DNA from: Patescibacteria group bacterium | Lineage (GTDB): Bacteria > Patescibacteriota > Patescibacteriia > JBHPGJ01 | Assembly: GCA_042570545.1 (NCBI GenBank) | Contig: JBHPGJ010000003.1 | Span: 8,214 to 72,213 of the forward strand | Direction of reading: 5' to 3' | DNA length: 64,000 bases | In this document: positions 1-64,000 of the stretch, in pieces | How the letters are laid out: every line of letters begins with the position of its first letter | Position numbering within the stretch: position 1 is the stretch's first letter | The notes under the pieces: generated by a model | Database searches by the model: none | Told to the model about the DNA's origin: nothing | What the model saw: the letters and a program-made list of their open reading frames with translations, nothing else | Translations under genes and position numbers: made by a program

Positions 1-1812
1 CTGGCTGACCAGGCTGACCATACATAGCTTGACCGATCTTTTGGACTACAGTATTTAATTCATTAGTCGCCGAATCAATAGCAGCTTTATCATCACTATC
101 TTTCACCTTTTTTACCGCTTCAACTTTTTCTTGAATTTCTTTCTTAGTTTTATCATCTACTTTACTGCCGGCATCTTTTAGGGCTTTCTCGGTAGAATAA
201 ATCAAAGTATCGGCATTATTACGAGCATCGATCAGCTCCCGTTTTTTCTTATCCTCAGTAGCGTGGGCTTCGGCATCCTTTTTCATATTATTAACCTCAT
301 CTTCTGACAGGGCCGTTGAGGCTTGTATGGTAATCGTCTGCTCCTTACCAGTACCTTTGTCTTTGGCTTTGACATTGAGGATACCATTGGCATCGATATC
401 AAAGGTAACTTCGATTTGCGGCACACCGCGCGGAGCGGGCGGGATCCCCTCAAGCATGAAACGGCCTAAAGTTTTGTTATCATTGGCCATTTCCCGCTCA
501 CCTTGGAGTACGTGAATCTCTACTGAGGGCTGGTTGTCACCCGCCGTGGAGAATACTTGCTGTTTAGAGGTTGGAATAGTAGTATTGCGCTCAATCAATG
601 GAGTACGCACCCCACCCAACGTTTCTAAGCCCAAGGTCAACGGAGTAACATCAAGTAGTAAGACATCTTTAACATCACCTTGCAACACACCAGCCTGTAC
701 GGCGGCGCCCAGGGCTACTACTTCATCGGGATTGATGCCAACGTGCGGTTTTTTGCCAAAGAATTCTTCAACTTTTTTCTGGACTAGCGGCATTCGTGTC
801 TGTCCGCCTACTAGTAATACTTCATTTACATCTGACGGCTTCATACCAGCATCGTCTAAGGCTTTTTTAACCGGGTCAAAGGTCTTGTCGATCATATCAC
901 CGACTAGTTCTTCTAGCTTAGCTCTAGTTAGGGTCAATTGCATGTGTTTGGGACCATCATCATCAGTGGTGATAAAGGGCTGATTGATTTCTGTTTCCGC
1001 AGTAGTTGATAATTCGTGCTTAGCCTTCTCGGCTGCTTCTTTCAAACGCTGGAGAGCTAGATTGTCTTTAGACAAATCAATACCTTCCTGCTTTTTATAT
1101 TCATCTACTATCCAATCGATCAATACTTTATCCAGATCATCTCCGCCCAGATGAGTATTACCGTTGGTCGCTTTAACTTCGACGGTGTCTTCAGATACTT
1201 CAAGAATTGAAATATCAAATGTGCCACCGCCTAAATCATAGACAGCAATCTTTTCATCTTTTTTCTTGTTAAAGCCATAGGCTAGAGCGGCGGCGGTTGG
1301 TTCATTAATAATGCGTTTAACTTCAAAACCAGCTATCTTTCCGGCGTCTTTGGTAGCTTGACGCTGCGAGTCGTCAAAATAAGCCGGCACGGTGATAACA
1401 GCTTCTTTAATCTCTTCACCAAGTTTTTCCTCGGCATCCGCTTTTAATTTCTGTAATATCATAGCCGAAATTTCTTGCGGTGTATACTCTTTATCCGACA
1501 TTTTTACTTTTACTCCCTCACCCGCTTGATTGATGGTAAAAGGGAAAAGCTTGATATCACGCTGGACTTCATCATCCGAGTGACGTCGGCCGATCAAACG
1601 CTTGAGGGAAAACAAAGTGTTTTCAGCATTTGTTACGGCTTGCCGTTTAGCTAACAATCCAGCTAGACGCTCCCCTTTCTTATTGACGGCTACTATTGAA
1701 GGAGTTGTACGATTACCCTCTTTATTTTCTAAGATCTTAGGCTCACCACCTTCGATTATAGCCATAGCCGAGTTAGTTGTGCCTAGATCTATTCCTAATA
1801 TCTTACCCATAT
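1..1812 (-). CDS. dnaK: Molecular chaperone DnaK (Hsp70). N-terminus is complete and the gene runs off the window start.
   Basis: Reverse-strand translation from ATG at 1812 gives [22 protein letters not shown]...[12 protein letters not shown]...[11 protein letters not shown]...[15 protein letters not shown], the canonical Hsp70 motifs. The ORF is absent from the provided track only because it has no stop within the window. Confidence 0.95.
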
Positions 1813-1847
1813 ATTTGATTAAATTTATTCCTTAATTAATAAATAAT

Positions 1848-2180
1848 TTATTTAATAAAATTATCGATAGCGTTTGGTTCAGTCATTATCTCGTGGATAT
1901 CCATTACATCATCATCAGTAACATCATCAGCGCCGTCTAAGCCGATAATTTCTTCAGCCGATAAGTCGGTAATAACACCAGAAGCTTTAAGACCAAGCGG
2001 ATTCATCGACAAGACGGATACCACTCCTGAGCCGCAGTGCGAGCACTGGATAAATGTTAAGACTTGCTGATCTTTTTCGCCCAGTACTCTGACATTCTGA
2101 AAATTATAGGCAGTACTGCACACCGGACATCGTCCGTTTAATCGCATATTGAAACTGTTTGGATTTTGAAAGCGTTGCAT
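1848..2180 (-). CDS. Small zinc-ribbon protein (CxxC...CxxC) with an acidic C-terminal tail, immediately upstream of dnaK
   Basis: ORF track: 110 aa. Motifs CPVCS and CSHCG are about 25 aa apart, followed by the D/E-rich tail DGADDVTDDDVMDIHEIM. The true start may be the internal MRLNGR. Confidence 0.4.
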   Translation of the reverse strand: MQRFQNPNSFNMRLNGRCPVCSTAYNFQNVRVLGEKDQQVLTFIQCSHCGSGVVSVLSMNPLGLKASGVITDLSAEEIIGLDGADDVTDDDVMDIHEIMTEPNAIDNFIK

Positions 2181-2275
2181 ACGTTATTTAGTTTGACAAA
2201 ATGTTTTAATTATGGTTTACTACCGCTATAAATCGTTCCCGCGGTCTTTAACTTCTCACCGCGAGGGGGTGCACC

Positions 2276-2701
2276 TTGCATTTGAAGATCGCCAACATAT
2301 CAGTTGTCCGCCCCAAGATACGCGTGAAGCTTTTGCTTTGCACCATGGCCATGATCATCCCTGGCCTCGCATTTCTCTACTTCCTCCGGTCTTCTGACCA
2401 TGCTGCCACCTTCATCTTTCACGGGTATCTGATCTGCCTTGCGGGTTACGTTTGCCTTCGGGCTAAGAAAATCACCGCTGAAAACACGTTGGACATACCC
2501 TGGTACGAAAGTACCTATCTCGTAGGAGGTTACATTGCCCTAGTGTTACTGATCATCAACCTGTTGCTGTCTGCAGCCAATCACACTTTGGGTTTTGCCC
2601 TGCTGATCCTGCTGGCCGATGTTTTCTATCTGGCCATCACCATGTTCACCATTTCCTACGCGTTCTATGCGCGTGAAGATCACTTAGCACGGGATACTTA
2701 A
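2276..2701 (+). CDS. Small polytopic membrane protein (about 4 TM) in a GC-rich island. The alternative start at ATG 2345 (MAMIIPGLAF) is more plausible.
   Basis: ORF track: 141 aa. Hydrophobic segments IIPGLAFLYF, YLICLAGYVCL, GGYIALVLLIINLLL and LLILLADVFYLAITMF. GC content is clearly higher than the flanks. Confidence 0.45.
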   Translation: MHLKIANISVVRPKIRVKLLLCTMAMIIPGLAFLYFLRSSDHAATFIFHGYLICLAGYVCLRAKKITAENTLDIPWYESTYLVGGYIALVLLIINLLLSAANHTLGFALLILLADVFYLAITMFTISYAFYAREDHLARDT

Positions 2702-2730
2702 CCCAGCGTCACGATGCGTGCGGCGCCCCA

Positions 2731-2770
2731 GCCTTCATTATGCTTCGGCAGAAGAAGGCTTTATTTTATT
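2731..2770 (+). terminator. Rho-independent terminator after the GC-rich membrane-protein ORF
   Basis: Hairpin gccttc-attatgcttcggcaga-gaaggc followed by tttattttatt. Confidence 0.5.
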
Positions 2771-2790
2771 CGTAGAAAGTACATATTCCT

Positions 2791-2882
2791 GGGGCAGTCG
2801 CGCGGTTATGATTTTTAAACTGGCAATTTTAACCGTGGGACTGCCCCAAGTCTCAAATCATATAGAACAAGTTTGAGAGACT
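2791..2882. other. Two consecutive strong stem-loops between convergent genes, including a 17-bp imperfect stem
   Basis: The first pairs ggggcagtcgcgcggtt (2791-2807) with aaccgtgggactgcccc (2831-2847). The second pairs agtctcaaa (2849-2857) with tttgagagact (2872-2882). Neither is followed by a clean U-tract on either strand. Confidence 0.4.
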
Positions 2883-2888
2883 TGGGAG

Positions 2889-3299
2889 CTATTTATCAAT
2901 CTGGACAGAAATTTTCTTTGGCTTGGCTTCTTCCTTTTTGGGAATAGTGATTTTTAAAACACCATCGGTAAATTTGGCATCGGCCTTGTCGCCGGCAACG
3001 GCTTTGGGCAGCGATACGGCCCGGTAGAATGAACCAGAACGTATCTCTTTGCGGTAGTAGCTTTTCTCATCTACTTCTGATTTTTTCTCCGTTTTTCCGG
3101 AAAGTGTCAGAACGTTGTCTTCGATCTCGATATCAACATCTTCTGGCTTGATACCGGCTAGGGGCGTCTCGACAATGACATTATCATGATCTTCATAGAC
3201 ATCTATGGCCGGAGTAAACGATACCATTTTGTCGGGTACATCGAAGAATTCTTCCATATCGGGCCACATCATACGCGGTGACCTTTTAATAAGTGACAT
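2889..3299 (-). CDS. Small heat-shock protein, Hsp20/alpha-crystallin family
   Basis: 136 aa. Alpha-crystallin domain pattern (AIDVYEDHDNVIVETPLAGIKPEDVDIEIEDNVLTLSGKTE...SGSFYRAVSLP...DGVLKITIPK). Lies inside the hrcA-grpE heat-shock operon. Confidence 0.85.
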   Translation of the reverse strand: MSLIKRSPRMMWPDMEEFFDVPDKMVSFTPAIDVYEDHDNVIVETPLAGIKPEDVDIEIEDNVLTLSGKTEKKSEVDEKSYYRKEIRSGSFYRAVSLPKAVAGDKADAKFTDGVLKITIPKKEEAKPKKISVQIDK

Positions 3300-3300
3300 A

Positions 3301-3834
3301 TTATTTTACACCTCCTTCTTTATTATCTTCTCTTTTCTTTGATTCAGCAGCAACAATGACTTTGGCTGCTTGAATTATGTTTTCTTGCATTTGATAGCCC
3401 GGCTCAACTACTCCGATAATATCATTCGGTTTATGCTTATCTGACGGCCGGTGCTCGACGGCTTCATGAAACCATGGATTAAAATGCTTGGTTTCGACTT
3501 CTTTAATATTTAAATTACTTAACATATCGTCTAGCTGTTTCTTGATAGCAATAATACCCTTGACCCAGTCTTTTTCTTTCTCGTTTTCGGGGATATGTTC
3601 GGCAGCACGTTTAAAATTAGTATGCAGCGGTAGAAAGTCCAAGATCATGGCAACGGTAGCAAATTTAGCCAGTTCTTCTTTTTCTTTTTCTACCTGCTTC
3701 TTATAATTTAGATAATCAGCCTTGGCTCGCTGCCAGCCGGCCAGATATTCATCGGCTTTTTTCTTTAAAGCGGTAAATTCGTTATCACTGGTTGATTGGG
3801 TTTGAACTTCGTCTTCCTTTTTATCTTTGGTCAT
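3301..3834 (-). CDS. grpE: Nucleotide exchange factor GrpE
   Basis: 177 aa with a coiled-coil N-terminus and the GrpE C-terminal domain (DFLPLHTNFKRA...KGIIAIKKQLDDML). Positioned between hrcA and hsp20/dnaK. Confidence 0.8.
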   Translation of the reverse strand: MTKDKKEDEVQTQSTSDNEFTALKKKADEYLAGWQRAKADYLNYKKQVEKEKEELAKFATVAMILDFLPLHTNFKRAAEHIPENEKEKDWVKGIIAIKKQLDDMLSNLNIKEVETKHFNPWFHEAVEHRPSDKHKPNDIIGVVEPGYQMQENIIQAAKVIVAAESKKREDNKEGGVK

Positions 3835-3842
3835 TAATATTT

Positions 3843-4529
3843 TTATAATTTAGTTACTAATTGTTTGGAATAAATAAGTAGAGCGTGGTGATGCTGATAA
3901 TCCTGCCGGATGGGACCAAGAATGCCCATTAATCCGCGTTTGCTTTTGGTAGCTATAAAACCACATTGAACGCCAAAAGGATTTTCTTTACCAATAAATA
4001 CCTCTACCTGGTTATCTATCTTTTCAAACAGCTCTTCCACTACCTCGTCTAAATGATCTATAACATCAGACAGCTCATAAATTATTTCCTGTTGGGCAAA
4101 CTCTGGCTGACGGAATAGATTAGCAATGCCCGTGTAGAAATTATCATTAGGATTGAAGCTGAAGATCACCGTCTGCTTGGACATTATTGCCATTTCTTTG
4201 GCCATTTCTTTTATCGACTGATTGATCTCTGTCCCCCGTTTCAACGCGTCAGCTAATTGTTTTTCCATTGATTTTGCTAATGCCGCTTCCTTCATTCCAG
4301 AATCAAGATAGAATTTCCAGGCTTTTTCTGTCGGTAAACGGCCAGCCGAAGTATGCGGCTGATAAAGATAACCTTGTTTATCCAAATCCATCATTTCGTT
4401 GCGGATGGTAGCTGGAGAAACTTTAACGTTGTACTTATCAACAATCACAGATGAACCAACGGGCTGGGCTTCTCGGATATGTTCGCGAATAATAGTTGTT
4501 AAAAGCTCCTTTTTGCGGTCAGTTAGCAT
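3843..4529 (-). CDS. hrcA: Heat-inducible transcriptional repressor HrcA
   Basis: 228 aa. N-terminal winged helix (LLTTIIREHIREAQPVGSSVIV...SPATIRNEMMDLDKQGYL). A CIRCE operator lies immediately upstream, followed by grpE. Confidence 0.85.
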   Translation of the reverse strand: MLTDRKKELLTTIIREHIREAQPVGSSVIVDKYNVKVSPATIRNEMMDLDKQGYLYQPHTSAGRLPTEKAWKFYLDSGMKEAALAKSMEKQLADALKRGTEINQSIKEMAKEMAIMSKQTVIFSFNPNDNFYTGIANLFRQPEFAQQEIIYELSDVIDHLDEVVEELFEKIDNQVEVFIGKENPFGVQCGFIATKSKRGLMGILGPIRQDYQHHHALLIYSKQLVTKL

Positions 4530-4567
4530 ATTTTTGCCTATGTTTAATACAGCTTATGGCTACTAAT

Positions 4568-4594
4568 TAGCACTCTATCATTGAGAGTGCTAAT
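4568..4594. promoter_or_regulatory. CIRCE operator (HrcA binding site), perfect inverted repeat
   Basis: TTAGCACTC-tatcattga-GAGTGCTAA read directly: a 9-bp inverted repeat with a 9-bp spacer, matching the CIRCE consensus exactly. Confidence 0.9.
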
Positions 4595-4597
4595 GTA

Positions 4598-4626
4598 TTA
4601 TATATACCCATATATTTAGTGTCAAA
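4598..4626 (-). promoter_or_regulatory. Sigma70-type promoter for the hrcA operon, consensus -35 and -10
   Basis: On the minus strand: TTGACA-N17-TATAAT (plus-strand tgtcaa 4621-4626 and attata 4598-4603), immediately followed by CIRCE and about 70 nt before the hrcA start. Confidence 0.7.
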
Positions 4627-4751
4627 TTATTGTATCAGGGTATGAATTATTGAAGAAGAATACCCGTTACCCATAAGTAAATATTTATCATATGCTAGCT
4701 TAAAACCGACCTCCTGATAGACTCCTATCTTAACTAAGGTATATATAATTT

Positions 4752-5663
4752 TTATCCAGCGGTTCCTTGTGATACAGCGTTGAGGACAAAGTCGATAAAT
4801 ATCCAACTTAAAACGACTAATACAATGCCAATGGTAGCATATAACAATGTACTTTTACCAACTCTTATTTTTTCCTGATTACCGCCAGATAAGATCCAGG
4901 TAAAGCCACCCCAGACGAACATAAAGGTTCCAAAAACTCCTAGCACGCCAAGAGCAATACGGATTATATTGGTCATTACGCACTTTATATCATCGCAACC
5001 TGCCGGATTAGGTATGGTGGCCGTCCTAGAAAAAAGATAAGCTGAGGTGCTGGCTTCAGCGGCAGTCATGGGCACGGACAAGCCCGGGACATTGACCCCA
5101 TCACAACCAGAATTAGACATAGTGGACAGGTGGGTATGACCATCGTGGATATCAATATATTTAGCTTTGCCGTGACAGGCACCGCTCGGAAAGATCAGTG
5201 CACGAATGGCAGTGTATAACGCCGGCTCCATAGTTGGATCGTTAGCATTAAAATCAACCGCTTCGGCACCGGTAGTTCCATACCGGCCGCCATAGTGACA
5301 TGAATAAATAGCATGACAGGCGTTCGTTTGACAGGCTACGTCCATCCCGCAATCTCTTATACCGCGGGTGTAGTTGAGAGTGTCAACTTGGGGATCTATC
5401 TGATAAGTATATATTTTATTTGGGTCAATTAATGTCGGGTCGGGAATATTGGTTTGTATACAACCAATAAGACTATTGAGATCGGCTGAATTTTGGGCTG
5501 GGAATGGTACCCCGTACTGCGCCGCCAGCAAACTAGGATCATTACAAACGGCTTGCGCCAGCTTATAGCTGTCACCTTCGGCAGCTATAGTTTCTGTTGG
5601 GACAACAACCAGTGTAATTACAGTTAAAACACCAAACAATATTATTAACTTGATTTTATTCAT
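4752..5663 (-). CDS. Secreted cysteine-rich protein with a C-terminal double-TM anchor. Possibly a VirB2/TrbC-like pilin topology with a large N-terminal domain.
   Basis: 303 aa. N-terminal signal peptide (MNKIKLIILFGVLTVITLVVVP). About 11 Cys and many His in the central domain. The C-terminus carries two hydrophobic helices (ALGVLGVFGTFMFVWGGFTWIL / TLLYATIGIVLVVLSWIFIDFVL) separated by a short basic loop. Confidence 0.55.
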   Translation of the reverse strand: MNKIKLIILFGVLTVITLVVVPTETIAAEGDSYKLAQAVCNDPSLLAAQYGVPFPAQNSADLNSLIGCIQTNIPDPTLIDPNKIYTYQIDPQVDTLNYTRGIRDCGMDVACQTNACHAIYSCHYGGRYGTTGAEAVDFNANDPTMEPALYTAIRALIFPSGACHGKAKYIDIHDGHTHLSTMSNSGCDGVNVPGLSVPMTAAEASTSAYLFSRTATIPNPAGCDDIKCVMTNIIRIALGVLGVFGTFMFVWGGFTWILSGGNQEKIRVGKSTLLYATIGIVLVVLSWIFIDFVLNAVSQGTAG

Positions 5664-5869
5664 ATTAACATTATATCATTTTTTGCTTACTTATTCAGCT
5701 AATAAATAATTGATACTTGCAATATCAAGAAAATTTTAATATTTATTATATTAATTAGAATAACGAGTTTAGTTCAGATACCATTGACAAAACTTAATTT
5801 TTGTAATAAATTCATTGGCTACATTTGAAGTTCGATAACAATTCACTCTTGCCTTAAAGGAGGCTAATT

Positions 5870-6628
5870 ATGAGCACCAGTCGAGTGATTGGTCTGGTGG
5901 TGGCGCTAGTTACGGCCGCTGCCAATTGGTTGGTTTTTTACTGGGTAGCCGTCAAATTTGGTAGCCCGGCGCCTGAGTTCATCGCTTGGATCGTTCTCCT
6001 GTCGGTCGTACTGCATGAGATCGGCCACCTGATCGTACTGGAGGCTAACGGTATCAAGACCTACCTGGTTTTTCTCGTCATCCTCGGTGGTGCCATACCT
6101 GATCCCAAACATAAAGACAAATACCTTGGCCTACCGCATCACACCCTGGCCCAGATATACTTGGCCGGTGTTACCCTGAATCTACTGATGGTGCTGGGCT
6201 CAGTAGTACTGTACTGGCTGGGTGATATCTCAGCTCGAGAGCTTGGCCAGATCACCAACCTCAGCGGCATCATGATCCTCTTCAACCTCTTGCCCATCTG
6301 GATCTTCGACGGTGGACGGTTTGCTAAGATATTCTTTGACAGCTCGCCGGAGGACAAGGATACGGGTTACGTGATCAAATTCACCGCCATCATCGGCGTC
6401 GTCTTCTTCCTTCTGACCCTACTGACGGAGTACAGCTTCATCTTCTCACTGCTGCTGCTCTTCTGGGGGTTGCATTTCCGAGCCAATCACGACGATCCTA
6501 TGGGCAGCCACAGTAAGCAGGCCATGTCTAAGAAACAGCTCAAAGGCTGGGCCTACTACTACGCCGCCCTGATGATACTGGCCGCCTACTTTATGGCCTC
6601 AACTGATAAGTGGTACATCAGCGGCTGA
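5870..6628 (+). CDS. M50 (site-2 protease/SpoIVFB-like) family integral-membrane zinc metalloprotease, encoded on a GC-rich island
   Basis: 252 aa. HEIGH zinc-binding motif in a TM helix (LHEIGHLIVLE) and a second motif NLLPIWIFDGG (the M50 LDG motif). About 6 TM segments. Strong SD aaaggaggctaattATG. GC about 55% against about 38% flanks. Confidence 0.7.
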   Translation: MSTSRVIGLVVALVTAAANWLVFYWVAVKFGSPAPEFIAWIVLLSVVLHEIGHLIVLEANGIKTYLVFLVILGGAIPDPKHKDKYLGLPHHTLAQIYLAGVTLNLLMVLGSVVLYWLGDISARELGQITNLSGIMILFNLLPIWIFDGGRFAKIFFDSSPEDKDTGYVIKFTAIIGVVFFLLTLLTEYSFIFSLLLLFWGLHFRANHDDPMGSHSKQAMSKKQLKGWAYYYAALMILAAYFMASTDKWYISG

Positions 6629-6653
6629 ATAAATTTTGAAAGGAGGACGTACC

Positions 6654-6920
6654 ATGCGTGCACAACCAAAATACAGCAAAGAAGAGTTTGCCGCTATGGA
6701 GCCTCATAAGCATGTCATCGTCGACAGTGGAAATCGGACTTGGATAGTACTGATGAAGTACTCGCAAGGTGACGAGCCACCGTCGTTTCTGATGCGCTGC
6801 ACCGGCCAGAGAGCCCAGCGAATCACCTTGGACGATCAGAAAGGACTGATTGACGATGACGGTCTGCCAATACTCGAACTCAATCATCACACCGCCCGCA
6901 TCAAAGAGGTCGAGGATTAA
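6654..6920 (+). CDS. Small soluble protein of unknown function on the same GC-rich island. Start placed at ATG 6654, not the track start 6636.
   Basis: SD aaaggagga lies 7 nt before ATG 6654 (MRAQPKYSKEEFAAMEPHKHVIVDSG...). The track start at 6636 lies inside the SD. A terminator follows. Confidence 0.5.
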   Translation: MRAQPKYSKEEFAAMEPHKHVIVDSGNRTWIVLMKYSQGDEPPSFLMRCTGQRAQRITLDDQKGLIDDDGLPILELNHHTARIKEVED

Positions 6921-6946
6921 ATCATGTAGCTTTGCACACCCAACCG

Positions 6947-6987
6947 GGAGCAGATCATATCAGGTCTGCTCCTACTTATTTTTATTT
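6947..6987 (+). terminator. Rho-independent terminator ending the GC-rich island
   Basis: ggagcaga-tcatatcagg-tctgctcc (8-bp stem) followed by tacttatttttatttat. Confidence 0.6.
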
Positions 6988-6996
6988 ATATTCCAC

Positions 6997-7704
6997 TTAT
7001 AAATCTAGCAAGGCGCTCCAGCCTTGTCTTGAACGGCTGACCTCAGCCGGAAAAGTACCTTTAAATTTTGACACTCCTTCATGTATCTCGTAGTTCTTCA
7101 TGGTAAAGCCGGGTATTTCATTCATCAGTTCATTGATCTTATCTTCGAAAAATTCCTCCGCCTGTTCTTGATAATTTTCGGGTACGGTAAATATGCCTAA
7201 TTTGGCCTGGTCAATCTCTAGATCAATTGTATTGGTTGCTACTTGATCGACCATCACTTTTACATAAACCGGAGCTTTGATATACCGATTCAACATAGTA
7301 GAAATTTCCAGTCCCCCTTCTATTTTTTTAACTTGAACATCAGAAAAGATCGGGTCATCGCCCTCAAAGCGCTGCAGCCAGGAAGTGATCTCTTCATTAT
7401 TAGTACTAGTATCAACTTCTAATGTGCCGCTGAACAAATCATCAGCCCCGCTGGCATAATCGGCCGGGTCGCCGACAATTTTCATTGGTATCTTTTTCTT
7501 AATACTGGCCAAATCTTCAGCGCTGGTTTCGACACCCAGATCTTTTGGCTTATTCATACCAAAGACGGCCGAGATGCCAGGTATAGAATAAAGGCCAGTA
7601 GCACCAATGCCTATTATCAATACTAACAACACCGCAACAATAATTATAATCGCCAACCTTAAGCGATGTCTTTTTTTGGGGACTTCTTTTTTCTCTTCTT
7701 CCAT
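6997..7704 (-). CDS. Membrane-anchored protein, tandem paralog 2 (Lys-rich N-terminus, single TM, conserved G-L-x-x-I-P-G motif)
   Basis: 235 aa. KKEVPKKRHRLRL, then a TM, then GLYSIPGISAVFGMNKPKDLGVE. Shares architecture and motifs with the adjacent upstream gene. Confidence 0.6.
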   Translation of the reverse strand: MEEEKKEVPKKRHRLRLAIIIIVAVLLVLIIGIGATGLYSIPGISAVFGMNKPKDLGVETSAEDLASIKKKIPMKIVGDPADYASGADDLFSGTLEVDTSTNNEEITSWLQRFEGDDPIFSDVQVKKIEGGLEISTMLNRYIKAPVYVKVMVDQVATNTIDLEIDQAKLGIFTVPENYQEQAEEFFEDKINELMNEIPGFTMKNYEIHEGVSKFKGTFPAEVSRSRQGWSALLDL

Positions 7705-7728
7705 TTATTAAAGATATTAGAATAATGA

Positions 7729-8448
7729 TTACTCTACTAATTCAATTGTCTCTGGATAGGTGCCTTTAAAATCAACGAAGTTATCTTTAAAAATCAGTCG
7801 TTCGATGCTAAAACCTTCCACCAAACTCATACGATCACTTACCAACTCAGTGGCTGCTTCTTCAAATTGCTGGACAAAATTCTGAGGAATTGGTAGGCGA
7901 CCAATCTTGATCTGTTTGACGTCAAAAGACAAGGTCTTGTCCTTTGTCGTGGTAATATCCGATTTTATGTATATGGGCGAACTGATAAATTCATTTAATT
8001 TAAACGAGGCCTCAGCTCCGCCGTCATAAAATCTAACCTGAATACTTTCAAATACACCTGAGTTTTGAAAACGATCATTTACAAATGAAGAAAATTCTTC
8101 TGAAGTAACATCATTGGTGACCGGAACTGAACCGGTATAAACTCTATCAACCTCTAAGGGCGAGGTCGATGGTGGCGTGGGCAACTCTGATAATTTCCAG
8201 GGAGTTTTGGCCAGACCCGACGTGATCGCCTCATCACTTATCTCAACGCCCAGATCTATCGGCTTATGACTGCCGAATAAGTGAGTTAGCCCGGGAATAT
8301 TGAATAACCCGGTATAGCCGATAGCTAACAATGGCAAGATGACAAAAATAAAGAGGATAATTGATATCCATATCCATTTTTTCTTGCTTTTCTTTTTTGG
8401 TTTTTCCTCCTCTGGTTTATCTGGTTTGGATTCTGACTGTTCGTCCAT
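7729..8448 (-). CDS. Membrane-anchored protein, tandem paralog 1
   Basis: 239 aa. KPKKKSKKKW, then a TM, then GLFNIPGLTHLFGSHKPIDLGVE. Same architecture as 6997..7704. Confidence 0.6.
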   Translation of the reverse strand: MDEQSESKPDKPEEEKPKKKSKKKWIWISIILFIFVILPLLAIGYTGLFNIPGLTHLFGSHKPIDLGVEISDEAITSGLAKTPWKLSELPTPPSTSPLEVDRVYTGSVPVTNDVTSEEFSSFVNDRFQNSGVFESIQVRFYDGGAEASFKLNEFISSPIYIKSDITTTKDKTLSFDVKQIKIGRLPIPQNFVQQFEEAATELVSDRMSLVEGFSIERLIFKDNFVDFKGTYPETIELVE

Positions 8449-8521
8449 ATCAATAATTTAATGATAATTACTAGGTCATTCTACTCTAATCCTAACTATT
8501 AAATCAAGCTAGAAATAACTA

Positions 8522-8550
8522 TTGACAAAATATTTTGTGGGTATAGAATA
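8522..8550 (+). promoter_or_regulatory. Sigma70-like promoter driving an orphan GC-rich transcript
   Basis: TTGACA (8522-8527), a 16-nt spacer, then TAGAAT (8544-8549). No annotated CDS lies downstream on the plus strand. Confidence 0.45.
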
Positions 8551-8555
8551 CAGGC

Positions 8556-8868
8556 TCCTAAATCAATCTTGCGTTCTTTTTGGTCTTGTCGGATAGCTTG
8601 TTCTGTTTGCTCTCACACCGCCGTTGATCTGGCTGCCGGTGAACAAGAAAGATGTGCCGGCTAAATTCATAGCTCAGTAGGCAAAAATCCTTAAGGTGAG
8701 CGTTCTCTTACGAACTAGCAGCAAACTCGTCTGGGTTGATGTCGACTCAACTCTCTCCGAGTATAGGGGCAACAGATCGCCCCTTCATGGACGAACCAGC
8801 TAAGCTGCCTTCCCACAAGACCAATGTCTTACGCCTCTCTCTCATCGGACAGAGAGGCTTTATTTTTA
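8556..8868 (+). ncRNA. Candidate structured ncRNA of about 310 nt, unknown class, bounded by a promoter and an intrinsic terminator
   Basis: A 548-bp gap with no ORF of 60 aa or more. GC about 50% in a 38% genome. Terminator gcctctc-tctcatcggaca-gagaggc plus tttattttt at 8833-8867. No convincing SD-led ORF (the best is a 51-aa ORF without an SD). Confidence 0.3.
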
Positions 8869-8996
8869 TATTAAAGGACCCCATATCGCTATGAGGTCCC
8901 TAACTTCTAGTCAGAGATACGGTCAAACCAGCTGATGGATTTTTTCAGTGCTGTTGACAATAGTATCGGGCTCCCGATCGTTGGTTATCATCTACC

Positions 8997-9779
8997 CTAC
9001 TGCATTAATGTATCAATTGCACTCTTAATCTGATCAACTGGCAGGGCTCCCGAAACTGGAACAGTATTGCCATCTTTATCAATCAGTACTGAGTATGGTG
9101 TTCCAGTCCCTCCGGCAGCATTAGCATCAGCTAAGTGCTCATTTACCTTATCGGTATATTTACCACTATCTAAACAAGATTCAAATTCACTTCTATCCAA
9201 ACCAATATCAGCGGCAATTTCTGGAAGCTGCTCAGGCCTCAACCCATTATTAGAAGGTGTAACTTCAAACAATGCATCTACAAACTCCCAAAAACCATCG
9301 TTGCCTCCCAATTCGGCGGCACATTCTGAGGCCTCGGCTTCATTGCGTGCTTTACTGTGCAGTGACTCAAGTGGAAAATGTCGATAAACCCAGGCCACTT
9401 TACCATCATAATCATCAACTACTTGCTGCATAGTTGGGTGGAATCTTTTACAGAATGGACATTCGAGATCAGAAAATTCCACTAATACTACTTCGGCTTT
9501 ATTCAAGTCTCCTTTAACATGATCTTCATCAGTTACCGGCTTAATACTTATCGCACCCTCTGAGGGTAGAGTTGGCTCGGTTGGTATTGTATTTTCATCA
9601 ACTTCAGTTTTTGCACTAGCCACCGATCCGCTACTGTCATCACTCAGCAATATACTTGTGCTTATCACAAACCCAGTTGTTACCGCTAAAAAGATAGCTA
9701 CTAGTAATCCAAAGAAGAAAGATTTTTTCGGACCTAATAAATTTAATATACTTTTTTTTGACTGTTCGTTATTAATCAT
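8997..9779 (-). CDS. DsbA-family thiol:disulfide oxidoreductase (thioredoxin fold), membrane-anchored
   Basis: 260 aa. N-terminal TM, then CPFC active-site motif (EFSDLECPFCKRFHP) and a DsbA-like fold with a cis-Pro region (GTPYSVLID). Overlaps the upstream gene's stop by 8 nt. Confidence 0.8.
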   Translation of the reverse strand: MINNEQSKKSILNLLGPKKSFFFGLLVAIFLAVTTGFVISTSILLSDDSSGSVASAKTEVDENTIPTEPTLPSEGAISIKPVTDEDHVKGDLNKAEVVLVEFSDLECPFCKRFHPTMQQVVDDYDGKVAWVYRHFPLESLHSKARNEAEASECAAELGGNDGFWEFVDALFEVTPSNNGLRPEQLPEIAADIGLDRSEFESCLDSGKYTDKVNEHLADANAAGGTGTPYSVLIDKDGNTVPVSGALPVDQIKSAIDTLMQ

Positions 9780-10722
9780 TATGTTCTTCCTTTAATTTAT
9801 AAGCCTCTGGGCCTAGATCCAAATCAATCTCTGCCCAGATTTTTAATTCTGGAGTTTCATCAAGAGTTGGGTTAGCCAGTATAGACACTGTTTTGAAGAA
9901 TCTGCCACTTGGTTCTTCGTGAAGATTAGGATCAAAACTAACTGTTAGTATGCCCTCATCTCCGGGCAAAAGAGTAGAATTAGATATCTCAGCAGATGTA
10001 CAGGCACAGCTGGCTGGCGTGCCGGTTACATCAATTTTCTCTTCACCATTATAGATAAAGGGAAAATCATATTCGATTATACCAGCACTTTGTTTAATAA
10101 CTCCAAAATCATGTTCCACCTCATTAAACGCAAAATCACCCAAGACTGATTGATAGCTAGATGAAGATTTGGTTTGCTGTTTCTCAAAATCATCAGCATA
10201 CATAACATCACCCGTTGTTTGTAATTCTATAACTGAACCAACGCCAGCATTGCTAGCAGTATAAGTTAGCTGTTTATCCGGCTCGGCACTGGTAGTAAGA
10301 TATACTGAACGCTGAATCGGGCCAACAGCTTGAGGGCCATGAGCCAATGGATCAAAAACTACATGTACTTTAAAGTTATCACCCGGATCAACTACACCGT
10401 TCCAGGTGCTATTGTTATGCATCCCAAATTTTGCAGAAGTAGTTCCATCTGATAATTCCACAAAGGCGGTGGTGCACATACATGAAGTTTCGCCAGTTTT
10501 TATGACTAGTGGTTCGTTAGATTCATTTTTTAGGGTAAAGATGTGATTAACATCACCACCCATTATGTCGATATTTTCCCAATCGTGCGTAACTATAGCA
10601 TTGGCAGCAATGGCCCCTGATGGCCAGGCGATTTCAGCAGCCGGGTTTTTACCGCCAAATATCAATATGGCTGATATTCCAGCAATGATCACGCCACCGA
10701 TAATAAACCATGAAGTTTTCAT
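9772..10722 (-). CDS. Secreted protein with two DUF1573-like domains, each carrying a CxC motif
   Basis: 316 aa with a signal/anchor. The S-C-x-C-T signature occurs twice (GETSCMCTTAFVE; PASCACTSAEIS), each within a beta-rich, roughly 120-aa module. Confidence 0.55.
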   Translation of the reverse strand: MKTSWFIIGGVIIAGISAILIFGGKNPAAEIAWPSGAIAANAIVTHDWENIDIMGGDVNHIFTLKNESNEPLVIKTGETSCMCTTAFVELSDGTTSAKFGMHNNSTWNGVVDPGDNFKVHVVFDPLAHGPQAVGPIQRSVYLTTSAEPDKQLTYTASNAGVGSVIELQTTGDVMYADDFEKQQTKSSSSYQSVLGDFAFNEVEHDFGVIKQSAGIIEYDFPFIYNGEEKIDVTGTPASCACTSAEISNSTLLPGDEGILTVSFDPNLHEEPSGRFFKTVSILANPTLDETPELKIWAEIDLDLGPEAYKLKEEHND

Positions 10723-10772
10723 AAGATAAAAAACGTTAATTGTTTAAACGTATAGTTAAAACTAAATGGTTT

Positions 10773-11114
10773 TTACTCGATTAAAATAGTACTGCCAACA
10801 AGATTAGTCGGCCAAAGTAATATCTTATCTTCTTTCTTAATCCAACTGCTAAAATTATCGGACTTAGTGAATTGTACAAAGCTAGTTGCCAGCAGTGCAA
10901 TCACCGCGCCGACGACAATAGTTATTGCGGTTTTTTGGTATGGACCAGCCAAAACAAGGCAATGCTGCAGACAATTATTGTCTATGCCACAAGCACCAGC
11001 TTGACAGGTAGCTCCAGAATTTACGCTAGCATGTATTGTATTGTGTGGTACAAAGATAAAAACTACGCTTATTACTAATATGGCAAATATTTGTACCGCT
11101 GCTAGCTTTTTCAT
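10773..11114 (-). CDS. Small Cys-rich two-TM protein (CQAGACGIDNNCLQHC between the helices)
   Basis: 113 aa: TM1, then a 4-Cys cluster, then TM2. Sits directly upstream of the DUF1573 and DsbA genes on the same strand. Confidence 0.45.
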   Translation of the reverse strand: MKKLAAVQIFAILVISVVFIFVPHNTIHASVNSGATCQAGACGIDNNCLQHCLVLAGPYQKTAITIVVGAVIALLATSFVQFTKSDNFSSWIKKEDKILLWPTNLVGSTILIE

Positions 11115-11173
11115 AGATTGAGTATAGTATTGATAAATAATATTTTCAACGTATATTATTTATACTTATTTGG

Positions 11174-11866
11174 TTAAAACAATGAATAAACAATTACAGC
11201 CACCCCGCCAATTATACCCAGATAACCTAATATCTTCATTAATCCCGCTGTCCTGGCCAGATCTTTCTCCACTTGTTTCTCAGATTTATAGCTTAGAATA
11301 AAATCACCCTGACCTTTTTGTAGTACCATATTATTTTGATCACCGCCAACATAACCATAAGCATATACCGGACCACCAACTAGCAAAGCCTCTTCTTTTA
11401 CTTTATTCTGATGACCAGCCAGCATATTAACCACTCCCTTAAGTACCGGATTGTTAAGTTCGTCACCGGGACGTACTATTTGTTCGCCTAAAGATTGGGG
11501 TTCAATATTAGCACCCTGCGGATTGACAGCCAATTGTCCGGTGCTGTCCTGGATATAAAACGGCGCACTCTGTTTGTCGGAACTGGTTTTTTCCCAACGG
11601 CGCTGTTCGCGGCCCTGGTTGTCTTGAGTAACCGTTTCGCGCTGCAGTTCATATTCATAGTAAACACAATCGCGCTGGGTAAAGGGAGTTTTTAAAGATT
11701 GATTTGAGCCAACGGTGCCAATAATTTTAACAATTTGTCCGGGCTGGACCTTGTCCACCGTTAACGCCTGAGTTTGCTTAAGACTGGCGTGAGTTTGTTT
11801 TTTTCGTTTAGCCAAAAATATTAATAAGGCTCCTATTGCCATGGCTATTAATCCACCATATAACAT
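11174..11866 (-). CDS. Membrane protein with N- and C-terminal TM helices flanking a beta-rich domain (GIDE-like topology)
   Basis: 230 aa. TM at residues 1-20 and at the C-terminus (ILGYLGIIGGVAVIVYSLF). Confidence 0.45.
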   Translation of the reverse strand: MLYGGLIAMAIGALLIFLAKRKKQTHASLKQTQALTVDKVQPGQIVKIIGTVGSNQSLKTPFTQRDCVYYEYELQRETVTQDNQGREQRRWEKTSSDKQSAPFYIQDSTGQLAVNPQGANIEPQSLGEQIVRPGDELNNPVLKGVVNMLAGHQNKVKEEALLVGGPVYAYGYVGGDQNNMVLQKGQGDFILSYKSEKQVEKDLARTAGLMKILGYLGIIGGVAVIVYSLF

Positions 11867-11868
11867 TG

Positions 11869-12129
11869 TTACTTGCCTTTCTTAGGCTCGGTCAGAGCCT
11901 TAATTATTTTATCTACTACAGTTTCGTCATCATCAACTATCGCTTGAGCAATGCCTGGATCGTTTTTTATCACGTCAGACATTTCTTTGGCATAACGGTC
12001 GAGAAATTCTTCAGCCTTAATGCCGAGATCAGCAATCATTTTTTCCATAACCTGTGCTTCAACACCAATGTAATGCTCCCCACCGTCGCTGGTAACAATC
12101 TCCTCGGGTGTTGGTTTTTCATCTTCCAT
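11869..12129 (-). CDS. Small acidic hypothetical protein
   Basis: 86 aa, translationally coupled to the downstream gene. No recognisable motif. Confidence 0.4.
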   Translation of the reverse strand: MEDEKPTPEEIVTSDGGEHYIGVEAQVMEKMIADLGIKAEEFLDRYAKEMSDVIKNDPGIAQAIVDDDETVVDKIIKALTEPKKGK

Positions 12130-12208
12130 GTGTAAATTATAACTACTTATTGCTATTAATGCAAAATAAAGCTGCCACGTCTGGATGACATGGCAACTGT
12201 AATGATTG

Positions 12209-12784
12209 CTAACGGATCAGCCGGTGATGAGTAAACTTCTCGCGGTCGTTGCGCAGCTGAAGATACAGGTATTGGCCCGGTGGCAACCGGCCGGGATAGC
12301 TAACGACGTATCGTCCACTGCTCATATATTGACCATTCCATGACCAAGTGCGGTTACTGCCGACCACGCCAGCTAAGTAGAGTGATACCTGACCGGGTCG
12401 GTTGATGCTGAAATGGATCAATGATTGACCGGTGCTGATGTCGAAACTGACCGACATGGTGGTCTGTGGCGGACGATAGCGGTAACCTTGGTCGTTATAG
12501 ATCGTCCAGCGGAACGTTCCCCAGCTACGGTGGTGCCGAATCGGGCCTCGATGGTAACGGGGACGTAGTGGCCGGACTATATAGCGATAGCCCACTCGGC
12601 CATTACGATAGACCCGGGGTTGCTCATAGCAGTACTGATCCCGGAACGTGGTTTGCAGGCTGCGAAAGCCTACGCTTTGAGCGTTGGCATCATCGGCCAA
12701 GAAAATACTGGCCACTATGCCGATCAATATGGCAACCGTTCCACCGACTATGACTATTAGCAAAATGAGCGCGAATTTCTTCAC
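12209..12784 (-). CDS. Secreted or anchored Arg/Tyr-rich basic protein on a GC-rich island
   Basis: 191 aa with an N-terminal TM/signal. Repetitive YRxxR and RPxR pattern. GC about 53%. Confidence 0.45.
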   Translation of the reverse strand: MKKFALILLIVIVGGTVAILIGIVASIFLADDANAQSVGFRSLQTTFRDQYCYEQPRVYRNGRVGYRYIVRPLRPRYHRGPIRHHRSWGTFRWTIYNDQGYRYRPPQTTMSVSFDISTGQSLIHFSINRPGQVSLYLAGVVGSNRTWSWNGQYMSSGRYVVSYPGRLPPGQYLYLQLRNDREKFTHHRLIR

Positions 12785-12883
12785 GGTCTCCCTCCTTTAT
12801 GTGCTTAGAGCACGAAAACCGTGTTAACTGCTTATGGCTTACACTAAAACGCTGCTATTGTCAATGCTAGCAGTAGTTATTTA

Positions 12884-13270
12884 TTATTGATCATGATGGT
12901 CGTGTTCATCAGCCTCGGCTTCTTCTTTGGTTTGGTGAACAGTACCATCTTTATGTTCGGGTGGTGAGTAAATAGAATATAGTTTCAGTGGATTGTCAGT
13001 CGAGGTATTTATTATATTGTGATTAGCGCCGGCTGGAACTACTACGGCTGAGTCGTCTTTTATTTCTGTCACCTCACCATCTAAGACGGCCTGACCTTGA
13101 CCGGCTTCAATCCTGATAAATTGATCTAGTTGATGGATCTCTTCGCCAATTTCCTCTTTGGGCTTAAGACTCATCACCACCAGCTGGCTGTGCGAAGCGG
13201 TAAACAACACTTTCCTAAAATTTTCATTTTTAATTGTTTCTTCTTCAATGTTAGTGATATATCCGGACAT
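12884..13270 (-). CDS. Cupin-domain protein (paralog of 62047..62418)
   Basis: 128 aa. LVVMSLKPKEEIGEEIH...G.G...DGE matches the cupin two-motif pattern. About 40% identical to the 62047..62418 product (LVAMSLKPGEDTGEQTH). Confidence 0.65.
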   Translation of the reverse strand: MSGYITNIEEETIKNENFRKVLFTASHSQLVVMSLKPKEEIGEEIHQLDQFIRIEAGQGQAVLDGEVTEIKDDSAVVVPAGANHNIINTSTDNPLKLYSIYSPPEHKDGTVHQTKEEAEADEHDHHDQ

Positions 13271-13271
13271 A

Positions 13272-13754
13272 TTATTCTTTCTCCTTATTAATCTTAAGAA
13301 TATTTCTAGCGCTCAGTCCAGCCACCAGGGCGATTAGGAAGATTGATGCGCCGATAAAGCAAGGTGTAGTGTAGGGATTATTAACCAGCAATCCAGAACA
13401 ACCGATGACTTCATCTGTTTCAGCTGAATAATATTTCCATAATTCATAAATATTAACTGACCAGGCAAAAATTACACTGGCCACAAGCAGCCATATTAGT
13501 TTTTTCTGAGAGGAATATTGATGATCCGATGACTTGTTATAGATTACAGCTGACCAAATAAAGGCTACTAGAAAGGCAAAAGCGCCATAAAAGCATGGCG
13601 TTATCACCGGATTTGGATAGGTACAATCATCTACTTTAAAAATGGTACCTTCTTCGGTAATGAACCGATCAAAGTCCTGATAAACAGTAAACCAAGCGAA
13701 GGCCGTACCGGCCAGTAATACTATCATTTGAATTATTAAAATTGAATTTCTCAT
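13272..13754 (-). CDS. 4-TM membrane protein built from an internal duplication, each repeat carrying a Cys pair in the predicted outward loop
   Basis: 160 aa. Repeat 1 is TM, then DDCTYPNPVITPCFYGAFAFLVAF. Repeat 2 is TM, then GCSGLLVNNPYTTPCFIGASIFLIAL. Basic cytoplasmic loop and tail (QKK; KINKEKE). Confidence 0.55.
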   Translation of the reverse strand: MRNSILIIQMIVLLAGTAFAWFTVYQDFDRFITEEGTIFKVDDCTYPNPVITPCFYGAFAFLVAFIWSAVIYNKSSDHQYSSQKKLIWLLVASVIFAWSVNIYELWKYYSAETDEVIGCSGLLVNNPYTTPCFIGASIFLIALVAGLSARNILKINKEKE

Positions 13755-13918
13755 AAACAGCTCAAAATATGAGTTTCAAGAACTTCTTCACTTAATAATA
13801 ATGCTTTTACATAAAATATTAAAGGGGTATATTTGTTGACACTTATTATATATTATGATTTGATGTTCACAAGTCGCAGTATAAATTTCAGTCTTCAATA
13901 TCCTTTAGGAGGTGGGCC

Positions 13919-14347
13919 ATGTCTGAGAAATGGACGCATTTTGTTGACAAGGATGAGAATGTCGGCACTGATGGCGGAGTAGCCGTTCTCGAAGTCAGTG
14001 ACGAAGTAAGGTCAGACCCCGAAGTTACCGGTATTTTCTTTTCTGGAGAACCCGAACACGGCGTGGAGCTGATCGAGGGCGACTGTGCTCCCGGCGATGT
14101 TGATGTCGACGAACTGATCACCCGACTGATGCCGCACGAGGACGAAATGCTGGAGCTGAACTACGGCGATCCGATTCAGCTCACCGGCACCCTGCTCGGT
14201 ATTGTACAATACGATCGTATCGGCCCGGATTGGTCGGCCATCGAGTACCCCGACAATCGCTTCCTACACCTGCGGCTGACCGATGGTACCGAGGCTTTAG
14301 TGCCAATCACGTTCATTGATCCTGACACCCTACGGGTAGTCATCTGA
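13919..14347 (+). CDS. Highly acidic small protein on a GC-rich island
   Basis: 142 aa. Strong SD aggaggtgggccATG. GC about 55%. A convergent terminator hairpin lies downstream (about 14370-14400). Confidence 0.5.
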   Translation: MSEKWTHFVDKDENVGTDGGVAVLEVSDEVRSDPEVTGIFFSGEPEHGVELIEGDCAPGDVDVDELITRLMPHEDEMLELNYGDPIQLTGTLLGIVQYDRIGPDWSAIEYPDNRFLHLRLTDGTEALVPITFIDPDTLRVVI

Positions 14348-14416
14348 ACGTGTTAGTTCTGCAGCACATAAAAACTCCCCTAACAGGCCATCAGCTTGGA
14401 AGGGGTTTTATTTTAT

Positions 14417-17400
14417 CTATTCACTTATTTCCTCTCTGGGAATATATAAATCTTTTGACACACAAGTTCCATTCTCCTGACATCTCTTATTAGACGAACA
14501 GCCACAAACCTGGCAGTCGTTAATTAACTCATTATCCTCACAGAATAATGGCTTTTTTGACGAACATTCATTGATATAGGTCTTATCCGAACACTGCATT
14601 TTGAAATTACCAGTATGACGATTGTCATGCGAGAAGAGTGGCCAATCATTAATAGAGGGGATTTCCGGCACTCCTAAATCCCACACATAAATAGAACCAC
14701 GTTGCTTAGACCTATCATTAATAAAATCTTTATCGCGATTAGAGGTGGCTACGAGCTCCAATAAATTATCACCGTCAAGATCCACAATCATTGCTGGCGC
14801 GAGAGAATAAGACTCTGTGAGCTTTGGAAAGTCGGCTAATAGAGTGCCATCAAAATTCCAGGCAAAAACACCGCCACCATCATAAATACTACTATAATCA
14901 GTGGTGATAATCTCTGGTTCGCCGTCATTGTCTATATCTGCAGTAACGCTGCCGTATACATCAACCCAGGATGGGTTTTGTGGCCAGTCCTTGGCTATTG
15001 ATCCATCATGCTCAATCACAAATGTTTCAATATTATCATTACTAATTACCACTTCCAGGGTACCGTCTCCTTCAAAATCCGTTAGAGCAGGTGAAGAAAA
15101 GAAGTTGCCACCGCCTTGCAGGGCTGGCCAGCCTGTTAAATCTTGTCCATTTTTATCTAAGGCATAAACACCAAGGTCGTCCATCGTTCCAAATATTATA
15201 TCCGCGTTACCATCATTATCAATATCCCCAACTGCTGGTGAGTTAAATATATTTCCATCAATATCCACTGGCCAGCCGTTTACATATGAACAGTCAGAAT
15301 TAAGAACATTAATTCTTCCTGCAGATCTTTGATAGCCCACTTCTCTTAAGCTGATAATTACAATTTCTAACTCCTGATCTTCATCAAAGTTACCAACTGC
15401 TGGAGTGCCATATTCAACAAACCAATATTGATATGTAAAAGTATCAGTTAAGGTACATGTGGAGACAGGTGATGCATCATTATTAAGAATCTTAATTATA
15501 TTATCTTCTCCTTGTTGATCATGAATAATAACCTCAAGTTGCCCGTCTAGATCCAGATCCGCCATAGCCAGGCCTGTAATCTCTGATTCAAAATCCACTG
15601 GCCATCCTGGCACTTCTGATCCGTCTAAATTATAAGCATGAATTTGAGACGGTGAGGGTGAAAATCCCCAATTTTGAAAATGAACAACTATTTCATCTTT
15701 GCTATCATTATCAATGTCACCGACTACTGGTTTGTGCATATTTCCTCCAAGTAGTTTATCCCCGCTTACCCCGACATCAATCAAACCAATTTCATTTCCT
15801 GAAGCATTGTATATATGTAATTGGGGGGGGCAGTCACCAGCGTAAAATACTATCTCATTTTTACCATCGCCGTTAAAATCACCGACATTACCATCAAGAT
15901 CACCAGCCCATGCTTTACAATCAGCCAGTTCATGATCAATTCGCACAGGCCAACCCATTTTAAAATTATCAAAATATAATACTACCGTCTCCTCAGAATC
16001 GGAGTATATATCATAATTAACCATTAGTCTCAGCTCATATAAACCCTTGCTACCAATAACAGACGTATCCCAATATCCAATAATACTTTCATCAGTGTCA
16101 TCTAGCGTTAATCCAACATTGGACCAGTCGCCATCACTTATACGCCACTCAAGCACTGAATTTATTATATGATGCCCTTTTAAATCGCCTTTTATAACCA
16201 ATTCGTCGCCTATTCTATATATATCGTAATTCAACGGCTCATTAATTTTTACATTACTCACAAATATTGGAATAGTTTGTACAGACGATAAACCGCTCCC
16301 GTTAAAGACTTCGAGCTTCAAAGATATAGTATTATCCGGTGCGACCAAAGTATCAAGGCTGCCTAATGTCCCTCTATCAACCTCTAAAGTACCACTATTT
16401 TCTAGAGTGATGCCCTCGGTATACCACTGAGTTACTTCCTCTGGTTCGCCAACACCCCATGAAAGAGTATAATGGTCAAAGGTTGCTGTTTCCGAGGTGC
16501 CTTTTTTTGCCACACCGCTAATATTGATAGAATCTGTAACTTCATCATAATAAGTCGGGATCATAATACCTGCCAAGGGTTCATCAAATGTTGGCATTTT
16601 AATCGGAGTTTCGGGATCCCCAATCACATTTAGCTCATAAGCAACAAATCGTATATAAGGATCAGACAAATTACCAAAATTCTTAAACTTAGACTGGTAA
16701 TTTGCTTTTGCAATATTAGTAATGCCATCTACTATCATCGTATCAACAAACTGCCGATGAAACCTTTGCGAAGGCCCGTCTGTGGAATCAAATCTACCCC
16801 ACCCAAATCTGGAATTTCCAACAAAAGCAAATGCTCCGTTGTCATCCAGCACAAAATGCTCTGCAATAGAATCAGATTCTGTATAATCTCCCTCGTAATT
16901 CCAGTTGTCAAATGAGGCTGGATAGCATCCCTGAGAATATACCAAGAAATAATCTGTATTGGTCAGTTGATCCAAATCAGTATCTCCGCTGTCACCACAA
17001 TATGATCCTGGCGAATTAAACGGCGCATGACATAATTTCATATTATAAAGCGTACTGGAATGGCCTAAGTGGTTGATAAAATTAACGCCCTGATTCATGA
17101 TTTCGATTAATTCTGTATTAGACCATGAATAAACTTCAGAATCATAAATAGGATCAATTAAATAGTCTTCGTATAATCCATTAGTATTGTAACCATCATG
17201 GTAACCGCCCCATTTGATCTGCTCCATTGTTTCTGTAGCATATTCAGCCACTGTACCAAATCCCAAATGCTCCCCAACTGTTAATGCTTTTTTTAAGTAG
17301 TCAGCATCTGATTGCTCATAAGCAATTGTTTTACTGACGAAGGTCTGAACTTCAGCTGATGAATCAACTGGCGCTCTGCCTATATAAACATCGCCCATCA

Positions 17401-18880
17401 TTGGCAACTCACCGCCGCCAATTCCATCTCCTGGCTCGGCAAATTTGCCATCGCCGTCATAATCAAAATTAGAATAAACCGTACCATAATATATATCACT
17501 TGGGATACCGGCGCTATCGCTTAAACCAAAATCATAAAAAAGTCTTGCTGGAATAATCATATCACCGCTTTCACCACCTACATCTCCACCATCACCATCA
17601 CCACCCAACAAAACGTATTCCGTTGTTGAATTCGCCCAGACATCTCTGATAAAATTCCTGATTCTGGAAGCGTTATCATCATGTCCGGCCACATGGCAAT
17701 AATCATCCCCGAAATAAAAGTTCAATGATCTCATGTAAGCACTGTTGCATTCATAGTCCGGATTAGAGAGAATTGATTCAACCGTAACAACGGTAGAGCT
17801 GATGGGATTATTCGGTCGGCTTGCTTTCCAGTCAGCCAGGGGCTGAAAATCACTAACAAATTCTTCGCTGGTGATAATGACATAATTAAAATCAGACTGC
17901 GCAGTTTGGGAGCTTTCATCACTGCCTGATTCAGTAATTAATTTTTCATAGGCAGGCTCATCAATAGACTTTCCTTTTTTATAAGTATTTAATTTATCAT
18001 AATTATCCACCCTCACTTTTACTTCTTCCTCATCAACGGGCAGCTTTCTAAAAGAGGCCGGCACTTCATATCCTGCAACCTCCTTTGTTTTTACCTCAAA
18101 AGAAATATCCGGATAATATTCAACTATTCTGTCTTTCGGAAAGTACTTAACCGGAAAAATGTTTAAGATCAATATTGAGTAACCCCGAAACTCCTGTATT
18201 GAAGCAATTTCATAATCTTTTACCGGGAATGGCTTGCTGGATTCATAAATCTCCGGATCAGGGGCAGTTCTTACAAATAACTCTGTTTTTAGATTCCCTT
18301 CATCATCCAATAAATACTTTGGCACCTCTCCTCCAAATTTTTTCTTGACAAGTTCAATGTCTGGAGACGGAACAAATTCATCATAAAAAATTAATTCATC
18401 TGAATGTGTGGTACTGACAATCTCATTAATAGCAGGTAGATACGACAGAGGAATCGGCTGTTGAACTGGTTCAATATTAACATTTTTGAACACTTGTTTA
18501 CTTTTTTTACTTATACTAACTGAGTCAACGTCATGTCCTTGCGGTAGCAGGATCCTTTTTGTCATAACTGGCAAACTGGGCTCTCCTAGATTTCCGATTG
18601 GATTCGTTCCTTCAATAGTAACTGAATGAAATCCAAAATCCTTATTATCAATCCTTGGTGTTGGGGCCGATACTTGCAAGGAAAATGTGGGTTTAACAAT
18701 TGATTTAAAAATTCCAATGTCTTTGCCAAATAAACCATAGCTTGCTGCCGCATAAGCAAAAAATCCAACAGAAATTACTAACAGTAAAGCTGTAACAATT
18801 AACGTTTTAGCATTAACATAAATTCCAATATCTGATTTTACTTCGGTTGATATTGATTCTGTTATTTTTTGAGAAGTCAT
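14417..18880 (-). CDS. Giant surface protein: N-terminal signal anchor, propeptide, C25 (gingipain-like) cysteine peptidase domain, a seven-bladed FG-GAP beta-propeller region, and a C-terminal Cys-rich (EGF-like) module
   Basis: 1487 aa. Catalytic His in INHLGHSS and catalytic Cys in VYSQGCYPASF (C25 His/Cys dyad context), plus HVAGHDDNA, YVLLGGDGDGGD and GNSRFGWG. Seven FG-GAP-like Ca-binding repeats: GDFNGDGKNEIV, GDIDNDSKDEIV, ADLDLDGQLEVI, GDIDNDGNADII, TDFEGDGTLEVV, ADIDNDGEPEII and VDLDGDNLLELV. The C-terminus has 10 Cys in about 60 aa. Confidence 0.8.
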   Translation of the reverse strand: MTSQKITESISTEVKSDIGIYVNAKTLIVTALLLVISVGFFAYAAASYGLFGKDIGIFKSIVKPTFSLQVSAPTPRIDNKDFGFHSVTIEGTNPIGNLGEPSLPVMTKRILLPQGHDVDSVSISKKSKQVFKNVNIEPVQQPIPLSYLPAINEIVSTTHSDELIFYDEFVPSPDIELVKKKFGGEVPKYLLDDEGNLKTELFVRTAPDPEIYESSKPFPVKDYEIASIQEFRGYSILILNIFPVKYFPKDRIVEYYPDISFEVKTKEVAGYEVPASFRKLPVDEEEVKVRVDNYDKLNTYKKGKSIDEPAYEKLITESGSDESSQTAQSDFNYVIITSEEFVSDFQPLADWKASRPNNPISSTVVTVESILSNPDYECNSAYMRSLNFYFGDDYCHVAGHDDNASRIRNFIRDVWANSTTEYVLLGGDGDGGDVGGESGDMIIPARLFYDFGLSDSAGIPSDIYYGTVYSNFDYDGDGKFAEPGDGIGGGELPMMGDVYIGRAPVDSSAEVQTFVSKTIAYEQSDADYLKKALTVGEHLGFGTVAEYATETMEQIKWGGYHDGYNTNGLYEDYLIDPIYDSEVYSWSNTELIEIMNQGVNFINHLGHSSTLYNMKLCHAPFNSPGSYCGDSGDTDLDQLTNTDYFLVYSQGCYPASFDNWNYEGDYTESDSIAEHFVLDDNGAFAFVGNSRFGWGRFDSTDGPSQRFHRQFVDTMIVDGITNIAKANYQSKFKNFGNLSDPYIRFVAYELNVIGDPETPIKMPTFDEPLAGIMIPTYYDEVTDSINISGVAKKGTSETATFDHYTLSWGVGEPEEVTQWYTEGITLENSGTLEVDRGTLGSLDTLVAPDNTISLKLEVFNGSGLSSVQTIPIFVSNVKINEPLNYDIYRIGDELVIKGDLKGHHIINSVLEWRISDGDWSNVGLTLDDTDESIIGYWDTSVIGSKGLYELRLMVNYDIYSDSEETVVLYFDNFKMGWPVRIDHELADCKAWAGDLDGNVGDFNGDGKNEIVFYAGDCPPQLHIYNASGNEIGLIDVGVSGDKLLGGNMHKPVVGDIDNDSKDEIVVHFQNWGFSPSPSQIHAYNLDGSEVPGWPVDFESEITGLAMADLDLDGQLEVIIHDQQGEDNIIKILNNDASPVSTCTLTDTFTYQYWFVEYGTPAVGNFDEDQELEIVIISLREVGYQRSAGRINVLNSDCSYVNGWPVDIDGNIFNSPAVGDIDNDGNADIIFGTMDDLGVYALDKNGQDLTGWPALQGGGNFFSSPALTDFEGDGTLEVVISNDNIETFVIEHDGSIAKDWPQNPSWVDVYGSVTADIDNDGEPEIITTDYSSIYDGGGVFAWNFDGTLLADFPKLTESYSLAPAMIVDLDGDNLLELVATSNRDKDFINDRSKQRGSIYVWDLGVPEIPSINDWPLFSHDNRHTGNFKMQCSDKTYINECSSKKPLFCEDNELINDCQVCGCSSNKRCQENGTCVSKDLYIPREEISE

Positions 18881-19069
18881 ATTATTCTAGATTTGAATTT
18901 ATATAATAAAAAAAGCCCCAAAAAGGAGCGTCTTATTTTGAAAATTTACTCTGGACAAAAGCATCATCCATAAAATTTTATTTAATTTCTTTAGATAATC
19001 TTACCTTATCTTGGCTAATTTGTAAATGGAAATACTTGATGCTTATTGGTAAGTGGGGTTTTTATAATT

Positions 19070-19237
19070 CTATTCACAAGGCTCGGTTGGTTCCGGCGCT
19101 GATGGCACGCCGTGCTTGACCCACCGGCCATCCTGACACAGCCAGGTGTCCTCATCCCCGGCAATAAAGCGGATGCCCAGGATAACCACAACAACTATCA
19201 GTACGATCATCACAATTTTTAAGATTTTATTCTTCAT
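19070..19237 (-). CDS. Small (55 aa) membrane peptide, GC-rich, start 6 nt after the SRAP gene stop
   Basis: MKNKILKIVMIVLIVVVVILGIRFIAGDEDTWLCQDGRWVKHGVPSAPEPTEPCE. Below the 60-aa ORF-track cutoff. No SD, but possibly coupled. GC about 55%. Confidence 0.3.
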   Translation of the reverse strand: MKNKILKIVMIVLIVVVVILGIRFIAGDEDTWLCQDGRWVKHGVPSAPEPTEPCE

Positions 19238-19243
19238 AAATAG

Positions 19244-19924
19244 CTACGGTAACCAACTATCTAGTTCAATTGGTTGGATAACTTCGGGCACATCGACCGA
19301 GGGTGAGTTTACCAGATGAGAAACGGGAAACAGTTTCAGTTGCCTCTCCGGGTATGGTTTCAGTAAATTCATTAGATCATCAGTTTTAGCTTCATCATCA
19401 ATCCAATATTGTTCATCTTTCTTGTCGAGCATTACCGGCATGCGATTATGGACAGAAGCTACTAAGGAATTTGAGTTAGTAGTGATGATGGCAAATGAGG
19501 GAATTATTCGGCCTGGTTTGGTCTGATATAATTCCCACAACCCGGCAAAAGCAAAAGGTTCATCGTTTTTTAGGGTAATACGATAAGGTTGCTTACCACC
19601 TGGCCGACCGCGCTGCCATTCAAAAAAACCATCGGCAATTATCAAACATCGCCTTTTTTTAAAAGGTGCGCGAAACGAAGGCTTGGTCAACAAGGTTTCG
19701 GCTCGAGCATTAATGAAACCATCTTGATGTTTATCCCTTTTTAACCATTTGGGTCTAAGTCCCCACAATCCTAGACGTATAGCCTCGGGCTGGTCATTAG
19801 TTATTACCGGCAGTTTCTGTGATGGAGCTGCGTTATAATGATGAAATAGCGGCTCTTGGACCTTGGCCTTAAATCTTTTTTCTAATATGTCATCAGGTGT
19901 AAGAATGGAAAATCGACCGCACAT
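19244..19924 (-). CDS. SOS-response-associated peptidase (SRAP/YedK/HMCES family), an abasic-site processing protein
   Basis: 226 aa starting MCGRFS, with the catalytic Cys2 that follows Met removal. The conserved SRAP core is present (RLGLWGL...NARAET...FFEW). Confidence 0.8.
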   Translation of the reverse strand: MCGRFSILTPDDILEKRFKAKVQEPLFHHYNAAPSQKLPVITNDQPEAIRLGLWGLRPKWLKRDKHQDGFINARAETLLTKPSFRAPFKKRRCLIIADGFFEWQRGRPGGKQPYRITLKNDEPFAFAGLWELYQTKPGRIIPSFAIITTNSNSLVASVHNRMPVMLDKKDEQYWIDDEAKTDDLMNLLKPYPERQLKLFPVSHLVNSPSVDVPEVIQPIELDSWLP

Positions 19925-19955
19925 ATATACAGCATAATTTGAAAATTAAAAAAAA

Positions 19956-20378
19956 TCAAAAACGGGAAGCTGTCTTCCCGTTTTTATCCTGTTGCTTCAG
20001 TCCATGTCGGATAGCCGTGATTATACCGGTGGCTAGCGATACTAACCAAATAATCAGGGCCTTATATCCATACTGTCGGATATAATTAGTACACTTGATT
20101 ATCCGCCATGAGCCGATATGAGAGGCAAAAATCAGATTATGCCCAGCCGCTAGCCCGACTGTTGTCATGGCCAACAAACCAAGCCACCCGACAAAGCCGT
20201 GAAAACTAGTTGGCCCGGCGGCCAACAGGCCCATCTTTATACTAGCCAGCCAGTCAAGGGCCAGGCCGATTACCAAAACCTGAAAATATCGGCGACGGTA
20301 CCAGTGACTAAGTCCGTAAAGACCGTAGCAATATAGCACCAGAACGATTATGACAAGAACGACTGCGTCGTACATCAC
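19956..20378 (-). CDS. Polytopic membrane protein, unknown function
   Basis: 140 aa with about 4 TM. Confidence 0.45.
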   Translation of the reverse strand: MMYDAVVLVIIVLVLYCYGLYGLSHWYRRRYFQVLVIGLALDWLASIKMGLLAAGPTSFHGFVGWLGLLAMTTVGLAAGHNLIFASHIGSWRIIKCTNYIRQYGYKALIIWLVSLATGIITAIRHGLKQQDKNGKTASRF

Positions 20379-20442
20379 GCTACCTCCTTTACGGATGTAT
20401 TTTTGTTTTTTCCCTCTTAATCTACCAAATTAATAATGATGA

Positions 20443-21576
20443 CTATTTCTTGGCCGAAATTATTTCTCGGTATAATTTTTCTAACATGTCGACCACGTTT
20501 TCCCATGAAAATTTTTCTGCCGTCTTGAGTCCTTGGTTAATATACCGTCGCTGACGTTCTTTATCATTTAGCAGATCAACCAAGGCTTGAGCTAGGGCTT
20601 TGGGATTGCGGGGTTGAGTTAAAAATCCGTCCCTATCATGACTAACGACAGCGTTGTAACCCGGAATATTTGAAGCGATTACCGGCTTACCAGCCGCCAT
20701 AGCCTCAATCAATACAATACCAAAACTTTCGGCGCCGGTTGACGGGAAGACACAAATATCGGCCGCCGCATAATATTGCGGCAGTTCTGATTCGGTAGCA
20801 TAACCGGTAAACCTTACTCGATCTTTCAAGCGCGGAAGAACCATGTTCTGATAATAGGTTTTTAAGAAACCACCGCCGACCACGACTAACCTAGCCCTGG
20901 GAATTTTATCAATAACGTGAGGCATAGCGGCTACAATATAACGAATTCCTTTACGGGGAGATAGCCGGCCAATGCTTACTATCAACGGATCATTATTTTG
21001 TCGTATACCCGGCAGTGGTTGGTTGGTCGGATTAAATCTTTTGTTATCTACTCCATTTGGAATGATATGATAATCACCGGGAAAATACTGATTGATAAAT
21101 TCTCTAGCATTTTTAGATACGACTATGTTACCGTCGATTTTTTTATGACTGTTACGCCATAAGCGGCTAAAGTAATCATAAATAATATTGTGTCCAGTGG
21201 CGGTGCTGGTGTGATAGGTACCAACCTTGGGGCAGGTAAAGGTTTTGGTGGCCAACAAAGGCAGGATCGGATCTAGGGGTGTATGTATGTGAACAATGTC
21301 AAATTGTTTATTCTTTTGTATCAGTTGCAGCTTCCTTCTCAAGTGTCGGCCAACTGTAAAATGAGCATAAGAGCCGTTAGCTGGTATGGTCACATTTAAA
21401 CCAAGTCTGATCACATCCAAACCATGATCATGTTCGCTGTCAAACGGTGTATAATTAGCCGTTATTACCGTTACCTGATGGCCTCTATTTTTCAGTTCAT
21501 TAGCCGTATGATAAACATGCTGAGACACCCCACCCCTGACCGGAAAAAAACTTTGTGTGACTATACCAATTTTCAC
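20443..21576 (-). CDS. Glycosyltransferase family 4 (GT-B, group 1)
   Basis: 377 aa. C-terminal GT4 signature (ESFGIVLIEAMAAGKPVIASNIPG) and an E-x7-E context. Confidence 0.8.
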   Translation of the reverse strand: MKIGIVTQSFFPVRGGVSQHVYHTANELKNRGHQVTVITANYTPFDSEHDHGLDVIRLGLNVTIPANGSYAHFTVGRHLRRKLQLIQKNKQFDIVHIHTPLDPILPLLATKTFTCPKVGTYHTSTATGHNIIYDYFSRLWRNSHKKIDGNIVVSKNAREFINQYFPGDYHIIPNGVDNKRFNPTNQPLPGIRQNNDPLIVSIGRLSPRKGIRYIVAAMPHVIDKIPRARLVVVGGGFLKTYYQNMVLPRLKDRVRFTGYATESELPQYYAAADICVFPSTGAESFGIVLIEAMAAGKPVIASNIPGYNAVVSHDRDGFLTQPRNPKALAQALVDLLNDKERQRRYINQGLKTAEKFSWENVVDMLEKLYREIISAKK

Positions 21577-21611
21577 CGACTACTTTATTGCCCGATTAAT
21601 TGCGGGGTAGA

Positions 21612-22154
21612 TTAGAATCCAAGCGGCGTGCTAGCGTCTCCAAATCCGACTGAAAAATTACTTTCGCCAGCATCAACCAAGAAAGCCAAGAAACCAGTAT
21701 CATCGATGGCGCTGTTGGTACCAACAATTTTAAAATCTGACAACGATACTGTCTGTCCGCTGCCGGTCAGTAATTTTGCATCTGTTCTAAGCCAGGAGTT
21801 AATATCTCTTAGATCAGCTGTTGCCAGCCGTTCATAATAAACAACGACATACTTTTGACCGCTGGGTGCCGTATCGCCCCGCCATGAACTATCGTCCAGA
21901 GCTGAGGTGATATTAAAATCAATACCCTTGTGAGAAATAGTTTTGGTAACTTCAATATCGCCGATGTCGGCATTAACATTTAAGTTCACTGTATCGACCG
22001 TTTGTGTATTAGTATTTTTTGGTGTTACGGGTGTGGCGTTTGTAGTAGTTGTGGATGCCTCTTCGTTGTTAAGAAAGAAAAACCAGCCACCAGCGATAAC
22101 CGCCCCCGCCGCGATTAAGACTATGACTACGTATAGTACTATTTTTTTATTCAT
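21612..22154 (-). CDS. Membrane-anchored secreted hypothetical protein. Start taken at MNKKIVLYVV rather than the track start 22313.
   Basis: The in-frame ATG at 22154 gives a signal anchor plus a Thr/Asn-rich linker and a beta-rich domain. The upstream extension has an unusual composition. Confidence 0.45.
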   Translation of the reverse strand: MNKKIVLYVVIVLIAAGAVIAGGWFFFLNNEEASTTTTNATPVTPKNTNTQTVDTVNLNVNADIGDIEVTKTISHKGIDFNITSALDDSSWRGDTAPSGQKYVVVYYERLATADLRDINSWLRTDAKLLTGSGQTVSLSDFKIVGTNSAIDDTGFLAFLVDAGESNFSVGFGDASTPLGF

Positions 22155-22386
22155 TGAGATGTCCTTAAATAATACCCTTAAAGTATAAAAAATATCCGGG
22201 AATAGAGCAAGTTGACAATTATGCCGTTCATTAATACATTTACATTTATCGATGTGCCGCATCGTAAGATGTTGTGTCTCGCTAAGATGCCTCAGACACA
22301 CCAAGTGGGGCACAACATCACCGCCAGGCTCTCCTCTTTCTGTTTCCTTGAGGGCCTGGTTTATCTTGTTTATAGATGTAATAGTG

Positions 22387-22462
22387 TGGTAGCCCCAAGG
22401 GGAATCGAACCCCTGTTTTCAGGATGAGAACCTGATGTCCTGGGCCACTAGACGATGGGGCC
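22387..22462 (-). tRNA. tRNA-Glu (anticodon CUC)
   Basis: Reverse complement: GGCCCCATCGTCTAGTGGCCCAGGACATCAGGTTCTCATCCTGAAAACAGGGGTTCGATTCCCCTTGGGGCTACCA. Cloverleaf with anticodon loop TTCTCAT and an encoded CCA. Confidence 0.85.
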
Positions 22463-22827
22463 AAGTTCGCTGGTATAAAAAAACAGCAAAAGTAGTATAG
22501 GGGTCAGAGTCCCAAAAATCAAGGTTTTGATTACCTTGAAAGTTGGGTCGTAAAACCCTTTGGTAAAGGGTCTAATATATTTGAAATTAGTCGTCGCGCT
22601 GAGCGTAGATGCCAGCCAAGAAAGCAACCATGGCCAGGGTCAAGTAGAAGTATGACGAAAGATAAATCTGTTGGTCCGATATCTCGGTAGCCACACCAAA
22701 CACAGCCATGACAACGCCAAACCAATAATAACTTTTCGCCAAAACGGCCCGATGGAGTCTAAACACTAATTTTCACCTCCTTTTTACTTTTATTTGCTTT
22801 ATTTATCAAAAAAACGCTTGATTAACT

Positions 22828-23847
22828 TCATTTTACCTTTTTTACTACCTTTTCCGCAAGCTCTACTAATCGGGTAGAATATCCCCATTCATTATCATAC
22901 CAGGCAACCACATGGATCAGGTCACCATCAACCACCTCTGTCAAAGACAGGTCAACTATAGCTGAGTGAGGATCACCAATTAGATCGGACGACACTACCG
23001 GTTCGCTGGTCACGGCCAGTAGATGGCTGTAATTTGGATCAGCCGCCTTTTTACTAAAGGCCTCATTGACCTCCTCTTTAGATACCTGGCGACCGACTAA
23101 AACTGTAAAATCCGATAAAGAAACGACGGGGGTGGGCACGCGAACGGCATAACCGTCAAACTTACCGGCTATTTCGGGAATGGTTTCAGTGGTTGAGATT
23201 GCTGCCCCTGAGCTGGTCGGAATGATATTTATCGCCGCGGCTCTGGCCCGTCTTAAATCCTTGTGTGAATTATCCAACAAGTTCTGATCCGAGGTATAAG
23301 AATGGATAGTGGTCATAAAACCCTTTTTAAAACCAAAGGCCCGATTTATTATACCGGCAACCGTGGCCACGCAGTTGGTCGTACATGAGGCATTTGATAC
23401 CAACTTGTCACCCTGATAATTATCTTCATTAACACCAATTACGTAGGTGGGTACATCACCAGTGCCTTTGGGTGGCGCCGATAGTACAACTGCTTTGGCT
23501 CCAGCTTTAAGGTGGGCTTCAGCGGCTCGATCTTTTACAAAAGCACCCGTGCATTCTAATACTACGTCTATTTTTTTATCTGCCCAAGGTAGTTTTTCTG
23601 GTTGGCGCTCATGAGTAACAGAAATCTCGTCCTGACCGATAAGTAGTATGTCTTGATCCAGATCATAATTAACTGCTTCATCATACCGACCGTATACTGA
23701 ATCATACTTTAACAGATTGGCCATGGTGTCGACACTGGAAGTATTATTAATCGCTACCACTTCAATATTTTTATTTTTACGGGCGATGCGAAGTGCAATG
23801 CGTCCTACGCGCCCAAAGCCATTTATTGCAATACGTGTTTTTTTCAT
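22828..23847 (-). CDS. gap: Glyceraldehyde-3-phosphate dehydrogenase
   Basis: 339 aa. INGFGRVGR NAD-binding motif and ASCTTNC active site. Confidence 0.92.
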   Translation of the reverse strand: MKKTRIAINGFGRVGRIALRIARKNKNIEVVAINNTSSVDTMANLLKYDSVYGRYDEAVNYDLDQDILLIGQDEISVTHERQPEKLPWADKKIDVVLECTGAFVKDRAAEAHLKAGAKAVVLSAPPKGTGDVPTYVIGVNEDNYQGDKLVSNASCTTNCVATVAGIINRAFGFKKGFMTTIHSYTSDQNLLDNSHKDLRRARAAAINIIPTSSGAAISTTETIPEIAGKFDGYAVRVPTPVVSLSDFTVLVGRQVSKEEVNEAFSKKAADPNYSHLLAVTSEPVVSSDLIGDPHSAIVDLSLTEVVDGDLIHVVAWYDNEWGYSTRLVELAEKVVKKVK

Positions 23848-23861
23848 AAGATTAAACTTAA

Positions 23862-24647
23862 TTATGAAGCGGATATATTATTAATAATGTTTAAAAAGGT
23901 TTTTGGCTCACGACTGGCCGTACCGACTAAAACGCCATGGATATATTCGCGATCAACATAATTGGCCACATTCTCAGGAGTAACACTACCGCCATAAATA
24001 ATGGTAAAATTTTCTTGGACTACATTTTGCGGATATATATCAATAAGTGCTTGGGTAATGACGGTAGCAATTTCCTTAGCTTGATCGGGATCACAGGGCT
24101 GGCCAGGATATATCGACCACACAGGCTCATAACATATTTTTAAATGTTGTCTTTTGGTTGGTGGTGGTATATAACGCAAAGCTTTCTTAACCTGATCGGT
24201 TATAACCATATGCTGCACTCCTTGACGCCTTTCTTCAGCTGTTTCGCCGACACAAAGCAACGGTGTAAGCTGATGTCTAATAGCGGCAGCAACTTTTTTA
24301 TCAATCATTTCGTCGGTCTCACCGACATTTTGCCGTCTTTCTGAATGGCCAATGATCACGTGTGTCACCCCGACTTCTTTCAGCATTTCCGGTGCTATTT
24401 CACCGGTATAATTTCCCGGATCTTCCCAAAAAACATTTTGCGCTCCTAATTTTATGGATGAGTCCTTTATTATTTCACCGACAGATATTAATGATAAATA
24501 GGGTGGGCAGACAATCACCTCCGGTGAGGTTAGGGTTTCTAAACCAGACTTAATATCTTCGGCCAGTTTCACACTTTCTTCTATAAGTGTGTTCATCTTC
24601 CAATTAGCTACCACATATGTTTTTTTATCTGATAGTTTAACGGTCAT
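23862..24647 (-). CDS. tpiA: Triosephosphate isomerase
   Basis: 261 aa. VANWKMN, IIGHSERR and IYGGSV motifs. Confidence 0.9.
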   Translation of the reverse strand: MTVKLSDKKTYVVANWKMNTLIEESVKLAEDIKSGLETLTSPEVIVCPPYLSLISVGEIIKDSSIKLGAQNVFWEDPGNYTGEIAPEMLKEVGVTHVIIGHSERRQNVGETDEMIDKKVAAAIRHQLTPLLCVGETAEERRQGVQHMVITDQVKKALRYIPPPTKRQHLKICYEPVWSIYPGQPCDPDQAKEIATVITQALIDIYPQNVVQENFTIIYGGSVTPENVANYVDREYIHGVLVGTASREPKTFLNIINNISAS

Positions 24648-24650
24648 AAA

Positions 24651-25145
24651 TTATGATAATAAAGCACTTAAACCTATAGTGGTTATTGTAACAATTATTG
24701 AAGCAATTAACACACCCACTGAAATTAAAGCCAAGGCTAGTTTCCTTGGTACACCAAACACAAAGGCGGCTACTGTCCCCGTCCAGCCACCAGTGATCGG
24801 CAATGGTATAGCCACAAAGGCTATCAAGGCCAATGCACCCCAGCGTTCAAAGCGAGATATATTTTTACGTCGGGTCCTGGTAAACAGCCAGTGGAAGAAT
24901 TTATCCATCATCCGGCTATGTCGTCGCAACCAACGTGATATTGGCTCGAGTAGCCATATTAAAAATACCACCGGAATTAAATTGCCAACTATAGACAAAA
25001 TAACCACATCTAACCAAGGTAAAGAAAACACTTCTAACCCTATGGGAATAGCTGCCCTCAGCTCGGCAATCGGTAAAGTGGCGATTAACAATACGGCTAA
25101 TTCGTGAGGAATATTTTGAAATAAATTGGCATAATCAATGCCCAT
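24651..25145 (-). CDS. Small integral membrane protein (COG2426-like; putative small exporter family)
   Basis: 164 aa, 4 TM. PIAELRAAIPIGL motif. Confidence 0.4.
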   Translation of the reverse strand: MGIDYANLFQNIPHELAVLLIATLPIAELRAAIPIGLEVFSLPWLDVVILSIVGNLIPVVFLIWLLEPISRWLRRHSRMMDKFFHWLFTRTRRKNISRFERWGALALIAFVAIPLPITGGWTGTVAAFVFGVPRKLALALISVGVLIASIIVTITTIGLSALLS

Positions 25146-25147
25146 TT

Positions 25148-25726
25148 TTATTTGACTTGCTTATCAGTCTGTTCGTCCTGATTAGGATTTAATTCTTGCT
25201 CTAATAATTGATCCAATACTTCGCTGCTTGATAATTTGTCATAATTGGGTAATTCGCTTGTTGAAGTTACGCCAAGGTGCCTCAGAAAATCAAAAGTAAC
25301 TTGATACATAGTAGTGTGGCTTTGCTTATTTTCCTCAGCATCAATAAGTCCCTTAATCAATAAATTTCGTAGTATCAATGCACAATTTACTCCCCTGATG
25401 ATGTCTAATTCGGCTTTAGTTATCGGTCCGCGATAGGCTATTATGGTCAATGTTTCTAGGGCTGGACGAGTTAGTTCACCTGAAATCTCAGATTTAATAT
25501 AATCGGCAACCAGCTTTCCATTATCGGGGTGAGTTGCCAGCTGAAATTTATTACCGATACGAAGCAATTGAATACCCCGTTCGCCTTCATTAAGGATTTT
25601 TTCCAGCTCATCTAGGGCTGATGTTGTATCGGTAACATTAGCACTAATTAAATCAGCAATATTTTTTGCCGTTAACGGCTTAGTAGCAACGAATAATATG
25701 CTTTCTACTTTGGTTATTAGTTTCAC
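25148..25726 (-). CDS. scpB: Segregation and condensation protein B
   Basis: 192 aa. Tandem winged-helix pattern (VESILFVATKPLTAKNIADL...TLTIIAYRGPITKAELDIIRGV). Confidence 0.8.
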   Translation of the reverse strand: MKLITKVESILFVATKPLTAKNIADLISANVTDTTSALDELEKILNEGERGIQLLRIGNKFQLATHPDNGKLVADYIKSEISGELTRPALETLTIIAYRGPITKAELDIIRGVNCALILRNLLIKGLIDAEENKQSHTTMYQVTFDFLRHLGVTSTSELPNYDKLSSSEVLDQLLEQELNPNQDEQTDKQVK

Positions 25727-26433
25727 TATATTGGCCTTTCTTCTTCTTTTTGAATTTCAATTTCATTGAACATGTCTTTTTGTACGACGGCCACCGATCT
25801 TTGCTTGACCAGTTCTAGCAGGGCTAAAAATGTGATAATCACGTCCATTTTGGATTTGGTAGTTTTTAATAAGGTACTGAAATTCACAAATGACTGATCA
25901 AATATTAAATTTTTTATTTGATTTATTTTTTCTTCAATATTCACTGTCCGCATAACCGCCTCTGGTGGTGGCGCCAAGTAAGGCTCTACTTCAGATATTA
26001 CATTTTTAAAAACCTCAGCTAGATCAGCCAACTTCAGTTTCTTTGGCGGATTAAACACTGGCTCGATCAAAATGCTGGTTTCCCGATAATAGCTGTATCG
26101 CTTGGTGGCAATTTGTCCTTGTATTTCTTTAGACGCATCTAGAAACGCCTTATACATCTTCAGCTGCTGTTCCAGTCGATATCCCTCGTCCTCCGCTTCT
26201 TTCTCCAGTTGGGGTAATAAAGATTTGGATTTTATCAATAGAAGCTTAGCCGCAACGACCAAGAAATCAGATAATTCCTCTGGATTTGCATCTTCCGCCT
26301 GTCGTAGAAGACTAATATATTGATCGGTTACCGCCGCTAATGATATCTGACTTATTTCCAGCTCTCTATCTTCTATCAAATTTAGCAACAGATCCAGCGG
26401 TCCTTCGAAATGTTGTATTTTTATTTTACGCAA
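25726..26433 (-). CDS. scpA: Segregation and condensation protein A
   Basis: 235 aa. FEGPLDLLLNLIEDRELEISQISLAAVTDQY kleisin N-terminus. Start overlaps the scpB stop. Confidence 0.8.
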   Translation of the reverse strand: MRKIKIQHFEGPLDLLLNLIEDRELEISQISLAAVTDQYISLLRQAEDANPEELSDFLVVAAKLLLIKSKSLLPQLEKEAEDEGYRLEQQLKMYKAFLDASKEIQGQIATKRYSYYRETSILIEPVFNPPKKLKLADLAEVFKNVISEVEPYLAPPPEAVMRTVNIEEKINQIKNLIFDQSFVNFSTLLKTTKSKMDVIITFLALLELVKQRSVAVVQKDMFNEIEIQKEEERPI

Positions 26434-26439
26434 TTATTT

Positions 26440-26997
26440 TTACTTTTTCTTAGGTTTACTTTTTCTGGGTTTAGTTTTTGCTCTTTTCTTAACTACTTTC
26501 TTTTTAGCCGGTCTAGCCTGCAATTTTAATCCCGAAGATTCTCCAATTGAACCAATTACCGGCTGTTCGGATTTTAGATAATCTTTAATTTTAATCCGTA
26601 GTGATTCGGTAAAACTGCCAGCGCCAAACAAGGCCTGAGCCGATTTGGTCAATGACCTGTCTATTATCACTTGAACTTTGTGTAGTGTGCCAAAGGGTGT
26701 AATAGCTCCAGGTTTAACATTAAATTTAGTTTTCATCTCCCCCTCTCGAGCGATCGAAACTTTTTTGGCCTTTAATAATTTTTTAAGCTTAGCCATATCC
26801 AGCTTTTGTTTAGCCGGCAACACGACTAACTTGTACTCTTTATCAACTTTTACTAAAAGCGTCTTGGCAATATCGTTAAGTTTTATTTTTAATGTTTGAG
26901 CTAGATCATAGGCAGTAAAAACCGTACGATGAGTTACAGCTTCGTAGGGTACTTTTAACTTTTTAAGATGGTTGATTACGTTTTTGGGTATAGACAT
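26440..26997 (-). CDS. YbaK/ProX-type aminoacyl-tRNA deacylase domain protein with a Lys-rich C-terminal tail
   Basis: 185 aa. The YbaK fold pattern is recognisable (KTLLVKVDKEYKLVVLP...LKKLLKAKKVSIA...TPFGTL...VIID). Tail KKKVVKKRAKTKPRKSKPKKK. Confidence 0.6.
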   Translation of the reverse strand: MSIPKNVINHLKKLKVPYEAVTHRTVFTAYDLAQTLKIKLNDIAKTLLVKVDKEYKLVVLPAKQKLDMAKLKKLLKAKKVSIAREGEMKTKFNVKPGAITPFGTLHKVQVIIDRSLTKSAQALFGAGSFTESLRIKIKDYLKSEQPVIGSIGESSGLKLQARPAKKKVVKKRAKTKPRKSKPKKK

Positions 26998-26998
26998 A

Positions 26999-27535
26999 TT
27001 ATTCGTCAGAATTATTATCTTTAGTTTTTGGTAAGTTTTTCTCGGAGAAGCGTCGCTGGACTAATACAACCAGAAAAGCAAAGACGACCGCAGTAAATCC
27101 AATAATCACATAAAATCCGGCTTCCGAGTAATAACGAAACAGCATTAAGGTTATCTCGACAAATAACCGGATCGTCATATACAGCAAGAATAAGAAATAT
27201 GAACGAATCATTATTTTCTGATGGGCCGGTAAACGACGATGACCAGTCATGTAATAAATAAGCTGCATAATAAAGAGCAATGGTACCACCAGGGCGATAT
27301 GAAACACCAAGCGATTGGCTTCATAGGCGGCTGGTTCGCAGCCTGGTCCGGCTGCTTCAACATTAACTAACCTGGTGATAATTATCTCATCATGACAAAA
27401 AGAATACTGGGGATTAAAGAATTTATCTAGATCACCCCAGGCACGCTCACCCAGTAATACTAATAGAATTACAAAAATAATAGCGTAAAATATACTCCAG
27501 GCCGAATATTTTTCTTTTTTTTGTTCAGTTGCCAT
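26999..27535 (-). CDS. Polytopic membrane protein, unknown function
   Basis: 178 aa, about 4 TM. Confidence 0.45.
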   Translation of the reverse strand: MATEQKKEKYSAWSIFYAIIFVILLVLLGERAWGDLDKFFNPQYSFCHDEIIITRLVNVEAAGPGCEPAAYEANRLVFHIALVVPLLFIMQLIYYMTGHRRLPAHQKIMIRSYFLFLLYMTIRLFVEITLMLFRYYSEAGFYVIIGFTAVVFAFLVVLVQRRFSEKNLPKTKDNNSDE

Positions 27536-27867
27536 TATTTTACTTTATTATTACGTTTTTTCTTAAAAGATGCCAGCGGTAGTTGCTGTTGCTCTCCTTG
27601 TAGTTTGCGAGCCATCTGCTTGCCCTTGGTGGTCAACCTGACTGATTCAATATACCATTTATGAGGCGTCCGACGACCATAGCCGACGGCTAGCTCATGG
27701 TCGATCAGCCTTTCAATACTGCGGGTCACAATATTTTGTTGATCTTTTGATTTTGGCTTTTGTTTTTGGTCGGTGTAAAAATCTTGGAATTCTAATCGTA
27801 GTATTTGTTTTATTGGCCGTCGGTAGCTCTGGAGTAGAATGTAGCGCTGCAGTTTTGATAGACGCAT
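27535..27867 (-). CDS. Small basic hypothetical protein
   Basis: 110 aa, Lys/Arg-rich. Overlapping start and stop with both neighbours. Confidence 0.4.
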   Translation of the reverse strand: MRLSKLQRYILLQSYRRPIKQILRLEFQDFYTDQKQKPKSKDQQNIVTRSIERLIDHELAVGYGRRTPHKWYIESVRLTTKGKQMARKLQGEQQQLPLASFKKKRNNKVK

Positions 27868-29270
27868 TACTTCTTCTTTTTAATCTCGAGATGAAGTTCC
27901 GCCAATTGTTCGGGGGTGACTTCGGTTGGTGCTCCCATCAAGGGATCACTGACGTCATTACTGAGTGGGAAGGCGATAACCTCGCGAATATTCTTCTCCC
28001 CAGCAAATATCGATACCAATCGGTCAATACCTGGAGCAATACCGCCATGAGGTGGTACACCATACGTAAAAGCGGTTAATAAATGTTCAAAATCTTTTTT
28101 ATGTTTTTCGGTAAAACCGATACAATCAAAAACCTTGCTTTGTATCTCGGGATCATGTATACGAATGCTACCACCGCCAACCTCTTGTCCATTTAGAACC
28201 ATATCATGCTGCTGGCCGCGAGCCTGACCGGGATCAGTATCCAGTAAAGGTATATCCTCAGTTTTTGGCGCCGTAAACATATGATGACTGGGTGCCCACT
28301 TCTCACCGGCGCCGTAAAAATAATCATCGGCCGATTGTTTCGTGAACAGCGGAAAATCAGTAATCCAGGCAAAGGCTAGCTCGTTTGGATCTTTCTTATC
28401 CTTTCTCAAGTCAGGGGAATCGGTACTATATTTATCCATCGCTTCTTTATAGGTCAGTCGGGGCCAGGGTTGGGTGGTAATTTTTTTATCTGGGAAAAGT
28501 TCTTTGACTAAACTTGAAAAAAGTTTTTCTGTGATTTGTAATATATCATCTTGTTCGACAAAACTCATTTCCAAATCCAATTGATAAAACTCTCCCGGTG
28601 ACCGATCGGCCCGCGCATCTTCATCGCGAAAGCAAGGAGCAATCTGATAATATCTTTCAAAACCGGCTACCATCAATAACTGCTTATACTGCTGGGGACT
28701 TTGTGGTAAGGCAAAAAATTTACCAGGATGTACCCGTGATGGCACCAAATAATCCCGTGCCCCCTCGGGAGTTGATTTTGTTAGTATCGGAGTTTGAATC
28801 TCAACAAAATCATTATTATTAAGATATTCACGGATATAGCGAATAACACTGGCCCGTACTCTCAGGTTGCGAGCCATCCGCTTGTGACGCAAATCTAGAT
28901 AACGATATTTTAAGCGTAAATCATCACTAGCTTGCCGATCTTCATTAACTATTTCAAAGGGAGGAGTTTTGGCCCGGCTTAATATTACTAACTCGGTTGC
29001 CGAAATCTCAACCTGTCCGGTAGACACATCTTTATTCACATTTTTAGATTGGCGTTCTACCACCTGGCCAGTTACTTGAATAACAAATTCTGGTCTAAGT
29101 TTTTGGGCTTCTTTAATCGGAGCATCAAACACTACTTGAACTAAACCAGATCGATCACGCAGATCAATAAATACGATTTGTCCCATCCGCCTGACTCGAT
29201 GCACCCAGCCGGCTAGATTAACTGTCTTATCTACTAATTTAGTTGTTTGGCTGGTTAATATCCTGTTCAT
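27867..29270 (-). CDS. aspS: Aspartate--tRNA ligase, short bacterial-type (no GAD insertion domain)
   Basis: 467 aa. N-terminal OB fold (NLAGWVHRVRRMGQIVFIDLRDRSG), class II motif 2 CFRDEDARADRSPGEFYQLDLEMSF (compare E. coli AspRS [23 protein letters not shown]), and motif 3 GGIAPGIDRLV. Confidence 0.85.
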   Translation of the reverse strand: MNRILTSQTTKLVDKTVNLAGWVHRVRRMGQIVFIDLRDRSGLVQVVFDAPIKEAQKLRPEFVIQVTGQVVERQSKNVNKDVSTGQVEISATELVILSRAKTPPFEIVNEDRQASDDLRLKYRYLDLRHKRMARNLRVRASVIRYIREYLNNNDFVEIQTPILTKSTPEGARDYLVPSRVHPGKFFALPQSPQQYKQLLMVAGFERYYQIAPCFRDEDARADRSPGEFYQLDLEMSFVEQDDILQITEKLFSSLVKELFPDKKITTQPWPRLTYKEAMDKYSTDSPDLRKDKKDPNELAFAWITDFPLFTKQSADDYFYGAGEKWAPSHHMFTAPKTEDIPLLDTDPGQARGQQHDMVLNGQEVGGGSIRIHDPEIQSKVFDCIGFTEKHKKDFEHLLTAFTYGVPPHGGIAPGIDRLVSIFAGEKNIREVIAFPLSNDVSDPLMGAPTEVTPEQLAELHLEIKKKK

Positions 29271-29715
29271 TTGTTATTGGTTCCAGATTTAAAAATAATT
29301 CTTGAGTAGAAAATAAATTAACAGCAATTAGACCGCTCCATTCTTCGGTATTTTCCGGCTGTATCGTATATTGGCCATGTGGCAATTTAATTACTGCCGT
29401 GCCGACAGAATTTGTTCTTACGGTAGTTGATATCAAATTTCGACTGATAGGTTGTCCATATTCCTCAATCAATAAATTCTCGTTGGCTACCGCCGTTAAA
29501 TCACCTGCCGACCTGACCCTGACAACTAATTCATATTGAGCCAGTGGATTGGTGACTGAATCTTCGGTCGGCGAAGAAGAAAGTAAATTAATATAATAAA
29601 CTGCGTAATAACCGATACCGGTTAGTAATATCAATGACAATACAACCAAAGCTATGCGCAGAATAACAATATTTGTAGATAAATCTGGTTCTATTAGCGG
29701 TTCGGGTTTAACCAT
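29239..29715 (-). CDS. Membrane-anchored hypothetical protein. Likely start at MVKPEPL (29715), and it overlaps the aspS start by 32 nt.
   Basis: The track ORF 29239..29790 overlaps asnS by 72 nt, whereas the internal ATG removes that overlap. Single TM (IVILRIALVVLSLILLTGIGYYAVYYI). Confidence 0.4.
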   Translation of the reverse strand: MVKPEPLIEPDLSTNIVILRIALVVLSLILLTGIGYYAVYYINLLSSSPTEDSVTNPLAQYELVVRVRSAGDLTAVANENLLIEEYGQPISRNLISTTVRTNSVGTAVIKLPHGQYTIQPENTEEWSGLIAVNLFSTQELFLNLEPITNEQDINQPNN

Positions 29716-29717
29716 GG

Positions 29718-31010
29718 TTATGGACGTAAACGATTCAGCATCCGAGGGAAGGGAATAGTTTCTCTGATATGCGTAATCTTGCCCAGCCAAGCGACTACTC
29801 TTTCTAACCCCACGCCAAATCCAGAATGTGGAAATGTACCGTACTTACGCAAATCAAGATACCATTCATATTCTTTCTGGGGCAGTTTGAATTCCCTTAA
29901 TTTCTTAACTAACAGATTATAATCGCTAATTCGCTCTGAGCCACCAATTATTTCACCATAGCCCTCGGGGGCGATCAGATCGGCATTAAGAACTAGTTTT
30001 TCATTCTCGGGATCAGGTTGCATATAAAAGGCTTTTATAGCGGCCGGATACTTGGTGATAAATACGGGCTGATCATATTCCTGACTGATTGTAGTTTCAT
30101 CTTCAGCGCCTAGGTCACTACCCCATTTAATATTGGAGCCTTTCTGCTGTAAAGTCTTAATTGCTTCATCATAGGTCAAGCGCGGAAAAGGAGTTCTAAT
30201 TTTTTTCAAAGATTCTGGATCGCGTTCTAGTATTTTTAATTCATCCAGCGATTCATCTAATACACTTTTTATAACCGAAACGATGAGATTTTCTTGAATT
30301 TGTAAATTTTCTTCATGTTCGACAAAAGCCGCTTCCGCATCAAGCATCCAAAACTCGGCTAAGTGTCGTCGAGTCTTTGATTTCTCGGCTCGAAATGTGG
30401 GTCCAAAATCATATACCCTGCCCAGAGCTGCTGCTGTGGCTTCGATATAAAGCTGTCCCGTCTGGGCCAAATATGCGGTTTCACCGTGAAACTCGGTTTT
30501 AAATAAGGTGGTCGTCCCTTCAGCAGCAGTAGGAGTGAGAATTGGTGAATCGGTTAATACAAAACCATTTTCTTTCATGTATGATCTCAGGGCCCAGACG
30601 ATCTGGTCACGCAGCTTCAAGGCTGCTCTCTGCCGACTTGAACGAAGCCAAATATGCCGGTGGTCCATTAGAAACTGGGTACCGTGGGCTTTCTTGGCAA
30701 TGGGATAATCATCAGCGATCTGTATAATTTCAACATTCTTTCCAGTTAACTCAAATCCAGAAGGCGATCTCTTTTCCTGTTTTACTTCTCCAGTAATTAT
30801 GACCGATGATTCAATGGTTATTTTTTCCAGTGTTTTAAAAGTATCATCACTGACAGCTTTTTGTTCAACTACGACTTGTATCACTCCTGTACCATCTCTG
30901 ATTTGCAGAAAAAATATTTTCCCACTTGAACGGATGTTAAATACCCAGCCTTTTAAATGAATGGTCTGTCCGATATATTTACCGATATCTTTTATATATG
31001 CTACTGACAT
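29718..31010 (-). CDS. asnS: Asparagine--tRNA ligase
   Basis: 430 aa. Motif 2 FRAEKSKTRRHLAEFWMLDAE matches the AsnRS signature (compare E. coli RHLAEFWMLEPE). Motif 3 GFGVGLERVV. Confidence 0.85.
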   Translation of the reverse strand: MSVAYIKDIGKYIGQTIHLKGWVFNIRSSGKIFFLQIRDGTGVIQVVVEQKAVSDDTFKTLEKITIESSVIITGEVKQEKRSPSGFELTGKNVEIIQIADDYPIAKKAHGTQFLMDHRHIWLRSSRQRAALKLRDQIVWALRSYMKENGFVLTDSPILTPTAAEGTTTLFKTEFHGETAYLAQTGQLYIEATAAALGRVYDFGPTFRAEKSKTRRHLAEFWMLDAEAAFVEHEENLQIQENLIVSVIKSVLDESLDELKILERDPESLKKIRTPFPRLTYDEAIKTLQQKGSNIKWGSDLGAEDETTISQEYDQPVFITKYPAAIKAFYMQPDPENEKLVLNADLIAPEGYGEIIGGSERISDYNLLVKKLREFKLPQKEYEWYLDLRKYGTFPHSGFGVGLERVVAWLGKITHIRETIPFPRMLNRLRP

Positions 31011-31095
31011 TTAGTCTAAGTATAATTAAACCATACCGACATTAGTCTGGATAATCCATGTTCATGTAAACACAGATTATTATACCATTTTTCAC

Positions 31096-31668
31096 TCATC
31101 TGTCAACGAACTTTTTATAATATATTTTCTTATTTAGAACTGTTACCACTATTACAATAGCTAATAATCCCCACCATAAATCATCAGCGGTGTCTAAAAG
31201 ATTAGTAATCCTATTGGTATTGAACAATATATCACCAACGTATTCGGTAATCTCATATAATACTGTAAGTAGCATGGCTGATGATATTACTATAAAATTA
31301 TGCCAAAATTTGGATAAATTTAATTCTCCTTTTTGTTGAAAACCAGCGAAGATATACACAAATATAGCTGCCACCATAGCCGGACCAACCACGTGTACCA
31401 ATTGATCCCACCAGCCATAGCGACCATAAAGGTGAGCAAAATTACCGGCGGCATCAAACCATATGCCAGCAGCTACTAACAGCCAAAGCCAGCTTGGTAG
31501 ATGAGTGTTTCTTTTTTTAAAATAAGAATTAATACCCAAATACAAAAGCACTCCTATAACATTGGTACTGATAAGCGCTAACTTTCTCTCCAGATTGTCA
31601 TAATCCAAAAACAGCTCTAAAAATAGTAGCACCACTAAAGAAAATAAACTAAAAGTTCTAATTCCCAT
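31096..31668 (-). CDS. Polytopic membrane protein, unknown function
   Basis: 190 aa, about 5 TM. Start overlaps the ATPase gene stop. Confidence 0.45.
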   Translation of the reverse strand: MGIRTFSLFSLVVLLFLELFLDYDNLERKLALISTNVIGVLLYLGINSYFKKRNTHLPSWLWLLVAAGIWFDAAGNFAHLYGRYGWWDQLVHVVGPAMVAAIFVYIFAGFQQKGELNLSKFWHNFIVISSAMLLTVLYEITEYVGDILFNTNRITNLLDTADDLWWGLLAIVIVVTVLNKKIYYKKFVDR

Positions 31669-34345
31669 GTTGATGGCTTAAGCGGCGACGATAAAAAACT
31701 TTAATTAACTCAATCATCATTATCACAATAACCGCCGAGATAATTACCAATATCCACTCATTCAATCCAATTGATACAATTTGAAATACATTCTGTAGTG
31801 CCGGTAGATACAAAGCCAGTAACTGCATTATCAAACCTATGCCAATGGCAAATATCAACCAGCGGTTATTAAATGTTTTTAACGAGAATATCGAGTGTCT
31901 AAGCGATTTCACACTAAAGGCAAATAATAATGTATCAATTCCCAGCGCGGCAAAAGCTACGCTTCGAGCCAAGGCGGCATCACCGGTACTGTGCCAGTAA
32001 AACCAGAATAGGCCTAAGGTGATAAGGGCAGTGATAAGACTGACCGATATAATTAACATTCTCATCTGAGGGGAAATAATTGACTCCGAAGCCGGCCGTG
32101 GTGGCACCTTCATGCTTTCCACCTCTTCCGGTTCAACGGTCAAGGCAATGTGAGGAAAGCCATCAGTAATAAGATTAATCCACAAGATCTGGGCAGCTAT
32201 AAGCGGGAGGGGAAAATCTTTAATCCATATACTGATAATCAAGCTGGTTCCAATTAAGATTACTTGAGTGAAGCTATCAGCAATTAAATACGTTACCAGT
32301 TTCCTCATATTATCAAAAATAACCCGCCCTTGGCGGATAGCCGATACTATCGATTTAAAATTATTATCCATCAATACCATACTGGCCGTCTCTTTGGCTA
32401 CAGCCGTACCCGAACCTAGAGCCACTCCGATATCAGCTGAGCGCAGGGCTGGGGCATCGTTAACACCATCACCAGTCATAGCTACTACCTCTCCTCTGGC
32501 CTGCAGGGCATCGACAATGCGTAATTTATCACGCGGTGATACCCGGGCGTAAACAGAAACTTTTTCTACTCGCTCAACTAGATCGTGATCGGATAAAGCC
32601 TTTAATTCATCACCATCTAATATATTCTGACTTTCATTGGGTAGGCCCAGTTCGCCGGCGATAGCCTTAGCTGTATTGTGATGATCGCCGGTAATCATGG
32701 CTACTTTAACACCGGCTTGTTTTACGCTTTCTATGGTTTCATTAACCGATGCCCGCAATGGATCTTTAATAATTACAAAACCAGTGAATATTAATGGTGT
32801 TTCTAAAATGTTAAGATCATGAAAAGCATTTACTTTTGGTCCGACTGAACTATAAGCCAGAGCCAACAAACGTAGTCCTTTGCCGCTTAATTGATCAAAT
32901 TTATGCCTTAATTTGTCTCGGTGGTCTTTACTTAATCCTTTTACCTTATCACCATCTAAATAGCGGTCAGACATATTAAGTATGTTTTCCGGTGCTCCTT
33001 TAGCCAATAATTGGCGGTGTTTTTTTTCAGCCCGATGCAGTGTCATCATATATTTTCGTTCGGAGCTGAAAGGTATGGTATCCAATCGCGGCATTTCCTT
33101 ATCTAAACGTGATTTGCGAAAACCTAATTTATTACCAGCGGCCAACAAGGCTCGTTCCGTGGGATTGCCGATCACCTTCCAGTCTTTTAATTCAGCATCT
33201 TCATTTTCAATAAAAGCATCATTGCAGAGCATGCCGATCTTTAATAACTGAACAACATGTTCAGGATGTTTGCTTTCAGCCGATATTTTATCAGTATCAT
33301 ATTCGTTATCACTAGCAATGATTCCTACTACGTGCATTTGGCCCTCGGTTAGAGTTCCAGTCTTATCAGTGCAAATAATAGTAGTAGAACCTAGTGTTTC
33401 GGCAGCTAATAATCTTCTTGTTAAGGCTTTCTTTTTTAACATCCGCTGCATGCCAATTGTTAAAATAACAGTAATGCCGATGACTAACCCCTCGGGTACC
33501 GCCGCTACCGCTACTGCTACAGCGGTGGTAAACATTTGTACCACATCTTTGTTGGCAATCACCCCAATTGAAAAAATTAAGATACTTATGGCCAGTACTA
33601 TATAACTTAAAGTTTTACCTAAGTTTTGTAACTGTTTTTGCAGAGGCGTAGATTCTTCCTTGGTCGCTTTTACCAGTTCAGCAATTTTTCCAATTTCTGT
33701 TTTATTTTTAGTACTAACAACTACCGCTCGGCCTTCACCGCGGGCAACGGTAGTCCCCATAAACACCATGTTAGCCTGGTCACCGACGCCTTTATCTTCA
33801 GATATTTCTGACTCAATTTTTTCTACTGGAAATGATTCTCCGGTCAAGGCCGCTTCGTTTGTATAAAGCGATACCGACTTAATGACCCGGCAGTCAGCGG
33901 GGATGTGATCACCGGTACGTAAAACCACAATATCACCGACCACAACATAAGTAGAATCTATTTGATGTTCTTTACCATCACGTAAAACCACTGACTTGTA
34001 AGTAACCGCTTCACGAAGTTTATCTAATGACCTTTCGGCCCTATATTCTTGTAGCCAACCGACGACAACATTGATAATAACCGCTACGGCTATAATCCAG
34101 CCATCGACAAAATCGCCCAAGGCAAAGCTAATAGTGCTGGCTGCTACTAGGATCAGAACCATAGCCGATCTAAATTGATTAAAGAATATCTTTAAACCAG
34201 GCAAGGGCGGGGCCTTAGGCAGGATATTCTTACCTTGCTGAGTTAATCTTTTTTTAGCTTCTTCAACAGTCAGTCCATCGGCTATACTCTTAACTTTCTT
34301 TAGTACTGAATCAACTTTCTGTTGATACCACTTTTTACTAGGCAT
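31658..34345 (-). CDS. P-type ATPase, type IIA-like cation (Ca2+/Mg2+) transporter
   Basis: 895 aa. TGES actuator motif (LTGES), phosphorylation motif CTDKTGTLT, MITGDHHNTA, and hinge GDGVNDAPAL. About 10 TM. Confidence 0.9.
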   Translation of the reverse strand: MPSKKWYQQKVDSVLKKVKSIADGLTVEEAKKRLTQQGKNILPKAPPLPGLKIFFNQFRSAMVLILVAASTISFALGDFVDGWIIAVAVIINVVVGWLQEYRAERSLDKLREAVTYKSVVLRDGKEHQIDSTYVVVGDIVVLRTGDHIPADCRVIKSVSLYTNEAALTGESFPVEKIESEISEDKGVGDQANMVFMGTTVARGEGRAVVVSTKNKTEIGKIAELVKATKEESTPLQKQLQNLGKTLSYIVLAISILIFSIGVIANKDVVQMFTTAVAVAVAAVPEGLVIGITVILTIGMQRMLKKKALTRRLLAAETLGSTTIICTDKTGTLTEGQMHVVGIIASDNEYDTDKISAESKHPEHVVQLLKIGMLCNDAFIENEDAELKDWKVIGNPTERALLAAGNKLGFRKSRLDKEMPRLDTIPFSSERKYMMTLHRAEKKHRQLLAKGAPENILNMSDRYLDGDKVKGLSKDHRDKLRHKFDQLSGKGLRLLALAYSSVGPKVNAFHDLNILETPLIFTGFVIIKDPLRASVNETIESVKQAGVKVAMITGDHHNTAKAIAGELGLPNESQNILDGDELKALSDHDLVERVEKVSVYARVSPRDKLRIVDALQARGEVVAMTGDGVNDAPALRSADIGVALGSGTAVAKETASMVLMDNNFKSIVSAIRQGRVIFDNMRKLVTYLIADSFTQVILIGTSLIISIWIKDFPLPLIAAQILWINLITDGFPHIALTVEPEEVESMKVPPRPASESIISPQMRMLIISVSLITALITLGLFWFYWHSTGDAALARSVAFAALGIDTLLFAFSVKSLRHSIFSLKTFNNRWLIFAIGIGLIMQLLALYLPALQNVFQIVSIGLNEWILVIISAVIVIMMIELIKVFYRRRLSHQHGN

Positions 34346-34443
34346 ATATGTATTTTACCACAGTAACTTTCTATAATGAAAAGCAGAGCCGGAAATCATA
34401 GAAAATGATAAGCTCTGCTTTGTTGTGGCTATAAATTGGTCGG

Positions 34444-34788
34444 TCACTGGCTTGCATGGTGGGGGTCCTTTCCGTCAGAGGTCGGCTTTGAAATTACCTC
34501 TATAGTGAGGGGGTCAAGGTAATCTGACAGCGAACTGCCGAAAACGTCAGCCAAGCCGTTAAGCCGGGCGTAAAGCAATTGCCGTATTTGCCGGCGAGTG
34601 GGTTTGTCAAAATTGCCCTCCAGAGCAATATGACATCCTTGACGACAGTTTTCGTTTACCTTGCCGCATATAGTCGGGGCCAGACCGAGCAAATCCTGCA
34701 GAACAAAACGAGCGATGAAAAAGACAATGTTGCCGTAAATGCTTCTGATCAGCTGGCTTTGCCCAGTAACGGTATATTCAATATCCAT
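34444..34788 (-). CDS. Small hypothetical protein on a GC-rich island (about 115 aa from ATG 34788; a TTG four codons upstream is also possible)
   Basis: SD aggaggtga upstream. CGKVNENCRQGCH Cys/His cluster. GC about 52%. A terminator hairpin (aagcagagc...gctctgctt) lies downstream at 34386-34426. Confidence 0.4.
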   Translation of the reverse strand: MDIEYTVTGQSQLIRSIYGNIVFFIARFVLQDLLGLAPTICGKVNENCRQGCHIALEGNFDKPTRRQIRQLLYARLNGLADVFGSSLSDYLDPLTIEVISKPTSDGKDPHHASQ

Positions 34789-34955
34789 TTTCTTGATCAA
34801 CGAAATCACCTCCTTAATCAGGACTGTAAAAACTAGTGAGCACCAATTTATAAATGAACAGCAAAACGTTTGTTTTTGCTGTTCATTTTTGAGCTTAAGC
34901 ATTATAACAAAACGGCAAAATTAATACCAATTCAACATACATAGAGAGGTAGAAT

Positions 34956-36647
34956 CTAATTCTTTTTTGCTTTAGCAACTAACATTATCAATAGTACCAA
35001 TACCACCGCTACCAGCAAAGTTGTTAGCCATATTTTTGCACCTAGACCAAATTTAGTGCTGTCTTCCGTAGCTGTGGTAGCGGTAGTGGTGGCTGCAGGA
35101 ATATTTGTAGTAGTAACATTAAAATTAATTGCTTCACTTTGACTTATATTATCACCTTTGGTATCGATGATTTTTATCTGCACCTTATGTTCTCCCGGTT
35201 CTAATGGGCCAGGTAGGGTGTATGACCAGTCACCATCACCATTACTGAACGTGGTAGCAATCAATGTCTCCTGGCTAGCTATCGATAAAATTACAGTTGC
35301 ATTCGGTTGAGTTGTGCCACTGAATTTTATGGCTTCATCATCAGTAAATTGTAGCGTTGTTCCGGTTTTGGCGGTAATGACTTCCCCGGCTTCAATAAAT
35401 TCCATAATACTTACATTTCCCAGTACAGAGGTTAGGCCTGCCGTCGGGGCTTCAACTGGAATATTTTCTTGAAGCCAAGCAGACAAACGATCAATTGGCG
35501 TAGAGTGGTCAATATGAAACTGCATTTCCGTACAGCGGGGATAGCGGTTCCAGTATTGATTATAAGTAGTATAGACCTGTTCTAGGTACTGATCATCAGA
35601 ATTATTAGGGGTTAATTTAGATGATAATCTGATGGTATCATCACCGGCGGTGGTAGTAGATATTTTACAGCCAAATTTTTCAGTCAGAGCCTCACTGTTC
35701 AGCCACTCGACAAGTCGTTCAATTGGCGTAGAGTGGTCATAATGAAATTGCATTTCCGTACAACGAGGATATCGATTCCAAACACCATAATAAGCATTAT
35801 ATACCCGTTTAAAGTATGTATCGATATCACTACCAGTAGTAAACTCTTTATTAATTCGTATAGTATTTTCATCAGCGCCGGATATGCTAAAGGCACAGCC
35901 ATAAGCACTGGTTACTGCGTTATCTGCTATGGCTATCTGTCCTGAAGCCAGGGTAGTAAATGTTAATATATCAGAAGTAACATCAGCATCAGCATCAAGT
36001 ACGCCATATAATTCACGATAGCTGTCGGATACTGAAGCTGTGAACCTTATATAATATGTAGTCGAGGGATTTAGGGGTTCAATTTTTCGTACATGTACTA
36101 GGCCACCAGCCCCTGCGCGCCCACCTCCCAGGCTGTATACTTCGTTGGGTAATGTATCGGAAACAGTACCGTAGTTGTATTTAATTATTCCCTCTTTGGA
36201 TAAATTTACGTTAATAAAGGCTGACGTATCGGTTATGCCATCTATCTCAATATTATCTACGGCGATACCACGTTTGGTTGTGCTAAATGTATTTTCACCT
36301 GACACGGTTTGATTATCAGCCCCGTCTATCGCAGTTACTTGATAATAATAAGCAGTATCATATTCAAGACCGGTCAACACCGCCACCACCCGGTTGCTTC
36401 CCTGCACATTACCGGTAATGGTTTCAGTGTAATTTCCTAGTGAAGTACCATATTTTATATTGCCGGTTATTGGCTCGGTTGACCGCCAATCGATAGAATA
36501 ACTAACCTTTTCAGCTTCTTGATTAAGATGGGCGCTTATATATATGATTGGTGGCGCATCGGGATCTTGGGCATCAACCGTACTATGTAAAAAAAGAAAC
36601 CCCATTAATAAAACTACCATATATATTAAGGTTGATAACTTTTTCAT
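34956..36647 (-). CDS. Surface protein: signal peptide, fibronectin type III-like domain, two internal repeats, Ig-like C-terminal region, C-terminal TM and basic tail
   Basis: 563 aa. An FN3-like stretch (LTGLEYDTAYYYQVTAIDGADN). A duplicated roughly 60-aa module (YFKRVYNAYYGVWNRYPRCTEMQFHYDHSTPIERLVEWL / YLEQVYTTYNQYWNRYPRCTEMQFHIDHSTPIDRLSAWL). C-terminus LTTLLVAVVLVLLIMLVAKAKKN. Confidence 0.6.
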   Translation of the reverse strand: MKKLSTLIYMVVLLMGFLFLHSTVDAQDPDAPPIIYISAHLNQEAEKVSYSIDWRSTEPITGNIKYGTSLGNYTETITGNVQGSNRVVAVLTGLEYDTAYYYQVTAIDGADNQTVSGENTFSTTKRGIAVDNIEIDGITDTSAFINVNLSKEGIIKYNYGTVSDTLPNEVYSLGGGRAGAGGLVHVRKIEPLNPSTTYYIRFTASVSDSYRELYGVLDADADVTSDILTFTTLASGQIAIADNAVTSAYGCAFSISGADENTIRINKEFTTGSDIDTYFKRVYNAYYGVWNRYPRCTEMQFHYDHSTPIERLVEWLNSEALTEKFGCKISTTTAGDDTIRLSSKLTPNNSDDQYLEQVYTTYNQYWNRYPRCTEMQFHIDHSTPIDRLSAWLQENIPVEAPTAGLTSVLGNVSIMEFIEAGEVITAKTGTTLQFTDDEAIKFSGTTQPNATVILSIASQETLIATTFSNGDGDWSYTLPGPLEPGEHKVQIKIIDTKGDNISQSEAINFNVTTTNIPAATTTATTATEDSTKFGLGAKIWLTTLLVAVVLVLLIMLVAKAKKN

Positions 36648-36707
36648 ATATATAAATTAATATTCAGATAATATTATACTAACAAAAAGTACCATATATT
36701 TATATAG

Positions 36708-36783
36708 TGGTAGGCGCAGAGGGTCTCGAACCCCCGACACCCTGCTTAAAAGGCAGGTGCTCTACCAACTGAGCTATGCGCCC
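36708..36783 (-). tRNA. tRNA-Lys (anticodon UUU)
   Basis: Reverse complement: GGGCGCATAGCTCAGTTGGTAGAGCACCTGCCTTTTAAGCAGGGTGTCGGGGGTTCGAGACCCTCTGCGCCTACCA. Anticodon loop CTTTTAA. CCA encoded. Confidence 0.85.
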
Positions 36784-36951
36784 ACACAAACCACCTGCCA
36801 CAGAATAACAAAATATGGTTGAAATGACAAGATTATTTAAAAACAGTCTTCCCGTTGTGGATAACAGCAGTGGATTTATTGTGCAATTTAGAGGGTTGCT
36901 TAAGGCAAGTTAAAGGGTTAGAATACGTAGGCCTAACCTACAAAATAATAT

Positions 36952-38328
36952 ATGGCTAAGACAAAAACAGTAAATATTAAGGAAGAAAGGTTACCACCAC
37001 AGAATATTGAAGCTGAACAATCAGTTTTGGGTTCCCTTCTGATCGATCAAGAATCAATCGTAAAAGTGGCCGATATTATTCGTCCGGACGATTTCTACAA
37101 AGAGGTTCATCGCGATATCATGGAATCGATGATCGATATTTATGAAAGACGAGAACCAATCGATGTTCTGTCGTTGTCCAATCGATTGAAAGAAAAAAAT
37201 AAATTAAAGGACATCGGTGGTCGTGGATATCTAGCCGAACTGGCTAATCGCGTTCCGACAGCCAGTAATATAGTGCACTACGCCATGATCGTACAGCGCA
37301 AGTCTACTTTGAGGCGCTTACTATCAGCCGCAACGGATATCGTAAGTTTGGGCTATAGCGAGGTTGATGATGTGGAGAAGGTGCTAGATCAAGCCGAGCA
37401 ATCATTGTTTGATGTATCACAAAGGTACTTACGGCAAAATTTCGTGCCAATAAAAAGCGTATTATCTGAAGCTTTTGATCGTATTGATGAATTGCACCGA
37501 GAGAGCGGAAAACTAAGAGGTGCCCCGACCGGTTTTGCCGACATTGATTCGATCTTAGCCGGTTTACAAAAATCCGATCTGATCGTAATCGCTGCCCGTC
37601 CATCGGTAGGTAAAACCACCCTAGCCCTGGACATGGCACGCCATGTCGCCGTTGAAAGTAAGCTGCCGGTAGGCATTTTCAGTTTGGAAATGTCCAAAGA
37701 ACAATTGATTGATCGTTTATTATGTACGCAAGCTAATGTTGAGCTATGGAAAATGAGGACTGGCCGTTTAACGGACGAAGAAGAATTCTCTCGCATCGGC
37801 CATGCTATGGGCATATTATCCGAAGCACCAATTTTTATTGATGATTCTGCTATCACCTCGGTAATGGAAATGCGCACCAAGGCTCGTCGTCTTCAATCTG
37901 AACACGGATTGGGTTTAATGATTGTTGACTATCTACAGCTGATGGAAGGCCGATCGACTACCGAAAACCGAGTTCAACAAGTAGCCGAAATCACTCGAGC
38001 GCTTAAGGGTATTGCCAAAGAACTAAACGTACCAGTACTGGCTTTATCACAATTGTCCCGATCAACCGAAGCCCGAACACCGCCCATCCCTAAGTTGGCT
38101 GATTTACGAGAATCAGGTTCGATTGAGCAAGATGCTGACGTGGTACTATTTATCTATCGTGAAGCTATGTATAATAAAGATGTCGAAAGACCAAACGTAG
38201 CCGAAATTCACATAGCTAAACACCGTAATGGTCCTACCGGTAAAGTTGAATTATATTTTGATGAAAATCGAGTTAGCTTCCGTGATTTAGAACGAGAACA
38301 AGAACCAGAACCAGTAACCCCATTTTAA
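36952..38328 (+). CDS. dnaB: Replicative DNA helicase DnaB
   Basis: 458 aa. N-terminal domain (PPQNIEAEQSVLGSLL), Walker A AARPSVGKTT, and the RecA-like C-terminal domain (IVDYLQLM, SQLSR). Confidence 0.92.
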   Translation: MAKTKTVNIKEERLPPQNIEAEQSVLGSLLIDQESIVKVADIIRPDDFYKEVHRDIMESMIDIYERREPIDVLSLSNRLKEKNKLKDIGGRGYLAELANRVPTASNIVHYAMIVQRKSTLRRLLSAATDIVSLGYSEVDDVEKVLDQAEQSLFDVSQRYLRQNFVPIKSVLSEAFDRIDELHRESGKLRGAPTGFADIDSILAGLQKSDLIVIAARPSVGKTTLALDMARHVAVESKLPVGIFSLEMSKEQLIDRLLCTQANVELWKMRTGRLTDEEEFSRIGHAMGILSEAPIFIDDSAITSVMEMRTKARRLQSEHGLGLMIVDYLQLMEGRSTTENRVQQVAEITRALKGIAKELNVPVLALSQLSRSTEARTPPIPKLADLRESGSIEQDADVVLFIYREAMYNKDVERPNVAEIHIAKHRNGPTGKVELYFDENRVSFRDLEREQEPEPVTPF

Positions 38329-38332
38329 TAAT

Positions 38333-38632
38333 ATGTTTGATAAACTAAAACAACTAAAAGAGCTAAGGGACCAGGCCAAGGATCTAAAAAGTAAACTGGC
38401 CGAGATTACTGTCTCAGCCCAAGCTGAAGATGATAAGATCACCGTGGTAATGAACGGCAATCAGGAGATCGTGTCTGTTGATATTGATGCTTCTTTACTA
38501 ATACCTGATCAGAAAGAAAAGGTACAAAAGGGACTTATTGAAGCAATCAATCAGGCAAGCAAAAAGGCCAAGTCAGAAATGGCTAAGCAGTTTCAGCAGG
38601 GTAATTTCCAAATGCCAAATTTCGGGTCTTAA
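38333..38632 (+). CDS. ybaB: Nucleoid-associated protein YbaB/EbfC
   Basis: 99 aa with the YbaB family pattern (KLKQLKELRDQAKDLKSKLAE...ITVVMNGNQEIVSVDID). Classic ybaB-recR pairing. Confidence 0.8.
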   Translation: MFDKLKQLKELRDQAKDLKSKLAEITVSAQAEDDKITVVMNGNQEIVSVDIDASLLIPDQKEKVQKGLIEAINQASKKAKSEMAKQFQQGNFQMPNFGS

Positions 38633-39235
38633 ATGAAAGAAGCAAAACCGGCGATCATAGCTGATTTAATTGAACGCTTTAGTCAATTGCCCGGTGTCGG
38701 CCGAAAAACGGCTGAGCGCTATGTTTATTACCTCATAAATCAGACTCCGGAGGTTATAAGAGAGTTAGCTGATAAAATTGCTGACTTACCAAAAAGCATC
38801 ACTAAATGTGAATCGTGTAATCGGATTGCTGAAGATAGTCCCTGCAATATCTGCCATGACAGTCAGCGAGATAAATCTATAATCTGCGTGGTGGCCGAAT
38901 CTCAGGACCTAGCACCGATTGAGAGCTCAAAGCATTACCGGGGTCAATATCATGTCTTGGGGGGTGTTTTAAATCCGCTTGAGGGCATCACTCCCGATAA
39001 ATTAACTATCAAAGCTCTTTTACAGCGATTAGAAAAAAACGGTGTAAAAGAGATAATATTAGCTTTAAATCCTGACATTGAAGGCGAATCAACGGCCTTA
39101 CAACTGGCGAAAACATTAAAAAACAAACCAGTTAAAGTAACTCGCTTAGCTCGTGGACTGCCGATGGGTTCTGATTTGGCTTACGCCGATGAAGTAACTC
39201 TATCGAATGCCATCAAAGGGCGGCAAGAAGTGTAA
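38633..39235 (+). CDS. recR: Recombination protein RecR
   Basis: 200 aa. HhH (LPGVGRKTAERYVYYL), C4 zinc finger (CESCNRIAEDSPCNIC) and Toprim domain. Confidence 0.9.
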   Translation: MKEAKPAIIADLIERFSQLPGVGRKTAERYVYYLINQTPEVIRELADKIADLPKSITKCESCNRIAEDSPCNICHDSQRDKSIICVVAESQDLAPIESSKHYRGQYHVLGGVLNPLEGITPDKLTIKALLQRLEKNGVKEIILALNPDIEGESTALQLAKTLKNKPVKVTRLARGLPMGSDLAYADEVTLSNAIKGRQEV

Positions 39236-39250
39236 GACCTTCCACTGTAA

Positions 39251-39565
39251 TTACTTCTTAGTAATGGCTGTAATTTTTACTTTGCTTAGTTTTTGCCGAT
39301 GCCCCTGCTTGCGTCGATAACGAGTTTTATTCTTATATTTCCTGACTATTACTTTTTTGGCCTTAGTTTGCTGTTCCAACTTTCCGGTTACTTTGGCGCC
39401 TGTAATATTGGGCTGACCAATAGTAACGTTATCTTTATCAGAAATAAGCAACACTTTATTAAACACTACCTCGGCGCCTTCCTTCTTGGGTAGTTTTTCA
39501 ACAGCCAAAACTTGTCCCTTTTCCACTTTATATTGTTTTCCGCCAGTTTTAATTATGGCAAACAT
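39251..39565 (-). CDS. rplU: 50S ribosomal protein L21
   Basis: 104 aa. MFAIIKTGGKQYKVEKGQVL. Confidence 0.85.
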   Translation of the reverse strand: MFAIIKTGGKQYKVEKGQVLAVEKLPKKEGAEVVFNKVLLISDKDNVTIGQPNITGAKVTGKLEQQTKAKKVIVRKYKNKTRYRRKQGHRQKLSKVKITAITKK

Positions 39566-39604
39566 AAAATTTAATCACTAAGTTTATTGATGAGTAGTAT
39601 AGAG

Positions 39605-40105
39605 TCAGTTGGTAAACTTGTCAATATTATCTATATTCACCAGTTGATCAATTTCCATCGCGTTTTGTGTGGCTGTGCCTCCAATAAATTCCAAGACCAT
39701 TTTAGCCTCACTGACTGGATAATAAGTAACTGGATTTTCCTCTTCCGTTGGCCTAGCCTCTTTCTTAATATCAACTATTCTGTTGTTTTCAATCCAGATT
39801 ATATCAAGGGGAACATTAGTATCTTTCATCCAGAAACCCCAATTCTTGCTTTCGGAGAAGATAAACAGCATGCCGGTATTATTTCGTAGTGAATCACGTC
39901 CGGACAACCCCTTGGCCCGTTGTGAATCAGTATTAGCTACTTCAACATCATAAGTTAAATCATTGATTGTCACCTGAGTAGTACGGCCAATTACTTGATG
40001 GTAGCGAAAAGTTATTTGGGACATCAAATTATCGCCGCCCATGACAAAGGCTATCGGCGCTAAAAATATTATCAATATTATCACTAATATCAGTCCGCGG
40101 TTCAT
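39605..40105 (-). CDS. DUF192 (COG1430) family protein, membrane-anchored
   Basis: 166 aa. MLFIFSESKNWGFWMKDTNVPLDIIWI matches the DUF192 conserved core. Confidence 0.55.
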   Translation of the reverse strand: MNRGLILVIILIIFLAPIAFVMGGDNLMSQITFRYHQVIGRTTQVTINDLTYDVEVANTDSQRAKGLSGRDSLRNNTGMLFIFSESKNWGFWMKDTNVPLDIIWIENNRIVDIKKEARPTEEENPVTYYPVSEAKMVLEFIGGTATQNAMEIDQLVNIDNIDKFTN

Positions 40106-40189
40106 CAGTTAAAGTGTAACTGATTATTCATATCCCGACCAGTATCCAAAAGCCCCCCGTTTTAGCGGAGGGCTTAATTTCAACAATAC

Positions 40190-42562
40190 TTAGTTAGACT
40201 TTTTTCGTCGAAAGGCTAACTTTTTTGGTCTGACAAGCACAATTCCTACTGCCACCAACAGCAGTCCACTGACAAACATCAGATAATCTTTAAACTGGAT
40301 TCCCGTGTCAGCCAGCGCACCCAATACTTCAGGTACGCGAATTTCCAATGAAGCTGTGTCTTGTACTTCATCGTGATTATCGGCCCAGGTGACAGCAATA
40401 TTGTCATAGGTGCCAGCTGTCTGATTACTTTTGATAGTTACCTCATAATTCGTTTCCGTACTCTTTCCCGGCTGTAGGTCACCCAGCTCCCATTCTTGCG
40501 TATCCTTACCATCACTATAAGTAAAACCAGCCGGTAGTGTATCCATCAACATGGTGTTCAGGGCAGCCCCTTCGCCTACGTTGGCTACGGTAATGGTATA
40601 CTGTACCGTATCTCCGGGATTAGCAAATTCTTGGCCAACTTCCTTAACTATTTCTAGCACTGGTTCAGTTACCTCACCTAATACTTGTGGCACATTTACC
40701 ACCACTAGGGCATTATCGGAAGCAATTTTCTGCTTTACTATTGTCAAGGTTGGCTGGGCAGCCGTAACAGAGAAATTAGCCGGAACTAATGTCTTTTCTT
40801 CAACCACTCCTTCTTCACCATAAACGGTACCGAATATTGTGACTTCATTTAGCAGCTCATCACCATCCTGAACTTCCTCAGATACGGTTACCGTTATTGT
40901 TTCTGAACCAGTAACTACTGGGGTATGCGGTCCGATATATGTCCAGGTTACAGTATGCTTTTGGGCATCATAGGTTGCTGTTCCGGTGGCGCCAGCGAAA
41001 GCGACTTCGGCTGGTAAAGTATCTACTACTACAACTTCATCAACATTCATAACACCAGTTAATTCCCAATCAATGGTATAAGTCACCGTATCGTCTGGCT
41101 CAACCTCGGTCGAATCAGCTGATTTGGTGATATTAACATCGAAGTCTGGCTGGTTACCAAAGTTACACATTTGACGTGGTACAAATTCACGACTAATTGT
41201 TGCTACTTGAGGTGATAAACAGGTGCTTTCACCTTCTGGCAATATTATGGTGTGACAGTTGTTATTCGCCGGGTGTGTTTGTTTATAGCTATCTTGCTGT
41301 ACTTCACATATATCATATGTACCAGCTGGTAAATTGAACTGGTAATTTCCATTCACATCTGTTTGGGTACTAGCCACTAACGAAGTTTCTTGTCGAGCTT
41401 CAATTGTCCAATTTTCAAGTTTTGGTTCACAGTCTGGTTCTATAACTTCGTCAACATTAATAGATGTAGATTCACAATCTCTTTCACCATTGCCATTAAT
41501 ATCGTGCCACTTATACCCATGAACCGGATAGGTTTCTTGAACATTCCATGAGACACAATAATATGCTTCGTCTGCATTTGGTCTGCTTATCCATTCAAGG
41601 TTGTCATAATTTTTTACGTCATTATTACAGTAGAATTCAGCCGTATAATGATTGCTATTACTTGTGCCAGTGAAAGGAATATATCCGTCCTGCCATACTT
41701 CTCTAAACCAGAAAGTTTCAGTTTGATCATTCTCAATTTGATCGAGGTCAAGTTCAACCATGGTCATTCCGTTGCTATCGGTTGGGCCAAATGTACTCCA
41801 GAGACCACTTGCTTCACCCGTATTATCACCAGGGTTATAATCAGGATGACTAGTAGATACGTTTATGCGCCACTGGAAGTCCCAGCCAGCTGCGAATTCA
41901 CAACTATCGTGTCCATCCACCCAAACTTGAGCAGTATTTGCGTCGATTATAAAAGATCCGCCCTTGTGGCGATCAGGCAGTTCAGATTCATCAGTACAAA
42001 CTATTTTGTGTGCCACTATTGTTACTGGACCAAGTGGTTCCTCAATAATTTCAACAATGCTTCTGGTCTCGCATGAGTAACCTTTTCCATAAAGTGACTC
42101 CAGAATTGCAAAATCAACATCATCCACTATCCCATTACCATCAAAATCGCCACTTAAATCACTGCCGGCCTGTGCGATGCTAAACATTGACAGATCGATC
42201 AGATCCACCACCCCGTCGCCATTCATGTCCGGACAAGCAGGTACTTGATCAAAGCTATTATACCAATCGGCACATGAAAAACTGGCTGATGGATACACGC
42301 TCTCAAACATTGCAAAATCAATATCATCGACCGTGCCACTGCCGTCAAAATCACCCGACGGATGGTTATCGTTGTGTGCGATACCAAACATCGAGAAATC
42401 TACCAAATCAATTACCCCATCAGAATTCATGTCCGGACAAGGTAGCACCCCCGATTCGGCTACAGCCGGTCTTATCATTGTCCCAATTAGAGACATATTA
42501 ATTACCGTGATTGCCATGATAAAAACATGGAATCCCCGGCTAAATGTATGTTTGTTAAACAT
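40190..42562 (-). CDS. Surface protein: signal/TM, two tandem N-terminal dockerin-type modules, Cys-containing central domain, DUF11-like repeat region, C-terminal LAXTG-type sorting signal
   Basis: 790 aa. Dockerin Ca-binding repeats DMNSDGVIDLVD / DFDGSGTVDDID and DMNGDGVVDLID / DFDGNGIVDDVD. DUF11-like beta-repeats (ITKSADSTEVEPDDTVTYTIDW; ITVANVGEGAAL). C-terminus LADTG, then a hydrophobic stretch (IQFKDYLMFVSGLLLVAVGIVLV), then RPKKLAFRRKKSN. A terminator hairpin lies downstream (40150-40185). Confidence 0.65.
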   Translation of the reverse strand: MFNKHTFSRGFHVFIMAITVINMSLIGTMIRPAVAESGVLPCPDMNSDGVIDLVDFSMFGIAHNDNHPSGDFDGSGTVDDIDFAMFESVYPSASFSCADWYNSFDQVPACPDMNGDGVVDLIDLSMFSIAQAGSDLSGDFDGNGIVDDVDFAILESLYGKGYSCETRSIVEIIEEPLGPVTIVAHKIVCTDESELPDRHKGGSFIIDANTAQVWVDGHDSCEFAAGWDFQWRINVSTSHPDYNPGDNTGEASGLWSTFGPTDSNGMTMVELDLDQIENDQTETFWFREVWQDGYIPFTGTSNSNHYTAEFYCNNDVKNYDNLEWISRPNADEAYYCVSWNVQETYPVHGYKWHDINGNGERDCESTSINVDEVIEPDCEPKLENWTIEARQETSLVASTQTDVNGNYQFNLPAGTYDICEVQQDSYKQTHPANNNCHTIILPEGESTCLSPQVATISREFVPRQMCNFGNQPDFDVNITKSADSTEVEPDDTVTYTIDWELTGVMNVDEVVVVDTLPAEVAFAGATGTATYDAQKHTVTWTYIGPHTPVVTGSETITVTVSEEVQDGDELLNEVTIFGTVYGEEGVVEEKTLVPANFSVTAAQPTLTIVKQKIASDNALVVVNVPQVLGEVTEPVLEIVKEVGQEFANPGDTVQYTITVANVGEGAALNTMLMDTLPAGFTYSDGKDTQEWELGDLQPGKSTETNYEVTIKSNQTAGTYDNIAVTWADNHDEVQDTASLEIRVPEVLGALADTGIQFKDYLMFVSGLLLVAVGIVLVRPKKLAFRRKKSN

Positions 42563-42692
42563 AGTAAAAAATTCCCTTCTAATTATAGTTAAGTGAATTA
42601 TCCAATTTTATTCTCATTTAAAGATTTTTGCCTTTTGGGCATCAGCTTTAGTTAATAAAACTTAAATTATTATTAAATGCTTGTCAAGTTAA

Positions 42693-43808
42693 TTAGTATT
42701 GGTTGAGTTTGGGATGTTTTATCCTATATACAAATACTAAACTAGCACCCAAAATGACCATAATAAAAGCCAACAATCCAAGGGTCCAATATTTGTTCAC
42801 TCCGGTCAGAAATAGCCCGGCCAGACCAAAAACAGATGATAGAAACAATAAAAATGTAACTGATTTGCGGTGAGACAAACCAACGTCTAATAAACGGAAA
42901 TGTAGGTGTTTTTTATCTCCTTTAAACGGTGAACGTCTTTCAATGATAACTCTTCTGATAATTACCCACACCACATCCAATATCGGTATTCCCATAACTA
43001 ACAAAGCAGTTGCTATTTTGCTGCCCGCGATGATAGACAATATGCCCAGCATAAATCCAATAAATACGCTTCCCCCTTCACCCAGAAAGATCTTGGCCGG
43101 GTGCCAGTTAAAAAATAAAAAACCCAGACAAGCACCAAGCAGAATAGCTGACAGCAGGGCCGTGCCGGGCTGTATAACGTCTGACCGTAATGAGATAATG
43201 AATATTACTAACGATCCAATGGCGCCCAGACCGGCGGTCAGACCATCAAGTCCATCTAGGAACTTAGTAGTATACATCATACCTAATAACCAGAAGAGAG
43301 CAAAAATATCGGCCCACAGAGTAACTTGAAATATGGTCTGGCCAATAGTTAAAACATCAATATTAAATTGATCTAAATTTATCACCCCGCCAAAGGGATT
43401 GGATATAAAATCAATGCCGATGCCGGCAGCGACAATCGCCAAACTAGCCAACAGTGGCCAAATAATCTGTTTGGCAGCTTTTAAATGATAGCGGTCATCA
43501 AGCCAGCCACCGATCATTAATAAGCCACCGCCAATAATGATGCCGACTATATATTTCCAAGGCATGCCATCCCCTATTAACCGGTTAGAGAAAAAGGCTA
43601 CGGCCAGCATGCTAATCACCACGCTTAAATAAACTGCCAAGCCGCCTAACAGTGGACGTGGGATTTGATGTATTTTTCTTTCTGGTGCTGATTCAGGATA
43701 ATCTATTGTCCCCCAGCGAAAGGCTAATCTCTTTACTACAAGCGTAGCCACTACAGTCAAAGCCAGACTGATGATAAAAGCTATAATATACCAGGAATAT
43801 TTATCCAT
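42693..43808 (-). CDS. MraY/WecA-family polyprenyl-phosphate N-acetylhexosamine-1-phosphate transferase (GT4 integral-membrane enzyme)
   Basis: 371 aa, about 10 TM. The signature is TKFLDGLDGLTAGL, with cytoplasmic-loop Asp residues (GGWLDDRYHL). Confidence 0.7.
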   Translation of the reverse strand: MDKYSWYIIAFIISLALTVVATLVVKRLAFRWGTIDYPESAPERKIHQIPRPLLGGLAVYLSVVISMLAVAFFSNRLIGDGMPWKYIVGIIIGGGLLMIGGWLDDRYHLKAAKQIIWPLLASLAIVAAGIGIDFISNPFGGVINLDQFNIDVLTIGQTIFQVTLWADIFALFWLLGMMYTTKFLDGLDGLTAGLGAIGSLVIFIISLRSDVIQPGTALLSAILLGACLGFLFFNWHPAKIFLGEGGSVFIGFMLGILSIIAGSKIATALLVMGIPILDVVWVIIRRVIIERRSPFKGDKKHLHFRLLDVGLSHRKSVTFLLFLSSVFGLAGLFLTGVNKYWTLGLLAFIMVILGASLVFVYRIKHPKLNQY

Positions 43809-44205
43809 TTATTCGTCGAAAATCAATATAATCATCCAGAAGGATTTTAGCCGCTTGGGAATCAATATTTTCTTTAGATTTATCTGGGGTTATTTTTCTA
43901 GCCGCTACGGTGGATAATCTTTCATCCCAAAATTCAATTGGCACATCGATTTGCAGGGCCAGCAGTTTGGTAAAATCTTTTACTCTAATCGTTTGTTCGG
44001 TCTCCTGGCCATTCAGACCTATCGGCAAGCCAATTACTATCAACTCGGCTTTTTCTTCTTTGACTAGTTTTATCAAAGCTTGAATAGAGTCATTATCATC
44101 TTTGACATTTATAACCGGCCGAACAAAAGCTTGCTGTTTACTTTCATCAGTAGCGGCCACGCCGAGTCGTTTTTCTCCATAATCAATTGCAATGTATCGG
44201 CTCAT
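43801..44205 (-). CDS. ruvX: Putative pre-16S rRNA nuclease/Holliday junction resolvase RuvX (YqgF)
   Basis: 134 aa. IAIDYGEKRLGVA...IVIGLPIGLNGQ...DERLSTVAA. Confidence 0.8.
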   Translation of the reverse strand: MSRYIAIDYGEKRLGVAATDESKQQAFVRPVINVKDDNDSIQALIKLVKEEKAELIVIGLPIGLNGQETEQTIRVKDFTKLLALQIDVPIEFWDERLSTVAARKITPDKSKENIDSQAAKILLDDYIDFRRING

Positions 44206-44206
44206 A

Positions 44207-44959
44207 TTATTTCGTTAATATTTGTGGTCCTTTAGAAGTTATTGCCACTGTACGCTCAATATGAGCAGCTAATTTATGATCAGTGGTTTCTACGGTCCAG
44301 CCATCAGAGTGGGTAAATACACGCCAGTTGCCTTCAGTTATCATTGGTTCGATAGCTATGACCATGCCGGTTTTTAATTTAGGACTTGGGCCGCTTGATA
44401 TAAAGTTGGGCACAGACGGCTCTTCGTGTAAATTACGACCAATGCCGTGCCCCACCAATTGGCGGACTACACCAAAACCCGCTTCCTCGACTTTTTGCTG
44501 AACAGCTCGACTTATATCCCTTACTTCGTTACCAGCGACAGCTTTAGTAATACCAGCTTCTAAACCAGCCCGAGTAATATCTATTAACTTATGTCCAACA
44601 TCATTATCAGTCTGGCCCTTGATGAATGATTCAGCCATATCCAAATAAAATCCTTGATAGCCTATGCCAATATCTAAACTTATTAAATGACCATCTTCTA
44701 TGGTTTTTTTCTCGGCGGGAATGCCGTGCACCACCTCGCTGTCAACGGATATACAAACGGACGCCGGATAATTACGATAACCTTTAAAGGCCGGCTTAAC
44801 TTGAACATCGGCCATATACTCTTCGGCCTTTTCGTTGATATCAGACATCTGTTTCATCCCATTTTTTATATCGGCAATTAATTGCTTCATAATCTTAGCC
44901 AAAATCTGGCCACCTTGTGACATAGTATCGATTTCCAACTCCGTCCTAATCGGAATCAT
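44207..44959 (-). CDS. map: Methionine aminopeptidase type I
   Basis: 250 aa. Metal ligands in context (VHGIP, DIGI, HGIG, EPM). Confidence 0.9.
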   Translation of the reverse strand: MIPIRTELEIDTMSQGGQILAKIMKQLIADIKNGMKQMSDINEKAEEYMADVQVKPAFKGYRNYPASVCISVDSEVVHGIPAEKKTIEDGHLISLDIGIGYQGFYLDMAESFIKGQTDNDVGHKLIDITRAGLEAGITKAVAGNEVRDISRAVQQKVEEAGFGVVRQLVGHGIGRNLHEEPSVPNFISSGPSPKLKTGMVIAIEPMITEGNWRVFTHSDGWTVETTDHKLAAHIERTVAITSKGPQILTK

Positions 44960-45610
44960 TTATTCGTTACGAGATAATAAATCAGCTATTAATTTTGCTA
45001 CCTCAGCAATCGCCGGAGTACCATCAACGGATATTAATTTACCTTGATCCTGATAATATTTAATGAGCGGCATAGTGGTTCGATGGTAAATCTGTAACCT
45101 TTGTTTAACAGCTTCCGGTTTATCATCGTCACGATGTATTAAATTATGTCCGCAATTATCGCATTGCTCGTCAAATTTTGGCGGTTTTATCTTCATACTA
45201 AAAGTTGCGCCACATTGTGAACATATCAGACGACTGCTTATTCTCTCTATAGCGCTCTGGTCAGTAAGTGTTAGCTCGATGACTTTATCTGGAGATGATA
45301 ATTTATCCAGAAATTCAGCTTGATTTTTATTCCGGGGATAACCATCCAGAATATAACCATGACTGGCATCTGGTTTTGCCAATCGTTCCGCCAGCATGGC
45401 ATTCGTTATTTCGTCTGACACTAGCTGACCGTTGGTAATTAAAATCTCGGCTTTTTTGCCCAGATCAGTTTTTTGTTCAATATTGGCGCGAAAAATTTCT
45501 CCCGTTGAAACATTAGGGACCTTTAACTGGTCAGCCAGTAATTCTGCCTGCGTTCCCTTACCCGATCCCTGGGGTCCGATTATGACAATGCGCTTAAAAT
45601 CTTTTATCAT
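44960..45610 (-). CDS. adk: Adenylate kinase with zinc-binding LID
   Basis: 216 aa. GPQGSGKGTQ P-loop. CSQCGATFS...CDNCGHNL four-Cys LID. Confidence 0.92.
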   Translation of the reverse strand: MIKDFKRIVIIGPQGSGKGTQAELLADQLKVPNVSTGEIFRANIEQKTDLGKKAEILITNGQLVSDEITNAMLAERLAKPDASHGYILDGYPRNKNQAEFLDKLSSPDKVIELTLTDQSAIERISSRLICSQCGATFSMKIKPPKFDEQCDNCGHNLIHRDDDKPEAVKQRLQIYHRTTMPLIKYYQDQGKLISVDGTPAIAEVAKLIADLLSRNE

Positions 45611-45622
45611 AAGTCAAATAAT

Positions 45623-46897
45623 TTATAAGCCTTCATAATCGCGCATGACCAATTGAGCGTCAATTTGTTTGACCGTCTCAATAACTACGCTGACTACAAT
45701 GAGTAGCGAGGTACCGCCTAGTACCAAAGTCTGTATACCAGTGGCTGCCTGAGCGATATTTGGCAATACGGCGATGACACCCAAAAACAAGGCGCCGGCT
45801 AATATTATGCGATTAGAAACATAGTTCAGATACTCGGCAGTCATTCGGCCCGGCCGTATTCCGGGTATAAAGCCCCCTTGTTTTTGCAGATTCTCAGATA
45901 TTTGATCAGGGTGAAAAATTATGGTTGTGTAAAAATAAGTAAATGCCACTACCAAAACAAAGTAAAAAATTCCGTATATCAAACCAGCTTGCATATGGTC
46001 TAATATCCATTGCGCTACGTTGGCGATGATGGAATTTTCAGAATTTACAAAAAATTGAGCAACTATTGGCGGCAATAATACCAATGAGATGGCAAAGATA
46101 ATTGGAATAACGCCAGCTTGGTTAACGCGCATGGGTAAATGGCTGGTGGTCCCGCCAAAAACTCTATTACCACGGATACGACGAGCATAAGTTACTGGTA
46201 TTTTTCGCTGACCTTCATTTATTAATACCACACCGGCTATAGTGACAACTGCCAAGATGACAAATATTCCAACGTTTATTGCCTGGCTGCTGTCAAATAC
46301 GGCAACCGTTTGTTGGGCCTGTAGAGGTAAGCCAGCCACGATACCAGCAAAAATTAATAATGATATACCATTGCCAATTTTCTTCTCTGATATCAGTTCA
46401 CCTAGCCACATCAAGAACACGCTGCCAGCTGTTATGGTTAACATAGCCAATAATAGTTCAATGGTGGACATATCTGGAATTATCCCTTGGCCTTGTTGCC
46501 GTAAGATGGTTATCGTACCGTAGGATTGTAAAATAGCCATTGGTACAGTGAGCATGCGTGTCCACTGATTTATTTTTTGTCGACCAGCCTCGCCTTCTTT
46601 GTTTAATTCTTCTAGTTTGGGAATAATCATGGTCAGCAACTGCATAATAATGGAAGCAGTGATGTAGGGACCCACGCCTATCATAACGATGGAGAAATTT
46701 TCTAAAGCACCTCCAGAAAAAATATTAAGCAGTCCTAACAGTTGGTTTGAACCAAAGAATTCACGTAAGGCATCATGATTTACACCAGGAATTGGTATGT
46801 GAGCAGCAATACGAAAAATCACCAGTATCCACAATACGTAGAGGATCTTGTTACGTAATTCTTTAACACGCCATAATTGTGAAATTTTTTTCCACAT
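45623..46897 (-). CDS. secY: Preprotein translocase subunit SecY
   Basis: 424 aa, 10 TM, with conserved SecY plug and hinge regions. Canonical position after rplO. Confidence 0.92.
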
Positions 46898-46901
46898 AAT
46901 A

Positions 46902-47393
46902 TTACTTCTTATTTTTTGCGGCTATTTTTTTCTTGGTTGATACTATAAGTATTGTGCGTCCACCAGCTGCCTTAATAGCCTTATCGGCTTGCTGGCTAAA
47001 ACCATGGGCCTTTATAGTAAAAGCTCTTTTTAATTTCACCTGACCAACAACTTTAACACCTCGTCTAGTTGATCTTATTAAACTATTTTCTTTCAATACT
47101 TTTAGGTCAATGACTTTATCAAAATCTGGTAAAAGTATATCTATTTTAGCAATGTTTACGGTTTGTTTAGCTGGCGCCATGCTGGAAAAACCGCGACGTT
47201 TTGGAACCCGAGAAATTAAATGTTTAAGACTTCGTCGAAGATTTCCTTGACGACCGCCTGATCTTGATCGCTGTCCTTTTAAGCCCCGTCCAGCATAGTT
47301 GCCTCGACGACTAGAACTACCACGACCTGATCGCTGTTTTTTGGACTGATGACGTTTACTTAGTCCGCCTAGTGATAATTCTTTAGGTGCCAT
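46902..47393 (-). CDS. rplO: 50S ribosomal protein L15
   Basis: 163 aa, Gly/Arg-rich N-terminus. The start overlaps the rpsE stop and there is no L30 gene between them. Confidence 0.85.
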
Positions 47394-47947
47394 TATTTAT
47401 CATCGCTATTAATTTCTTCGGTTTTTTCTATTTTCTTTTCTGATTTGTCGTCTGCAACTTTCTTTGGTGGCATCAATGATGATAAGCCTTGGATGGTGGC
47501 TCGGGCATTGTTTAGTTTATTGTTTGATCCCAACATCTTGGATACAATATTCTTAATACCAACAAGTTCCATAATCATTCTGACCGAGCTACCAGCGATT
47601 ACACCCCGGCCTTTTGAGGCTGGTTTTAATAAAACAACAGCCGCGCCAAACTTACTTTTTATCTCATGAGGAATGGTTTCATTTACAATCGGCACGGTGA
47701 CCAATGTCTTCTTAGCCGCTGTGACCGCTTTGTTGATAGCGCCGCTGACGTCAGCTCCTTTTTTAACAGCGAAACCAACACGACCCTTGCCGTCGCCAAC
47801 GATGACACTGGCTCGGAAGCGCATGCGTTTACCCCCGGCTACTACTCGAGTAACACGTGCGATATCAACTATCTTCTGGTCAAATTCAGACTTTACGGCT
47901 GGTCGATGGGTTCTGTGCATTGGGCCTGATTGTTTTTTAGGTGTCAT
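47393..47947 (-). CDS. rpsE: 30S ribosomal protein S5 (extended termini)
   Basis: 184 aa. S5 dsRBD and C-terminal domains (VTRVVAGGKRMRFRASVIVGDGKGRVGFAVKKG). Confidence 0.9.
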   Translation of the reverse strand: MTPKKQSGPMHRTHRPAVKSEFDQKIVDIARVTRVVAGGKRMRFRASVIVGDGKGRVGFAVKKGADVSGAINKAVTAAKKTLVTVPIVNETIPHEIKSKFGAAVVLLKPASKGRGVIAGSSVRMIMELVGIKNIVSKMLGSNNKLNNARATIQGLSSLMPPKKVADDKSEKKIEKTEEINSDDK

Positions 47948-47955
47948 AATATTTT

Positions 47956-48309
47956 TTAAAAAATTAGTCCATTCTTTCGTGCTGCTTCGGCAACTTCTTT
48001 TACTCGTCCATGATAAGCGTAGCCTCGTCGATCAAATACGACTTTTTTTACCTTGGCAGCAATGGCCTTTTTGGCAATTAGTTCACCGACAGCTGTGGCT
48101 ACTTTTACTGGAGACTGTTTTTGTCTACTAATTTCTCGGCTGGTGGCCGTAACAATAGTTTTACCGATTTTATCATCAATCACCTGCACACTTATTCCTT
48201 TATTTGATCGATAGACCACTAACCTAGGCCTAGCATCTTTACTCACTATTTTACTCTTAGTTCGTCGGGTGCGTAATTTGGTTCTTAATTGTTTGTTGAT
48301 CTTGGTCAT
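47956..48309 (-). CDS. rplR: 50S ribosomal protein L18
   Basis: 117 aa. RLVVYRSNKGISVQVIDD. Confidence 0.9.
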   Translation of the reverse strand: MTKINKQLRTKLRTRRTKSKIVSKDARPRLVVYRSNKGISVQVIDDKIGKTIVTATSREISRQKQSPVKVATAVGELIAKKAIAAKVKKVVFDRRGYAYHGRVKEVAEAARKNGLIF

Positions 48310-48314
48310 AATAA

Positions 48315-48869
48315 TTATCCTGCTCCAGCTGCGGTTTTCACCACTTTACCTGCCTTGCGCCGGATTACTTCATCAACGTATTTAATACCTTTACCTTTAT
48401 ATGGTTCTGGTTTTCGGATGGCTCTGATCTGGGCGGAAACCTCGCCAACTTGTTGTTTATCTATACCTGAAATAATTATTATATTCTTCTCGACCTTAGC
48501 CGTTATACCTTCCGGCAGCTTAAACTCAACCGGGTGAGAAAAGCCTACATTCAACTCTAATATCTGTCCTTTTGCCACAGCCTTGTAACCGACTCCATTA
48601 ATTTCTAACTTCTTTTCATATCCATCGGTTACGCCAGTGATGCTATTGGCAATTAGCATGCGCGATAGCCCCCAGAGTGAGCGATCAAATTTATTATTAT
48701 TATCCTTTACTGTCACTGTCATAGTCTTATCATCTTTATCTACTTTTACATGATGATGAAGCTTAACTTTCAATTCTCCTTTTGGTCCTTTAACCGTAAT
48801 TAATGAAGCGGACACTTCGACGGTCACTTTATCGGGTATAGCAATTTGTTTTTTACCTATTCTAGACAT
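48315..48869 (-). CDS. rplF: 50S ribosomal protein L6
   Basis: 184 aa. MSRIGKKQIAIPDKVTVE. Confidence 0.9.
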   Translation of the reverse strand: MSRIGKKQIAIPDKVTVEVSASLITVKGPKGELKVKLHHHVKVDKDDKTMTVTVKDNNNKFDRSLWGLSRMLIANSITGVTDGYEKKLEINGVGYKAVAKGQILELNVGFSHPVEFKLPEGITAKVEKNIIIISGIDKQQVGEVSAQIRAIRKPEPYKGKGIKYVDEVIRRKAGKVVKTAAGAG

Positions 48870-48874
48870 AATAT

Positions 48875-49267
48875 TTAATACACTTCAAATAGAACTTCTC
48901 CGCCAAGGTGTTTTTTTCGAGCATCGCGATTGGTCATTAAGCCACGTGAGGTCGACAGGACAGCCATGCCATAATTATTTAAGACAATTGGCAGATTTAG
49001 CCGATCGACATAGACCCTTCTTCCTGGTTTAGAAATTCGCTTAATGTGTTTAATTGACGGTTGTCCATCGTCTCCGTATTTTAATTTGATCAACATTACT
49101 TCATATTTTCTATCTTGGGTTCTTTCATAGCTATCTATCCAACCTTCAGTTTTCAGTATCTTAAGCACTTCTTCTTTAAGTTTTGAGTAAGGCACAGATA
49201 CATCGGCCTTATTGGCCATGTAGGCATTTCGTATTCTCGTTAATAAATCTGCAATTGTATCAGTCAT
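48875..49267 (-). CDS. rpsH: 30S ribosomal protein S8
   Basis: 130 aa. TDTIADLLTRIRNA. Confidence 0.9.
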   Translation of the reverse strand: MTDTIADLLTRIRNAYMANKADVSVPYSKLKEEVLKILKTEGWIDSYERTQDRKYEVMLIKLKYGDDGQPSIKHIKRISKPGRRVYVDRLNLPIVLNNYGMAVLSTSRGLMTNRDARKKHLGGEVLFEVY

Positions 49268-49278
49268 AATTAAATTAT

Positions 49279-49464
49279 TTACCAGCTTGATTTAGTGATC
49301 CCCGGCACTTCTCCTTTGTTAGCCAATTCTCTAAAGCAGATGCGGCAAAGATTGAATTTACGCATATATCCTCTTGCTCTTCCGCATCGCCAGCATCGTC
49401 TAACTATTCGCGTTGAATATTTAGGTCTTTTCGCTGATTTAATGATTTGTGATTTTTTAGCCAT
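49279..49464 (-). CDS. rpsZ: 30S ribosomal protein S14 type Z (zinc-binding)
   Basis: 61 aa. [23 protein letters not shown]. Confidence 0.9.
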
Positions 49465-49465
49465 A

Positions 49466-50020
49466 TTATTTATTGTTACTCTGCAGGGGAAATCCTAATG
49501 ACCTTAACAAAGCTTCTCCTTGAGTTGGATCACTAGCACTGGTTACTAAAGTTACTTGCAAGCCATGTAATTGCTCCACTTCATCAGATTTTATTTCGGG
49601 AAATACTATATGCTCCTTAAAGCCAATTGTATAACTTCCACTTTTGCCAAAACTCTTCATGGGCAGCCCCTGAAAATCACGTACTCTGGGCAGGGCCACG
49701 TTTACTAAGCGTTCTATAAAATCATACATTCTTTTACCTCTCAAAGTTACCTTCATACCAACAGGCATACCTTGTCGAAGTTTGAAACTGGCGATCGATT
49801 TCTTGGCAGTGGTTATTACTGGTTTTTGTCCGGTTATTCTTTCTAGTGTACTGGTAACTGTCTTCATAAATTTTTCATCACGCTGGGTATTCTTAATCCG
49901 AGCATTAATTACTACATATTTTACTCGCGGTACTGCTAAATGATTTTTTATCGATAACTCAGCTGCTAGTTTAGGTATGATATTTTTTTGAAATGTTTGA
50001 GCTAGGGCCATATTATCCAA
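49466..50020 (-). CDS. rplE: 50S ribosomal protein L5
   Basis: 184 aa. Canonical position and L5 motifs. Confidence 0.9.
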
Positions 50021-50321
50021 TCACTTGTTTGCATTTCTTACAAACTCGTTCCTTTTTTTTATTAATTACTTGATGTCCGACACGGGTTGGTTTATTACAT
50101 TTGGGACATACCAATTGAACATTAGAAAGATCCATGGGCGCATTGTACTTTACTACTTGGCCTTTCTCATTCTCTCTTCGTGCCCGTACATTCTTCAAGG
50201 CAACATTGAGCCCATCAATCACTATTCGCCCATTTTTTGGCAATACTTGTAAAACCTTACCCTGTTTGCCTCGGTCCTTGCCATAAATTATTTTAACATT
50301 GTCATCTTTGCGAATATTCAT
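50013..50321 (-). CDS. rplX: 50S ribosomal protein L24 with a C-terminal CxxC...CxxC zinc-ribbon extension
   Basis: 102 aa. KOW domain (KDDNVKIIYGKDRGKQGKV), then CPKCNKPTRVGH...RVCKKCKQ. Confidence 0.88.
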   Translation of the reverse strand: MNIRKDDNVKIIYGKDRGKQGKVLQVLPKNGRIVIDGLNVALKNVRARRENEKGQVVKYNAPMDLSNVQLVCPKCNKPTRVGHQVINKKKERVCKKCKQVIG

Positions 50322-50322
50322 C

Positions 50323-50694
50323 TTATAAAACCTCCGGTGCTAATGAAGCGATTTTATTATAACCGCGATTTTTTATTTCCCTGGCAATAGGTCCAAAAAT
50401 TCTGGTTCCCTTAGGATCTTTTGATTCCTTATCAATAATCACCGCCGCATTATCATCAAAGCGTATGGCAGAACCATCACGTCGGGATAATTCTTTACGT
50501 TGTCTGACGATGACTGCTCGGACTACATCACCTTTTTTGACCATACTATAGGGGGCAGCTTCTTTAACTGAGGCTGTAATTACATCGCCAATTCGAGCAT
50601 ATCTTCGTTTATAGCCACCTAATACTTTAATGCACATAATCTTCTTAGCGCCGGTGTTATCAGCTAAAGTTATCATACTGCGAGGTTGAATCAT
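50323..50694 (-). CDS. rplN: 50S ribosomal protein L14
   Basis: 123 aa. [27 protein letters not shown]. Confidence 0.92.
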
Positions 50695-50963
50695 TAACTT
50701 TTCTCCTTCATATTTACAGTTTGTTCAAGTCGCCATTTTTTACCCTTTGACAAGGGACGCGATGCAATTATCGTTACCGTTTGACCGACTTGGGCACTAT
50801 TGGCTGGATCATGTACTTTATATTTCTTACTAACTTTATATTGGCGACTATATTTTGCGTGCCAGCGAACACGGTCAACCTTAACTACAATAGTTTTGTC
50901 CATTTTTGTTGAAACAACCGTACCGGTTAGTTTTCTTATAATTTTTTTATCAGTAGTCGTCAT
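50694..50963 (-). CDS. rpsQ: 30S ribosomal protein S17
   Basis: 89 aa. [18 protein letters not shown]. Confidence 0.9.
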
Positions 50964-51163
50964 TACTTTGAATGTTTTTTAGCTAATTGATTTAAACGAG
51001 TGAGTATCTGAGCAATTTCCTGACGCAACTCTCTAACCGTCCTAACGTCTTTTAATTGATCATTTGATACCTTGAAGCGAGCTTCACGAAGATCTTCTCT
51101 CTTCTGCGCTAACAATCGCTGTAGTTCGGTCTCCTGCTTGTTTTCTATCTCTTTAAACTTCAT
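50963..51163 (-). CDS. rpmC: 50S ribosomal protein L29
   Basis: 66 aa, helical. Position between rplP and rpsQ. Confidence 0.85.
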   Translation of the reverse strand: MKFKEIENKQETELQRLLAQKREDLREARFKVSNDQLKDVRTVRELRQEIAQILTRLNQLAKKHSK

Positions 51164-51582
51164 TATTTATTCTCCGGCGGTAATATAATCTTAGTTTTTA
51201 CCGGTAATTTATATGAAGCTAATCTTAATGCTTCTCGAGCCATGTCGCGTTCGACGCCATCGATTTCCAGCATTATTACACCTGGCTTCACAACCGCTAC
51301 ATAATGATCAACGGCTCCCTTGCCCCCGCCCATTCTCACTTCATTACCTTTTATAGTTACCGGTTTGTCAGGAAAAATCCTGACCCATAACTTGCCACCA
51401 CGTTGTAATTTTCTGGTGATTGTTCGACGAGCGGCTTCGATTTGTCGAGCTGTTATCCAGGAACCAGTTAAGGCTTTAAGGCCATAACGACCAAAGTTGA
51501 TGTTAACCTTATCGCTAGCCTTGCCGGTTACTTTACCGCCGCGCATTACTTTCCGGTGTTTTACTTTTCGTGGAGTAAGCAT
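51163..51582 (-). CDS. rplP: 50S ribosomal protein L16
   Basis: 139 aa. [16 protein letters not shown]. Confidence 0.92.
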
Positions 51583-51586
51583 TTAA

Positions 51587-52276
51587 TTATTTATCCTGAA
51601 TATTTGCATCATCATTAATTTTTTTTACTTCGACTGGTTGATTAAAAATTTCTCCTTTGTAAATCCAGATTTTTACACCGATAGTTCCGTAAGTGGTATT
51701 TGCTTGGCCGCGTGCATAATCAATATCGGCGCGTAAAGTTTGTAACGGGATACTGCCTTCGGCCAGGTGTTCGGTACGAGCAATCTCGGCACCATTCAAA
51801 CGCCCAGCGACCTGTACTCTAACTCCCTTGGCTCCAGCCCGACGTACCTGATTAATTGTCTGCTTCATAACTCGTCGAAACGGCATACGTCTTTCTAGTT
51901 GCTCAATCATTCCGCGTAATACTATTTGAGCATTCATATCTGGTTTATCAACTTCTTGAATATTCAGACGTAAATTTAATTTAACCTTTCCCATCATGAT
52001 TTTCTTAAGTTCAGATTTTAATTCCTCAGCTCCCTGTCCGCCACGTCCAATAACTATGCCCGGTTTAGATGTAAATATAGTAACGGTTATGGTATTGGCC
52101 GATCGTTCAATTTCGACGTCAGCCACGCCAGCATCCTTAAGTTTTACCTTGATATACTTTCTTAGTTGAACATCTTGGCGCAGTAACTTACTGTAATCTT
52201 TACGTGAAAACCATTTTGAGTCCCAAGTTTTATTGATCCCTAGACGGAATACTTTTGGATGTACTTTTCGGCCCAT
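51587..52276 (-). CDS. rpsC: 30S ribosomal protein S3
   Basis: 229 aa. MGRKVHPKVFRLGI; KH domain. Confidence 0.92.
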   Translation of the reverse strand: MGRKVHPKVFRLGINKTWDSKWFSRKDYSKLLRQDVQLRKYIKVKLKDAGVADVEIERSANTITVTIFTSKPGIVIGRGGQGAEELKSELKKIMMGKVKLNLRLNIQEVDKPDMNAQIVLRGMIEQLERRMPFRRVMKQTINQVRRAGAKGVRVQVAGRLNGAEIARTEHLAEGSIPLQTLRADIDYARGQANTTYGTIGVKIWIYKGEIFNQPVEVKKINDDANIQDK

Positions 52277-52693
52277 TTATTTTTTCACTTTCTTACCAAC
52301 TAATGAGGTTTTATCGGCTTTGATTGTCGTTTTCGTGGTATCGGCTTTTTTCTTGGCTTTTTTAATTTCGGCCACCGTAATAGACAAGTGGGTTGATCTT
52401 TTTCTTATTTCAGTTGCACGACCATACGCTCGAGGCTTGAATCGTTTCAGTGTTGGTCCTTCATCGGCCGTTATTGTTTTAATAAATAAATTATTTTTAT
52501 CAAGCTTTTTGTCGTTGACGGCACTGGCCACGGCGGATGATAATAGCTTGTTAATAAAATGAGCAGCCCGTTTAGTAGTAAACTTAAGCCGGGCGTCTGC
52601 TTGATCGACTTTTAAACCACGTATTTCATTAATTACCAGCCGTACCTTCCGTGGTGCAATTCTTACGTATTTTGATTTAACCGTAACCGTCAT
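52277..52693 (-). CDS. rplV: 50S ribosomal protein L22 (Lys-rich C-terminal extension)
   Basis: 138 aa. KYVRIAPRKVRLV. Confidence 0.9.
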   Translation of the reverse strand: MTVTVKSKYVRIAPRKVRLVINEIRGLKVDQADARLKFTTKRAAHFINKLLSSAVASAVNDKKLDKNNLFIKTITADEGPTLKRFKPRAYGRATEIRKRSTHLSITVAEIKKAKKKADTTKTTIKADKTSLVGKKVKK

Positions 52694-52697
52694 TTAA

Positions 52698-53039
52698 TTA
52701 TTTTTCCTTCTCTGCGCTTTCTGCTTCACGCTTAGTAGCATCTTTGGCAGCCTGAGCAGCCTCGGCTTCTTGTTCTTTTTGAATACGACCACCATGACGT
52801 ACAAATTTTCTAGTCGGTGCAAATTCGCCTAAGCTATGCCCAACCATATTTTCAACAATAAATACTGGGGTATGGGTCTTGCCGTTATGAACACCAATAT
52901 TGAAACCAACCATCTCCGGCGTAATAACTGAAGAACGCGACCAGGTTTTAATGACTACTTTATCACCTTTTTTAACTTTAGCTATTTTTTTCAATAACCT
53001 TTCGTCAACGAAGGGACCCTTTTTTAGACTTCTAGACAT
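52698..53039 (-). CDS. rpsS: 30S ribosomal protein S19 (acidic/Lys C-terminal extension)
   Basis: 113 aa. [12 protein letters not shown]...[11 protein letters not shown]. Confidence 0.9.
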
Positions 53040-53042
53040 AAA

Positions 53043-53876
53043 TTATTTTTTTCGCCGTTTTACAATTAACTTATTAGATTTCTTATTCTTTTTACGGGTT
53101 ATAACGCCAAGAGCAGTTTTGCCCCATGGGGTTTTAGGATTTTTCATACCAATCGGTGAGCCGCCTTCCCCGCCACCATGTGGATGATCAACTGGATTCA
53201 TGGCTTTACCACGAACTGTTGGTCTTATGCCCCGCCAGCGATTTTTTCCGGCTTTACCTTTTTTAATATTACCTTGATCTAAATTACCAACTTGCCCAAT
53301 AGTCGCCATGCTTGATTTTTGAATCAACCTTATTTCGCCAGAAGGCAGTTTTAATTGGGCAAAGCGCCCCTCGATAGCCATTAACGAAGCTGCCGCACCA
53401 GCCGAGCGAACTATTGTTCCGCCCCGTCCAGGTTCTAATTCAATATTATATACTCCTAGGCCAACTGGAATATTTTCCAGCGGTAACCTATTACCAGGCT
53501 CAATCGGAGCCTCTTTTTTTGATGACATCACCGAGACACCGACTTTCAATGACTTGGGAGCTAAGATATATGACTTCTCACCATCCTGGTATTGTATTAA
53601 GGCAATATTTGAGGTGCGATTTGGGTCATATTCTATACTAATCACTTTAGCGGGAGCATCATATTTAAATCTTTTAAAATCAACTAAACGATAATGTTTT
53701 TTGGAACCACCGCCACGGTGTCTGACAGTTATTCGGCCCTGATTGCTACGGCCGGCGTTTTTCTTTTTTACTACCAACAATGATTTCTCGGGTTTGTTTT
53801 TGGTAATATCGGTCATTATCTGCCGGCTGGCATGTCTTTGTCCTGGACTAGTTGGTTTAACTTTAACTACGGGCAT
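53043..53876 (-). CDS. rplB: 50S ribosomal protein L2
   Basis: 277 aa. [19 protein letters not shown]. Confidence 0.92.
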
Positions 53877-53881
53877 ATAAT

Positions 53882-54388
53882 TTATGATTCAAATACTTCA
53901 ATTGTTTTTCCTTCAGGCAGGGTAACGACGGCCTTTTTCCAGTTTTTCGTCACGCCGACACTGCGACCATAGCGTACGGCTTTACCTGATTGGTGCATAA
54001 TATTAACTTTGGTGGGTAAAATTCCATAGAGGTCGTTAATGGCTCTTTTAACCATATCTCGGTTGGCATTGGGATGAACTTCAAAGGCATATCGTCCTGG
54101 ATGGCTTGACATTTTTTCAGTAATCAATGGTCGGACCAAAACCTTGGGAGCAAATAGCGGTGTTCGGCTACTCTTTTTCTTAGCACTAGTATCTGATTCT
54201 TTCTTTTTACTATCAGCTTTATTGTCATCAGTATCTTTCACATCCTTTTTTTTACCACTGTCGACAGCCGAACCGACGGACATAAACCGTTTTTTCATAT
54301 TATCTTTATCGCCAACAGCATGCATGGGCTTAGCTGTTTTCTTTTTCTTCTGGCCGTATATACTTTTAAATTTATCTAGCAGTCCCAT
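53882..54388 (-). CDS. rplW: 50S ribosomal protein L23 with a roughly 75-aa Lys-rich N-terminal extension
   Basis: 168 aa. The L23 core starts near [12 protein letters not shown]. The N-terminal 75 aa are K/D/S-rich. Confidence 0.8.
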
Positions 54389-54391
54389 AAA

Positions 54392-55108
54392 TTATTTTTT
54401 AGTAACTTTCTTAACTGCTTTAACTTTCTTAACCGTCTTTTTGGTGGTAATTTTAACTGCTGGTTTTGGTGAAATCTTTATTTTATTAAAGGTGTTTTTT
54501 ATAACATCAAGAGATGGTTTTGGCAAGAGAAGATAATTGTGATTAATAACATCGACCACATTTAGACTATCAGCTAAAATAGTTTTAACCTTTTTCAAAT
54601 TATTTGTTGCCCGGACCATCTTTACGTCTGCTTTAGGTAAGATTGTCAGTATTGAACGTTTCTCAATCGGCAATTTATCAATAATATTATTAAAACTTTT
54701 TGTTTTAGCTTCTGCTAGATCTAATTTATCCAAGACTATAACTTTGTTATTACCGGCCTTGTCTGACAGTGCCATAGCCAAGGCTTTTTGCTTTACTTTT
54801 TTGTTAATATTTTTTGAAAAATTTGTTACATTTCGCGGCCCAAATGTTTTACCGCCACCTTTCCACAATGGTGAGCGTATTGAGCCATGTCGGGCGCGTC
54901 CCGTACCTTTTTGTCGCCAGGGTTTACGTCCGCCACCACGTACTTCACTTCTGGTTTTTACATGTGCTAACGGTTGCCGATTATTTGCTTGCTGGCTAAC
55001 AACAGCTAATTTTACTACCTCTTTTTTGATATCAGCTTCAAAAATACTTGGTAAATTAGTTTCGCCAATTTTATCTCCCTGTTGGTTGTAAACTGTTACT
55101 TTTATCAT
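54392..55108 (-). CDS. rplD: 50S ribosomal protein L4 (Lys-rich C-terminal extension)
   Basis: 238 aa, with the L4 core and tail KITTKKTVKKVKAVKKVTKK. Confidence 0.88.
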   Translation of the reverse strand: MIKVTVYNQQGDKIGETNLPSIFEADIKKEVVKLAVVSQQANNRQPLAHVKTRSEVRGGGRKPWRQKGTGRARHGSIRSPLWKGGGKTFGPRNVTNFSKNINKKVKQKALAMALSDKAGNNKVIVLDKLDLAEAKTKSFNNIIDKLPIEKRSILTILPKADVKMVRATNNLKKVKTILADSLNVVDVINHNYLLLPKPSLDVIKNTFNKIKISPKPAVKITTKKTVKKVKAVKKVTKK

Positions 55109-55824
55109 TATTTTTTAACCTTTGTATCAGTTTTAGGAGCGTCTTTTTTATTATCAGATACTGGCTTTGGGTCAATTTCTTTTTCCGTCGTCATTTTAGC
55201 TGCTAATTCCATATCACCAGGTCCCTTAATTAATAATAGGCCATTTCGCGGTCCAGGTACGGCGCCTTTTATGTAAATTAGATTTTTTTCTTCGTCAACT
55301 TTAGCAACAGACAATCCGTGTATTGATGATTGACTGGCACCAAATTGACCAGGATTTTTTTTACCTTTAAACACATGTGCTGGTCCAGTAGCGCCACTCG
55401 ATCCAGGCATACGGAGCTGATCTTTTGTACCATGACTCGCCGGTGCACCATGGAAACCATGTCGCTTAACTACTCCAGTAAAACCTCGTCCTTTAGTTGT
55501 CCCAGTGACCTGTACGCTGTCAGTTGGCTGAAAATTAGCTACGCTGATTACTTGGCCAATTTTATATTTTGATACATCATCAACTCTAAACTCCCTTAAT
55601 TTACGACTTGGCTTACGCCCCTTCAAAATGCCAGTTAGTGGTTTGCTTAATTTTTTTCTTTCACCAGCACCGCCAATCTGAACAGCGTTATAACCGTCTT
55701 TGTCCTTGGTCTTGACTGCGGTTACTTCGCAGGGAAGAGCAGTCACAGCAGTAACCGGGACGACAGTACCGTCATCATTAAACAACCTTGTCATTTCCTT
55801 TTTTGTACCGATAATGAATTTCAT
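55108..55824 (-). CDS. rplC: 50S ribosomal protein L3 (C-terminal extension)
   Basis: 238 aa. MKFIIGTKKEMTRLF...GKGFTGVVKRHGF. Confidence 0.92.
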   Translation of the reverse strand: MKFIIGTKKEMTRLFNDDGTVVPVTAVTALPCEVTAVKTKDKDGYNAVQIGGAGERKKLSKPLTGILKGRKPSRKLREFRVDDVSKYKIGQVISVANFQPTDSVQVTGTTKGRGFTGVVKRHGFHGAPASHGTKDQLRMPGSSGATGPAHVFKGKKNPGQFGASQSSIHGLSVAKVDEEKNLIYIKGAVPGPRNGLLLIKGPGDMELAAKMTTEKEIDPKPVSDNKKDAPKTDTKVKK

Positions 55825-55835
55825 ATATTTATCTC

Positions 55836-55951
55836 AAAAACCGATGAGCCGGGAACTTACCACATTAGCACATCGGTTTTATAAACCTTGCTACTGGTGG
55901 CAAATTGTTATCTGTAGATTAACTGCTGTTCCCGGGTATTGTCATCTACAG
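55836..55951 (-). promoter_or_regulatory. Structured intergenic element between rpsJ and rplC: two stem-loops with mutually complementary loop sequences, and a weak terminator-like configuration
   Basis: Hairpin A is ctgtagat...atctacag (55912-55951) with loop gttcccggg. Hairpin B is aaaaccgatg...catcggtttt (55837-55880) with loop gccgggaac. The loops are exact reverse complements of each other. On the transcribed (minus) strand, hairpin B is followed by uuuuugag. Confidence 0.35.
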
Positions 55952-55975
55952 AACCGATCGCCTAATATTTACTTT

Positions 55976-56323
55976 TTACATTTTAATTTCTATGTCCACA
56001 CCGGCTGGTAAACTCAAGTTCATCAATGAATCAACTGTCTTGGCGGTGGGATTCAATATATCGATCAATCTTTTATGAATCCGCATCTCATACTGCTCAC
56101 GTGAGTCTTTATGAACGAAAGACGCGCGTTGAACGGTATATTTATTCTTTTCCGTTGGCAAAGGCACTGGACCACGGATAGTAGCACCGCTACTAACCGC
56201 TGTTTCCATAATAGTGCGAGTGGATTGATCTATTATTTTATGATCAAAGGCTCGAATTTTAATACGTATCCGTTGCTGTCCTTCCTCAAGCTCTGGAGTA
56301 GTTGATTTTTTTTTCTGTACCAT
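55976..56323 (-). CDS. rpsJ: 30S ribosomal protein S10
   Basis: 115 aa. [17 protein letters not shown]...RGPVPLPT. Confidence 0.9.
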
Positions 56324-56360
56324 GATGATTGAATGAACGAGCCTTAGTTATAATGATTAA

Positions 56361-57545
56361 TTACTTGCTTATTTTTGTTACTACGCCAGCACCAACAGTT
56401 TTACCACCCTCACGAAGAGCAAAGCGTTGCTTCTCTTCCAGAGCTACTGCTTTAGCTAGTTTAACTTTCACCGATAGAGTATCACCAGGCATAACCATTT
56501 CCGTACCTTCGGGCAATTCTACAGCACCGGTAACGTCAGTGGTACGAATATAAAACTGAGGTTTGTAACCTTTAAAGAATGGGGTGTGGCGTCCACCTTC
56601 TTCTTTGGTAAGCACATATACTTCGGCTTCAAATTCAGTGTGAGGCGTTACTGCCCCTGGTTTAGCAATTACTTGCCCACGCTCTACTTCTTCCTTCTTA
56701 GTGCCACGGAGTAACAAGCCAGCATTATCTCCGGCTCGACCTTCATCCAATTCTTTATTAAACATCTCGACTCCGGTAACAACAGTTTTTTGAGTATCGC
56801 GCAATCCGACTAATTCTACTTCTTCATTTACTTTAACAATTCCTCTTTCAATCCTACCGGTAACGACTGTTCCGCGACCCTCAATTGAGAATACGTCCTC
56901 TACCGGCATTAAGAAATCTTTATCAACTGGTCGTTTTGGTTCAGGAATGTATTCATCAATCTTATCCATCAATTCGGTGATTGCTTTCTTTGATTCCTCG
57001 TCTCCTTCAAGCGCCTTGAGCGCTGAGCCCTTGATGATGGGAACTTCGTCCCCTGGAAATTCATACTTTTTAAGTAAATCACGAATTTCTACCTCGACCA
57101 GATCAATCAGTTCTTTGTCGTCTACCTGATCAGTTTTGTTTAAAAATACTACGATAGCCGGGACACCTACCTGACGAGCAAGTAGAATATGCTCGCGGGT
57201 TTGAGGCATCGGACCATCAGCAGCGGACACGACAAGGATTGCGCCGTCCATTTGGGCCGCGCCGGTTATCATATTTTTTACATAGTCTGCGTGCCCGGGA
57301 CAATCAACGTGAGCATAGTGTCGCTTTGCCGTTTCGTACTCAACGTGGGCGGTAGCGATAGTAATACCTCGTTCTTTTTCTTCTGGGGCGCTATCAATCT
57401 CTTCAACGGTTTTGCTCTGAGCAGTATTGCCTGATTCAGCTAGAATTTTAAGTATAGCCGCTGTTAACGTGGTTTTGCCATGGTCTACGTGACCAATAGT
57501 ACCAATGTTAACGTGTGGTTTAGATCGATCAAATTTTTCTGCCAT
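56361..57545 (-). CDS. tuf: Elongation factor Tu
   Basis: 394 aa. [18 protein letters not shown] and NKTD G-motifs. Confidence 0.96.
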
Positions 57546-57739
57546 TTTCTTATTAATATTTAATTATTATTAATCTAAATTTAAGTTTAGGTTCTGGTAA
57601 AAATATAAACTTTTTTCAATAAATGCAATCTGGAGTATAGCAGGAGACCTCAATATTTGCAAGATTTTGCTAAAGTTGGTAAATATCTTATGGCGAGGTA
57701 ATAATTCATTCTCATATATTTGCTAACCCTAGCCAATTA

Positions 57740-59842
57740 CTAGCTTTTTACCTTTTCTTTGCCGCTTTCGCCAATAATTTCTTCAAGAATATTTTTAGGA
57801 ACTATTGAAAAATGAGAAAATTCCATAGAATAAGATCCTCGACCCTGAGTTAAAGAGCGTATGGTTGTAGAATAACCAAACATACTGGCCAAAGGCACTT
57901 CAGCATCAATTACTTTTATCTGGCCACGATCTTTCATTTCGTTAATAATTGATCGCTTGGAATTAAGATCACCCATGACATCACCCATAAATTGTTCCGT
58001 AGTTATTACTTCCACTTTCATTATTGGTTCTAATAATACTGGTGTACCCTTCTTAACCGCTGACTTGAAGGCCATAGAACCGGCAATTTTAAAAGCTTCT
58101 TCTGAAGAATCAACTTCGTGAAATGATCCGTCATATACCGTCACCTTCACATCAATAACCGGATAGCCGGCAATAACACCGTTGTCCATGGCAGCTTGTA
58201 TGCCCTTATTGATAGCGGGAATGTATTCCTTGGGAATAGCTCCACCCTTAATCTTATCTTCAAACTCATAACCACTGCCTCTTTCTTTGGGCTCAACTCG
58301 AAGCCAACAATGTCCGTATTGTCCACGGCCACCGCTTTGTCGAATATATTTGCCTTCTGCTTCGGCCACTTTACGAATCGTTTCTTTGTAGGCCACTTGT
58401 GGTTTACCAACATTAGCTTCGACTTTGAATTCTCTTTTTAATCGATCAACAATTATTTCTAAATGCAGCTCGCCCATACCAGAAATCAAAGTCTGGCCAG
58501 TTTCTTCATCGGTATTAACCTTAAAGGTCGGATCCTCTTCGGTAAGGTTACCAAGAGCCAGGCCGAGCTTTTCTTGATCAGCCTTGGTCTTTGGTTCAAT
58601 AGCCACCGAGATTACCGGATCTGGAAATTCGATCGATTCAAGAAGTATAAGATTATCTTCATCACAAAGAGTATTACCGGTAGAAGTCTTCTTTAATCCC
58701 ACGGCGGCAGCAATGTCACCAGCCGAAACAGATTTTACTTCTTCACGGTGATTTGCATGTAGTTTTACTATTCGGCCAATCCGCTCTTTGGTCTCGGTAC
58801 TACTATTATAAACGTATGAACCGGCCTCTACTGTACCGGAATACACTCTAAAGAAGGCCAACTTACCAACATATGGATCAGCAGCAATTTTAAATGCTAG
58901 AGCAGCAAAGGATGCTTGGGGATCCGTTGGCCGTTCTAGCTCTTTATCAGTCTTAGGATCAATGCCTTTTACCGGCGGTACATCAAGCGGTGATGGTAAA
59001 TAATCATTTACGGCATCCATTAAAAATTGAATGCCCTTATTCTTTAAGGCTGAACCGGTAAGTACTGGTACGAACTCGTTAGCTATACAGGCTTTACGCA
59101 TTGTCTTTTTTAATTCCTCTATAGTTAGTTCTTGGCCGTCAATATATTTGTTTAATAACTCTTCGTCATTTTCAGCAACGGCCTCCATCAGCTTATGGCG
59201 ATATTCTTTTACTTTTTCTTTCATATCGTCAGGGATCGGTTTTTCCACCCACTCTTTACCCATTTCATCAGTAAATTCATAAGCTTTTTGTTCAACTAAA
59301 TCAATCACTCCGGTAAATGTTTCGGCGGCACCGATGGGTAATTGCACAGGATGAGCTTTTTTGGTTAACCGATCATGAATGCTATCTAAATCAAAATAAA
59401 AATCGGCACCAGTTCGGTCCATCTTATTGATAAAGCAAATTCGTGGAACATCGAACTTATCAGCTTGGTGCCAGACTGTTTCCGACTGTGGTTCTACTCC
59501 AGCTACACCGTCAAATATGACCACACCACCATCAAGGACACGCAAACTGCGTTGAACTTCGACCGTAAAGTCAATATGACCCGGAGTATCAATAATATTT
59601 ATTCGATGATCTTTCCAAAAACAAGTAGTAGCGGCAGCCGTAATGGTGATTCCCCGCTCCTGCTCTTGCTCCATCCAATCCATTTCTGCTTCACCCTCAT
59701 GAACCTCACCAATTTTATGTTTTTTACCAGTATAATAAAGTACCCGCTCGGTCACGGTGGTTTTACCGGCGTCAATATGCGCAATGATACCAATATTTCT
59801 GGTCTTTTCTAAATTGAAATCTAGTGTATTTTCTTCGCTCAT
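57740..59842 (-). CDS. fusA: Elongation factor G
   Basis: 700 aa. [17 protein letters not shown] and NKMD G-motifs, plus domains II-V. Confidence 0.96.
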
Positions 59843-59888
59843 ATATAAAGTATAAAAAAGTTCCCGGGGACCGGGAGACGATTAGTCA

Positions 59889-60353
59889 TTAGGCAAAGTG
59901 GGCAAAGGCCCTATTTGATTCAGCCATTCGGTGCACGTCTTCTCGTTTTTTCATTGCTTCGCCTTCTTTTTTCTTGGCAGCCATAATTTCATTAGCTAGT
60001 TTTTGCGACATTGATCCGCCTTTCTTATTTCTGGCAGCACCAATCAACCAGCGCAAGGCTAGTGTAGTTTTTCGTTCACCACGTACTTCTACCGGTACTT
60101 GATAATTTGCACCACCGATACGGCGAGATTTAACTTCCAGGATTGGAGTAACGTTTTTGATAGCCTCTTCAAATATCTCAACTGGATTATTCTTATTATT
60201 GGCAGCCGCTTTATCTAAGGCATCATACACTATTCTTTGAGCCAGGCTTTTTTTGCCCCGGCGCATAACCTGATTGATAAACTTTTGTATCAACAAGGAA
60301 TTATATTTTGGGTCGGCAACTGGAATTCTTTTTTGAGCTGATTTACCGCGCAT
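59889..60353 (-). CDS. rpsG: 30S ribosomal protein S7
   Basis: 154 aa. Canonical position and S7 motifs. Confidence 0.9.
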   Translation of the reverse strand: MRGKSAQKRIPVADPKYNSLLIQKFINQVMRRGKKSLAQRIVYDALDKAAANNKNNPVEIFEEAIKNVTPILEVKSRRIGGANYQVPVEVRGERKTTLALRWLIGAARNKKGGSMSQKLANEIMAAKKKEGEAMKKREDVHRMAESNRAFAHFA

Positions 60354-60775
60354 TATTTACTCTTCTCCTTTTTAGTACCATAATGCGACCGCCGCTGTTT
60401 CCGCTCGGTCACACCTTGAGTATCGTATACTCCTCGGACAACATGATACCTTACTCCTGGTAGATCTTTTACTCGGCCGCCACGAATCATTACGATTGAG
60501 TGTTCCTGCAAATTATGACCAATGCCGGGAATATAAGCAGTAACTTCCATTCCGTTTGAAAGCCTAACTCTGGCAATTTTTCTTAGTGCTGAGTTTGGTT
60601 TTTTGGGAGTGGTAGTGGTTACTTTGACACACACTCCGCGCTTAAATGGACTGCCCTTAGGCAGCTTAGAACGTTTTCGCTTAACGGCGTTTAGTACTGT
60701 CTCCAAGGCTGGAGTTTTTGACTTACGCTTCTGTGTTCTGCGCCCATTTCTTACTAACTGATTAACTGTTGGCAT
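60353..60775 (-). CDS. rpsL: 30S ribosomal protein S12 (Lys-rich C-terminal extension)
   Basis: 140 aa. [13 protein letters not shown]...[18 protein letters not shown]17-TAATTT promoter lies upstream at about 60838-60866 on the minus strand. Confidence 0.92.
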
Positions 60776-60890
60776 TAAATTGTATCGTTGAGATATTCTT
60801 AAAGTTAATTAAATCGAGATGATTTACACCATCGCAACAGAGCAAAATTACCACAAGGCTAGTCTAGTGTCAACCCCGTTACTCGAGGTT

Positions 60891-61526
60891 TTATATCCAA
60901 CCAAAAATTCTAAATACTAAATTAAACACCCATTGGAACATGCCTGACAGTATTCCGATATTTCCTATGTAATCAATAATAATTATAAATAATAGCAGTT
61001 GTGGCCCCAGACGTTCTAAGGTCATACGGAAATTATTAGCCGGACCCAGGAAAGTAAATAATACTTTAGAACCATCAAGAGGATAAATTGGAATCAAATT
61101 AAAGACCATCAACACAATATTGATCAGCACCAGAGTAAATAAAAACTGAATCAATAAATTATCAAATGGCAGCCGCCCGCTAAAAAATGATAAGGCCAGG
61201 CCGAATATAATAATCGATATTAAATTCATAGCTGGTCCAGCCAGGCCAACAAGCATTGATCCGTATTTCTTATTTTTAAGGTTATAGGGATTGTAAGGAG
61301 TTGGTTTGCCCCAACCAAAAAAACCAGTAAGTAGTATCACTATGGTCCCCATAAAGTCCAAATGAGATAAGGGATTTAATGTCAATCGTCCCATACTTTT
61401 AGCCGTATTATCTCCTTGAAGATAGCCAGCCAGGGCATGGCCAAACTCATGAATAGTTATTCCATAGACTAGCGCCAGAAATCTTATGAGAAATAAGGCG
61501 GGATCAGAAAATAAAAGGTTAAACAT
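60891..61526 (-). CDS. M50 (site-2 protease-like) family membrane metalloprotease, native-composition copy
   Basis: 211 aa. HEFGH in TM helix 1 (GITIHEFGHALAG) and NLIPIYPLDGSKV. Confidence 0.7.
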   Translation of the reverse strand: MFNLLFSDPALFLIRFLALVYGITIHEFGHALAGYLQGDNTAKSMGRLTLNPLSHLDFMGTIVILLTGFFGWGKPTPYNPYNLKNKKYGSMLVGLAGPAMNLISIIIFGLALSFFSGRLPFDNLLIQFLFTLVLINIVLMVFNLIPIYPLDGSKVLFTFLGPANNFRMTLERLGPQLLLFIIIIDYIGNIGILSGMFQWVFNLVFRIFGWI

Positions 61527-61595
61527 AATTGCTTGTCAAAATTGATTTTTATGATATACTGCTTGATAAGTCTTATATATAAGCTTTGATTTTTA

Positions 61596-61799
61596 ATGGC
61601 TCAAGTTTGCGAAGTATGTGGCCGACGGAAGCAGAAAGCTATATCCCGCAGCCACTCTAATATCGCCACAAAAAGGTATCAGCATTTAAATTTACAAACT
61701 ATCAATATTGATGGGCGAACTGTACGTGGCTGCACTCAGTGTATAAAGAATCATACCAAGAGTCTTAGCCAAAGCGGCAAACAAAATAAAAAGAATTAA
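61596..61799 (+). CDS. rpmB: 50S ribosomal protein L28 (zinc-ribbon form)
   Basis: 67 aa. CEVCGRRKQKAISRSHSNIATKR...NLQ...CTQC. Confidence 0.8.
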   Translation: MAQVCEVCGRRKQKAISRSHSNIATKRYQHLNLQTINIDGRTVRGCTQCIKNHTKSLSQSGKQNKKN

Positions 61800-61821
61800 T
61801 AACATTGTAACTAATTATTAA

Positions 61822-61856
61822 TAAAAAGACTAGCCGAGCTAGCCTTTTTTGTTTGC
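61822..61856. terminator. Bidirectional intrinsic terminator between the convergent rpmB and cupin genes
   Basis: aaaaagactagccgagctagcctttttt: a palindromic GC stem flanked by an A-run and a T-run. Confidence 0.5.
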
Positions 61857-62046
61857 CCGCCAAAACAAAGAACTGATAGTCAATTATATGACAGCGGGCA
61901 TGAGCTAGTTCTGGATCATTGGATTTCACCATTTTTCCACTCCTAGCTACAACCTTGCTTTTGAGGACACCGAAAATTTAAAAACATAACCGTTATCTGT
62001 CAACCACGGGCACAGCCAAGTTGAACTTGGGTAGTAAATATTATAA

Positions 62047-62418
62047 TTACTTTTTCTTTTCTTCTGATTTGCTTTTCTGTACTAAGCTGTCTTCATATTT
62101 TGGCGGAGCATATACAACTAAAAATTTTAGCGGTTCACTGCCCTCGGCCTTGAAGCGGTACCGAGAACCAGTTGTTATAACTGCGTCATCGCCGGCAGCC
62201 ACTTCAAAGGTATCATTATCTATATGACCGTTACCTTCGCCAGCGACAAAAAAGAAGGCCACGCCGCCATCATGAGTTTGCTCACCAGTGTCTTCTCCTG
62301 GTTTTAAGCTCATAGCCACTAGCTGTATATATTTGCCAGTAGTTATTACCTGACGATAGTTTTCGTTCACCATCGCTGTTTCTAGCATTGATCCGTGGTA
62401 GGCCATAGTTATCCTCAA
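62047..62418 (-). CDS. Cupin-domain protein (paralog of 12884..13270)
   Basis: 123 aa. LVAMSLKPGEDTGEQTHDGGVAFFFVAGEG. Confidence 0.65.
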   Translation of the reverse strand: MRITMAYHGSMLETAMVNENYRQVITTGKYIQLVAMSLKPGEDTGEQTHDGGVAFFFVAGEGNGHIDNDTFEVAAGDDAVITTGSRYRFKAEGSEPLKFLVVYAPPKYEDSLVQKSKSEEKKK

Positions 62419-62519
62419 CCTTATTTCTTACATAATTATTATAGCAAATTAAAAATACAAGACAATAATGATTGCGAATAAACAGAAAACTTATTATACT
62501 ACACCGTGCATTATATATA

Positions 62520-62596
62520 CGGGGTGTAGCGCAGTTGGCTAGCGCGTACGCATGGGGTGCGTGAGGTCGCGGGTTCGAGTCCCGCCACCCCGACCA
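62520..62596 (+). tRNA. tRNA-Pro (anticodon GGG)
   Basis: CGGGGTGTAGCGCAGTTGGCTAGCGCGTACGCATGGGGTGCGTGAGGTCGCGGGTTCGAGTCCCGCCACCCCGACCA. Anticodon loop ATGGGGT. CCA encoded. Confidence 0.85.
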
Positions 62597-62601
62597 AACA
62601 A

Positions 62602-63066
62602 ATGTCACGAATAACAACATTATTAATAATACACAGGGGCGATTACATTCTTTTAGGTTATAAAAAAATCGGTTTTGGTGAAGGCCGATGGAACGGTTTT
62701 GGTGGCAAAGTAGAAGACGGTGAGGATATACAATCAGCGGCCGTCCGAGAAGTTGAGGAAGAGGCGGGCATCACTCCGGTAGGTATTAAGAAAAGGGGTT
62801 TTATCCGATTTTCGTTTGCTGACGATCCGTTGGTGCTTGATATGCATATTTTTAGTGCCAATGACCTTCGGGGCACGATCAAAGAATCAAACGAAATGAT
62901 ACCACGTTGGTTTCACATGAAAAAGGTCCCTTATGAAACAATGTGGCCAGACGATCAACATTGGCTGCCAATTTTTTTACAAGGTAAAAACCTTAAGGGT
63001 CGTTTCCATTTTAAAGACAAGAACCAGATATTACATCACAAACTAGACATTGTTGATATTGTTTAA
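62602..63066 (+). CDS. NUDIX hydrolase (MutT-like). Start at ATG 62602, not the track start 62557, which lies inside the tRNA.
   Basis: Nudix box GGKVEDGEDIQSAAVREVEEEAGI. Confidence 0.8.
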   Translation: MSRITTLLIIHRGDYILLGYKKIGFGEGRWNGFGGKVEDGEDIQSAAVREVEEEAGITPVGIKKRGFIRFSFADDPLVLDMHIFSANDLRGTIKESNEMIPRWFHMKKVPYETMWPDDQHWLPIFLQGKNLKGRFHFKDKNQILHHKLDIVDIV

Positions 63067-63068
63067 AT

Positions 63069-64000
63069 AATTATGAAAAAAATATTACTAATTTTAATAA
63101 TCGCGATTATCATCAGTATTTTGGTATGGTGGGATATTAAAAGCGACAATCCAACTAAAGACAATAATAATAATTTAACCATAGCGGCTAGCATTTATCC
63201 TCTAGCTTATTTTGCTAATGAAGTAGCCGGCAATTTGCCTACCATACATGGAGGTCTAGCCACTGTCCAGGTAGTAACTCCAAATGGCGTTGATCCACAC
63301 GGCTATGAACCGTCGCCAAAGGATATTAGTAGTATATATGAAGCTGACTTATTCATTCTTAATGGCGCTGGCCAAACCCCCTGGGCAGAAGAAATGATAG
63401 ATGAACTGCGAGATAGGAGCGTTGTAGTCTTAAATATGGCAACATATGCCGAGAATATTTGGTTTGAAGATAGAGATATAAGCGCCACTGGAAATGAAGA
63501 AGATGAGCACACAGAGGCGAACGGTAATTTAAACCCTCATTTTTGGCTAGATTTAGAACTGGCACAACTGCAGGTGGAATTAATCAAAGACAGGTTGAGC
63601 GAATTAGATCCTGAAAATAGTGACCAGTACAATAATAATGCCAATAGATTTATTACCGTATTACAGGCTCTTGATGAAAGATACAAAGTTAAGTTATCTA
63701 CTTGTGCCAACCGTAATATCATAGTTTCACATAAAGCCTTTGCCTATCCAGCAGAACGGTATGGCATTAATGTAATTTCTATCGCTGGTATTTCACCAGT
63801 TCAGGAGCCTACCCCGCAGCGTATGGCCGAGTTAATTAATATCACTAAGGAAAAGAATATTAATTACATCTTTTTTGAGACCTTATCCAGTCCGGCTCTA
63901 TCGGAGACCATCGCCAATGAAACGGGAGCCCAGACACTCGTGCTCAATACAATTGGTGGGCTCACTCAAGATGACTGGGTCCGAGGAGTGGATTATATTT
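63069..64000 (+). CDS. Metal (Zn/Mn) ABC transporter substrate-binding protein, ZnuA/TroA-like (partial; runs off the window end)
   Basis: Translation MKKILLILIIAIIISILV...AASIYPLAYFANEVAG...NGVDPHGYEPSPKDI...His/Asp/Glu-rich loop (EEDEHTEANGNLNPHFWLD)...HKAFAY. No stop before position 64000. Confidence 0.75.

Follow-up and report, generated by a model that had tools for sequence, protein, structure and literature searches.

Two GC-rich near-orphan genes in a Patescibacteria contig and their possible acquisition by single-gene transfer

Why does a Patescibacteria genome of about 41% GC carry a few short genes of clearly higher GC content, and where did they come from? The question is raised by a contig stretch of 64,000 nt (the window), whose GC is 0.409. 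A sequence-only reading had pointed to two high-GC single-gene islands, and both are real. Composition along the window is not uniform (standard deviation 0.045 in 300-nt sliding windows), and the two highest GC peaks of the whole window, 0.567 and 0.58, coincide with the ORFs 12209..12784 and 13919..14347, which have an overall GC of 0.538 and 0.545, respectively. These two focal genes and their signals are as follows.

12170..12198, minus strand: intrinsic terminator serving the 191-aa gene, with TTATTTT after a stem of 12 bp (terminator scan)
12209..12784, minus strand: CDS of 191 aa, ACFL04_01000, annotated by NCBI as hypothetical protein (ORF list; GC3 z = 7.4)
12791..12795, minus strand: Shine-Dalgarno (SD) sequence GGAGG, 6 nt 5' of the GTG start of the 191-aa gene (sequence reading)
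12836..12864, minus strand: tentative promoter-like site of the 191-aa gene, TTGACA-17 nt-TAAGCC, with a weak -10 (sequence reading)
13806..13859, plus strand: AT-rich promoter-like region of the acidic-protein gene (consensus matches only)
within 13806..13859, plus strand: TTTACA-16-TATATT at 13806-13833 and TTGACA at 13836-13841 (consensus matches only)
13907..13912, plus strand: SD sequence AGGAGG, 6 nt 5' of the ATG of the acidic-protein gene (sequence reading)
13919..14347, plus strand: CDS of 142 aa, ACFL04_01015, annotated by NCBI as hypothetical protein (ORF list; GC3 z = 6.9)
14377..14414, both directions: terminator-like hairpin (CCCCT-AA-CAGGC ... GCTTG-GA-AGGGG) followed by a T-tract (sequence and fold)

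How far does the deviation go beyond what the encoded amino acids impose? Given its own amino acids and native codon usage, 12209..12784 is expected to have a GC3 of 0.359 and has 0.605 (z = 7.4); 13919..14347 is expected to have 0.347 and has 0.610 (z = 6.9). The remaining native genes of the window (n = 68) all stay within |z| <= 3.4. The GC excess of both focal genes thus comes mainly from synonymous codon choice, with about one quarter from amino-acid composition: the GC expected from their amino acids is 0.44, while the window averages 0.41. Arg is favoured over Lys in both proteins, their R/(K+R) being 0.88 and 0.75 where the median is 0.38.

The focal genes are not the only outliers. 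They share a C-ending codon usage and a dinucleotide signature with 2276..2701, 5870..6628 and 6636..6920, which makes five strong island ORFs, and two more ORFs are intermediate. Beyond the amino-acid effect, z ranges from 6.9 to 11.6 among the focal genes and the strongest islands. The other islands are:

2276..2701, plus strand: 141-aa membrane protein with several hydrophobic segments, strong island (GC3 0.63, z = 7.2)
5870..6920, plus strand: two-gene strong island (GC3 0.70 and 0.56, z = 11.6 and 4.0)
19956..20378, minus strand: 140-aa membrane protein, intermediate island (GC3 0.52, z = 3.7)
34444..34800, minus strand: 118-aa orphan, intermediate island, with the start probably at the TTG at 34800, after AAGGAGG (GC3 about 0.53, z = 4.7)

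The count of at least seven islands given earlier was right in that there are multiple outliers, but five strong plus two intermediate ORFs describe them better. From that list, 2276..2701, 5870..6920 and 34444..34800 are borne out, while 22247-22371 is no gene island but leader or intergenic sequence beside tRNA-Glu. The listed 19070-19237 encodes a small membrane protein of 55 aa, too short for GC3 statistics, and 19956..20378 had been overlooked. The ribosomal region was correctly described as free of islands: all genes of the S10/spc region have native GC3, with zero outliers.

In codon usage, the five strong islands stand apart as a second class. Compared with native genes, they use ATC at 0.63 vs 0.21, TAC at 0.68 vs 0.23 and CTG at 0.44 vs 0.17, and they avoid TTA (0.04 vs 0.34) and AGA (0.02 vs 0.19). 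The correlation of RSCU is 0.35-0.54 between islands and about 0-0.2 between islands and native genes. The GC-normalised dinucleotide distance delta* of the strong islands from native DNA is 140; the null lies at 49 +/- 16, and 0 of its 500 replicates reach that value. Two island subsets, A and B, differ from each other by 119.5, about as much as native sets do (null 107 +/- 35), and from native DNA by 171-177. There is thus a compositional discontinuity with a common non-native signature, and it suggests one recurrent source. The GC shift is limited to the island ORFs, and the adjoining promoters and terminators are native-like and AT-rich. The majority of island genes encode membrane or secreted proteins.

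What do the focal genes encode? The 191-aa product is basic and rich in Arg and Tyr (pI 10.7, net charge +18, 23 Arg, 15 Tyr), with an N-terminal hydrophobic segment, as had been described. Residues 1-35 are a membrane anchor or signal with ANA-Q at 33-36, residues 36-105 form an Arg/Tyr-rich basic segment of net charge +12, and the C-terminal part is beta-rich. The proposed YRxxR periodicity does not hold: there is a single exact instance (YRNGR) and the autocorrelation is not significant; positions 57-86 hold a loose run with Arg every 2-4 residues. AF2 on the single sequence gave an all-beta model of low confidence (pLDDT 49), with which Foldseek retrieved nothing at E <= 0.001, and the best phmmer matches in PDB were Ig V domains, at E of about 0.25 only. 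For residues from about 105 to 191, a FlgD-Ig / T9SS C-terminal-domain-like beta sandwich was considered; a domain of this kind (PF13860/PF18962 type) was searched for and rejected, with no Pfam match at E <= 10. The protein is probably either exported or anchored in the membrane, and its ectodomain is strongly basic and, as modelled, all-beta. Because of the export or anchor signal and this ectodomain, we offer the guess, a long shot, that it is a putative cell-surface protein binding anionic envelope polymers. The promoter-like site of its gene is tentative since the consensus scan made no call there, and read-through from the upstream cupin gene may be the alternative to an own promoter.

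The 142-aa product is cytoplasmic and very acidic (pI 4.05, net charge -24), and here the earlier description agrees with ours also in the gene's own SD and in the terminator toward the convergent gene, a C25 peptidase gene that shares the hairpin. AF2 on the single sequence reached a pLDDT of 33, with no usable fold. An exhaustive phmmer search of 1.84 billion representative proteins found one homolog, P0003, which is 34-38% identical over the full length; a second match, P0004, is a beta-helix repeat protein and was rejected as a false, low-complexity hit. The N-terminal decapeptide MSEKWTHFVD is kept in P0003, and the first 10 codons of the two genes show 6 synonymous and 0 non-synonymous differences, so this decapeptide appears to be under purifying selection. 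The P0003 gene lies on a 1-kb contig with a GC of about 45-47% and is no compositional outlier there, so it does not point to a high-GC donor. As the 142-aa protein is cytoplasmic and highly acidic and its decapeptide seems selected, it could speculatively be a putative binding partner or mimic for a basic protein or a nucleic-acid-binding surface, at odds no better than those of the polymer-binding guess.

GC-rich islands in AT-rich genomes often mark RNA genes. Could the two stretches be structured non-coding RNAs with incidental ORFs? Taken with its flanks, the 191-aa gene transcript does fold with z = -6.0, and there are long antisense ORFs, a usual feature of GC-rich DNA. But the folding signal is mostly due to the included terminator: without it the sense z is -2.46, and that of the acidic gene is -1.31, both inside the native range (-0.8 +/- 1.5). 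An Rfam search of the focal region gave no match even at E <= 1. The pattern of GC1, GC2 and GC3 is of the coding type, both ORFs have SD sequences and significant lengths (p = 0.0013 against shuffles for the stop-free length of the 191-aa ORF), and the acidic gene is conserved as protein, with synonymous-only changes in its N-terminal codons. Both focal ORFs are real protein-coding genes, and an RNA origin of the stretches is scarcely credible.

Do relatives tell where the genes come from? The focal proteins had no significant match in Pfam, NCBIfam, PHROGs, PADLOC or PDB sequences; tblastn against phage and plasmid records gave no match; viral-contig scans, including one with a two-sequence alignment, returned no relatives; and a word-indexed search of 5.8 billion proteins retrieved for each of the two only itself. 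Composition aside, the two proteins are near-orphans. The comparison of best-hit phyla that had been recommended therefore names no donor or phylum for them. Among the other islands, the 141-aa product of 2276..2701 has no family match in Pfam, NCBIfam, PHROG or PADLOC. The product of 5870..6628 is a 252-aa site-2-protease-like membrane protein (Pfam Peptidase_M50); its best relatives are S2P genes of rhizobial plasmids, only about 33% identical, and it resembles the native M50 gene 60891..61526 in the active-site motif only. The product of 6636..6920 is a 94-aa soluble orphan. No island gene yielded a close homolog or a donor lineage. The C25 peptidase and the M50-like protein had no relatives in metagenome scans; the closest SRAP relatives are 68% and 57% identical, with no synteny with the window; the neighbouring cupin gene is promiscuous, being 57-75% identical across many phyla without synteny. 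Among 74 unrelated fetched loci, no taxon stood out in dinucleotide signature.

The islands also have their own regulatory signals: each carries a terminator besides a -35 resembling TTGACA and an SD of the TAAAGGAGG type. The ORF 2276..2701 sits within the heat-shock cluster, in the order hrcA-grpE-hsp20-[2276..2701]-g1848-dnaK. In 19956..20378 the 3' end overlaps a terminator hairpin, with an RNA fold z of -6, and the dinucleotide signature is native-like. No integrase, transposase, repeats or target-site duplications were found flanking the islands, nor an insertion motif common to them; only generic promoter, SD and terminator words recur.

Given a composition and codon usage that are not native, and almost no relatives, the focal genes are most likely single genes from another organism. 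We consider it reasonably probable that they were acquired individually by horizontal transfer into this genome of about 41% GC, a reading drawn from composition alone since neither a donor nor a syntenic sister genome was found. The source would be a gene pool of roughly 50-56% GC, as the GC3 of the islands is 0.6-0.7. At least five such accessory genes within 12 kb would have been acquired repeatedly. Each unit lies amid native genes and is self-contained and moron-like, its one or two ORFs having a promoter-like site and a strong SD in front and an intrinsic terminator behind. Repeated acquisition from a high-GC donor had been proposed before; the codon class, the dinucleotide signature and the near-orphan status agree with it, but the donor was not found. 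Plausibly, naturally competent cells would have taken up DNA and integrated it by illegitimate recombination. Natural competence has been shown for Saccharibacteria (PMC10633639), and in Patescibacteria MAGs islands and numerous genes transferred one by one make up as much as 13% of the genome (PMC12455944). Besides the missing donor and sister genome, two things count against transfer: the islands have no flanking integrase, transposase, repeats or target-site duplications, and the focal orphans are GC-rich. According to what Daubin and Ochman reportedly found in 2004, bacterial orphan genes are usually AT-rich.

Might the islands instead be native, lineage-specific genes, whose atypical codons are kept by selection or by a local mutational regime, for example through expression tuning or mRNA stability and structure? 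The confinement of the GC shift to ORFs between native-like, AT-rich promoters and terminators would fit, and so would the excess of membrane or secreted proteins and the missing donor. If the different pressure suggested earlier is taken as codon bias tied to high expression, it has to be rejected because highly expressed native genes do not have the bias: ribosomal proteins, EF-Tu and DnaK have low, native GC3. Nor is it a matter of membrane proteins as such, since native membrane proteins nearby (13272..13754, 10773..11114 and 24651..25145) all have native GC3. Dinucleotides and amino-acid usage deviate too, beyond the third codon position, and mRNA folding z-scores are inside the native range. 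A native gene class is thus unlikely, if less so than the remaining alternatives. The source is a metagenome-assembled genome and composition shifts abruptly at the islands, so that stretches of a co-occurring higher-GC organism might have been spliced into the contig during assembly or binning. But the island edges match gene starts and stops, SDs and terminators are intact, the flanks pass without a break into native genes, and the junctions have no repeats. Five separate chimeric inserts of 0.3-1.1 kb, each of exactly one transcription unit, are very unlikely, and we give an artefact almost no weight. Only slightly better, and still very improbable, is that the basic exported and the acidic cytoplasmic protein were acquired jointly as a functional pair, such as a toxin with its immunity protein or an effector with its chaperone. 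Their charges (+18 vs -24), the same foreign composition and the distance of 1.1 kb would suit a pair. Their genes, though, are on opposite strands and have a promoter and a terminator each, and two genes of native composition (a cupin and a membrane protein) lie in between; no neighbour resembling the 191-aa protein was found on the 1-kb contig of P0003, and a Sec-exported protein needs no cytoplasmic immunity partner.

How does individual horizontal transfer, which we prefer, compare with known systems? Phage morons are lone ORFs in phage or prophage genomes, with their own promoter and factor-independent terminator and a deviant base composition, a concept of Hendrix and Juhala. The island ORFs are likewise flanked by their own promoter-like site and terminator and differ in composition from their neighbours, but they lie in cellular DNA (hrcA-grpE-dnaK, GAPDH, TIM, ScpAB), with no phage genes among the neighbours and no significant PHROG, viral-contig or phage-record matches. 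Integron gene cassettes are promoterless ORFs in tandem, each followed by attC, beside an IntI integrase; they were rejected as a model, the islands being scattered, with promoter-like sites and without an attC-like motif, and Pfam showing no integrase in the window. Medigue et al. are said to have traced the 'class III' codon-usage genes of E. coli to horizontal transfer in 1991. Those also form a minority class apart from the bulk and from highly expressed genes, but in most bacteria such a class, like orphan genes, is AT-rich relative to the genome, whereas the islands are GC-rich with C-ending codons. Small acidic proteins such as Ocr, ArdA and some Acr proteins act as DNA mimics or against defence systems. 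The 142-aa protein is similarly small, strongly acidic, stand-alone and apparently mobile, but has no PADLOC, PHROG or PDB match, so the likeness is a lead only. The nearest parallel in phylum is the set of transferred single genes and tiny blocks of atypical composition reported for Patescibacteria, many encoding hypothetical or cell-envelope proteins (PMC12455944); there, transfer was inferred from phylogeny and donor-recipient pairs (MetaCHIP) or IslandViewer, here from composition only. Single-gene transfer is already known in Patescibacteria, and the focal case would be an ordinary instance of it.

A wider reading, for which we see rather poor odds, is that the islands are the footprint of an unrecognised, recurrent capture of ready-to-express genes from one higher-GC partner, a host or a resident mobile element, by an epibiotic, competent Patescibacterium; the set would be enriched in envelope and surface proteins of host interaction, among them a basic surface protein and an acidic family, both new, the latter with a decapeptide that is possibly a targeting or interaction signal. 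If individual transfer is true, the locus would be a clean small-scale example of reduced Patescibacteria genomes gaining single, autonomously expressed genes, mostly for envelope proteins, with gains that reach into the conserved hrcA-grpE-dnaK cluster. The island signature could help to name the host or mobile-element partner, were matching sequences sampled. Current understanding is unchanged by these genes, and the two focal proteins enlarge the pool of orphan host-interaction candidates.

Is the composition of this window uniform? Sliding-window GC shows that it is not. The window GC is 0.409 (sd 0.045 in 300-nt windows), and the two top peaks, 0.567 and 0.58, are the ORFs 12209..12784(-) and 13919..14347(+), which the sequence-only reading had called GC-rich islands. 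For each gene, a GC3 was predicted by applying native codon usage to its own amino-acid sequence. GC3 is 0.605 vs 0.359 predicted for 12209..12784 (z = 7.4) and 0.610 vs 0.347 predicted for 13919..14347 (z = 6.9). The GC excess of both ORFs is located mainly at synonymous sites, and amino-acid composition accounts for only about one quarter of it. Further outliers are 2276..2701 (z = 7.2), 5870..6628 (z = 11.6) and 6636..6920 (z = 4.0), and, as intermediate members, 34444..34902 (z = 4.7) and 19956..20378 (z = 3.7); the remaining 68 genes all have |z| <= 3.4. The islands proposed at 2200-2885, 5870-6990 and 34444-34800 are recovered in this way, and the ribosomal region has zero outliers, as had been claimed. 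The supposed gene island at 22247-22371 is instead leader or intergenic sequence beside tRNA-Glu. The compositional anomaly is genuine, and its statistics are robust.

The five strong islands favour C-ending codons plus CTG, with a C3 of 0.38-0.42 vs a background of 0.19. Their codon fractions, island vs native, are ATC 0.63/0.21, TAC 0.68/0.23, TTC 0.62/0.19, ACC 0.62/0.33, CTG 0.44/0.17, TTA 0.04/0.34 and AGA 0.02/0.19. The GC-normalised dinucleotide distance (delta* x1000) between strong islands and native DNA is 140, while length-matched native sets give 49 +/- 16 and exceeded it in 0 of 500 cases. The pairs {5870, 6636} and {12209, 13919} are each at 171-177 from native DNA, and the distance between them is 119.5 vs a native-native null of 107 +/- 35, so that they resemble each other as closely as a pair of native samples does. 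RSCU correlations are 0.35-0.54 between islands, about 0-0.2 between islands and native genes, and 0.4-0.68 among native genes. Arg is also preferred to Lys in the two focal proteins: R/(K+R) is 0.88 (191 aa) and 0.75 (142 aa) vs a median of 0.38. Might this be the genome's own class of optimal codons? This is ruled out by the low GC3 of its highly expressed native genes, namely ribosomal proteins, EF-Tu and DnaK.

The source contig (91,040 bp at NCBI) belongs to a metagenome-assembled 'Patescibacteria group bacterium', and NCBI labels the focal ORFs as hypothetical proteins ACFL04_01000 (12209..12784) and ACFL04_01015 (13919..14347). The annotated surroundings are as follows.

1-1810 (-): dnaK, truncated by the window start (Pfam)
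within 1810-4529: heat-shock cluster with hsp20, grpE, hrcA (Pfam)
T4SS-pilin-like protein, DsbA-like protein, DUF1573 protein (Pfam)
GIDE-domain protein, cupin (Pfam)
14417-18880 (-): C25-peptidase/FG-GAP surface protein, 1487 aa, with gingipain-like C25 domain, FG-GAP repeats and Cys-rich C-terminus
SRAP, GT4 glycosyltransferase, GAPDH, TIM, ScpAB (Pfam)
two class-II aaRS, P-type ATPase, DnaB, RecR (Pfam)
after the DnaB/RecR genes: S10/spc ribosomal block (Pfam)

No integrase, transposase or phage genes were seen among them in the window by Pfam, and a metagenome scan gave no close relative of the C25-peptidase protein. A mild GC rise at 250-725 is dnaK itself; the plus-strand ORF 534..983 there (149 aa, Ser/Thr/Pro-rich, GC2 0.61) is a spurious antisense one. 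The cupin between the focal islands, 12884-13270(-), has genes 57-75% identical in Patescibacteria, Chlamydiae, Planctomycetes, Acidobacteria, Proteobacteria and one Nanoarchaeota MAG, which makes it a widely exchanged gene in its own right; its codon usage is fully native in this contig. A cupin paralog lies at 62047-62418(-), with 32% identity between the two.

Both focal ORFs are genes. Their stop-free lengths stand out from composition-matched shuffles (p = 0.0013 for 191 aa and 0.007 for 142 aa), and in both a canonical SD lies 6 nt before the start codon. A terminator with a 12-bp stem (12170-12198) closes the 191-aa gene, and the acidic gene shares a hairpin and T-tract at 14377-14414 with the convergent C25 gene, in agreement with the SD and convergent terminator read earlier. 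The alternative that the focal islands encode structured RNA fails on Rfam searches (zero matches even at E <= 1) and on folding. The 191-aa transcript does fold at z = -6, largely because the terminator is included; the ORFs by themselves give -2.46 and, for the acidic gene, -1.31, inside the native-gene background of -0.8 +/- 1.5.

Upstream of each island is an AT-rich region with a TTGACA-like -35 word, and each also has a TAAAGGAGG-type SD and, downstream, a hairpin with T-tract; comparison of the borders gave no other common motif, direct repeat or inverted repeat. Each island thus forms a self-contained expression unit resembling a moron, although its setting is cellular rather than phage DNA. 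One of them, the plus-strand gene 2276..2701 between hsp20 and dnaK, breaks the heat-shock cluster hrcA-grpE-hsp20...dnaK (1810-4529), which a 110-aa orphan at 1848..2180 also interrupts.

Where did these units come from? Horizontal acquisition, one of the origins proposed earlier, is the best reading available, an unproven one. Homology searches and signature comparison name no donor, a search for a syntenic sister genome found none, and the signature comparison with 74 fetched loci is not discriminating; acquisition is thus argued from the composition of the genes, their orphan status and their autonomous architecture. The M50-like island gene 5870..6628, encoding a site-2-protease-like membrane protein, shows only some 33% identity to S2P genes of rhizobial plasmids and has only the active-site motif in common with the native M50 gene 60891..61526. 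Going by how GC3 generally tracks genomic GC, we take the island GC3 of 0.6-0.7 to suggest a source of about 50-56% GC. The intermediate genes 19956..20378 and 34444..34800 may have arrived earlier and since been partly ameliorated. Acquisition of this sort is already known: published work finds numerous genes transferred one by one, and islands, in Patescibacteria MAGs, where they make up as much as 13% of the genome and were exchanged mostly among Patescibacteria (PMC12455944). Saccharibacteria are naturally competent (PMC10633639). Acquisition of the islands is consistent with both.

What the focal proteins do can be guessed with low confidence. Neither has a match in PADLOC, PHROGs, NCBIfam, phage records, plasmid records or viral contigs. 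In the 191-aa product, residues 1-35 form a long hydrophobic segment (MKK... then ANA-Q), by its sequence either a putative type-II anchor or a putative signal peptide; a basic stretch rich in Arg and Tyr comes next, and the C-terminal part is beta-rich. Of the 'YRxxR periodicity' once ascribed to it there remain a single exact match and one stretch with Arg loosely spaced at every 2-4 residues. AF2, run without an alignment, yields a low-confidence all-beta model (pLDDT 49), for which no usable fold match was found, and a proposed likeness of the C-terminus to FlgD-Ig or T9SS-CTD sandwiches found no support in Pfam and PDB searches. It might be a basic surface protein. The 142-aa product (pI 4.05, net charge -24, without hydrophobic segment), for which AF2 failed (pLDDT 33), might be an acidic cytoplasmic binder or mimic. 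Its only homolog found among 1.84 billion proteins representing about 15 billion is P0003, 144 aa and 34-38% identical over the full length, on the 1055-bp Logan SRR22559874 contig L081. The first ten codons encode MSEKWTHFVD in both genes, with 6 synonymous and 0 non-synonymous differences, a further sign that the acidic ORF is a gene. The P0003 gene is also stand-alone, with its own SD, terminator-like hairpins on both sides and a convergent ABC-2 permease gene adjoining; in L081 (GC 45-47%) it is not an outlier.

Some minor observations concern other ORFs. In 34444-34902(-), the ATG of the longest ORF overlaps a TATAAT box, and translation probably begins at the TTG at 34800, after AAGGAGG, giving a 118-aa orphan. 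For 19956-20378(-), an ORF encoding a 140-aa membrane protein, the sense RNA is much more stably folded than shuffles (z = -4.8 to -6.0), with only weak chance-level Rfam matches and none at the gathering threshold; the 3' end of the ORF, ahead of the stop codon, contains a 12-bp terminator hairpin, AAAAACGGGAAG...CTTCCCGTTTTT. An unannotated 183-aa ORF, 29239..29790, overlaps and lies between the adjacent class-II Asp/Asn/Lys-type aminoacyl-tRNA synthetase paralogs 27867-29270(-) and 29718-31010(-). At 19070-19237(-), where an island had been proposed, a small membrane-anchored ORF of 55 aa (MKNKILKIVMIVLIVVVVILGIRFIAGDEDTWLCQDGRWVKHGVPSAPEPTEPCE), whose C-terminal tail is GC-rich with two Cys, lies between the C25 peptidase and SRAP genes. 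Similar small proteins presumably occur in other ultra-small bacteria.

Follow-up and report, generated by a model that had tools for sequence, protein, structure and literature searches.

A C25 family cysteine peptidase with a gingipain-like catalytic domain and a predicted eight-bladed FG-GAP propeller in a Patescibacteria genome

Background

Amino-acid supply and cell-cell interaction are open questions in CPR bacteria, and a large protease that is exported and carries a binding propeller could reasonably serve in either. A gene of this description, in a contig of a Patescibacteria group bacterium, raises the question of whether its product is a feeding enzyme or a device directed against other cells. 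The gene occupies positions 14417..18880, on the minus strand, of the 64,000-nucleotide stretch that was analyzed (the window). It starts with ATG, encodes 1487 amino acids plus stop and is, as noted at the outset, the longest ORF of the window, the second longest having 895 codons for amino acids. The protein is 100% identical to MFC1662732.1 at NCBI, where it had previously been named 'C25 family cysteine peptidase [Patescibacteria group bacterium]'. In predicted order, its parts (all coordinates of which, below, are on the minus strand) are a hydrophobic segment, a prodomain, the C25 catalytic domain, two Ig-like domains, an FG-GAP propeller and a Cys-rich tail. The gene is real but fairly ordinary, coding for a large, probably exported cysteine protease joined to a Ca-type propeller, and these findings leave the knowledge of C25 peptidases unchanged.

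A gingipain-like enzyme with a predicted prodomain

The catalytic domain (residues 333–758, 16607..17884) was delimited with Pfam and Foldseek. Peptidase_C25 (PF01364) matches it at E=4e-53, with 181 bits against a cut-off of 23 and over model positions 1–372 of 374; this match, like those to Propeptide_C25 and FG-GAP described below, exceeds the Pfam gathering score. Since phmmer, run on PDB with the full protein as a single query sequence, gave no match, a profile of relatives was needed; built from 47 sequences, it matches RgpB (3e-11), Kgp and both gingipain prodomains. His607 (codon 17060..17062) is aligned with RgpB His211 and Cys652 (codon 16925..16927) with RgpB Cys244, and both are invariant in the 47 sequences; the motifs that the initial annotation had proposed as the dyad context, INHLGHSS and SQGCYPASF, are found at residues 602 and 649. 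In the profile alignment, an invariant Glu537 lies two positions off Glu152, the third catalytic residue of RgpB, and there is no clear conservation opposite Asp163, the S1 residue of RgpB. An AlphaFold2 model of residues 60–990 (pLDDT 78.5, pTM 0.80) has significant PDB matches to RgpB, Kgp, their prodomains and PorU only, and for the catalytic fold Foldseek returned RgpB (4ief_B, 1e-15) and Kgp (6i9a and 4rbm, ~2e-15) with a probability of 1.00. The Pfam match, the alignment with RgpB and the structure prediction concur with the first description of this region as a gingipain-like protease: judged by homology and model, it is a C25 catalytic domain with an intact His/Cys dyad and the gingipain-type, caspase-like α/β fold.

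The region preceding the enzyme, residues ~64–270 (18071..18691), is predicted to form a gingipain-type prodomain with an insertion at ~150–171. Propeptide_C25 (PF08126) matches the protein at E=8e-8 (32 bits, cut-off 22), the profile matches the prodomains of Kgp (5mun, 8e-10) and RgpB (4ief_A, 1e-6), and Foldseek finds 4ief_A/C and 5mun. Between prodomain and enzyme lies an acidic, partly disordered linker (residues ~271–332, 17885..18070; low pLDDT at model residues 263–268), which is a candidate site for removal of the propeptide by a presumed cleavage. A Kyte-Doolittle scan detected a single hydrophobic segment in the whole protein, residues ~26–48 (18737..18805), followed by AYAAAS, and found no second segment or C-terminal anchor. 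The N-terminus had been described as a signal anchor; the segment itself stands, as either a signal anchor or a long cleavable signal peptide. Classical signal peptides are present in homologues, and no in-frame alternative start that would produce one occurs between M1 and the segment.

The best sequence-profile and fold matches are the gingipains RgpB and Kgp of Porphyromonas gingivalis (MEROPS C25, clan CD), at ~13–15% identity in structural alignments. Common to these and the Patescibacteria protein are an N-terminal prodomain, which is inhibitory in gingipains, a caspase-like domain with the aligned dyad and an Ig-like domain thereafter. Unlike the gingipains, the protein lacks the type IX secretion C-terminal domain and the haemagglutinin/adhesin domains and has, in place of the gingipain C-terminal parts, a second Ig-like domain, the predicted eight-bladed propeller and the Cys-rich module. 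A motif, LLGGDGDGxDVGGESGDxIIPxR, further sets its subfamily apart from gingipains, as does a loop with a Cys pair (C617...C628) that lies between the two residues of the dyad; its host, too, differs from that of gingipains in being, as is thought, a monoderm CPR bacterium.

PorU also belongs to the C25 family, and the protein could be read as a PorU-like sortase or transpeptidase, or else as a catalytically dead adhesin, on the strength of weak matches to the NCBIfam PorU models (35.5 bits against a cut-off of 420; 25 bits against 450) and of a Foldseek match to PorU 6za2 at 6e-8. We consider this hardly credible and reject the sortase reading: the better score, 35 bits, falls far under its cut-off, the gingipains are a much closer Foldseek match (1e-15), and none of the type IX C-terminal domain models of Pfam and NCBIfam matches the protein. 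Neither an outer membrane nor a type IX system is, moreover, known in Patescibacteria, and the invariance of the catalytic His and Cys makes a dead enzyme unlikely.

The predicted propeller cassette

The first Ig-like domain (residues ~765–876, 16253..16588) is an all-β sandwich with high pLDDT in the model, and Foldseek alignments to the Kgp catalytic and IgSF domains span ~580 columns. The second (residues ~877–972, 15965..16252) has low pLDDT, its model being, like that of the tail, of low confidence; it was recognized by BLASTP to P0121, one of a group of stand-alone Ig and FG-GAP proteins (P0121–P0134, ~770 aa), the named members of which are from Thermoplasmata/Euryarchaeota. The alignment with P0121 (39% identity, 630 columns) begins in the second Ig-like domain, and another BLASTP alignment joins the first Ig-like domain to the same P0121 domain. 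On these alignments, the second domain is a paralogue of the first and the opening part of an Ig-propeller cassette. The resemblance to P0121–P0134 (39–42% identity) covers this domain and the whole eight-repeat propeller, which closes in all of them with a common WPxFHHDxxRTG motif; the stand-alone proteins differ in having no protease domain and in their tails, which are CARDB-like, PKD or dockerin-like rather than the Cys module.

HMM matches, motifs and Foldseek delimit the propeller at residues ~973–1425 (14606..15964). FG-GAP_3 (PF13517) matches at E=3e-17 in six stretches and FG-GAP (PF01839) at E=3e-9. Eight DxDxDG motifs start at residues 1001, 1055, 1108, 1165, 1219, 1268, 1315 and 1367, with a spacing of ~53 aa; six of the Ca-type loops are canonical and two degenerate. 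In a Foldseek search with the propeller model (pLDDT 85), the top matches are eight-bladed, namely Cake8 (TM 0.84), Scone, Bagel8, Bap1 and YxaL, and CRTAC1 is likewise closer than integrin α; integrin α-V ranks lower, at E ~5e-8. Integrin α resembles the query in its FG-GAP repeats with DxDxDGxxD Ca-type loops and differs in having seven blades, against eight repeats here. The initial annotation was therefore right about an FG-GAP propeller with Ca-type motifs and has to be amended in two respects: the seven-bladed, integrin-α-type propeller is rejected, since there are eight repeats and eight-bladed folds rank first. We predict an eight-bladed propeller of the FG-GAP type.

Relatives in archaea and bacteria

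The joining of protease and propeller was implied to be special, a notion that did not survive comparison. HMM searches across all ORFs of the related loci located C25 and propeller domains within one ORF in Micrarchaeota, Methanophagales, Thermoplasmatales and Omnitrophota as well, so that the architecture recurs in several archaeal and bacterial lineages, free-living ones included. Our literature searches found no paper on a C25-FG-GAP fusion. The Micrarchaeota protein (locus L002) shares the Pfam architecture of the query and is collinear with it over ~1600 columns (31%), which begin in the prodomain and extend into the propeller; none of the neighbours in its locus is diagnostic of archaea. 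More generally, environmental C25 peptidases from this locus and from Iainarchaeum, Nanoarchaeota, Methanothrix, Thermoplasmata, Bathyarchaeota and Omnitrophota are 33–42% identical over prodomain and catalytic domain, with variable tails (CARDB, PKD, β-helix, dockerin and others). Extracellular C25 peptidases have also been predicted in Nanohaloarchaeota (PMC9563170).

The catalytic domain groups with DPANN archaea, then with Shapirobacteria and Omnitrophota, and Patescibacteria are very few among the best matches, with only one other member in the first 80; more than 511 GTDB loci encode C25 catalytic domains. In 91 of 100 neighbour-joining bootstraps the domain is nested within sequences of DPANN archaea, which suggests an old inter-domain transfer of it. 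The gene is unusual only in where its nearest relatives occur, namely in tiny DPANN archaea and not in other bacteria. This affinity joins the reported instances of surface-protein genes that CPR bacteria and DPANN archaea have in common.

Genomic context

The composition of the gene is native-like: its GC content is 0.388 (window, 0.409) and its GC3 is 0.307, against 0.379 ± 0.074 in the other ORFs. The early remark that GC-rich genes flank it is borne out by four small ORFs on the two sides, at 12209–12784 (0.54), 13919–14347 (0.545), 19070–19237 (0.52) and 19956–20378 (0.485). A terminator-like hairpin at 18915..18929 (minus strand), recognized as a consensus match only and situated 35 nt upstream of the ATG, probably ends the small upstream gene and sets the protease gene apart as its own transcription unit. 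A scan of the GTDB species genomes with the whole protein returned no close relatives, so that the genome is without a close representative among them.

Possible function

We propose, with a probability of roughly three in four, that the protein is an exported multi-domain C25 cysteine endopeptidase that is made as an inactive zymogen and attaches to a substrate or surface through its propeller and tail. The hydrophobic segment would serve for Sec-dependent export through the membrane (the window encodes SecY), and the prodomain, by homology with those of RgpB and Kgp, would hold the catalytic domain latent until cut away. Because the one hydrophobic segment precedes the prodomain and the enzyme follows it, activation should free the mature enzyme from the membrane. 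The catalytic domain would then cleave proteins by means of Cys652 and His607; after release, the Ig-like domains, the propeller and the eight-Cys tail would bind a protein substrate, the bacterium's own envelope or the surface of another cell. In a Patescibacteria cell with a reduced genome, the most probable role is to provide the cell with peptides and amino acids derived from proteins outside it.

Gingipains have a further role in Porphyromonas, the processing of other surface proteins, and the enzyme could likewise mature the bacterium's own secreted proteins instead of feeding it; two other large secreted proteins encoded in the window, at 40190–42562 and 34956–36647, would be candidate substrates. 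Such a role seems very improbable to us, as the gene has no operon link, since it stands alone as a transcription unit and the gene downstream of it is convergent, and no conserved partner gene accompanies it in the related loci examined.

Extracellular proteolysis for nutrition has to be weighed, above all, against the attack on a host that the initial annotation had suggested, in which propeller and Cys tail would dock the episymbiont to the host cell surface, whose proteins the C25 domain would cleave for access or nutrients. The source organism is a member of the Patescibacteria, which are episymbionts where cultivated (PMC11623550); the lineages with which the catalytic domain clusters, DPANN archaea followed by Shapirobacteria and Omnitrophota, are all ultra-small; CPR and DPANN organisms have been reported to exchange membrane-associated genes, possibly in connection with host interaction (PMC12455944); and the propeller resembles that of Bap1, a biofilm adhesin. 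Against this, the same C25-propeller architecture is found in Methanophagales and Thermoplasmatales, and the genes around the protease (SRAP, a GT4 glycosyltransferase, a cupin and small hypotheticals) suggest no host-interaction system. The family is, furthermore, abundant in Methanothrix, Bathyarchaeota and Promethearchaeota, for which nutrient proteolysis is the accepted reading; the extracellular C25 peptidases of sediment archaea are known and expressed (PMC6461988). An attack on a host, possible as it is, has no more support than extracellular proteolysis of the ordinary kind documented for those archaea, and we regard it as unlikely. A bolder version, and a still more doubtful one, is that protease and propeller together form a weapon or grappling tool of the cell surface, passed across domains by ultra-small episymbionts (DPANN, Patescibacteria and perhaps Omnitrophota), with the propeller and the unannotated eight-Cys module docking to the host envelope and the C25 domain cutting the host surface proteins. 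If this is true, a common lifestyle, or even an archaeal host, would account for the archaeal affinity seen in both halves.

The cysteine-rich tail

The protein ends with a Cys module (residues ~1428–1475, 14456..14599; pattern CSDGT..G.CS..KPL[YF]C.NG.LI.NC..CGC) and a hydrophilic terminus. It had been described as EGF-like, with 10 Cys in about 60 aa. A Cys-rich C-terminal module is indeed present, with eight Cys within residues 1430–1473 (44 aa) around a CxxCxC core. The EGF assignment is rejected: no Pfam model, EGF included, matches the tail even at E<=10, and eight Cys stand against the six-Cys EGF pattern. The window holds no further copy, nor do the 81 related loci hold any. A search with the module itself retrieved 672 representative proteins at E<=1e-3, often with tandem arrays of it. 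By these matches, the tail is a widespread, unannotated module of ~45 aa; being common, often in long tandem arrays, and without a Pfam model, it merits definition as a family.

The C25 protease and its genomic context

The protease gene (14417-18880, minus strand) is a genuine ORF of 1487 amino acids with an ATG start, and inspection of the ORFs agrees with the initial annotation that none in the window is larger. An identical protein on a 91-kb contig, MFC1662732.1, is named [quoted passage not shown] at NCBI, so the C25 assignment is already known; what makes the protein of interest is its affinity to DPANN archaea and an unannotated Cys-rich module. The window is bacterial DNA, as marked by EF-Tu, EF-G, SecY, ribosomal protein L2, DnaB and three tRNAs, and the composition of the protease gene is native-like (GC 0.388 vs 0.409 for the window; GC3 0.307 vs 0.379 +/- 0.074 across the other ORFs). 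The GC-rich flanking genes noticed initially are present on both sides as four small ORFs (12209-12784, 19070-19237 and 19956-20378, minus strand; 13919-14347, plus strand) whose GC is 0.49-0.55, compared with 0.41 for the window, and whose GC3 is about 0.52-0.61; none has a Pfam match. Two of the four resemble small membrane proteins. With a terminator-like hairpin 35 nt before its ATG and a convergent downstream neighbour, the protease gene looks like a transcription unit of its own.

A Pfam scan assigned residues 333-758 to Peptidase_C25 (E=4e-53, 372 of 374 model positions covered) and additionally matched Propeptide_C25, FG-GAP_3 (six stretches) and FG-GAP, which bears out the domain call of the initial annotation. 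Identification as PorU was rejected, as the NCBIfam matches were to PorU only and sub-threshold (35 bits vs a cut-off of 420). The single hydrophobic segment (residues ~26-48, followed by AYAAAS) is either a signal anchor or a cleaved signal; homologues possess classical signal peptides, and a search for an alternative in-frame start that would shorten the 25-residue N-terminal region found none.

H604, H607 and C652 are invariant when residues 60-990 are aligned with 46 relatives. The profile built from this alignment and searched against the PDB retrieved RgpB (1cvr, E 3e-11), Kgp (E about 2e-8) and the prodomains of Kgp (5mun, E 8e-10) and RgpB (4ief_A, E 1e-6). The family motif NHlGH aligns with NYTGH of RgpB (His211) and SqGCysGaF with DVACVNGDF (Cys244), which identifies His607 and Cys652 as the catalytic dyad, with the conservation that the initial annotation had called for. 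Glu537 is also invariant and is offset by two positions from RgpB Glu152 in the profile alignment. Between the catalytic His and Cys lies a Cys-pair loop, MKLCHAPFNSPGSYCGDSG (residues 617-628, about 16997-17032, minus strand), which is common to this protein, its Micrarchaeota relative and the protein P0004 but missing from the gingipains, and which may be a subfamily-specific disulfide loop close to the active site.

AlphaFold2 modelled residues 60-990 with a pLDDT of 78.5 and a pTM of 0.80, and this model had significant PDB matches only to RgpB (E 1e-15), Kgp catalytic + IgSF (E 2e-15), two gingipain prodomains (E 1e-9 to 6e-8) and PorU (E 6e-8). C-terminal to the catalytic domain, the model contains a confident beta-sandwich (residues ~765-876) and a second, poorly modelled one (~877-972); these two Ig-like domains, Ig1 and Ig2 (15965-16588, minus strand), are mutual paralogues.

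The propeller and the eight-Cys module

The model of residues 960-1487 is a propeller (pLDDT 85, pTM 0.85) with eight sequence repeats spaced by about 53 residues, whose Ca-type loops start at residues 1001, 1055, 1108, 1165, 1219, 1268, 1315 and 1367 (six canonical, two degenerate). The top fold matches are all eight-bladed, namely Cake8 (TM 0.84), Scone-E, Bagel8, the Vibrio biofilm adhesin Bap1 and YxaL, whereas integrin alpha-V ranks lower. Repeats and fold matches thus concur in a predicted eight-bladed propeller, in place of the seven blades proposed initially.

The tail departs from the initial annotation as well: residues 1430-1473 contain eight cysteines, not 10, and up to E=10 the tail has no Pfam match, which leaves the EGF-like label unsupported. 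The module (residues 1428-1475, about 45 aa; 14456-14599, minus strand) has the consensus CSDGT..G.CS..KPL[YF]C.NG.LI.NC..CGC, and its structure is predicted with low confidence. When 1.84 billion representative proteins were scanned in full, 672 matched the module at E<=1e-3, 141 of them at E<=1e-10, and many carried it in tandem, with a maximum of 33 copies in a 7312-aa protein; proteins built mostly from the module have no Pfam matches on it. It also follows an FG-GAP propeller in the protein P0226 and the fragment P0345, the latter with 59% identity to the tail. The module is a widespread mobile repeat that has no Pfam model.

Recurrence and origin of the fusion

Hundreds of relatives share the prodomain and catalytic half at 33-42% identity; their tails vary widely, with CARDB, PKD, beta-helix and dockerin among them. 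HMM searches of the ORFs at 81 loci detected C25 and propeller within a single ORF at six of them, including one Micrarchaeota, one Methanophagales, one Omnitrophica and two Thermoplasmatales. The Micrarchaeota protein has an identical Pfam architecture and is collinear at 31% identity, starting at the prodomain and reaching into the propeller, so the fusion is recurrent and not unique. Ig2 and the propeller find their closer match in stand-alone archaeal-type Ig + propeller proteins, about 770 aa long, to which they are 39-42% identical across 630 columns; this points to a shuffled cassette. At two Omnitrophota loci, L050 (8684..) and L051 (2034..), an unfused FG-GAP propeller gene adjoins the C25 gene, a hint that fusion and neighbouring genes are alternative forms of one C25/propeller pairing.

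Relatives are encoded at >511 loci in GTDB species genomes. The best are from DPANN archaea (Micrarchaeota, Iainarchaeum, Nanoarchaeota, Altarchaeum, Woesearchaeota), followed by many from Methanothrix, Thermoplasmata, Bathyarchaeota and Promethearchaeota and by bacteria such as Omnitrophota, Nitrospira and Planctomycetes. Other Patescibacteria are represented among the best 80 of these loci by one Shapirobacteria protein (30% identity), whose catalytic domain takes rank 72 of 84 when ordered by distance. Neighbour joining, the sole tree method, was applied to 85 catalytic domains sampled from the 80 most similar loci, with taxon labels as in the deposited MAGs; the sister group of the protease was purely DPANN in 91 of 100 bootstrap replicates. 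This sequence affinity and the native-like composition suggest an old inter-domain transfer, in either direction. Exchange of membrane-associated genes between CPR and DPANN has been reported previously (PMC12455944).

Possible mechanism and role

Beyond the established C25 membership, conserved dyad, homologous prodomain and eight-repeat Ca-type propeller, a course of action can be proposed. The protein would be exported through Sec and kept latent as a zymogen until loss of the prodomain at the 271-332 linker. Because the prodomain sits between the anchor and the enzyme, activation would free the mature enzyme from the membrane, the only hydrophobic segment being N-terminal and no C-terminal anchor having been found; the Ig domains, propeller and Cys module might then mediate binding. 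By analogy with sediment archaea, in which C25 enzymes are abundant and expressed and are taken to provide peptides and amino acids by extracellular proteolysis (PMC6461988; see also PMC8359207, PMC9563170), such a nutritional role is the default assumption. A protease that attacks a host, the speculative part of the initial annotation, is possible, but the gene context adds no support and the C25 + propeller architecture is also found in archaea that are not episymbiotic.

Two further large proteins encoded in the window are probably secreted: a 790-aa protein (40190-42562, minus strand) that contains DUF11/CARDB/SdrD-B-like domains and weakly matches dockerin, and a 563-aa protein (34956-36647, minus strand) that combines a purple-acid-phosphatase N domain with Big_13. 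A 230-aa protein (11174-11866, minus strand) has a match, unexpected in a CPR bacterium, to the GIDE domain (E=1e-16; "E3 ubiquitin ligase" in Pfam), and two class II (D/K/N type) aminoacyl-tRNA synthetase paralogues are nearly adjacent (27867-29270 and 29718-31010, both minus strand).

Follow-up and report, generated by a model that had tools for sequence, protein, structure and literature searches.

A central open question about CPR/Patescibacteria is how they attach to their hosts, and the main candidates to date are type IV pili and the recently described Pam pili (PMC11623550; bioRxiv 10.64898/2026.03.03.709456). Among described surface proteins, the fibrillar adhesins whose stalks are built of CLIPPER (DUF11) isopeptide domains (PMC12617251; CLIPPER crystal structure 9IFR) combine a signal peptide, an N-terminal binding module, an Ig-like isopeptide-type stalk and a C-terminal sorting or anchoring signal. 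Two dockerins in tandem, both with a pair of F-hand Ca loops, make up dDoc_0689, the double dockerin of a C. thermocellum S8 protease (8x39), which has been proposed to serve cell-surface attachment, not enzyme-scaffold integration (Chen et al. 2024, as cited in PMC12484212). The protein studied here resembles both. It differs from the CLIPPER adhesins in its CPR host (CPR bacteria occur 0 times in the survey of PMC12617251), in a double-dockerin tip that is not a known adhesive domain, and in a stalk domain that has no Pfam family. Unlike the Gram-positive sortase-anchored MSCRAMM proteins and pilins (SpaA, SpaD, RrgB, SdrD), it carries no pilin motif, its middle domain has four invariant cysteines and is almost restricted to Patescibacteria, and the sortases of its relatives are unclassified or class F, whereas those of the Gram-positive proteins are class A or C. 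In contrast to dDoc_0689 and type I dockerins, its modules lie outside any cellulosome context, with no cohesin seen, at the N-terminus of what is probably a wall-anchored stalk.

We confirmed a 790-aa ORF at positions 40190-42562 of the minus strand in the 64-kb stretch of DNA that was analysed (the window). Its product (P0001 in our homolog numbering) is identical to NCBI protein MFC1662759.1, which bears the database title 'NEW3 domain-containing protein [Patescibacteria group bacterium]'. The gene is set in a ribosomal/housekeeping operon context and stands alone at its own locus, as a single gene without a sortase. We read the protein, with a probability of roughly 0.6, as a Sec-secreted, sortase-processed Patescibacteria (CPR) surface protein whose architecture follows that of Gram-positive fibrillar adhesins. 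The organism is an ultra-small (Patescibacteria/CPR) bacterium, and the protein is probably anchored to its cell wall by a sortase. The adhesin design is real but fairly typical. A sequence-only reading of the same DNA had proposed a protein anchored at one end with a binding module at the other, and this picture was borne out overall, because dockerin-type modules lie N-terminally, the stalk contains DUF11 repeats and the C-terminus carries a sorting signal of sortase type. Two of its further proposals, a class E sortase and an unusual placement and copy number of the dockerins, did not hold, so the value of our analysis for that reading is mostly corrective: LAXTG does not imply class E here, and tandem dockerins at the N-terminus are nothing out of the ordinary in the subfamily.

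The signal peptide (42455..42562, minus strand; aa 1-36, MFNKHTFSRGFHVFIMAITVINMSLIGTMIRPAVA, followed by ES) was recognized by eye from a basic n-region, a hydrophobic core and an AVA-type cleavage site, and its SRGFHVF.MA.TV core is kept in the positional orthologs P0002 and P0003. It is followed by dockerin-like module 1 (42272..42439, minus strand; aa 42-97), bracketed by C42 and C97, with predicted Ca-binding loops at aa 44-55 (DMNSDGVIDLVD) and aa 71-82 (DFDGSGTVDDID), and by module 2 (42071..42235, minus strand; aa 110-164), bracketed by C110 and C164, with loops at aa 112-123 (DMNGDGVVDLID) and aa 139-150 (DFDGNGIVDDVD). The four loops, as first quoted, match the sequence exactly and fall into two pairs. 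A dockerin type I module (PF00404) consists of two F-hand repeats of about 22 residues, each with a 12-residue Ca loop, D-x-[DN]-x-[DNS]-G-x-[IV]-[DN]-x-x-D, and then a helix. Paired F-hand repeats of this kind were found in both modules: a regular-expression search of the loops placed acidic or polar ligands at positions 1, 3, 5, 9 and 12 and Gly at 6 in all four, and the hydrophobic helix-forming positions after each loop are kept. With 59% identity between them (BLASTP E 1e-23), the two modules represent a true duplication, not a chance resemblance.

Scores on the Dockerin_1 model (Pfam gathering cutoff 22.9 bits) depended on the piece scanned. The full-length protein, at 20.3 bits, remained under the cutoff, whereas isolated module 1 (24.3 bits), module 2 (29.1 bits) and the tandem (40.7 bits, E 2.8e-10) passed it, with matches that cover mostly single F-hands. 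When compared by hhalign with bona fide dockerin modules, which themselves score 185-232 bits on Dockerin_1, the homology extended over the whole module, from the N-terminal Cys through both F-hands (97.7%, E 2.3e-12, 51 columns), with a deletion of six residues in the inter-repeat linker relative to canonical and type I dockerins. A Cys pair also takes the place of the non-covalent clasp of other dockerins, and each module is probably stapled from its N- to its C-terminus by a disulfide, which would be a covalent counterpart of the 'intramolecular clasp' of dockerins. The dockerin profile, when run against PDB sequences, retrieved hardly anything but dockerins; the best PDB match of the tandem was dDoc_0689 (E 6.6e-9). 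A single-sequence AF2 model of the tandem, built without an MSA, had a pLDDT of 32.

A word-indexed search found no tandem-dockerin homologs; an exhaustive phmmer search with the tandem dockerin recovered 443 relatives. In 102 of 149 relatives of the dockerin subfamily the first loop lies at most 130 aa from the N-terminus; modules commonly occur in arrays of 2-8 or more. A Kerfeldbacteria protein has a signal peptide and tandem unit as in our protein at 45% identity, and P0054, P0055, P0063 and P0074 share with it the signal peptide, the tandem unit and the inter-module linker at 42-46% identity. These findings, together with the double dockerin of 8x39, speak against the earlier claim that placement and copy number are unusual. 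Modules of the same type also occur as Cys-bracketed dockerin arrays in surface proteins of CPR/DPANN (Ca. Kerfeldbacteria MBI3115551.1, which is P0055; P0082; P0044). P0082 combines dockerins, DUF11 and LPKAG within a sortase locus; elsewhere the C-terminal parts of such proteins differ, with a P/T/A-rich linker and TM segment, PG_binding_1 or DUF4215. Our protein alone combines the tandem dockerin with the CnaB-like, SdrD-B and CLIPPER stalk that belongs to the ortholog group linked to the ribosomal operon.

We lean against, but take seriously, the explanation that the N-terminal modules are related to dockerins by their F-hand motif only and dock no cohesin, but instead provide structure or rigidity in a Ca2+-dependent manner or bind glycans or other ligands, with the anchoring model unchanged. 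No cohesin was found in the roughly 40 window ORFs scanned, as the sequence-only reading had stated, or in four inspected dockerin- or homolog-bearing loci, and the predominance of single F-hand matches and the shortened linker point the same way. Partnerless, non-cellulosomal dockerin-like modules are widespread (Peer et al. 2009, as cited in PMC3821032), and a Southlakia dockerin protein has been speculated to target host glycans (PMC10633639). Against this, all solved relatives that we found are cohesin-binding dockerins, and the modules retain both the pairing of the repeats and the hydrophobic helix-forming positions. A role as a cellulosome component was set aside: the window offers no cohesin or CAZyme context, and the gene is instead surrounded by a ribosomal/housekeeping operon.

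Behind the dockerins, the stalk begins with a CPR-specific CnaB/pilin-like domain (41534..42028, minus strand; aa 179-343). This domain has no Pfam family, forms the actual core of the protein family and was missed by the sequence-only reading. A CnaB-type isopeptide domain is a prealbumin/CnaB-like beta-sandwich with a first-strand Lys, a last-strand Asn or Asp and a catalytic Glu or Asp; the modelled fold of the middle domain is CnaB-like, and its invariant K186, E288 and N340 are predicted to form a Lys-Asn isopeptide. Its four invariant cysteines are C189, C221, C312 and C336. The GTDB species-representative scan for the family was run with 8 close copies, and its best match was at 53%. 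Next comes an SdrD-B/prealbumin-like domain with six Cys (41153..41527, minus strand; aa 346-470), for which the Pfam scores, SdrD_B 24.8 and CarboxypepD_reg 24.1 bits, are both below cutoff in our protein; in many homologs this region does match PF17210.

The rest of the stalk is made of two CLIPPER/DUF11 domains, so the DUF11 repeats first noted from the sequence stand: PF01345 scored 88.2 bits against a Pfam cutoff of 24.6, in two copies, and TIGR01451 scored 74 bits. Domain 1 (40823..41143, minus strand; aa 474-580) carries a putative triad of K480, D514 and N572, assigned by inspection, and NCBIfam RrgB_K2N_iso_D2 matched it at aa 477-566 with 39.8 bits (cutoff 30). In domain 2 (40328..40663, minus strand; aa 634-745), where the best Pfam DUF11 stretch is aa 636-733, the putative triad is K640, D674 and N721. 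CLIPPER/DUF11 domains are defined by an HMM score above cutoff, a first-strand Lys, a DTLP-type Asp and a late Asn. Alignment to the solved CLIPPER 9IFR matched K640 with the Lys of the first strand and D674 with the Asp of NDTL; N721, as the late Asn, was assigned by reading the sequence. The stalk domains are probably self-locked by intramolecular Lys-Asn isopeptide bonds. Each CLIPPER repeat ends in 'VLG', which also precedes PG_binding_1 domains in relatives without DUF11; on account of the latter, a role of 'VLG' as a separate cleavage motif was discounted.

A rival reading is a pilin, copies of which a sortase would polymerise head-to-tail, alone or with paralogs, into a covalent pilus like those of SpaA or RrgB. 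We consider this unlikely: our protein has no YPK-type pilin motif, its locus is a single gene with no sortase, and related loci carry one sortase, not the pair of a pilin-specific and a housekeeping enzyme. On the class C (pilus) model, which has a cutoff of 160 bits, the sortase of these related loci fell short with 83-86 bits; the neighbouring sortases of relatives scored 66-86 bits, and none among them is class C. The bulky N-terminal double dockerin would also suit a tip or a monomeric adhesin better than a shaft subunit, and a Gram-positive-type pilin was rejected.

At the C-terminus of the proposed monomeric adhesin, a sortase-type sorting signal (40193..40321, minus strand; aa 748-790) reads VLGALADTG-IQFKD-YLMFVSGLLLVAVGIVLV-RPKKLAFRRKKSN, in which the IQFKD spacer is followed by an 18-aa TM segment and then by the tail RPKKLAFRRKKSN. 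The pentapeptide, hydrophobic segment and basic tail of the earlier reading are all there, together with the signal peptide at the other end of the protein; its '23-aa hydrophobic stretch', however, had counted the charged 5-residue spacer, and thus the uncharged core is 18 aa long. The NCBIfam LPXTG-anchor model did not match our protein. Beyond the pentapeptide, the closest homologs keep a longer pattern that reads L[APV]D[TA]G-xxx-[RKL]D[YI] and is followed by the TM segment and basic residues.

Conservation of this pattern, at 34-47% overall identity, argues against a plain TM helix with a basic stop-transfer tail, in which LADTG would be fortuitous and no sortase involved. That simpler anchor does find some echo in the data, in that a window protein at 34956-36647 ends in a TM segment and basic tail without a pentapeptide, that three loci (L025, L031 and L063) adjoin sortases yet encode tails without a clear xxTG motif, and that no sortase adjoins our gene or its positional ortholog. 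A six-frame search of the 64-kb window with a CPR-sortase HMM (E<=10) likewise found none, in agreement with the statement in the sequence-only reading. However, a sortase directly follows homologs with a matching signal, including an LADTG homolog, and sortase adjacency is strong across the family (27 of 78 loci). We therefore hold the plain TM anchor to be quite improbable.

Among close relatives the pentapeptide varies as LADTG, LADAG, LVDAG, LVDTG, LPDTG and LPVTG, so that the second position is freely variable, and at one relative locus an LVDTG and an LPDTG protein stand beside a single sortase. The sortases that adjoin LADTG, LVDTG and LPNTG homologs scored 61.4, 71.6 and 79.3 bits on the class E model (NF033747, cutoff 160 bits) and pass the generic sortase model only, and further sortases of the family belong to class F (173-177 bits). 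It is hardly credible that an actinobacterial-type class E sortase processes our protein, which the sequence-only reading had proposed from the Ala at position 2 of LAXTG: the motif is indeed LADTG, and two dockerin relatives (P0075 and P0143) have LAATG tails in GC-rich-looking sequence, but the curated-model scores largely refute class E for the relatives, position 2 can be P, A or V even beside a single sortase, and the organism belongs to the Patescibacteria, not to the actinobacteria.

We propose that the protein would be exported via Sec, after which extracytoplasmic oxidoreductases would form the disulfides; all 14 Cys lie within the exported part. The stalk, consisting of one CPR-specific CnaB-like, one SdrD-B-like and two CLIPPER/DUF11 domains, would be locked by Lys-Asn isopeptides. 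A CPR sortase of housekeeping type, whose gene would lie elsewhere in the genome, could then cut LADTG between Thr and Gly and link the Thr to the wall peptide, and the anchored protein would project its N-terminus outward. Its distal tip would be formed by the tandem dockerin modules, which may bind Ca2+ and are each probably disulfide-stapled, and could bind a protein partner, cohesin-like or other, on a host cell or on a surface component of the bacterium itself. The tip would be a swappable cassette: in a related genome, the positional ortholog shares signal peptide, stalk, sorting signal and gene neighbourhood with our protein but differs in its N-terminal domain.

As a broader speculation, which in its full form we think has only a slim chance of being right, Patescibacteria might possess a lineage-specific sortase-dependent surface-fibre system, with the Pfam-absent CnaB-like domain, an unclassified sortase clade and interchangeable tips, in which the disulfide-clasped double dockerin would here dock the epibiont onto a cohesin-like receptor on the surface of a host or partner. 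If this were true, an interaction of cohesin-dockerin type would serve inter-cellular attachment, not enzyme scaffolding. The dockerin tip gives a concrete handle for seeking the binding partner. The analysis also flags a sizeable domain family that is absent from Pfam, and sortases that fit no curated class. Beside the two kinds of pili, the locus points to a third, Gram-positive-style route of attachment through sortase-anchored, cross-link-stabilised fibres with swappable tips, of which the literature searched contained no description. Loci of this fibre type are widespread over Patescibacteria classes, with 79 species-representative loci, about a third of which have an adjoining sortase.

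The query gene (40190-42562, minus strand) encodes 790 aa, and its protein is identical to NCBI MFC1662759.1, which comes from a 91-kb contig and is annotated as 'NEW3 domain-containing protein [Patescibacteria group bacterium]'. The GC content of the window is about 41%, and in its ribosomal operon L15 directly follows S5 without L30, an arrangement also present in the orthologous locus L006. Absence of L30 is a mark of CPR; together with the GC content, it gives the window the look of a CPR genome. A positional ortholog, P0002, showed identical synteny, with the ribosomal operon, SecY, Adk, Map, RuvX and GT4 in the upstream part and DUF192, L21, RecR, YbaB and DnaB after the gene. The gene immediately upstream of the query (42693-43808, minus strand), kept in the ortholog locus, encodes a Glycos_transf_4 protein which scored 95 bits on WecA/TagO versus 66 bits on MraY, both under cutoff. 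It may initiate wall-polymer synthesis, and it adjoins a protein with predicted wall anchoring.

Every element quoted in the sequence-only reading (the loops, two DUF11 domains and the LADTG tail) was found in its place. Four 12-residue Ca-type loops (aa 44-55, 71-82, 112-123 and 139-150) lie in two modules that are 59% identical to one another (E 1e-23), each bracketed by Cys residues (C42/C97 and C110/C164), the first two residues ahead of loop 1 and the second soon after the second helix. These modules had been read as dockerins. The full-length query fell below the Pfam Dockerin_1 cutoff (20.3 versus 22.9 bits), and the isolated pieces scored above it (module 1, 24.3; module 2, 29.1; tandem, 40.7 bits, E 2.8e-10), although HMMER mostly matched individual F-hands. 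Searching the module profile against all PDB sequences returned 26 matches at E<=1, nearly all dockerins, the best being 8x39 (E 6.6e-9), the double dockerin from an S8 protease of C. thermocellum (Chen et al. 2024, as cited in PMC12484212). A word-indexed search with the tandem found no relatives, and exhaustive phmmer over 1.84 billion representatives identified 443 (E<=1e-3), 45 of which reached E<=1e-10. The relatives scanned scored 39-232 bits on Dockerin_1, some along almost the full-length profile, except P0101 (21.5 bits, slightly below cutoff). In hhalign, the match between the query modules and these relatives (97.7% probability, E 2.3e-12) began at the N-terminal Cys and covered both repeats, the sole difference being an inter-repeat linker 6 residues shorter in the query; the same gap appeared against PDB 6kg9. 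Taken together, the PDB, phmmer and hhalign comparisons identify the modules, at the sequence level, as divergent members of the dockerin family. A single-sequence AF2 model of the tandem had a pLDDT of 32. In other dockerins, a non-covalent 'intramolecular clasp' joins residues -3 to -1 with the C-terminus (PMC3821032). The Cys bracket of the query occupies the site of this clasp and is predicted to form a disulfide clasp; a rough regular expression found the bracket in 92 of 347 related modules.

The N-terminal placement and copy number of the dockerins, previously regarded as unusual, proved normal for the subfamily: of 149 relatives, 102 have loop 1 inside the N-terminal 130 aa, and the modules often come in arrays of 2-8 or more. 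The signal-peptide-plus-tandem unit, inter-module linker included, is common to P0054, P0055 (Ca. Kerfeldbacteria MBI3115551.1), P0063 and P0074, at 42-46% identity to the query. Dockerins at the N-terminus together with a sortase-type tail occur in at least six other representatives (LPKAG, LAATG and LPNTG, two each), P0082 among them.

The signal peptide (SRGFHVF.MA.TV), stalk domains and sorting signal of the query are also found in P0002 and another homolog, P0003, and the N-terminal domains after the signal peptide differ. Such a pattern would fit an anchored stalk that stays conserved while its ligand-binding tip varies, the tip of the query being a double dockerin with predicted ligand binding. 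The scanned ORFs of the window contained no cohesin, in line with the sequence-only reading, and neither did the related loci inspected. It is a real alternative that the modules bind something other than cohesin. The essential dockerin-domain envelope protein of Southlakia, a cultivated Patescibacterium, for which glycan targeting has been speculated (PMC10633639), points the same way.

Conservation across the protein family is strongest in aa 179-343, which had been overlooked in an architecture whose dockerins, DUF11 and sorting signal stood. This middle domain had no Pfam or NCBIfam match in the query or in any of 36 copies; 34 of the 43 proteins in the set contain it, for a total of 47 occurrences, with invariant K186, R287, E288, N340 and four Cys, and a D..DN motif. 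The region behind it is SdrD-B-like (under cutoff in the query, positive in homologs), followed by two DUF11 domains (Pfam 88.2 bits; TIGR01451 74 bits). Crystallography has shown that DUF11, renamed CLIPPER, is a CnaA-like isopeptide domain from the stalks of fibrillar adhesins (PMC12617251), and K640 and D674 of the query align with the Lys and Asp motif of the CLIPPER structure 9IFR. From these domains, the protein reads as a stalk in which four Ig-like domains, all of the cross-link type, carry putative cross-links. All 14 Cys of the query are extracytoplasmic. A gene for a DsbA/Thioredoxin_4-like exported oxidoreductase (8997-9779, minus strand) overlaps a DUF1573 (Ig-like) gene (9772-10722, minus strand), plausibly the disulfide-forming machinery for these Cys; MdbA-like oxidoreductases are enriched in CPR (PMC6744442; Méheust et al. 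2019).

The C-terminus consists of LADTG, a 5-residue spacer, an 18-residue uncharged segment and RPKKLAFRRKKSN, the tripartite signal noted before. Homologs end in equivalent signals that follow a longer conserved pattern, L[APV]D[TA]G-xxx-[RKL]D[YI]-TM-basic, and have the pentapeptides LADTG, LADAG, LVDAG, LVDTG, LPDTG, LPVTG, LPETG, LPATG and LPNTG. A sortase lies 4 nt downstream of P0005, an LADTG homolog; in a 1.18-Mb genome, the two genes after P0004 (LVDTG) encode a paralog (LPDTG) and, next to it, a sortase; and P0082 (dockerins, DUF4215, DUF11 and LPKAG) has a sortase gene 1.7 kb upstream of it and a SpaA/CLIPPER paralog downstream. A middle-domain scan of GTDB species representatives found 79 loci, nearly all in Patescibacteria and from many classes; of 78 loci, 27 had a same-strand sortase within 300 nt, as did 19 of the 42 whose flanks each reached 3 kb or more. 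The conserved sorting motif and this adjacency in relatives weaken the alternative of a plain TM anchor. Such an anchor does end a 563-aa exported Pur_ac_phosph_N and Big_13 protein (34956-36647, minus strand), whose tail has a Thr/Ala-rich linker, a TM and 'VAKAKKN' and no pentapeptide; the sortase signal is thus not used by every surface protein here.

LAXTG had been taken to imply a class E sortase, which the curated models contradict: for sortases adjoining L[PAV]xTG proteins only the generic TIGR01076 passed (class C 71-86 and class E 61-79 versus a cutoff of 160), and none adjoining homologs was class E. Those adjoining 'GA[AP]x[TA]G' tails were class F (L007 3009-3719 and L012 7283-7918; 173-177 bits versus 166), overlapping the 3' ends of family members with tails such as 'LGAADTG', 'GAPDAG' and 'GAANTG', which suggests that a Gly/Ala-rich pentapeptide variant serves CPR class F sortases. 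A six-frame HMM search found no sortase in the window, as had been stated, and none adjoins P0002 in the locus inspected, so anchoring would require a sortase elsewhere in the genome; more than half of CPR genomes have one (PMC6744442). The window also encodes a 1487-aa secreted protein (14417-18880, minus strand) with Peptidase_C25 (gingipain family, 181 bits), a C25 propeptide and FG-GAP repeats, which matched T9SS PorU-type 'sortase' models weakly (35 bits versus a cutoff of 420); so large a cysteine protease is notable for a minimal CPR genome.

That the query is a pilin is weakened, as it has no pilin motif and no class C sortase was found among those scored next to homologs. Separately, a 303-aa protein (4752-5663, minus strand) has a C-terminal T4SS pilin (VirB2/TrbC-like) domain (40 bits). 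We propose instead that the query, as an anchored adhesin, would be exported by Sec; disulfides would form and the stalk would lock itself by autocatalytic isopeptide bonds; a housekeeping-type CPR sortase would cut LADT|G and join the protein to the wall; and the Ca2+-loaded double dockerin would point outward and bind a protein partner.

A fibrillar adhesin with CLIPPER stalk, sortase signal and dockerin module consists of known parts, and other proteins have this design too, so the finding is not categorically new, and two of three points first called unusual, class E and placement with copy number, dissolve. What is new is the CPR setting, a CnaB-like domain family that lacks annotation and has tight links to sortases, sortases outside every curated class, and a short-linker dockerin subtype, with predicted disulfide brackets, as adhesin tip. 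We found no description of sortase-anchored adhesins in Patescibacteria in the literature searched; the pilus of a recent CPR paper belongs to a donor-strand system, which is unrelated.

A short motif, 'VLG[AE]' (query aa 627-629 and 745-747; P0012-P0015, P0017, P0034, P0037, P0042 and P0052), recurs directly before the sortase signal or a C-terminal PG_binding_1 ('VLGAST..C...'), including in DUF11-less proteins; the two endings look like alternative wall-attachment modes that share one linker motif. In L011, L013, L014, L016 and L020 (and P0019), a sortase lies directly upstream of a surface protein in which '…VPYTG…' and a TM precede a C-terminal extension of about 200 residues that ends in 'DGTYTDEASAVKMAIMKAVKE'. 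Lying past the putative sorting signal, this extension would be cytoplasmic, an oddity in a sortase substrate. A single 1033-aa ORF in L073 (695-3796) joins the CnaB-like middle domain to the catalytic domain of a sortase (…TLITCHP…); substrate and sortase are either naturally fused here or joined artificially by a frameshift or the assembly. The middle domain also occurs in MAGs labelled DPANN archaea (L027 and L037; Micrarchaeota, Burarchaeum), and P0045, a Cys-bracketed dockerin array, occurs in a Woesearchaeota MAG on 11 contigs, reflecting either cross-domain sharing among ultra-small episymbionts or mis-binning.

Follow-up and report, generated by a model that had tools for sequence, protein, structure and literature searches.

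Next to nothing is known of how genes are regulated in the Patescibacteria (CPR), most of which are uncultured and whose genomes are reduced. A stretch of 64,000 nucleotides from a member of this group (assembly GCA_042570545.1, contig JBHPGJ010000003.1), hereafter the window, carries a cluster of ribosomal protein (r-protein) genes in which rpsJ and rplC are separated by a spacer with two hairpins. The question raised by this locus is whether the spacer RNA controls entry to the genes behind it and, if so, by which of its possible pairings. The initial annotation, made from the sequence of the window, had read the spacer as an attenuator or r-protein autoregulatory site. Judged by comparison with related sequences, the rpsJ–rplC element is real and conserved, a putative cis-regulatory RNA of a known kind that had apparently not been described.

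Results

The genes around the spacer are all encoded on the minus strand, in the order rpsL (60353–60775), rpsG (59889–60353), fusA (57740–59842), tuf (56361–57545), rpsJ (55976–56323) and rplC (55108–55824, with the AUG at 55822–55824). By ORF coordinates the gap between rpsJ and rplC measures 151 nt (55825–55975, minus strand), in agreement with the length of about 150 nt given initially, and homologous spacers in relatives mark out the same intercistronic element. On the transcribed strand the spacer RNA reads AAAGUAAAUAUUAGGCGAUCGGUUCUGUAGAUGACAAUACCCGGGAACAGCAGUUAAUCUACAGAUAACAAUUUGCCACCAGUAGCAAGGUUUAUAAAACCGAUGUGCUAAUGUGGUAAGUUCCCGGCUCAUCGGUUUUUGAGAUAAAUAU, followed by the rplC AUG. The accompanying statement that all other junctions of the cluster are 0–40 nt long holds from rplC through the S10, spc, secY, adk and map genes (0–12 nt) and for tuf–rpsJ (37 nt), but not for the upstream str part, where fusA–tuf measures 194 nt and rpsG–fusA 46 nt. 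A terminator-like hairpin is also present in the rpsG–fusA gap.

Promoter-like sites on the minus strand were found neither in the spacer, including the segment from the terminator to rplC, nor in the 3′ part of rpsJ, so that rplC and the essential genes behind it depend on read-through of the hairpin. The nearest good promoter-like site lies upstream of tuf (TTGCAA-17-TATACT with TG, 57634–57662); rpsJ follows tuf closely, the tuf promoter is common to both genes, and the element is internal to a tuf-rpsJ-rplC... transcription unit.

Both hairpins of the initial annotation, A and B, were recovered by an inverted-repeat scan and by RNAfold, with a minimum free energy (MFE) of −38.8 kcal/mol for the spacer (z = −2.0 against dinucleotide shuffles). 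All parts are given here as they lie on the minus strand. The conserved 5′ sensor domain (55895–55967) comprises P1a, an internal loop, P2 and the flanks of its loop, and was described by a covariance model, R1, which matched the domain in the window with 76.4 bits (E ~3e-17) and on the minus strand only. P1a is formed by GGCGA (55958–55962) and UUGCC (55899–55903), the latter ending the nearly invariant AGAUAACAAUUUGCC (55899–55913); this helix was obtained in the RNAfold MFE structure, by RNAalifold and from covariation. It is separated by an internal loop (AUCGGUU // AGAUAACAA) from P2, which is hairpin A, with the arms UCUGUAGAU (55944–55952) and AUCUACAGA (55911–55919) pairing perfectly over 9 bp, as detected by the inverted repeat and by covariation. 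Loop A (24 nt, 55920–55943), delimited by the alignment of members and used in the loop test, has a conserved 5′ GACAAUAC (55936–55943) and a conserved 3′ UUA (conserved flanks GAYAAUAC...UAAUC), with a variable middle that holds CCGGGAAC (55928–55935) in the window. P3, visible in the MFE structures, is a hairpin of 6–10 bp and unrelated sequence in most members and is reduced to ~3 bp in the window (ACC...GGU, 55885–55898) and in L168, one of the homologous loci described below. For the invariant AGAUAAC and GAUGA-AAU, no alternative helix was found to require them.

Hairpin B forms the terminator, with the 5′ arm AAAACCGAUG (55871–55880) and the 3′ arm CAUCGGUUUU (55837–55846), both obtained by RNAfold, RNAalifold, the inverted repeat and covariation; the inverted-repeat scan gave it as 55868–55880/55837–55849 (13 nt, 92% complementarity). 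Loop B (24 nt, 55847–55870), taken from the inverted repeat, the loop test and truncated-transcript folds, holds GUGGUAA (55857–55863), which is complementary to UUGCCAC (55897–55903), and GUUCCCGG (55849–55856), which is complementary to loop A. A U5 tract (55836–55840) closes the terminator 11 nt before the rplC AUG, and the sequence noted initially behind hairpin B is present on the transcribed strand as UUUUUGAG, 16 nt before that AUG. Hairpin and tract together, AAAACCGAUG...CAUCGGUUUUU, occupy 55836–55880 on the sense strand upstream of rplC. A terminator scan of the simple type did not call hairpin B, because its 24-nt loop exceeds that of textbook terminators, and termination at such a hairpin may be weak.

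The 5′ switching strand AUUAGGCGAUCGGUU (55952–55966) can pair either locally, in P1a, or with the terminator 5′ arm, as an antiterminator. Within it, GGCGAUCGGUU has the two possible partners UUGCC (P1a) and AACCGAUGUGC, the terminator 5′ arm. The antiterminator 3′ strand AACCGAUGUGCUAAU (55864–55878) overlaps the terminator 5′ arm and extends into loop B, and the inverted-repeat scan gave a complementarity of 55947–55966 to 55864–55883. Pairing of 55952–55966 with 55864–55878 and formation of the terminator are mutually exclusive, one terminator arm being sequestered. A direct repeat has one copy at the 5′ end (AUCGGUUCUGUAGAU) and the other at the terminator 3′ arm (AUCGGUUUUUGAGAU), so that two segments compete for one partner.

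Homologues of the element were found at the same junction in seven other distinct sequences (L161, L163, L164, L165, L166, L168 and L172; L162 is identical to L161 and was not counted separately), which come from Patescibacteria that are rare and only distantly related. Their L3 proteins are 51–66% identical to L3 of the window, and R1 scores 63–87 bits on them. The spacer most similar to that of the window is that of L168. Two protein searches showed how rare the lineage is, with less than ~60% identity in the next relatives by L3. Neither among the species-representative genomes nor in the JGI metagenome collection was there an L3 closer than 57–60% identity, and a large protein collection, in which the window L3 is a singleton cluster, held a handful of L3 relatives, the contigs of which were fetched. 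A search with R1 through the window and 172 loci returned the 8 distinct members and the L162 duplicate only and was silent in the other ~160 loci, which argues that the element is confined to a small, rare clade. Within the window the second-best R1 match reached only 14.5 bits (E = 1.7), and a repeat or mobile element was rejected on this ground. The MITE-like inverted repeats of L163 and L168 lie outside the conserved element, on its flanks, and do not form it.

The shared consensus reads ...CUGGCGAAUCGGUUCUGYRGAUGAYAAUAC-(variable)-UAAUCYRCAGAUAACAAUUUGCC-(variable hairpin P3) and continues after P3 with AUAACCGAUGCGCCAG-(variable)-GGCUCAUCGGUUUUU-(~10 nt)-AUG. In L164, L166 and L172 the sensor domain is kept and the terminator sequence is different, which marks the sensor as separate from the expression platform.

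Alignment of the relatives, the check proposed in the initial annotation, revealed a conserved spacer with compensatory changes in hairpin A, in the closing helix P1a and in the terminator stem. In the 7-sequence alignment, 91.9% of the cells of P1a, P2 and the terminator were paired and 7 pairs were changed on both sides; none of 500 shuffles equalled the pairing or the covariation score, and slid partners gave 29–44%. The 5′ domain, in the model-based alignment of 8 members, had 94.2% paired cells and 4 double-changed pairs (slid, 28–42%). For the 14 pairs of the antiterminator helix in 7 members, 83.5% of cells were paired and 3 pairs were changed on both sides, with a slid control of 25–41% for this helix and P2 combined. 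RNAalifold, run unguided, returned the same three helices, P1a, P2 and the terminator. Covariation was seen at two stem positions of hairpin A (UA/CG/GC and AU/GC) and at two positions of P1a (GC/AU and CG/UA). Pairs of G with U are frequent in the helices and, together with the R1 match on the minus strand only, they assign the RNA to the strand of the genes. With only 8 members, several of them closely related, the statistics of covariation are modest. MAFFT misplaced the GGCGA of the window by one column, and the constrained T-state and AT-state energies of the window are unreliable; in the model-based alignment A4 the cell counts for P1a were essentially the same as with MAFFT.

Folding of the full-length RNAs of L161, L163, L165 and L168 favoured the structure with P1a, P2, P3 and the terminator over the antiterminator fold by 4–7 kcal/mol; the MFE structure of full-length L164 RNA is the antiterminator fold. 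When transcripts were ended just before the terminator 3′ arm, the MFE structure was the antiterminator state in L161, L163, L164 and L165. In these models, truncated and full-length RNA thus differ in preference, as would be expected if the switch were under kinetic control. The truncated RNA of the window instead adopts the match of CCGGGAAC with GUUCCCGG and the adjacent match of UUGCCAC with GUGGUAA as its MFE structure, and the 15-nt GUGGUAAGUUCCCGG of loop B thus has two complementary segments upstream of it. P3 and the antiterminator extension are weaker in the window than in the relatives.

The two loops had been described as 9 nt long and as perfect reverse complements, open to a kissing or alternative pairing. 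Each of them is ~24 nt long, and only 8 nt, CCGGGAAC with GUUCCCGG, match exactly, the ninth position being a mismatch. Against shuffled loops this match has nominal p values of ~0.005 (run length) and 0.016 (duplex energy); the loop–loop duplex amounts to −16.9 kcal/mol, and the 8-mer count in the window was 3 against 1.2 expected. L161 has a 7-nt match (AGAUACU/AGUAUCU, p = 0.012) and L164 a 6-nt match (p = 0.026), the sequences of the three matches being different, and 4 of the 7 aligned members (L168, L163, L165 and L166) are without one (p > 0.5); L163 retains the loop B sequence of L161 and has lost the loop A partner. When loop A was scanned against all downstream sequence, only the window was still clearly significant. 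The loop pairing is thus not conserved across the homologues and is not supported as the mechanism; the conserved alternative pairing, which is the more important one and is absent from the initial annotation, joins the 5′ flank of hairpin A to the 5′ arm of hairpin B. By comparison of the members, the complementarity of loops A and B appears as a lineage-specific, optional feature and not as the defining one. Its probable role is to tune the balance of the folds, by a kissing contact within the terminated fold or, with GUGGUAA/UUGCCAC, by an extra long-range antiterminator helix; the match may work as such a helix or as a pseudoknot instead of bringing two formed hairpins into contact.

The junction was also surveyed more widely, with 141 loci fetched that contain both rpsJ and rplC. 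In the 51 loci closest in L3, rpsJ and rplC are a median of 223 nt apart, and in 40 of these loci the spacer reaches 100 nt or more; a hairpin with a U run ends 34 of 62 long spacers. Sorted by eye, the long spacers include other types of motif, two at the least (variants A and B), and several have a promoter-like site of their own; none of the variant spacer motifs is in Rfam. Long, structured spacers with a terminator-like end are thus common among related Patescibacteria, with several different sensor folds, and it looks as if regulation at the rpsJ–rplC junction were general in this part of the group, the element of the window being one clade-specific solution.

Discussion

The best explanation of these observations, to which we assign a probability of roughly 60%, is a cis-acting attenuator in the tuf-rpsJ-rplC... 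mRNA, probably with feedback from a downstream r-protein. The core of the idea of an attenuator or autoregulatory site is upheld by the conservation of the spacer, by the compensatory changes and by the conserved, mutually exclusive antiterminator pairing, and the terminator/antiterminator logic is well supported by sequence comparison. The attenuator is proposed to gate entry to rplC and ~25 tightly packed downstream r-protein and secY genes, and would probably set how much of the long r-protein operon is transcribed.

In the proposed mechanism, AUCGGUU would be an exposed toehold in the nascent RNA; the antiterminator helix, longer than P1a, would nucleate there and displace P1a before the terminator 3′ arm is made, read-through being the default state. 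A surplus r-protein of the downstream operon, with L4 or L3 as obvious candidates, would bind the conserved 5′ domain; in the bound domain of P1a, internal loop and P2, P1a would be locked and the toehold covered, the terminator could then form, and transcription would halt at the U tract. The invariant AGAUAAC and GAUGA-AAU point to ligand recognition. By analogy with known r-protein operons, a downstream gene would encode the regulator, L4 or L3 being the first candidates. As to mimicry of an rRNA binding site, comparison with E. coli 23S rRNA gave a cluster of matches of at least 8 nt at 2431–2510 (P ~0.013); GAUAACA, CGAUGU and GGCUCAUC are common to the element and the peptidyl-transferase-loop region (2447–2515), a weak cluster signal. 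Colinear chains against the same E. coli rRNA were no better than with shuffled 23S (p = 0.11–0.74), and mimicry of the peptidyl-transferase loop is not claimed here.

The spacer could also hold an unregulated, leaky terminator, in which hairpin and U tract merely lower transcription past tuf-rpsJ and no ligand takes part, EF-Tu and S10/NusE being made in excess over the other r-proteins and the upstream structure modulating efficiency or mRNA stability. This reading, which we consider unlikely, draws on the shared promoter and the 37 nt between tuf and rpsJ, on the hairpin in the rpsG–fusA gap, which suggests that partial terminators set stoichiometry in the cluster, and on the hairpin and U run at rpsJ–rplC in many relatives. 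A plain terminator could, however, do without the 75-nt upstream domain and its invariant unpaired bases, and without antiterminator and anti-antiterminator pairings kept by compensatory changes. A three-way junction with the antiterminator as its closing helix, if that were the form bound by the ligand, would make the element an ON switch, at odds with simple r-protein feedback. In such a riboswitch, a small molecule or another growth-state signal that is not an r-protein would stabilise the junction and turn the r-protein operon on, the aptamer consisting of the antiterminator helix as P1, of P2 and P3, and of the conserved AUAACAAUUUGCC as a junction strand. The three helices do make a three-way junction with conserved junction bases, P3 is a sequence-variable hairpin as in many aptamers, and the terminator preference of full-length RNA corresponds to default-off at equilibrium. 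Against these points stand the covariation of P1a, by which the local fold is selected too, the near loss of P3 in the window and L168, the lack of a match to any riboswitch family in Rfam 15, and the site itself, an r-protein operon with many unrelated-looking variants at the junction, which is typical of protein-binding r-leaders. We consider an ON riboswitch improbable; were it true, it would license transcription of essentially the whole r-protein/secY cluster in a CPR lineage, and the loop A/loop B pseudoknot of the window would stabilise the ON fold in a lineage-specific way.

A kissing complex of the two loops as the regulatory core is rated slightly lower still, because the perfect match of the window and its shorter counterparts in the corresponding loops of L161 and L164 are set against its disappearance from four members, L163 having lost one partner outright. 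Least probable, even when taken jointly, are ribosome-mediated attenuation at a mini-ORF, an RNase processing site and a BoxA-like NusB/S10 site. The AUG within GAUGAYAAU (55943–55945) is present in 8 of 8 members and would open peptides M-(T/I/K)-I-(P/L/H) of 6–18 amino acids, but with loop lengths of 23–26 nt the frame is shifted, three different frames run through the conserved 3′ half, the stops differ, and the AUG is half buried in P2; the inconsistent frames and stops and the lack of a Shine-Dalgarno sequence speak against a leader-peptide attenuator. RNase III requires longer helices than the 9–10 bp found here. A BoxA element has a single-stranded consensus like GCUCUUUAACAA, with the essential 5′ core GCUCUUU. 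The conserved UAACAAUUU resembles the 3′ part of the E. coli rrn boxA, and the S10/NusE gene lies directly upstream, but only UAACAA(UUU) is in common; the missing 5′ core and the GGUUCU stretch, which is base-paired in a covarying helix, speak against a BoxA element. BoxA sites adjoining rpsJ have been reported in some gamma-proteobacteria (PMC5725501).

The wider pattern, in which most related Patescibacteria have a long and structured rpsJ–rplC spacer with a terminator at its end, suggests that S10/NusE is made together with EF-Tu in this group, a regulated attenuator setting its expression apart from that of the remaining S10 operon. The element would provide a candidate regulatory RNA with covariation at the entry to the main r-protein operon, in a post-rpsJ position that was previously undescribed. 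Its members form a seed alignment for a new RNA family, and it is a small RNA (~130 nt) suited to in vitro tests of r-protein feedback in CPR.

Comparison with known systems

Searches of the whole window and of the regions 55000–58000 and 55790–56010 with cmscan against Rfam 15 (gathering score and E ≤ 10) gave no relevant family and no r-leader match, and the same library gave no relevant match on 35 related loci. The searchable literature contained no description of an rpsJ–rplC attenuator in CPR.

The E. coli S10 operon leader, through which L4 exerts both attenuation and control of translation, works as an attenuator via a pause stabilised by L4 and NusA, unlike the element of the window with its conserved set of terminator, antiterminator and anti-antiterminator. 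The E. coli leader is a 5′ leader upstream of rpsJ, whereas the element of the window lies downstream of rpsJ and inside the transcript, the gap in front of rpsJ measuring just 37 nt; by its position it does not belong to the E. coli type. No homology between the two was seen by way of Rfam 15, which may not include that leader. They are alike in the block of genes, rplC, rplD, rplW, rplB..., which a hairpin and U-tract attenuator just upstream controls in E. coli and would control in the window (PMC3616713), and in both the logic to be expected is feedback by an r-protein that the operon encodes. The L4 RNA of E. coli occurs only in Gammaproteobacteria (PMC3616713).

Together with the E. coli L4 RNA, two candidate r-protein leaders from comparative analysis are the nearest published counterparts. 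The L4 r-leader of Archaeoglobi lies directly upstream of rplC-rplD-rplW-rplB (PMC7247131, Eckert & Weinberg 2020), the same position upstream of rplC as that of the element, in a different phylum. The S10 r-leader of Firmicutes, likewise from a different phylum, is located upstream of rpsJ (PMC7247131; Yao et al. 2007, PMC1913097), unlike the element of the window.

Other motifs at the same junction, namely variants A and B of other Patescibacteria and a pre-rplC motif of Chloroflexota, in many cases combine a structured domain with a hairpin and U run. In L005 the P1 5′ strand AACAUCAC can pair locally or with the terminator arm GUGAUGUU, like the switching strand of the window. The sensors of these motifs differ from that of the window in being built as stem-AAGAU-hairpin-AAAAC-stem or stem-AAC-hairpin-GAAAGU-stem, R1 found none of them (variants A, B and Chloroflexota), and several have their own TTGACA-N17-TAAAAT promoter in the spacer, which the window type is without.

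In the L20/infC and L10/rplJ leaders of Firmicutes and in riboswitch platforms, a strand of the sensor helix can pair with the terminator 5′ arm, and the ligand decides between the two. The element differs from these attenuators in its unrelated sensor fold, in its intercistronic place, the Firmicutes r-leaders lying at the 5′ end of the transcript, and in its unusually large terminator loop (21–26 nt), which is due to the loop carrying the end of the antiterminator strand. The three-part logic is common to the Firmicutes r-leader attenuators and the element of the window.

Further elements in the ribosomal-protein cluster

Upstream of the rpsJ–rplC attenuator, the gap between fusA and tuf (window 57546–57739, minus strand; 194 nt) contains a good promoter-like site at 57634–57662 (TTGCAA-17-TATACT, with an extended TG), and tuf-rpsJ probably has its own transcription unit start, from which transcription would run on into the attenuator. 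The 46-nt rpsG–fusA gap (59843–59888, minus strand) holds a terminator-like hairpin at 59862–59876, UCCCGG-UCC-CCGGGA, followed by ACUUUUUU, which may be another partial terminator within the str operon. The 3′ arm of this hairpin together with the two bases that follow it forms the 8-mer CCGGGAAC, identical to one within loop A, the 24-nt loop of hairpin A in the rpsJ–rplC element; the rpsG–fusA copy is the third of three occurrences of this 8-mer across the window.

The genes for L23, L4 and L3 lie at 53882–54388, 54392–55108 and 55108–55824 on the minus strand. The L23 of the window has 168 aa, including a Lys/Asp-rich N-terminal extension of approximately 70 aa, and that of relatives has likewise 144–165 aa. 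Lys-rich C-terminal tails were found on L4, L3, S19 and L22 of the window.

Inverted repeats beside the element in relatives

In L163 and L168, two loci that carry homologs of the rpsJ–rplC element and stem from one common source study, the conserved element is adjoined by AT-rich inverted repeats (…TTACTGATTACTAGTTACCAGT…), located on both sides in L168 (434–530 and 680–803) and on the downstream side only in L163 (788–893). The repeats, which extend the spacers of this pair to 266 and 370 nt, have the look of a short inserted element, mobile or MITE-like.

Other motifs at the rpsJ–rplC junction

One motif, variant A, was found in the rpsJ–rplC spacers of L001, L003, L005, L008, L083–L086, L169 and L173, with the layout stem-AAGAU-hairpin-(A)AAAAC-stem, followed by a long perfect hairpin and a U run. 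In L005, the 5′ strand of P1 (AACAUCAC) has two possible partners, either local or the terminator arm GUGAUGUU. Promoter-like sites within the spacer (TTGACA-N17-TAAAAT/TAAACT) are present in L003, L005, L008, L087, L092 and L095.

Chloroflexota loci (L009–L011, L015, L018–L022, L025) share a conserved motif, GGGAUGAUGCAGC-(loop)-GCUGACAGUCCYGGGAGGU, in the final ~50 nt ahead of rplC. Because its terminal part is the rplC Shine–Dalgarno sequence, the motif suggests a translational r-leader; none of six such loci scanned against Rfam 15 gave a match.

Variant B is a separate conserved motif in the rpsJ–rplC spacers of other Patescibacteria (L013, L017, L094, L105, L087, L095, L099, L092, L002, L007, L089), for which Rfam has no family. 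Its layout is stem-(R)GYAACUC-hairpin-GAAAGU(A/G)CY-stem, usually with a strong hairpin next. Judged by eye, variant B resembles nt 186–215 of E. coli 23S rRNA (GGGGAACUGAAACAUCUAAGUACCCCGAGG), with AAGUACCCGAG common to this region and the spacers of L013, L017 and L105, and is possibly an rRNA-mimic r-leader.
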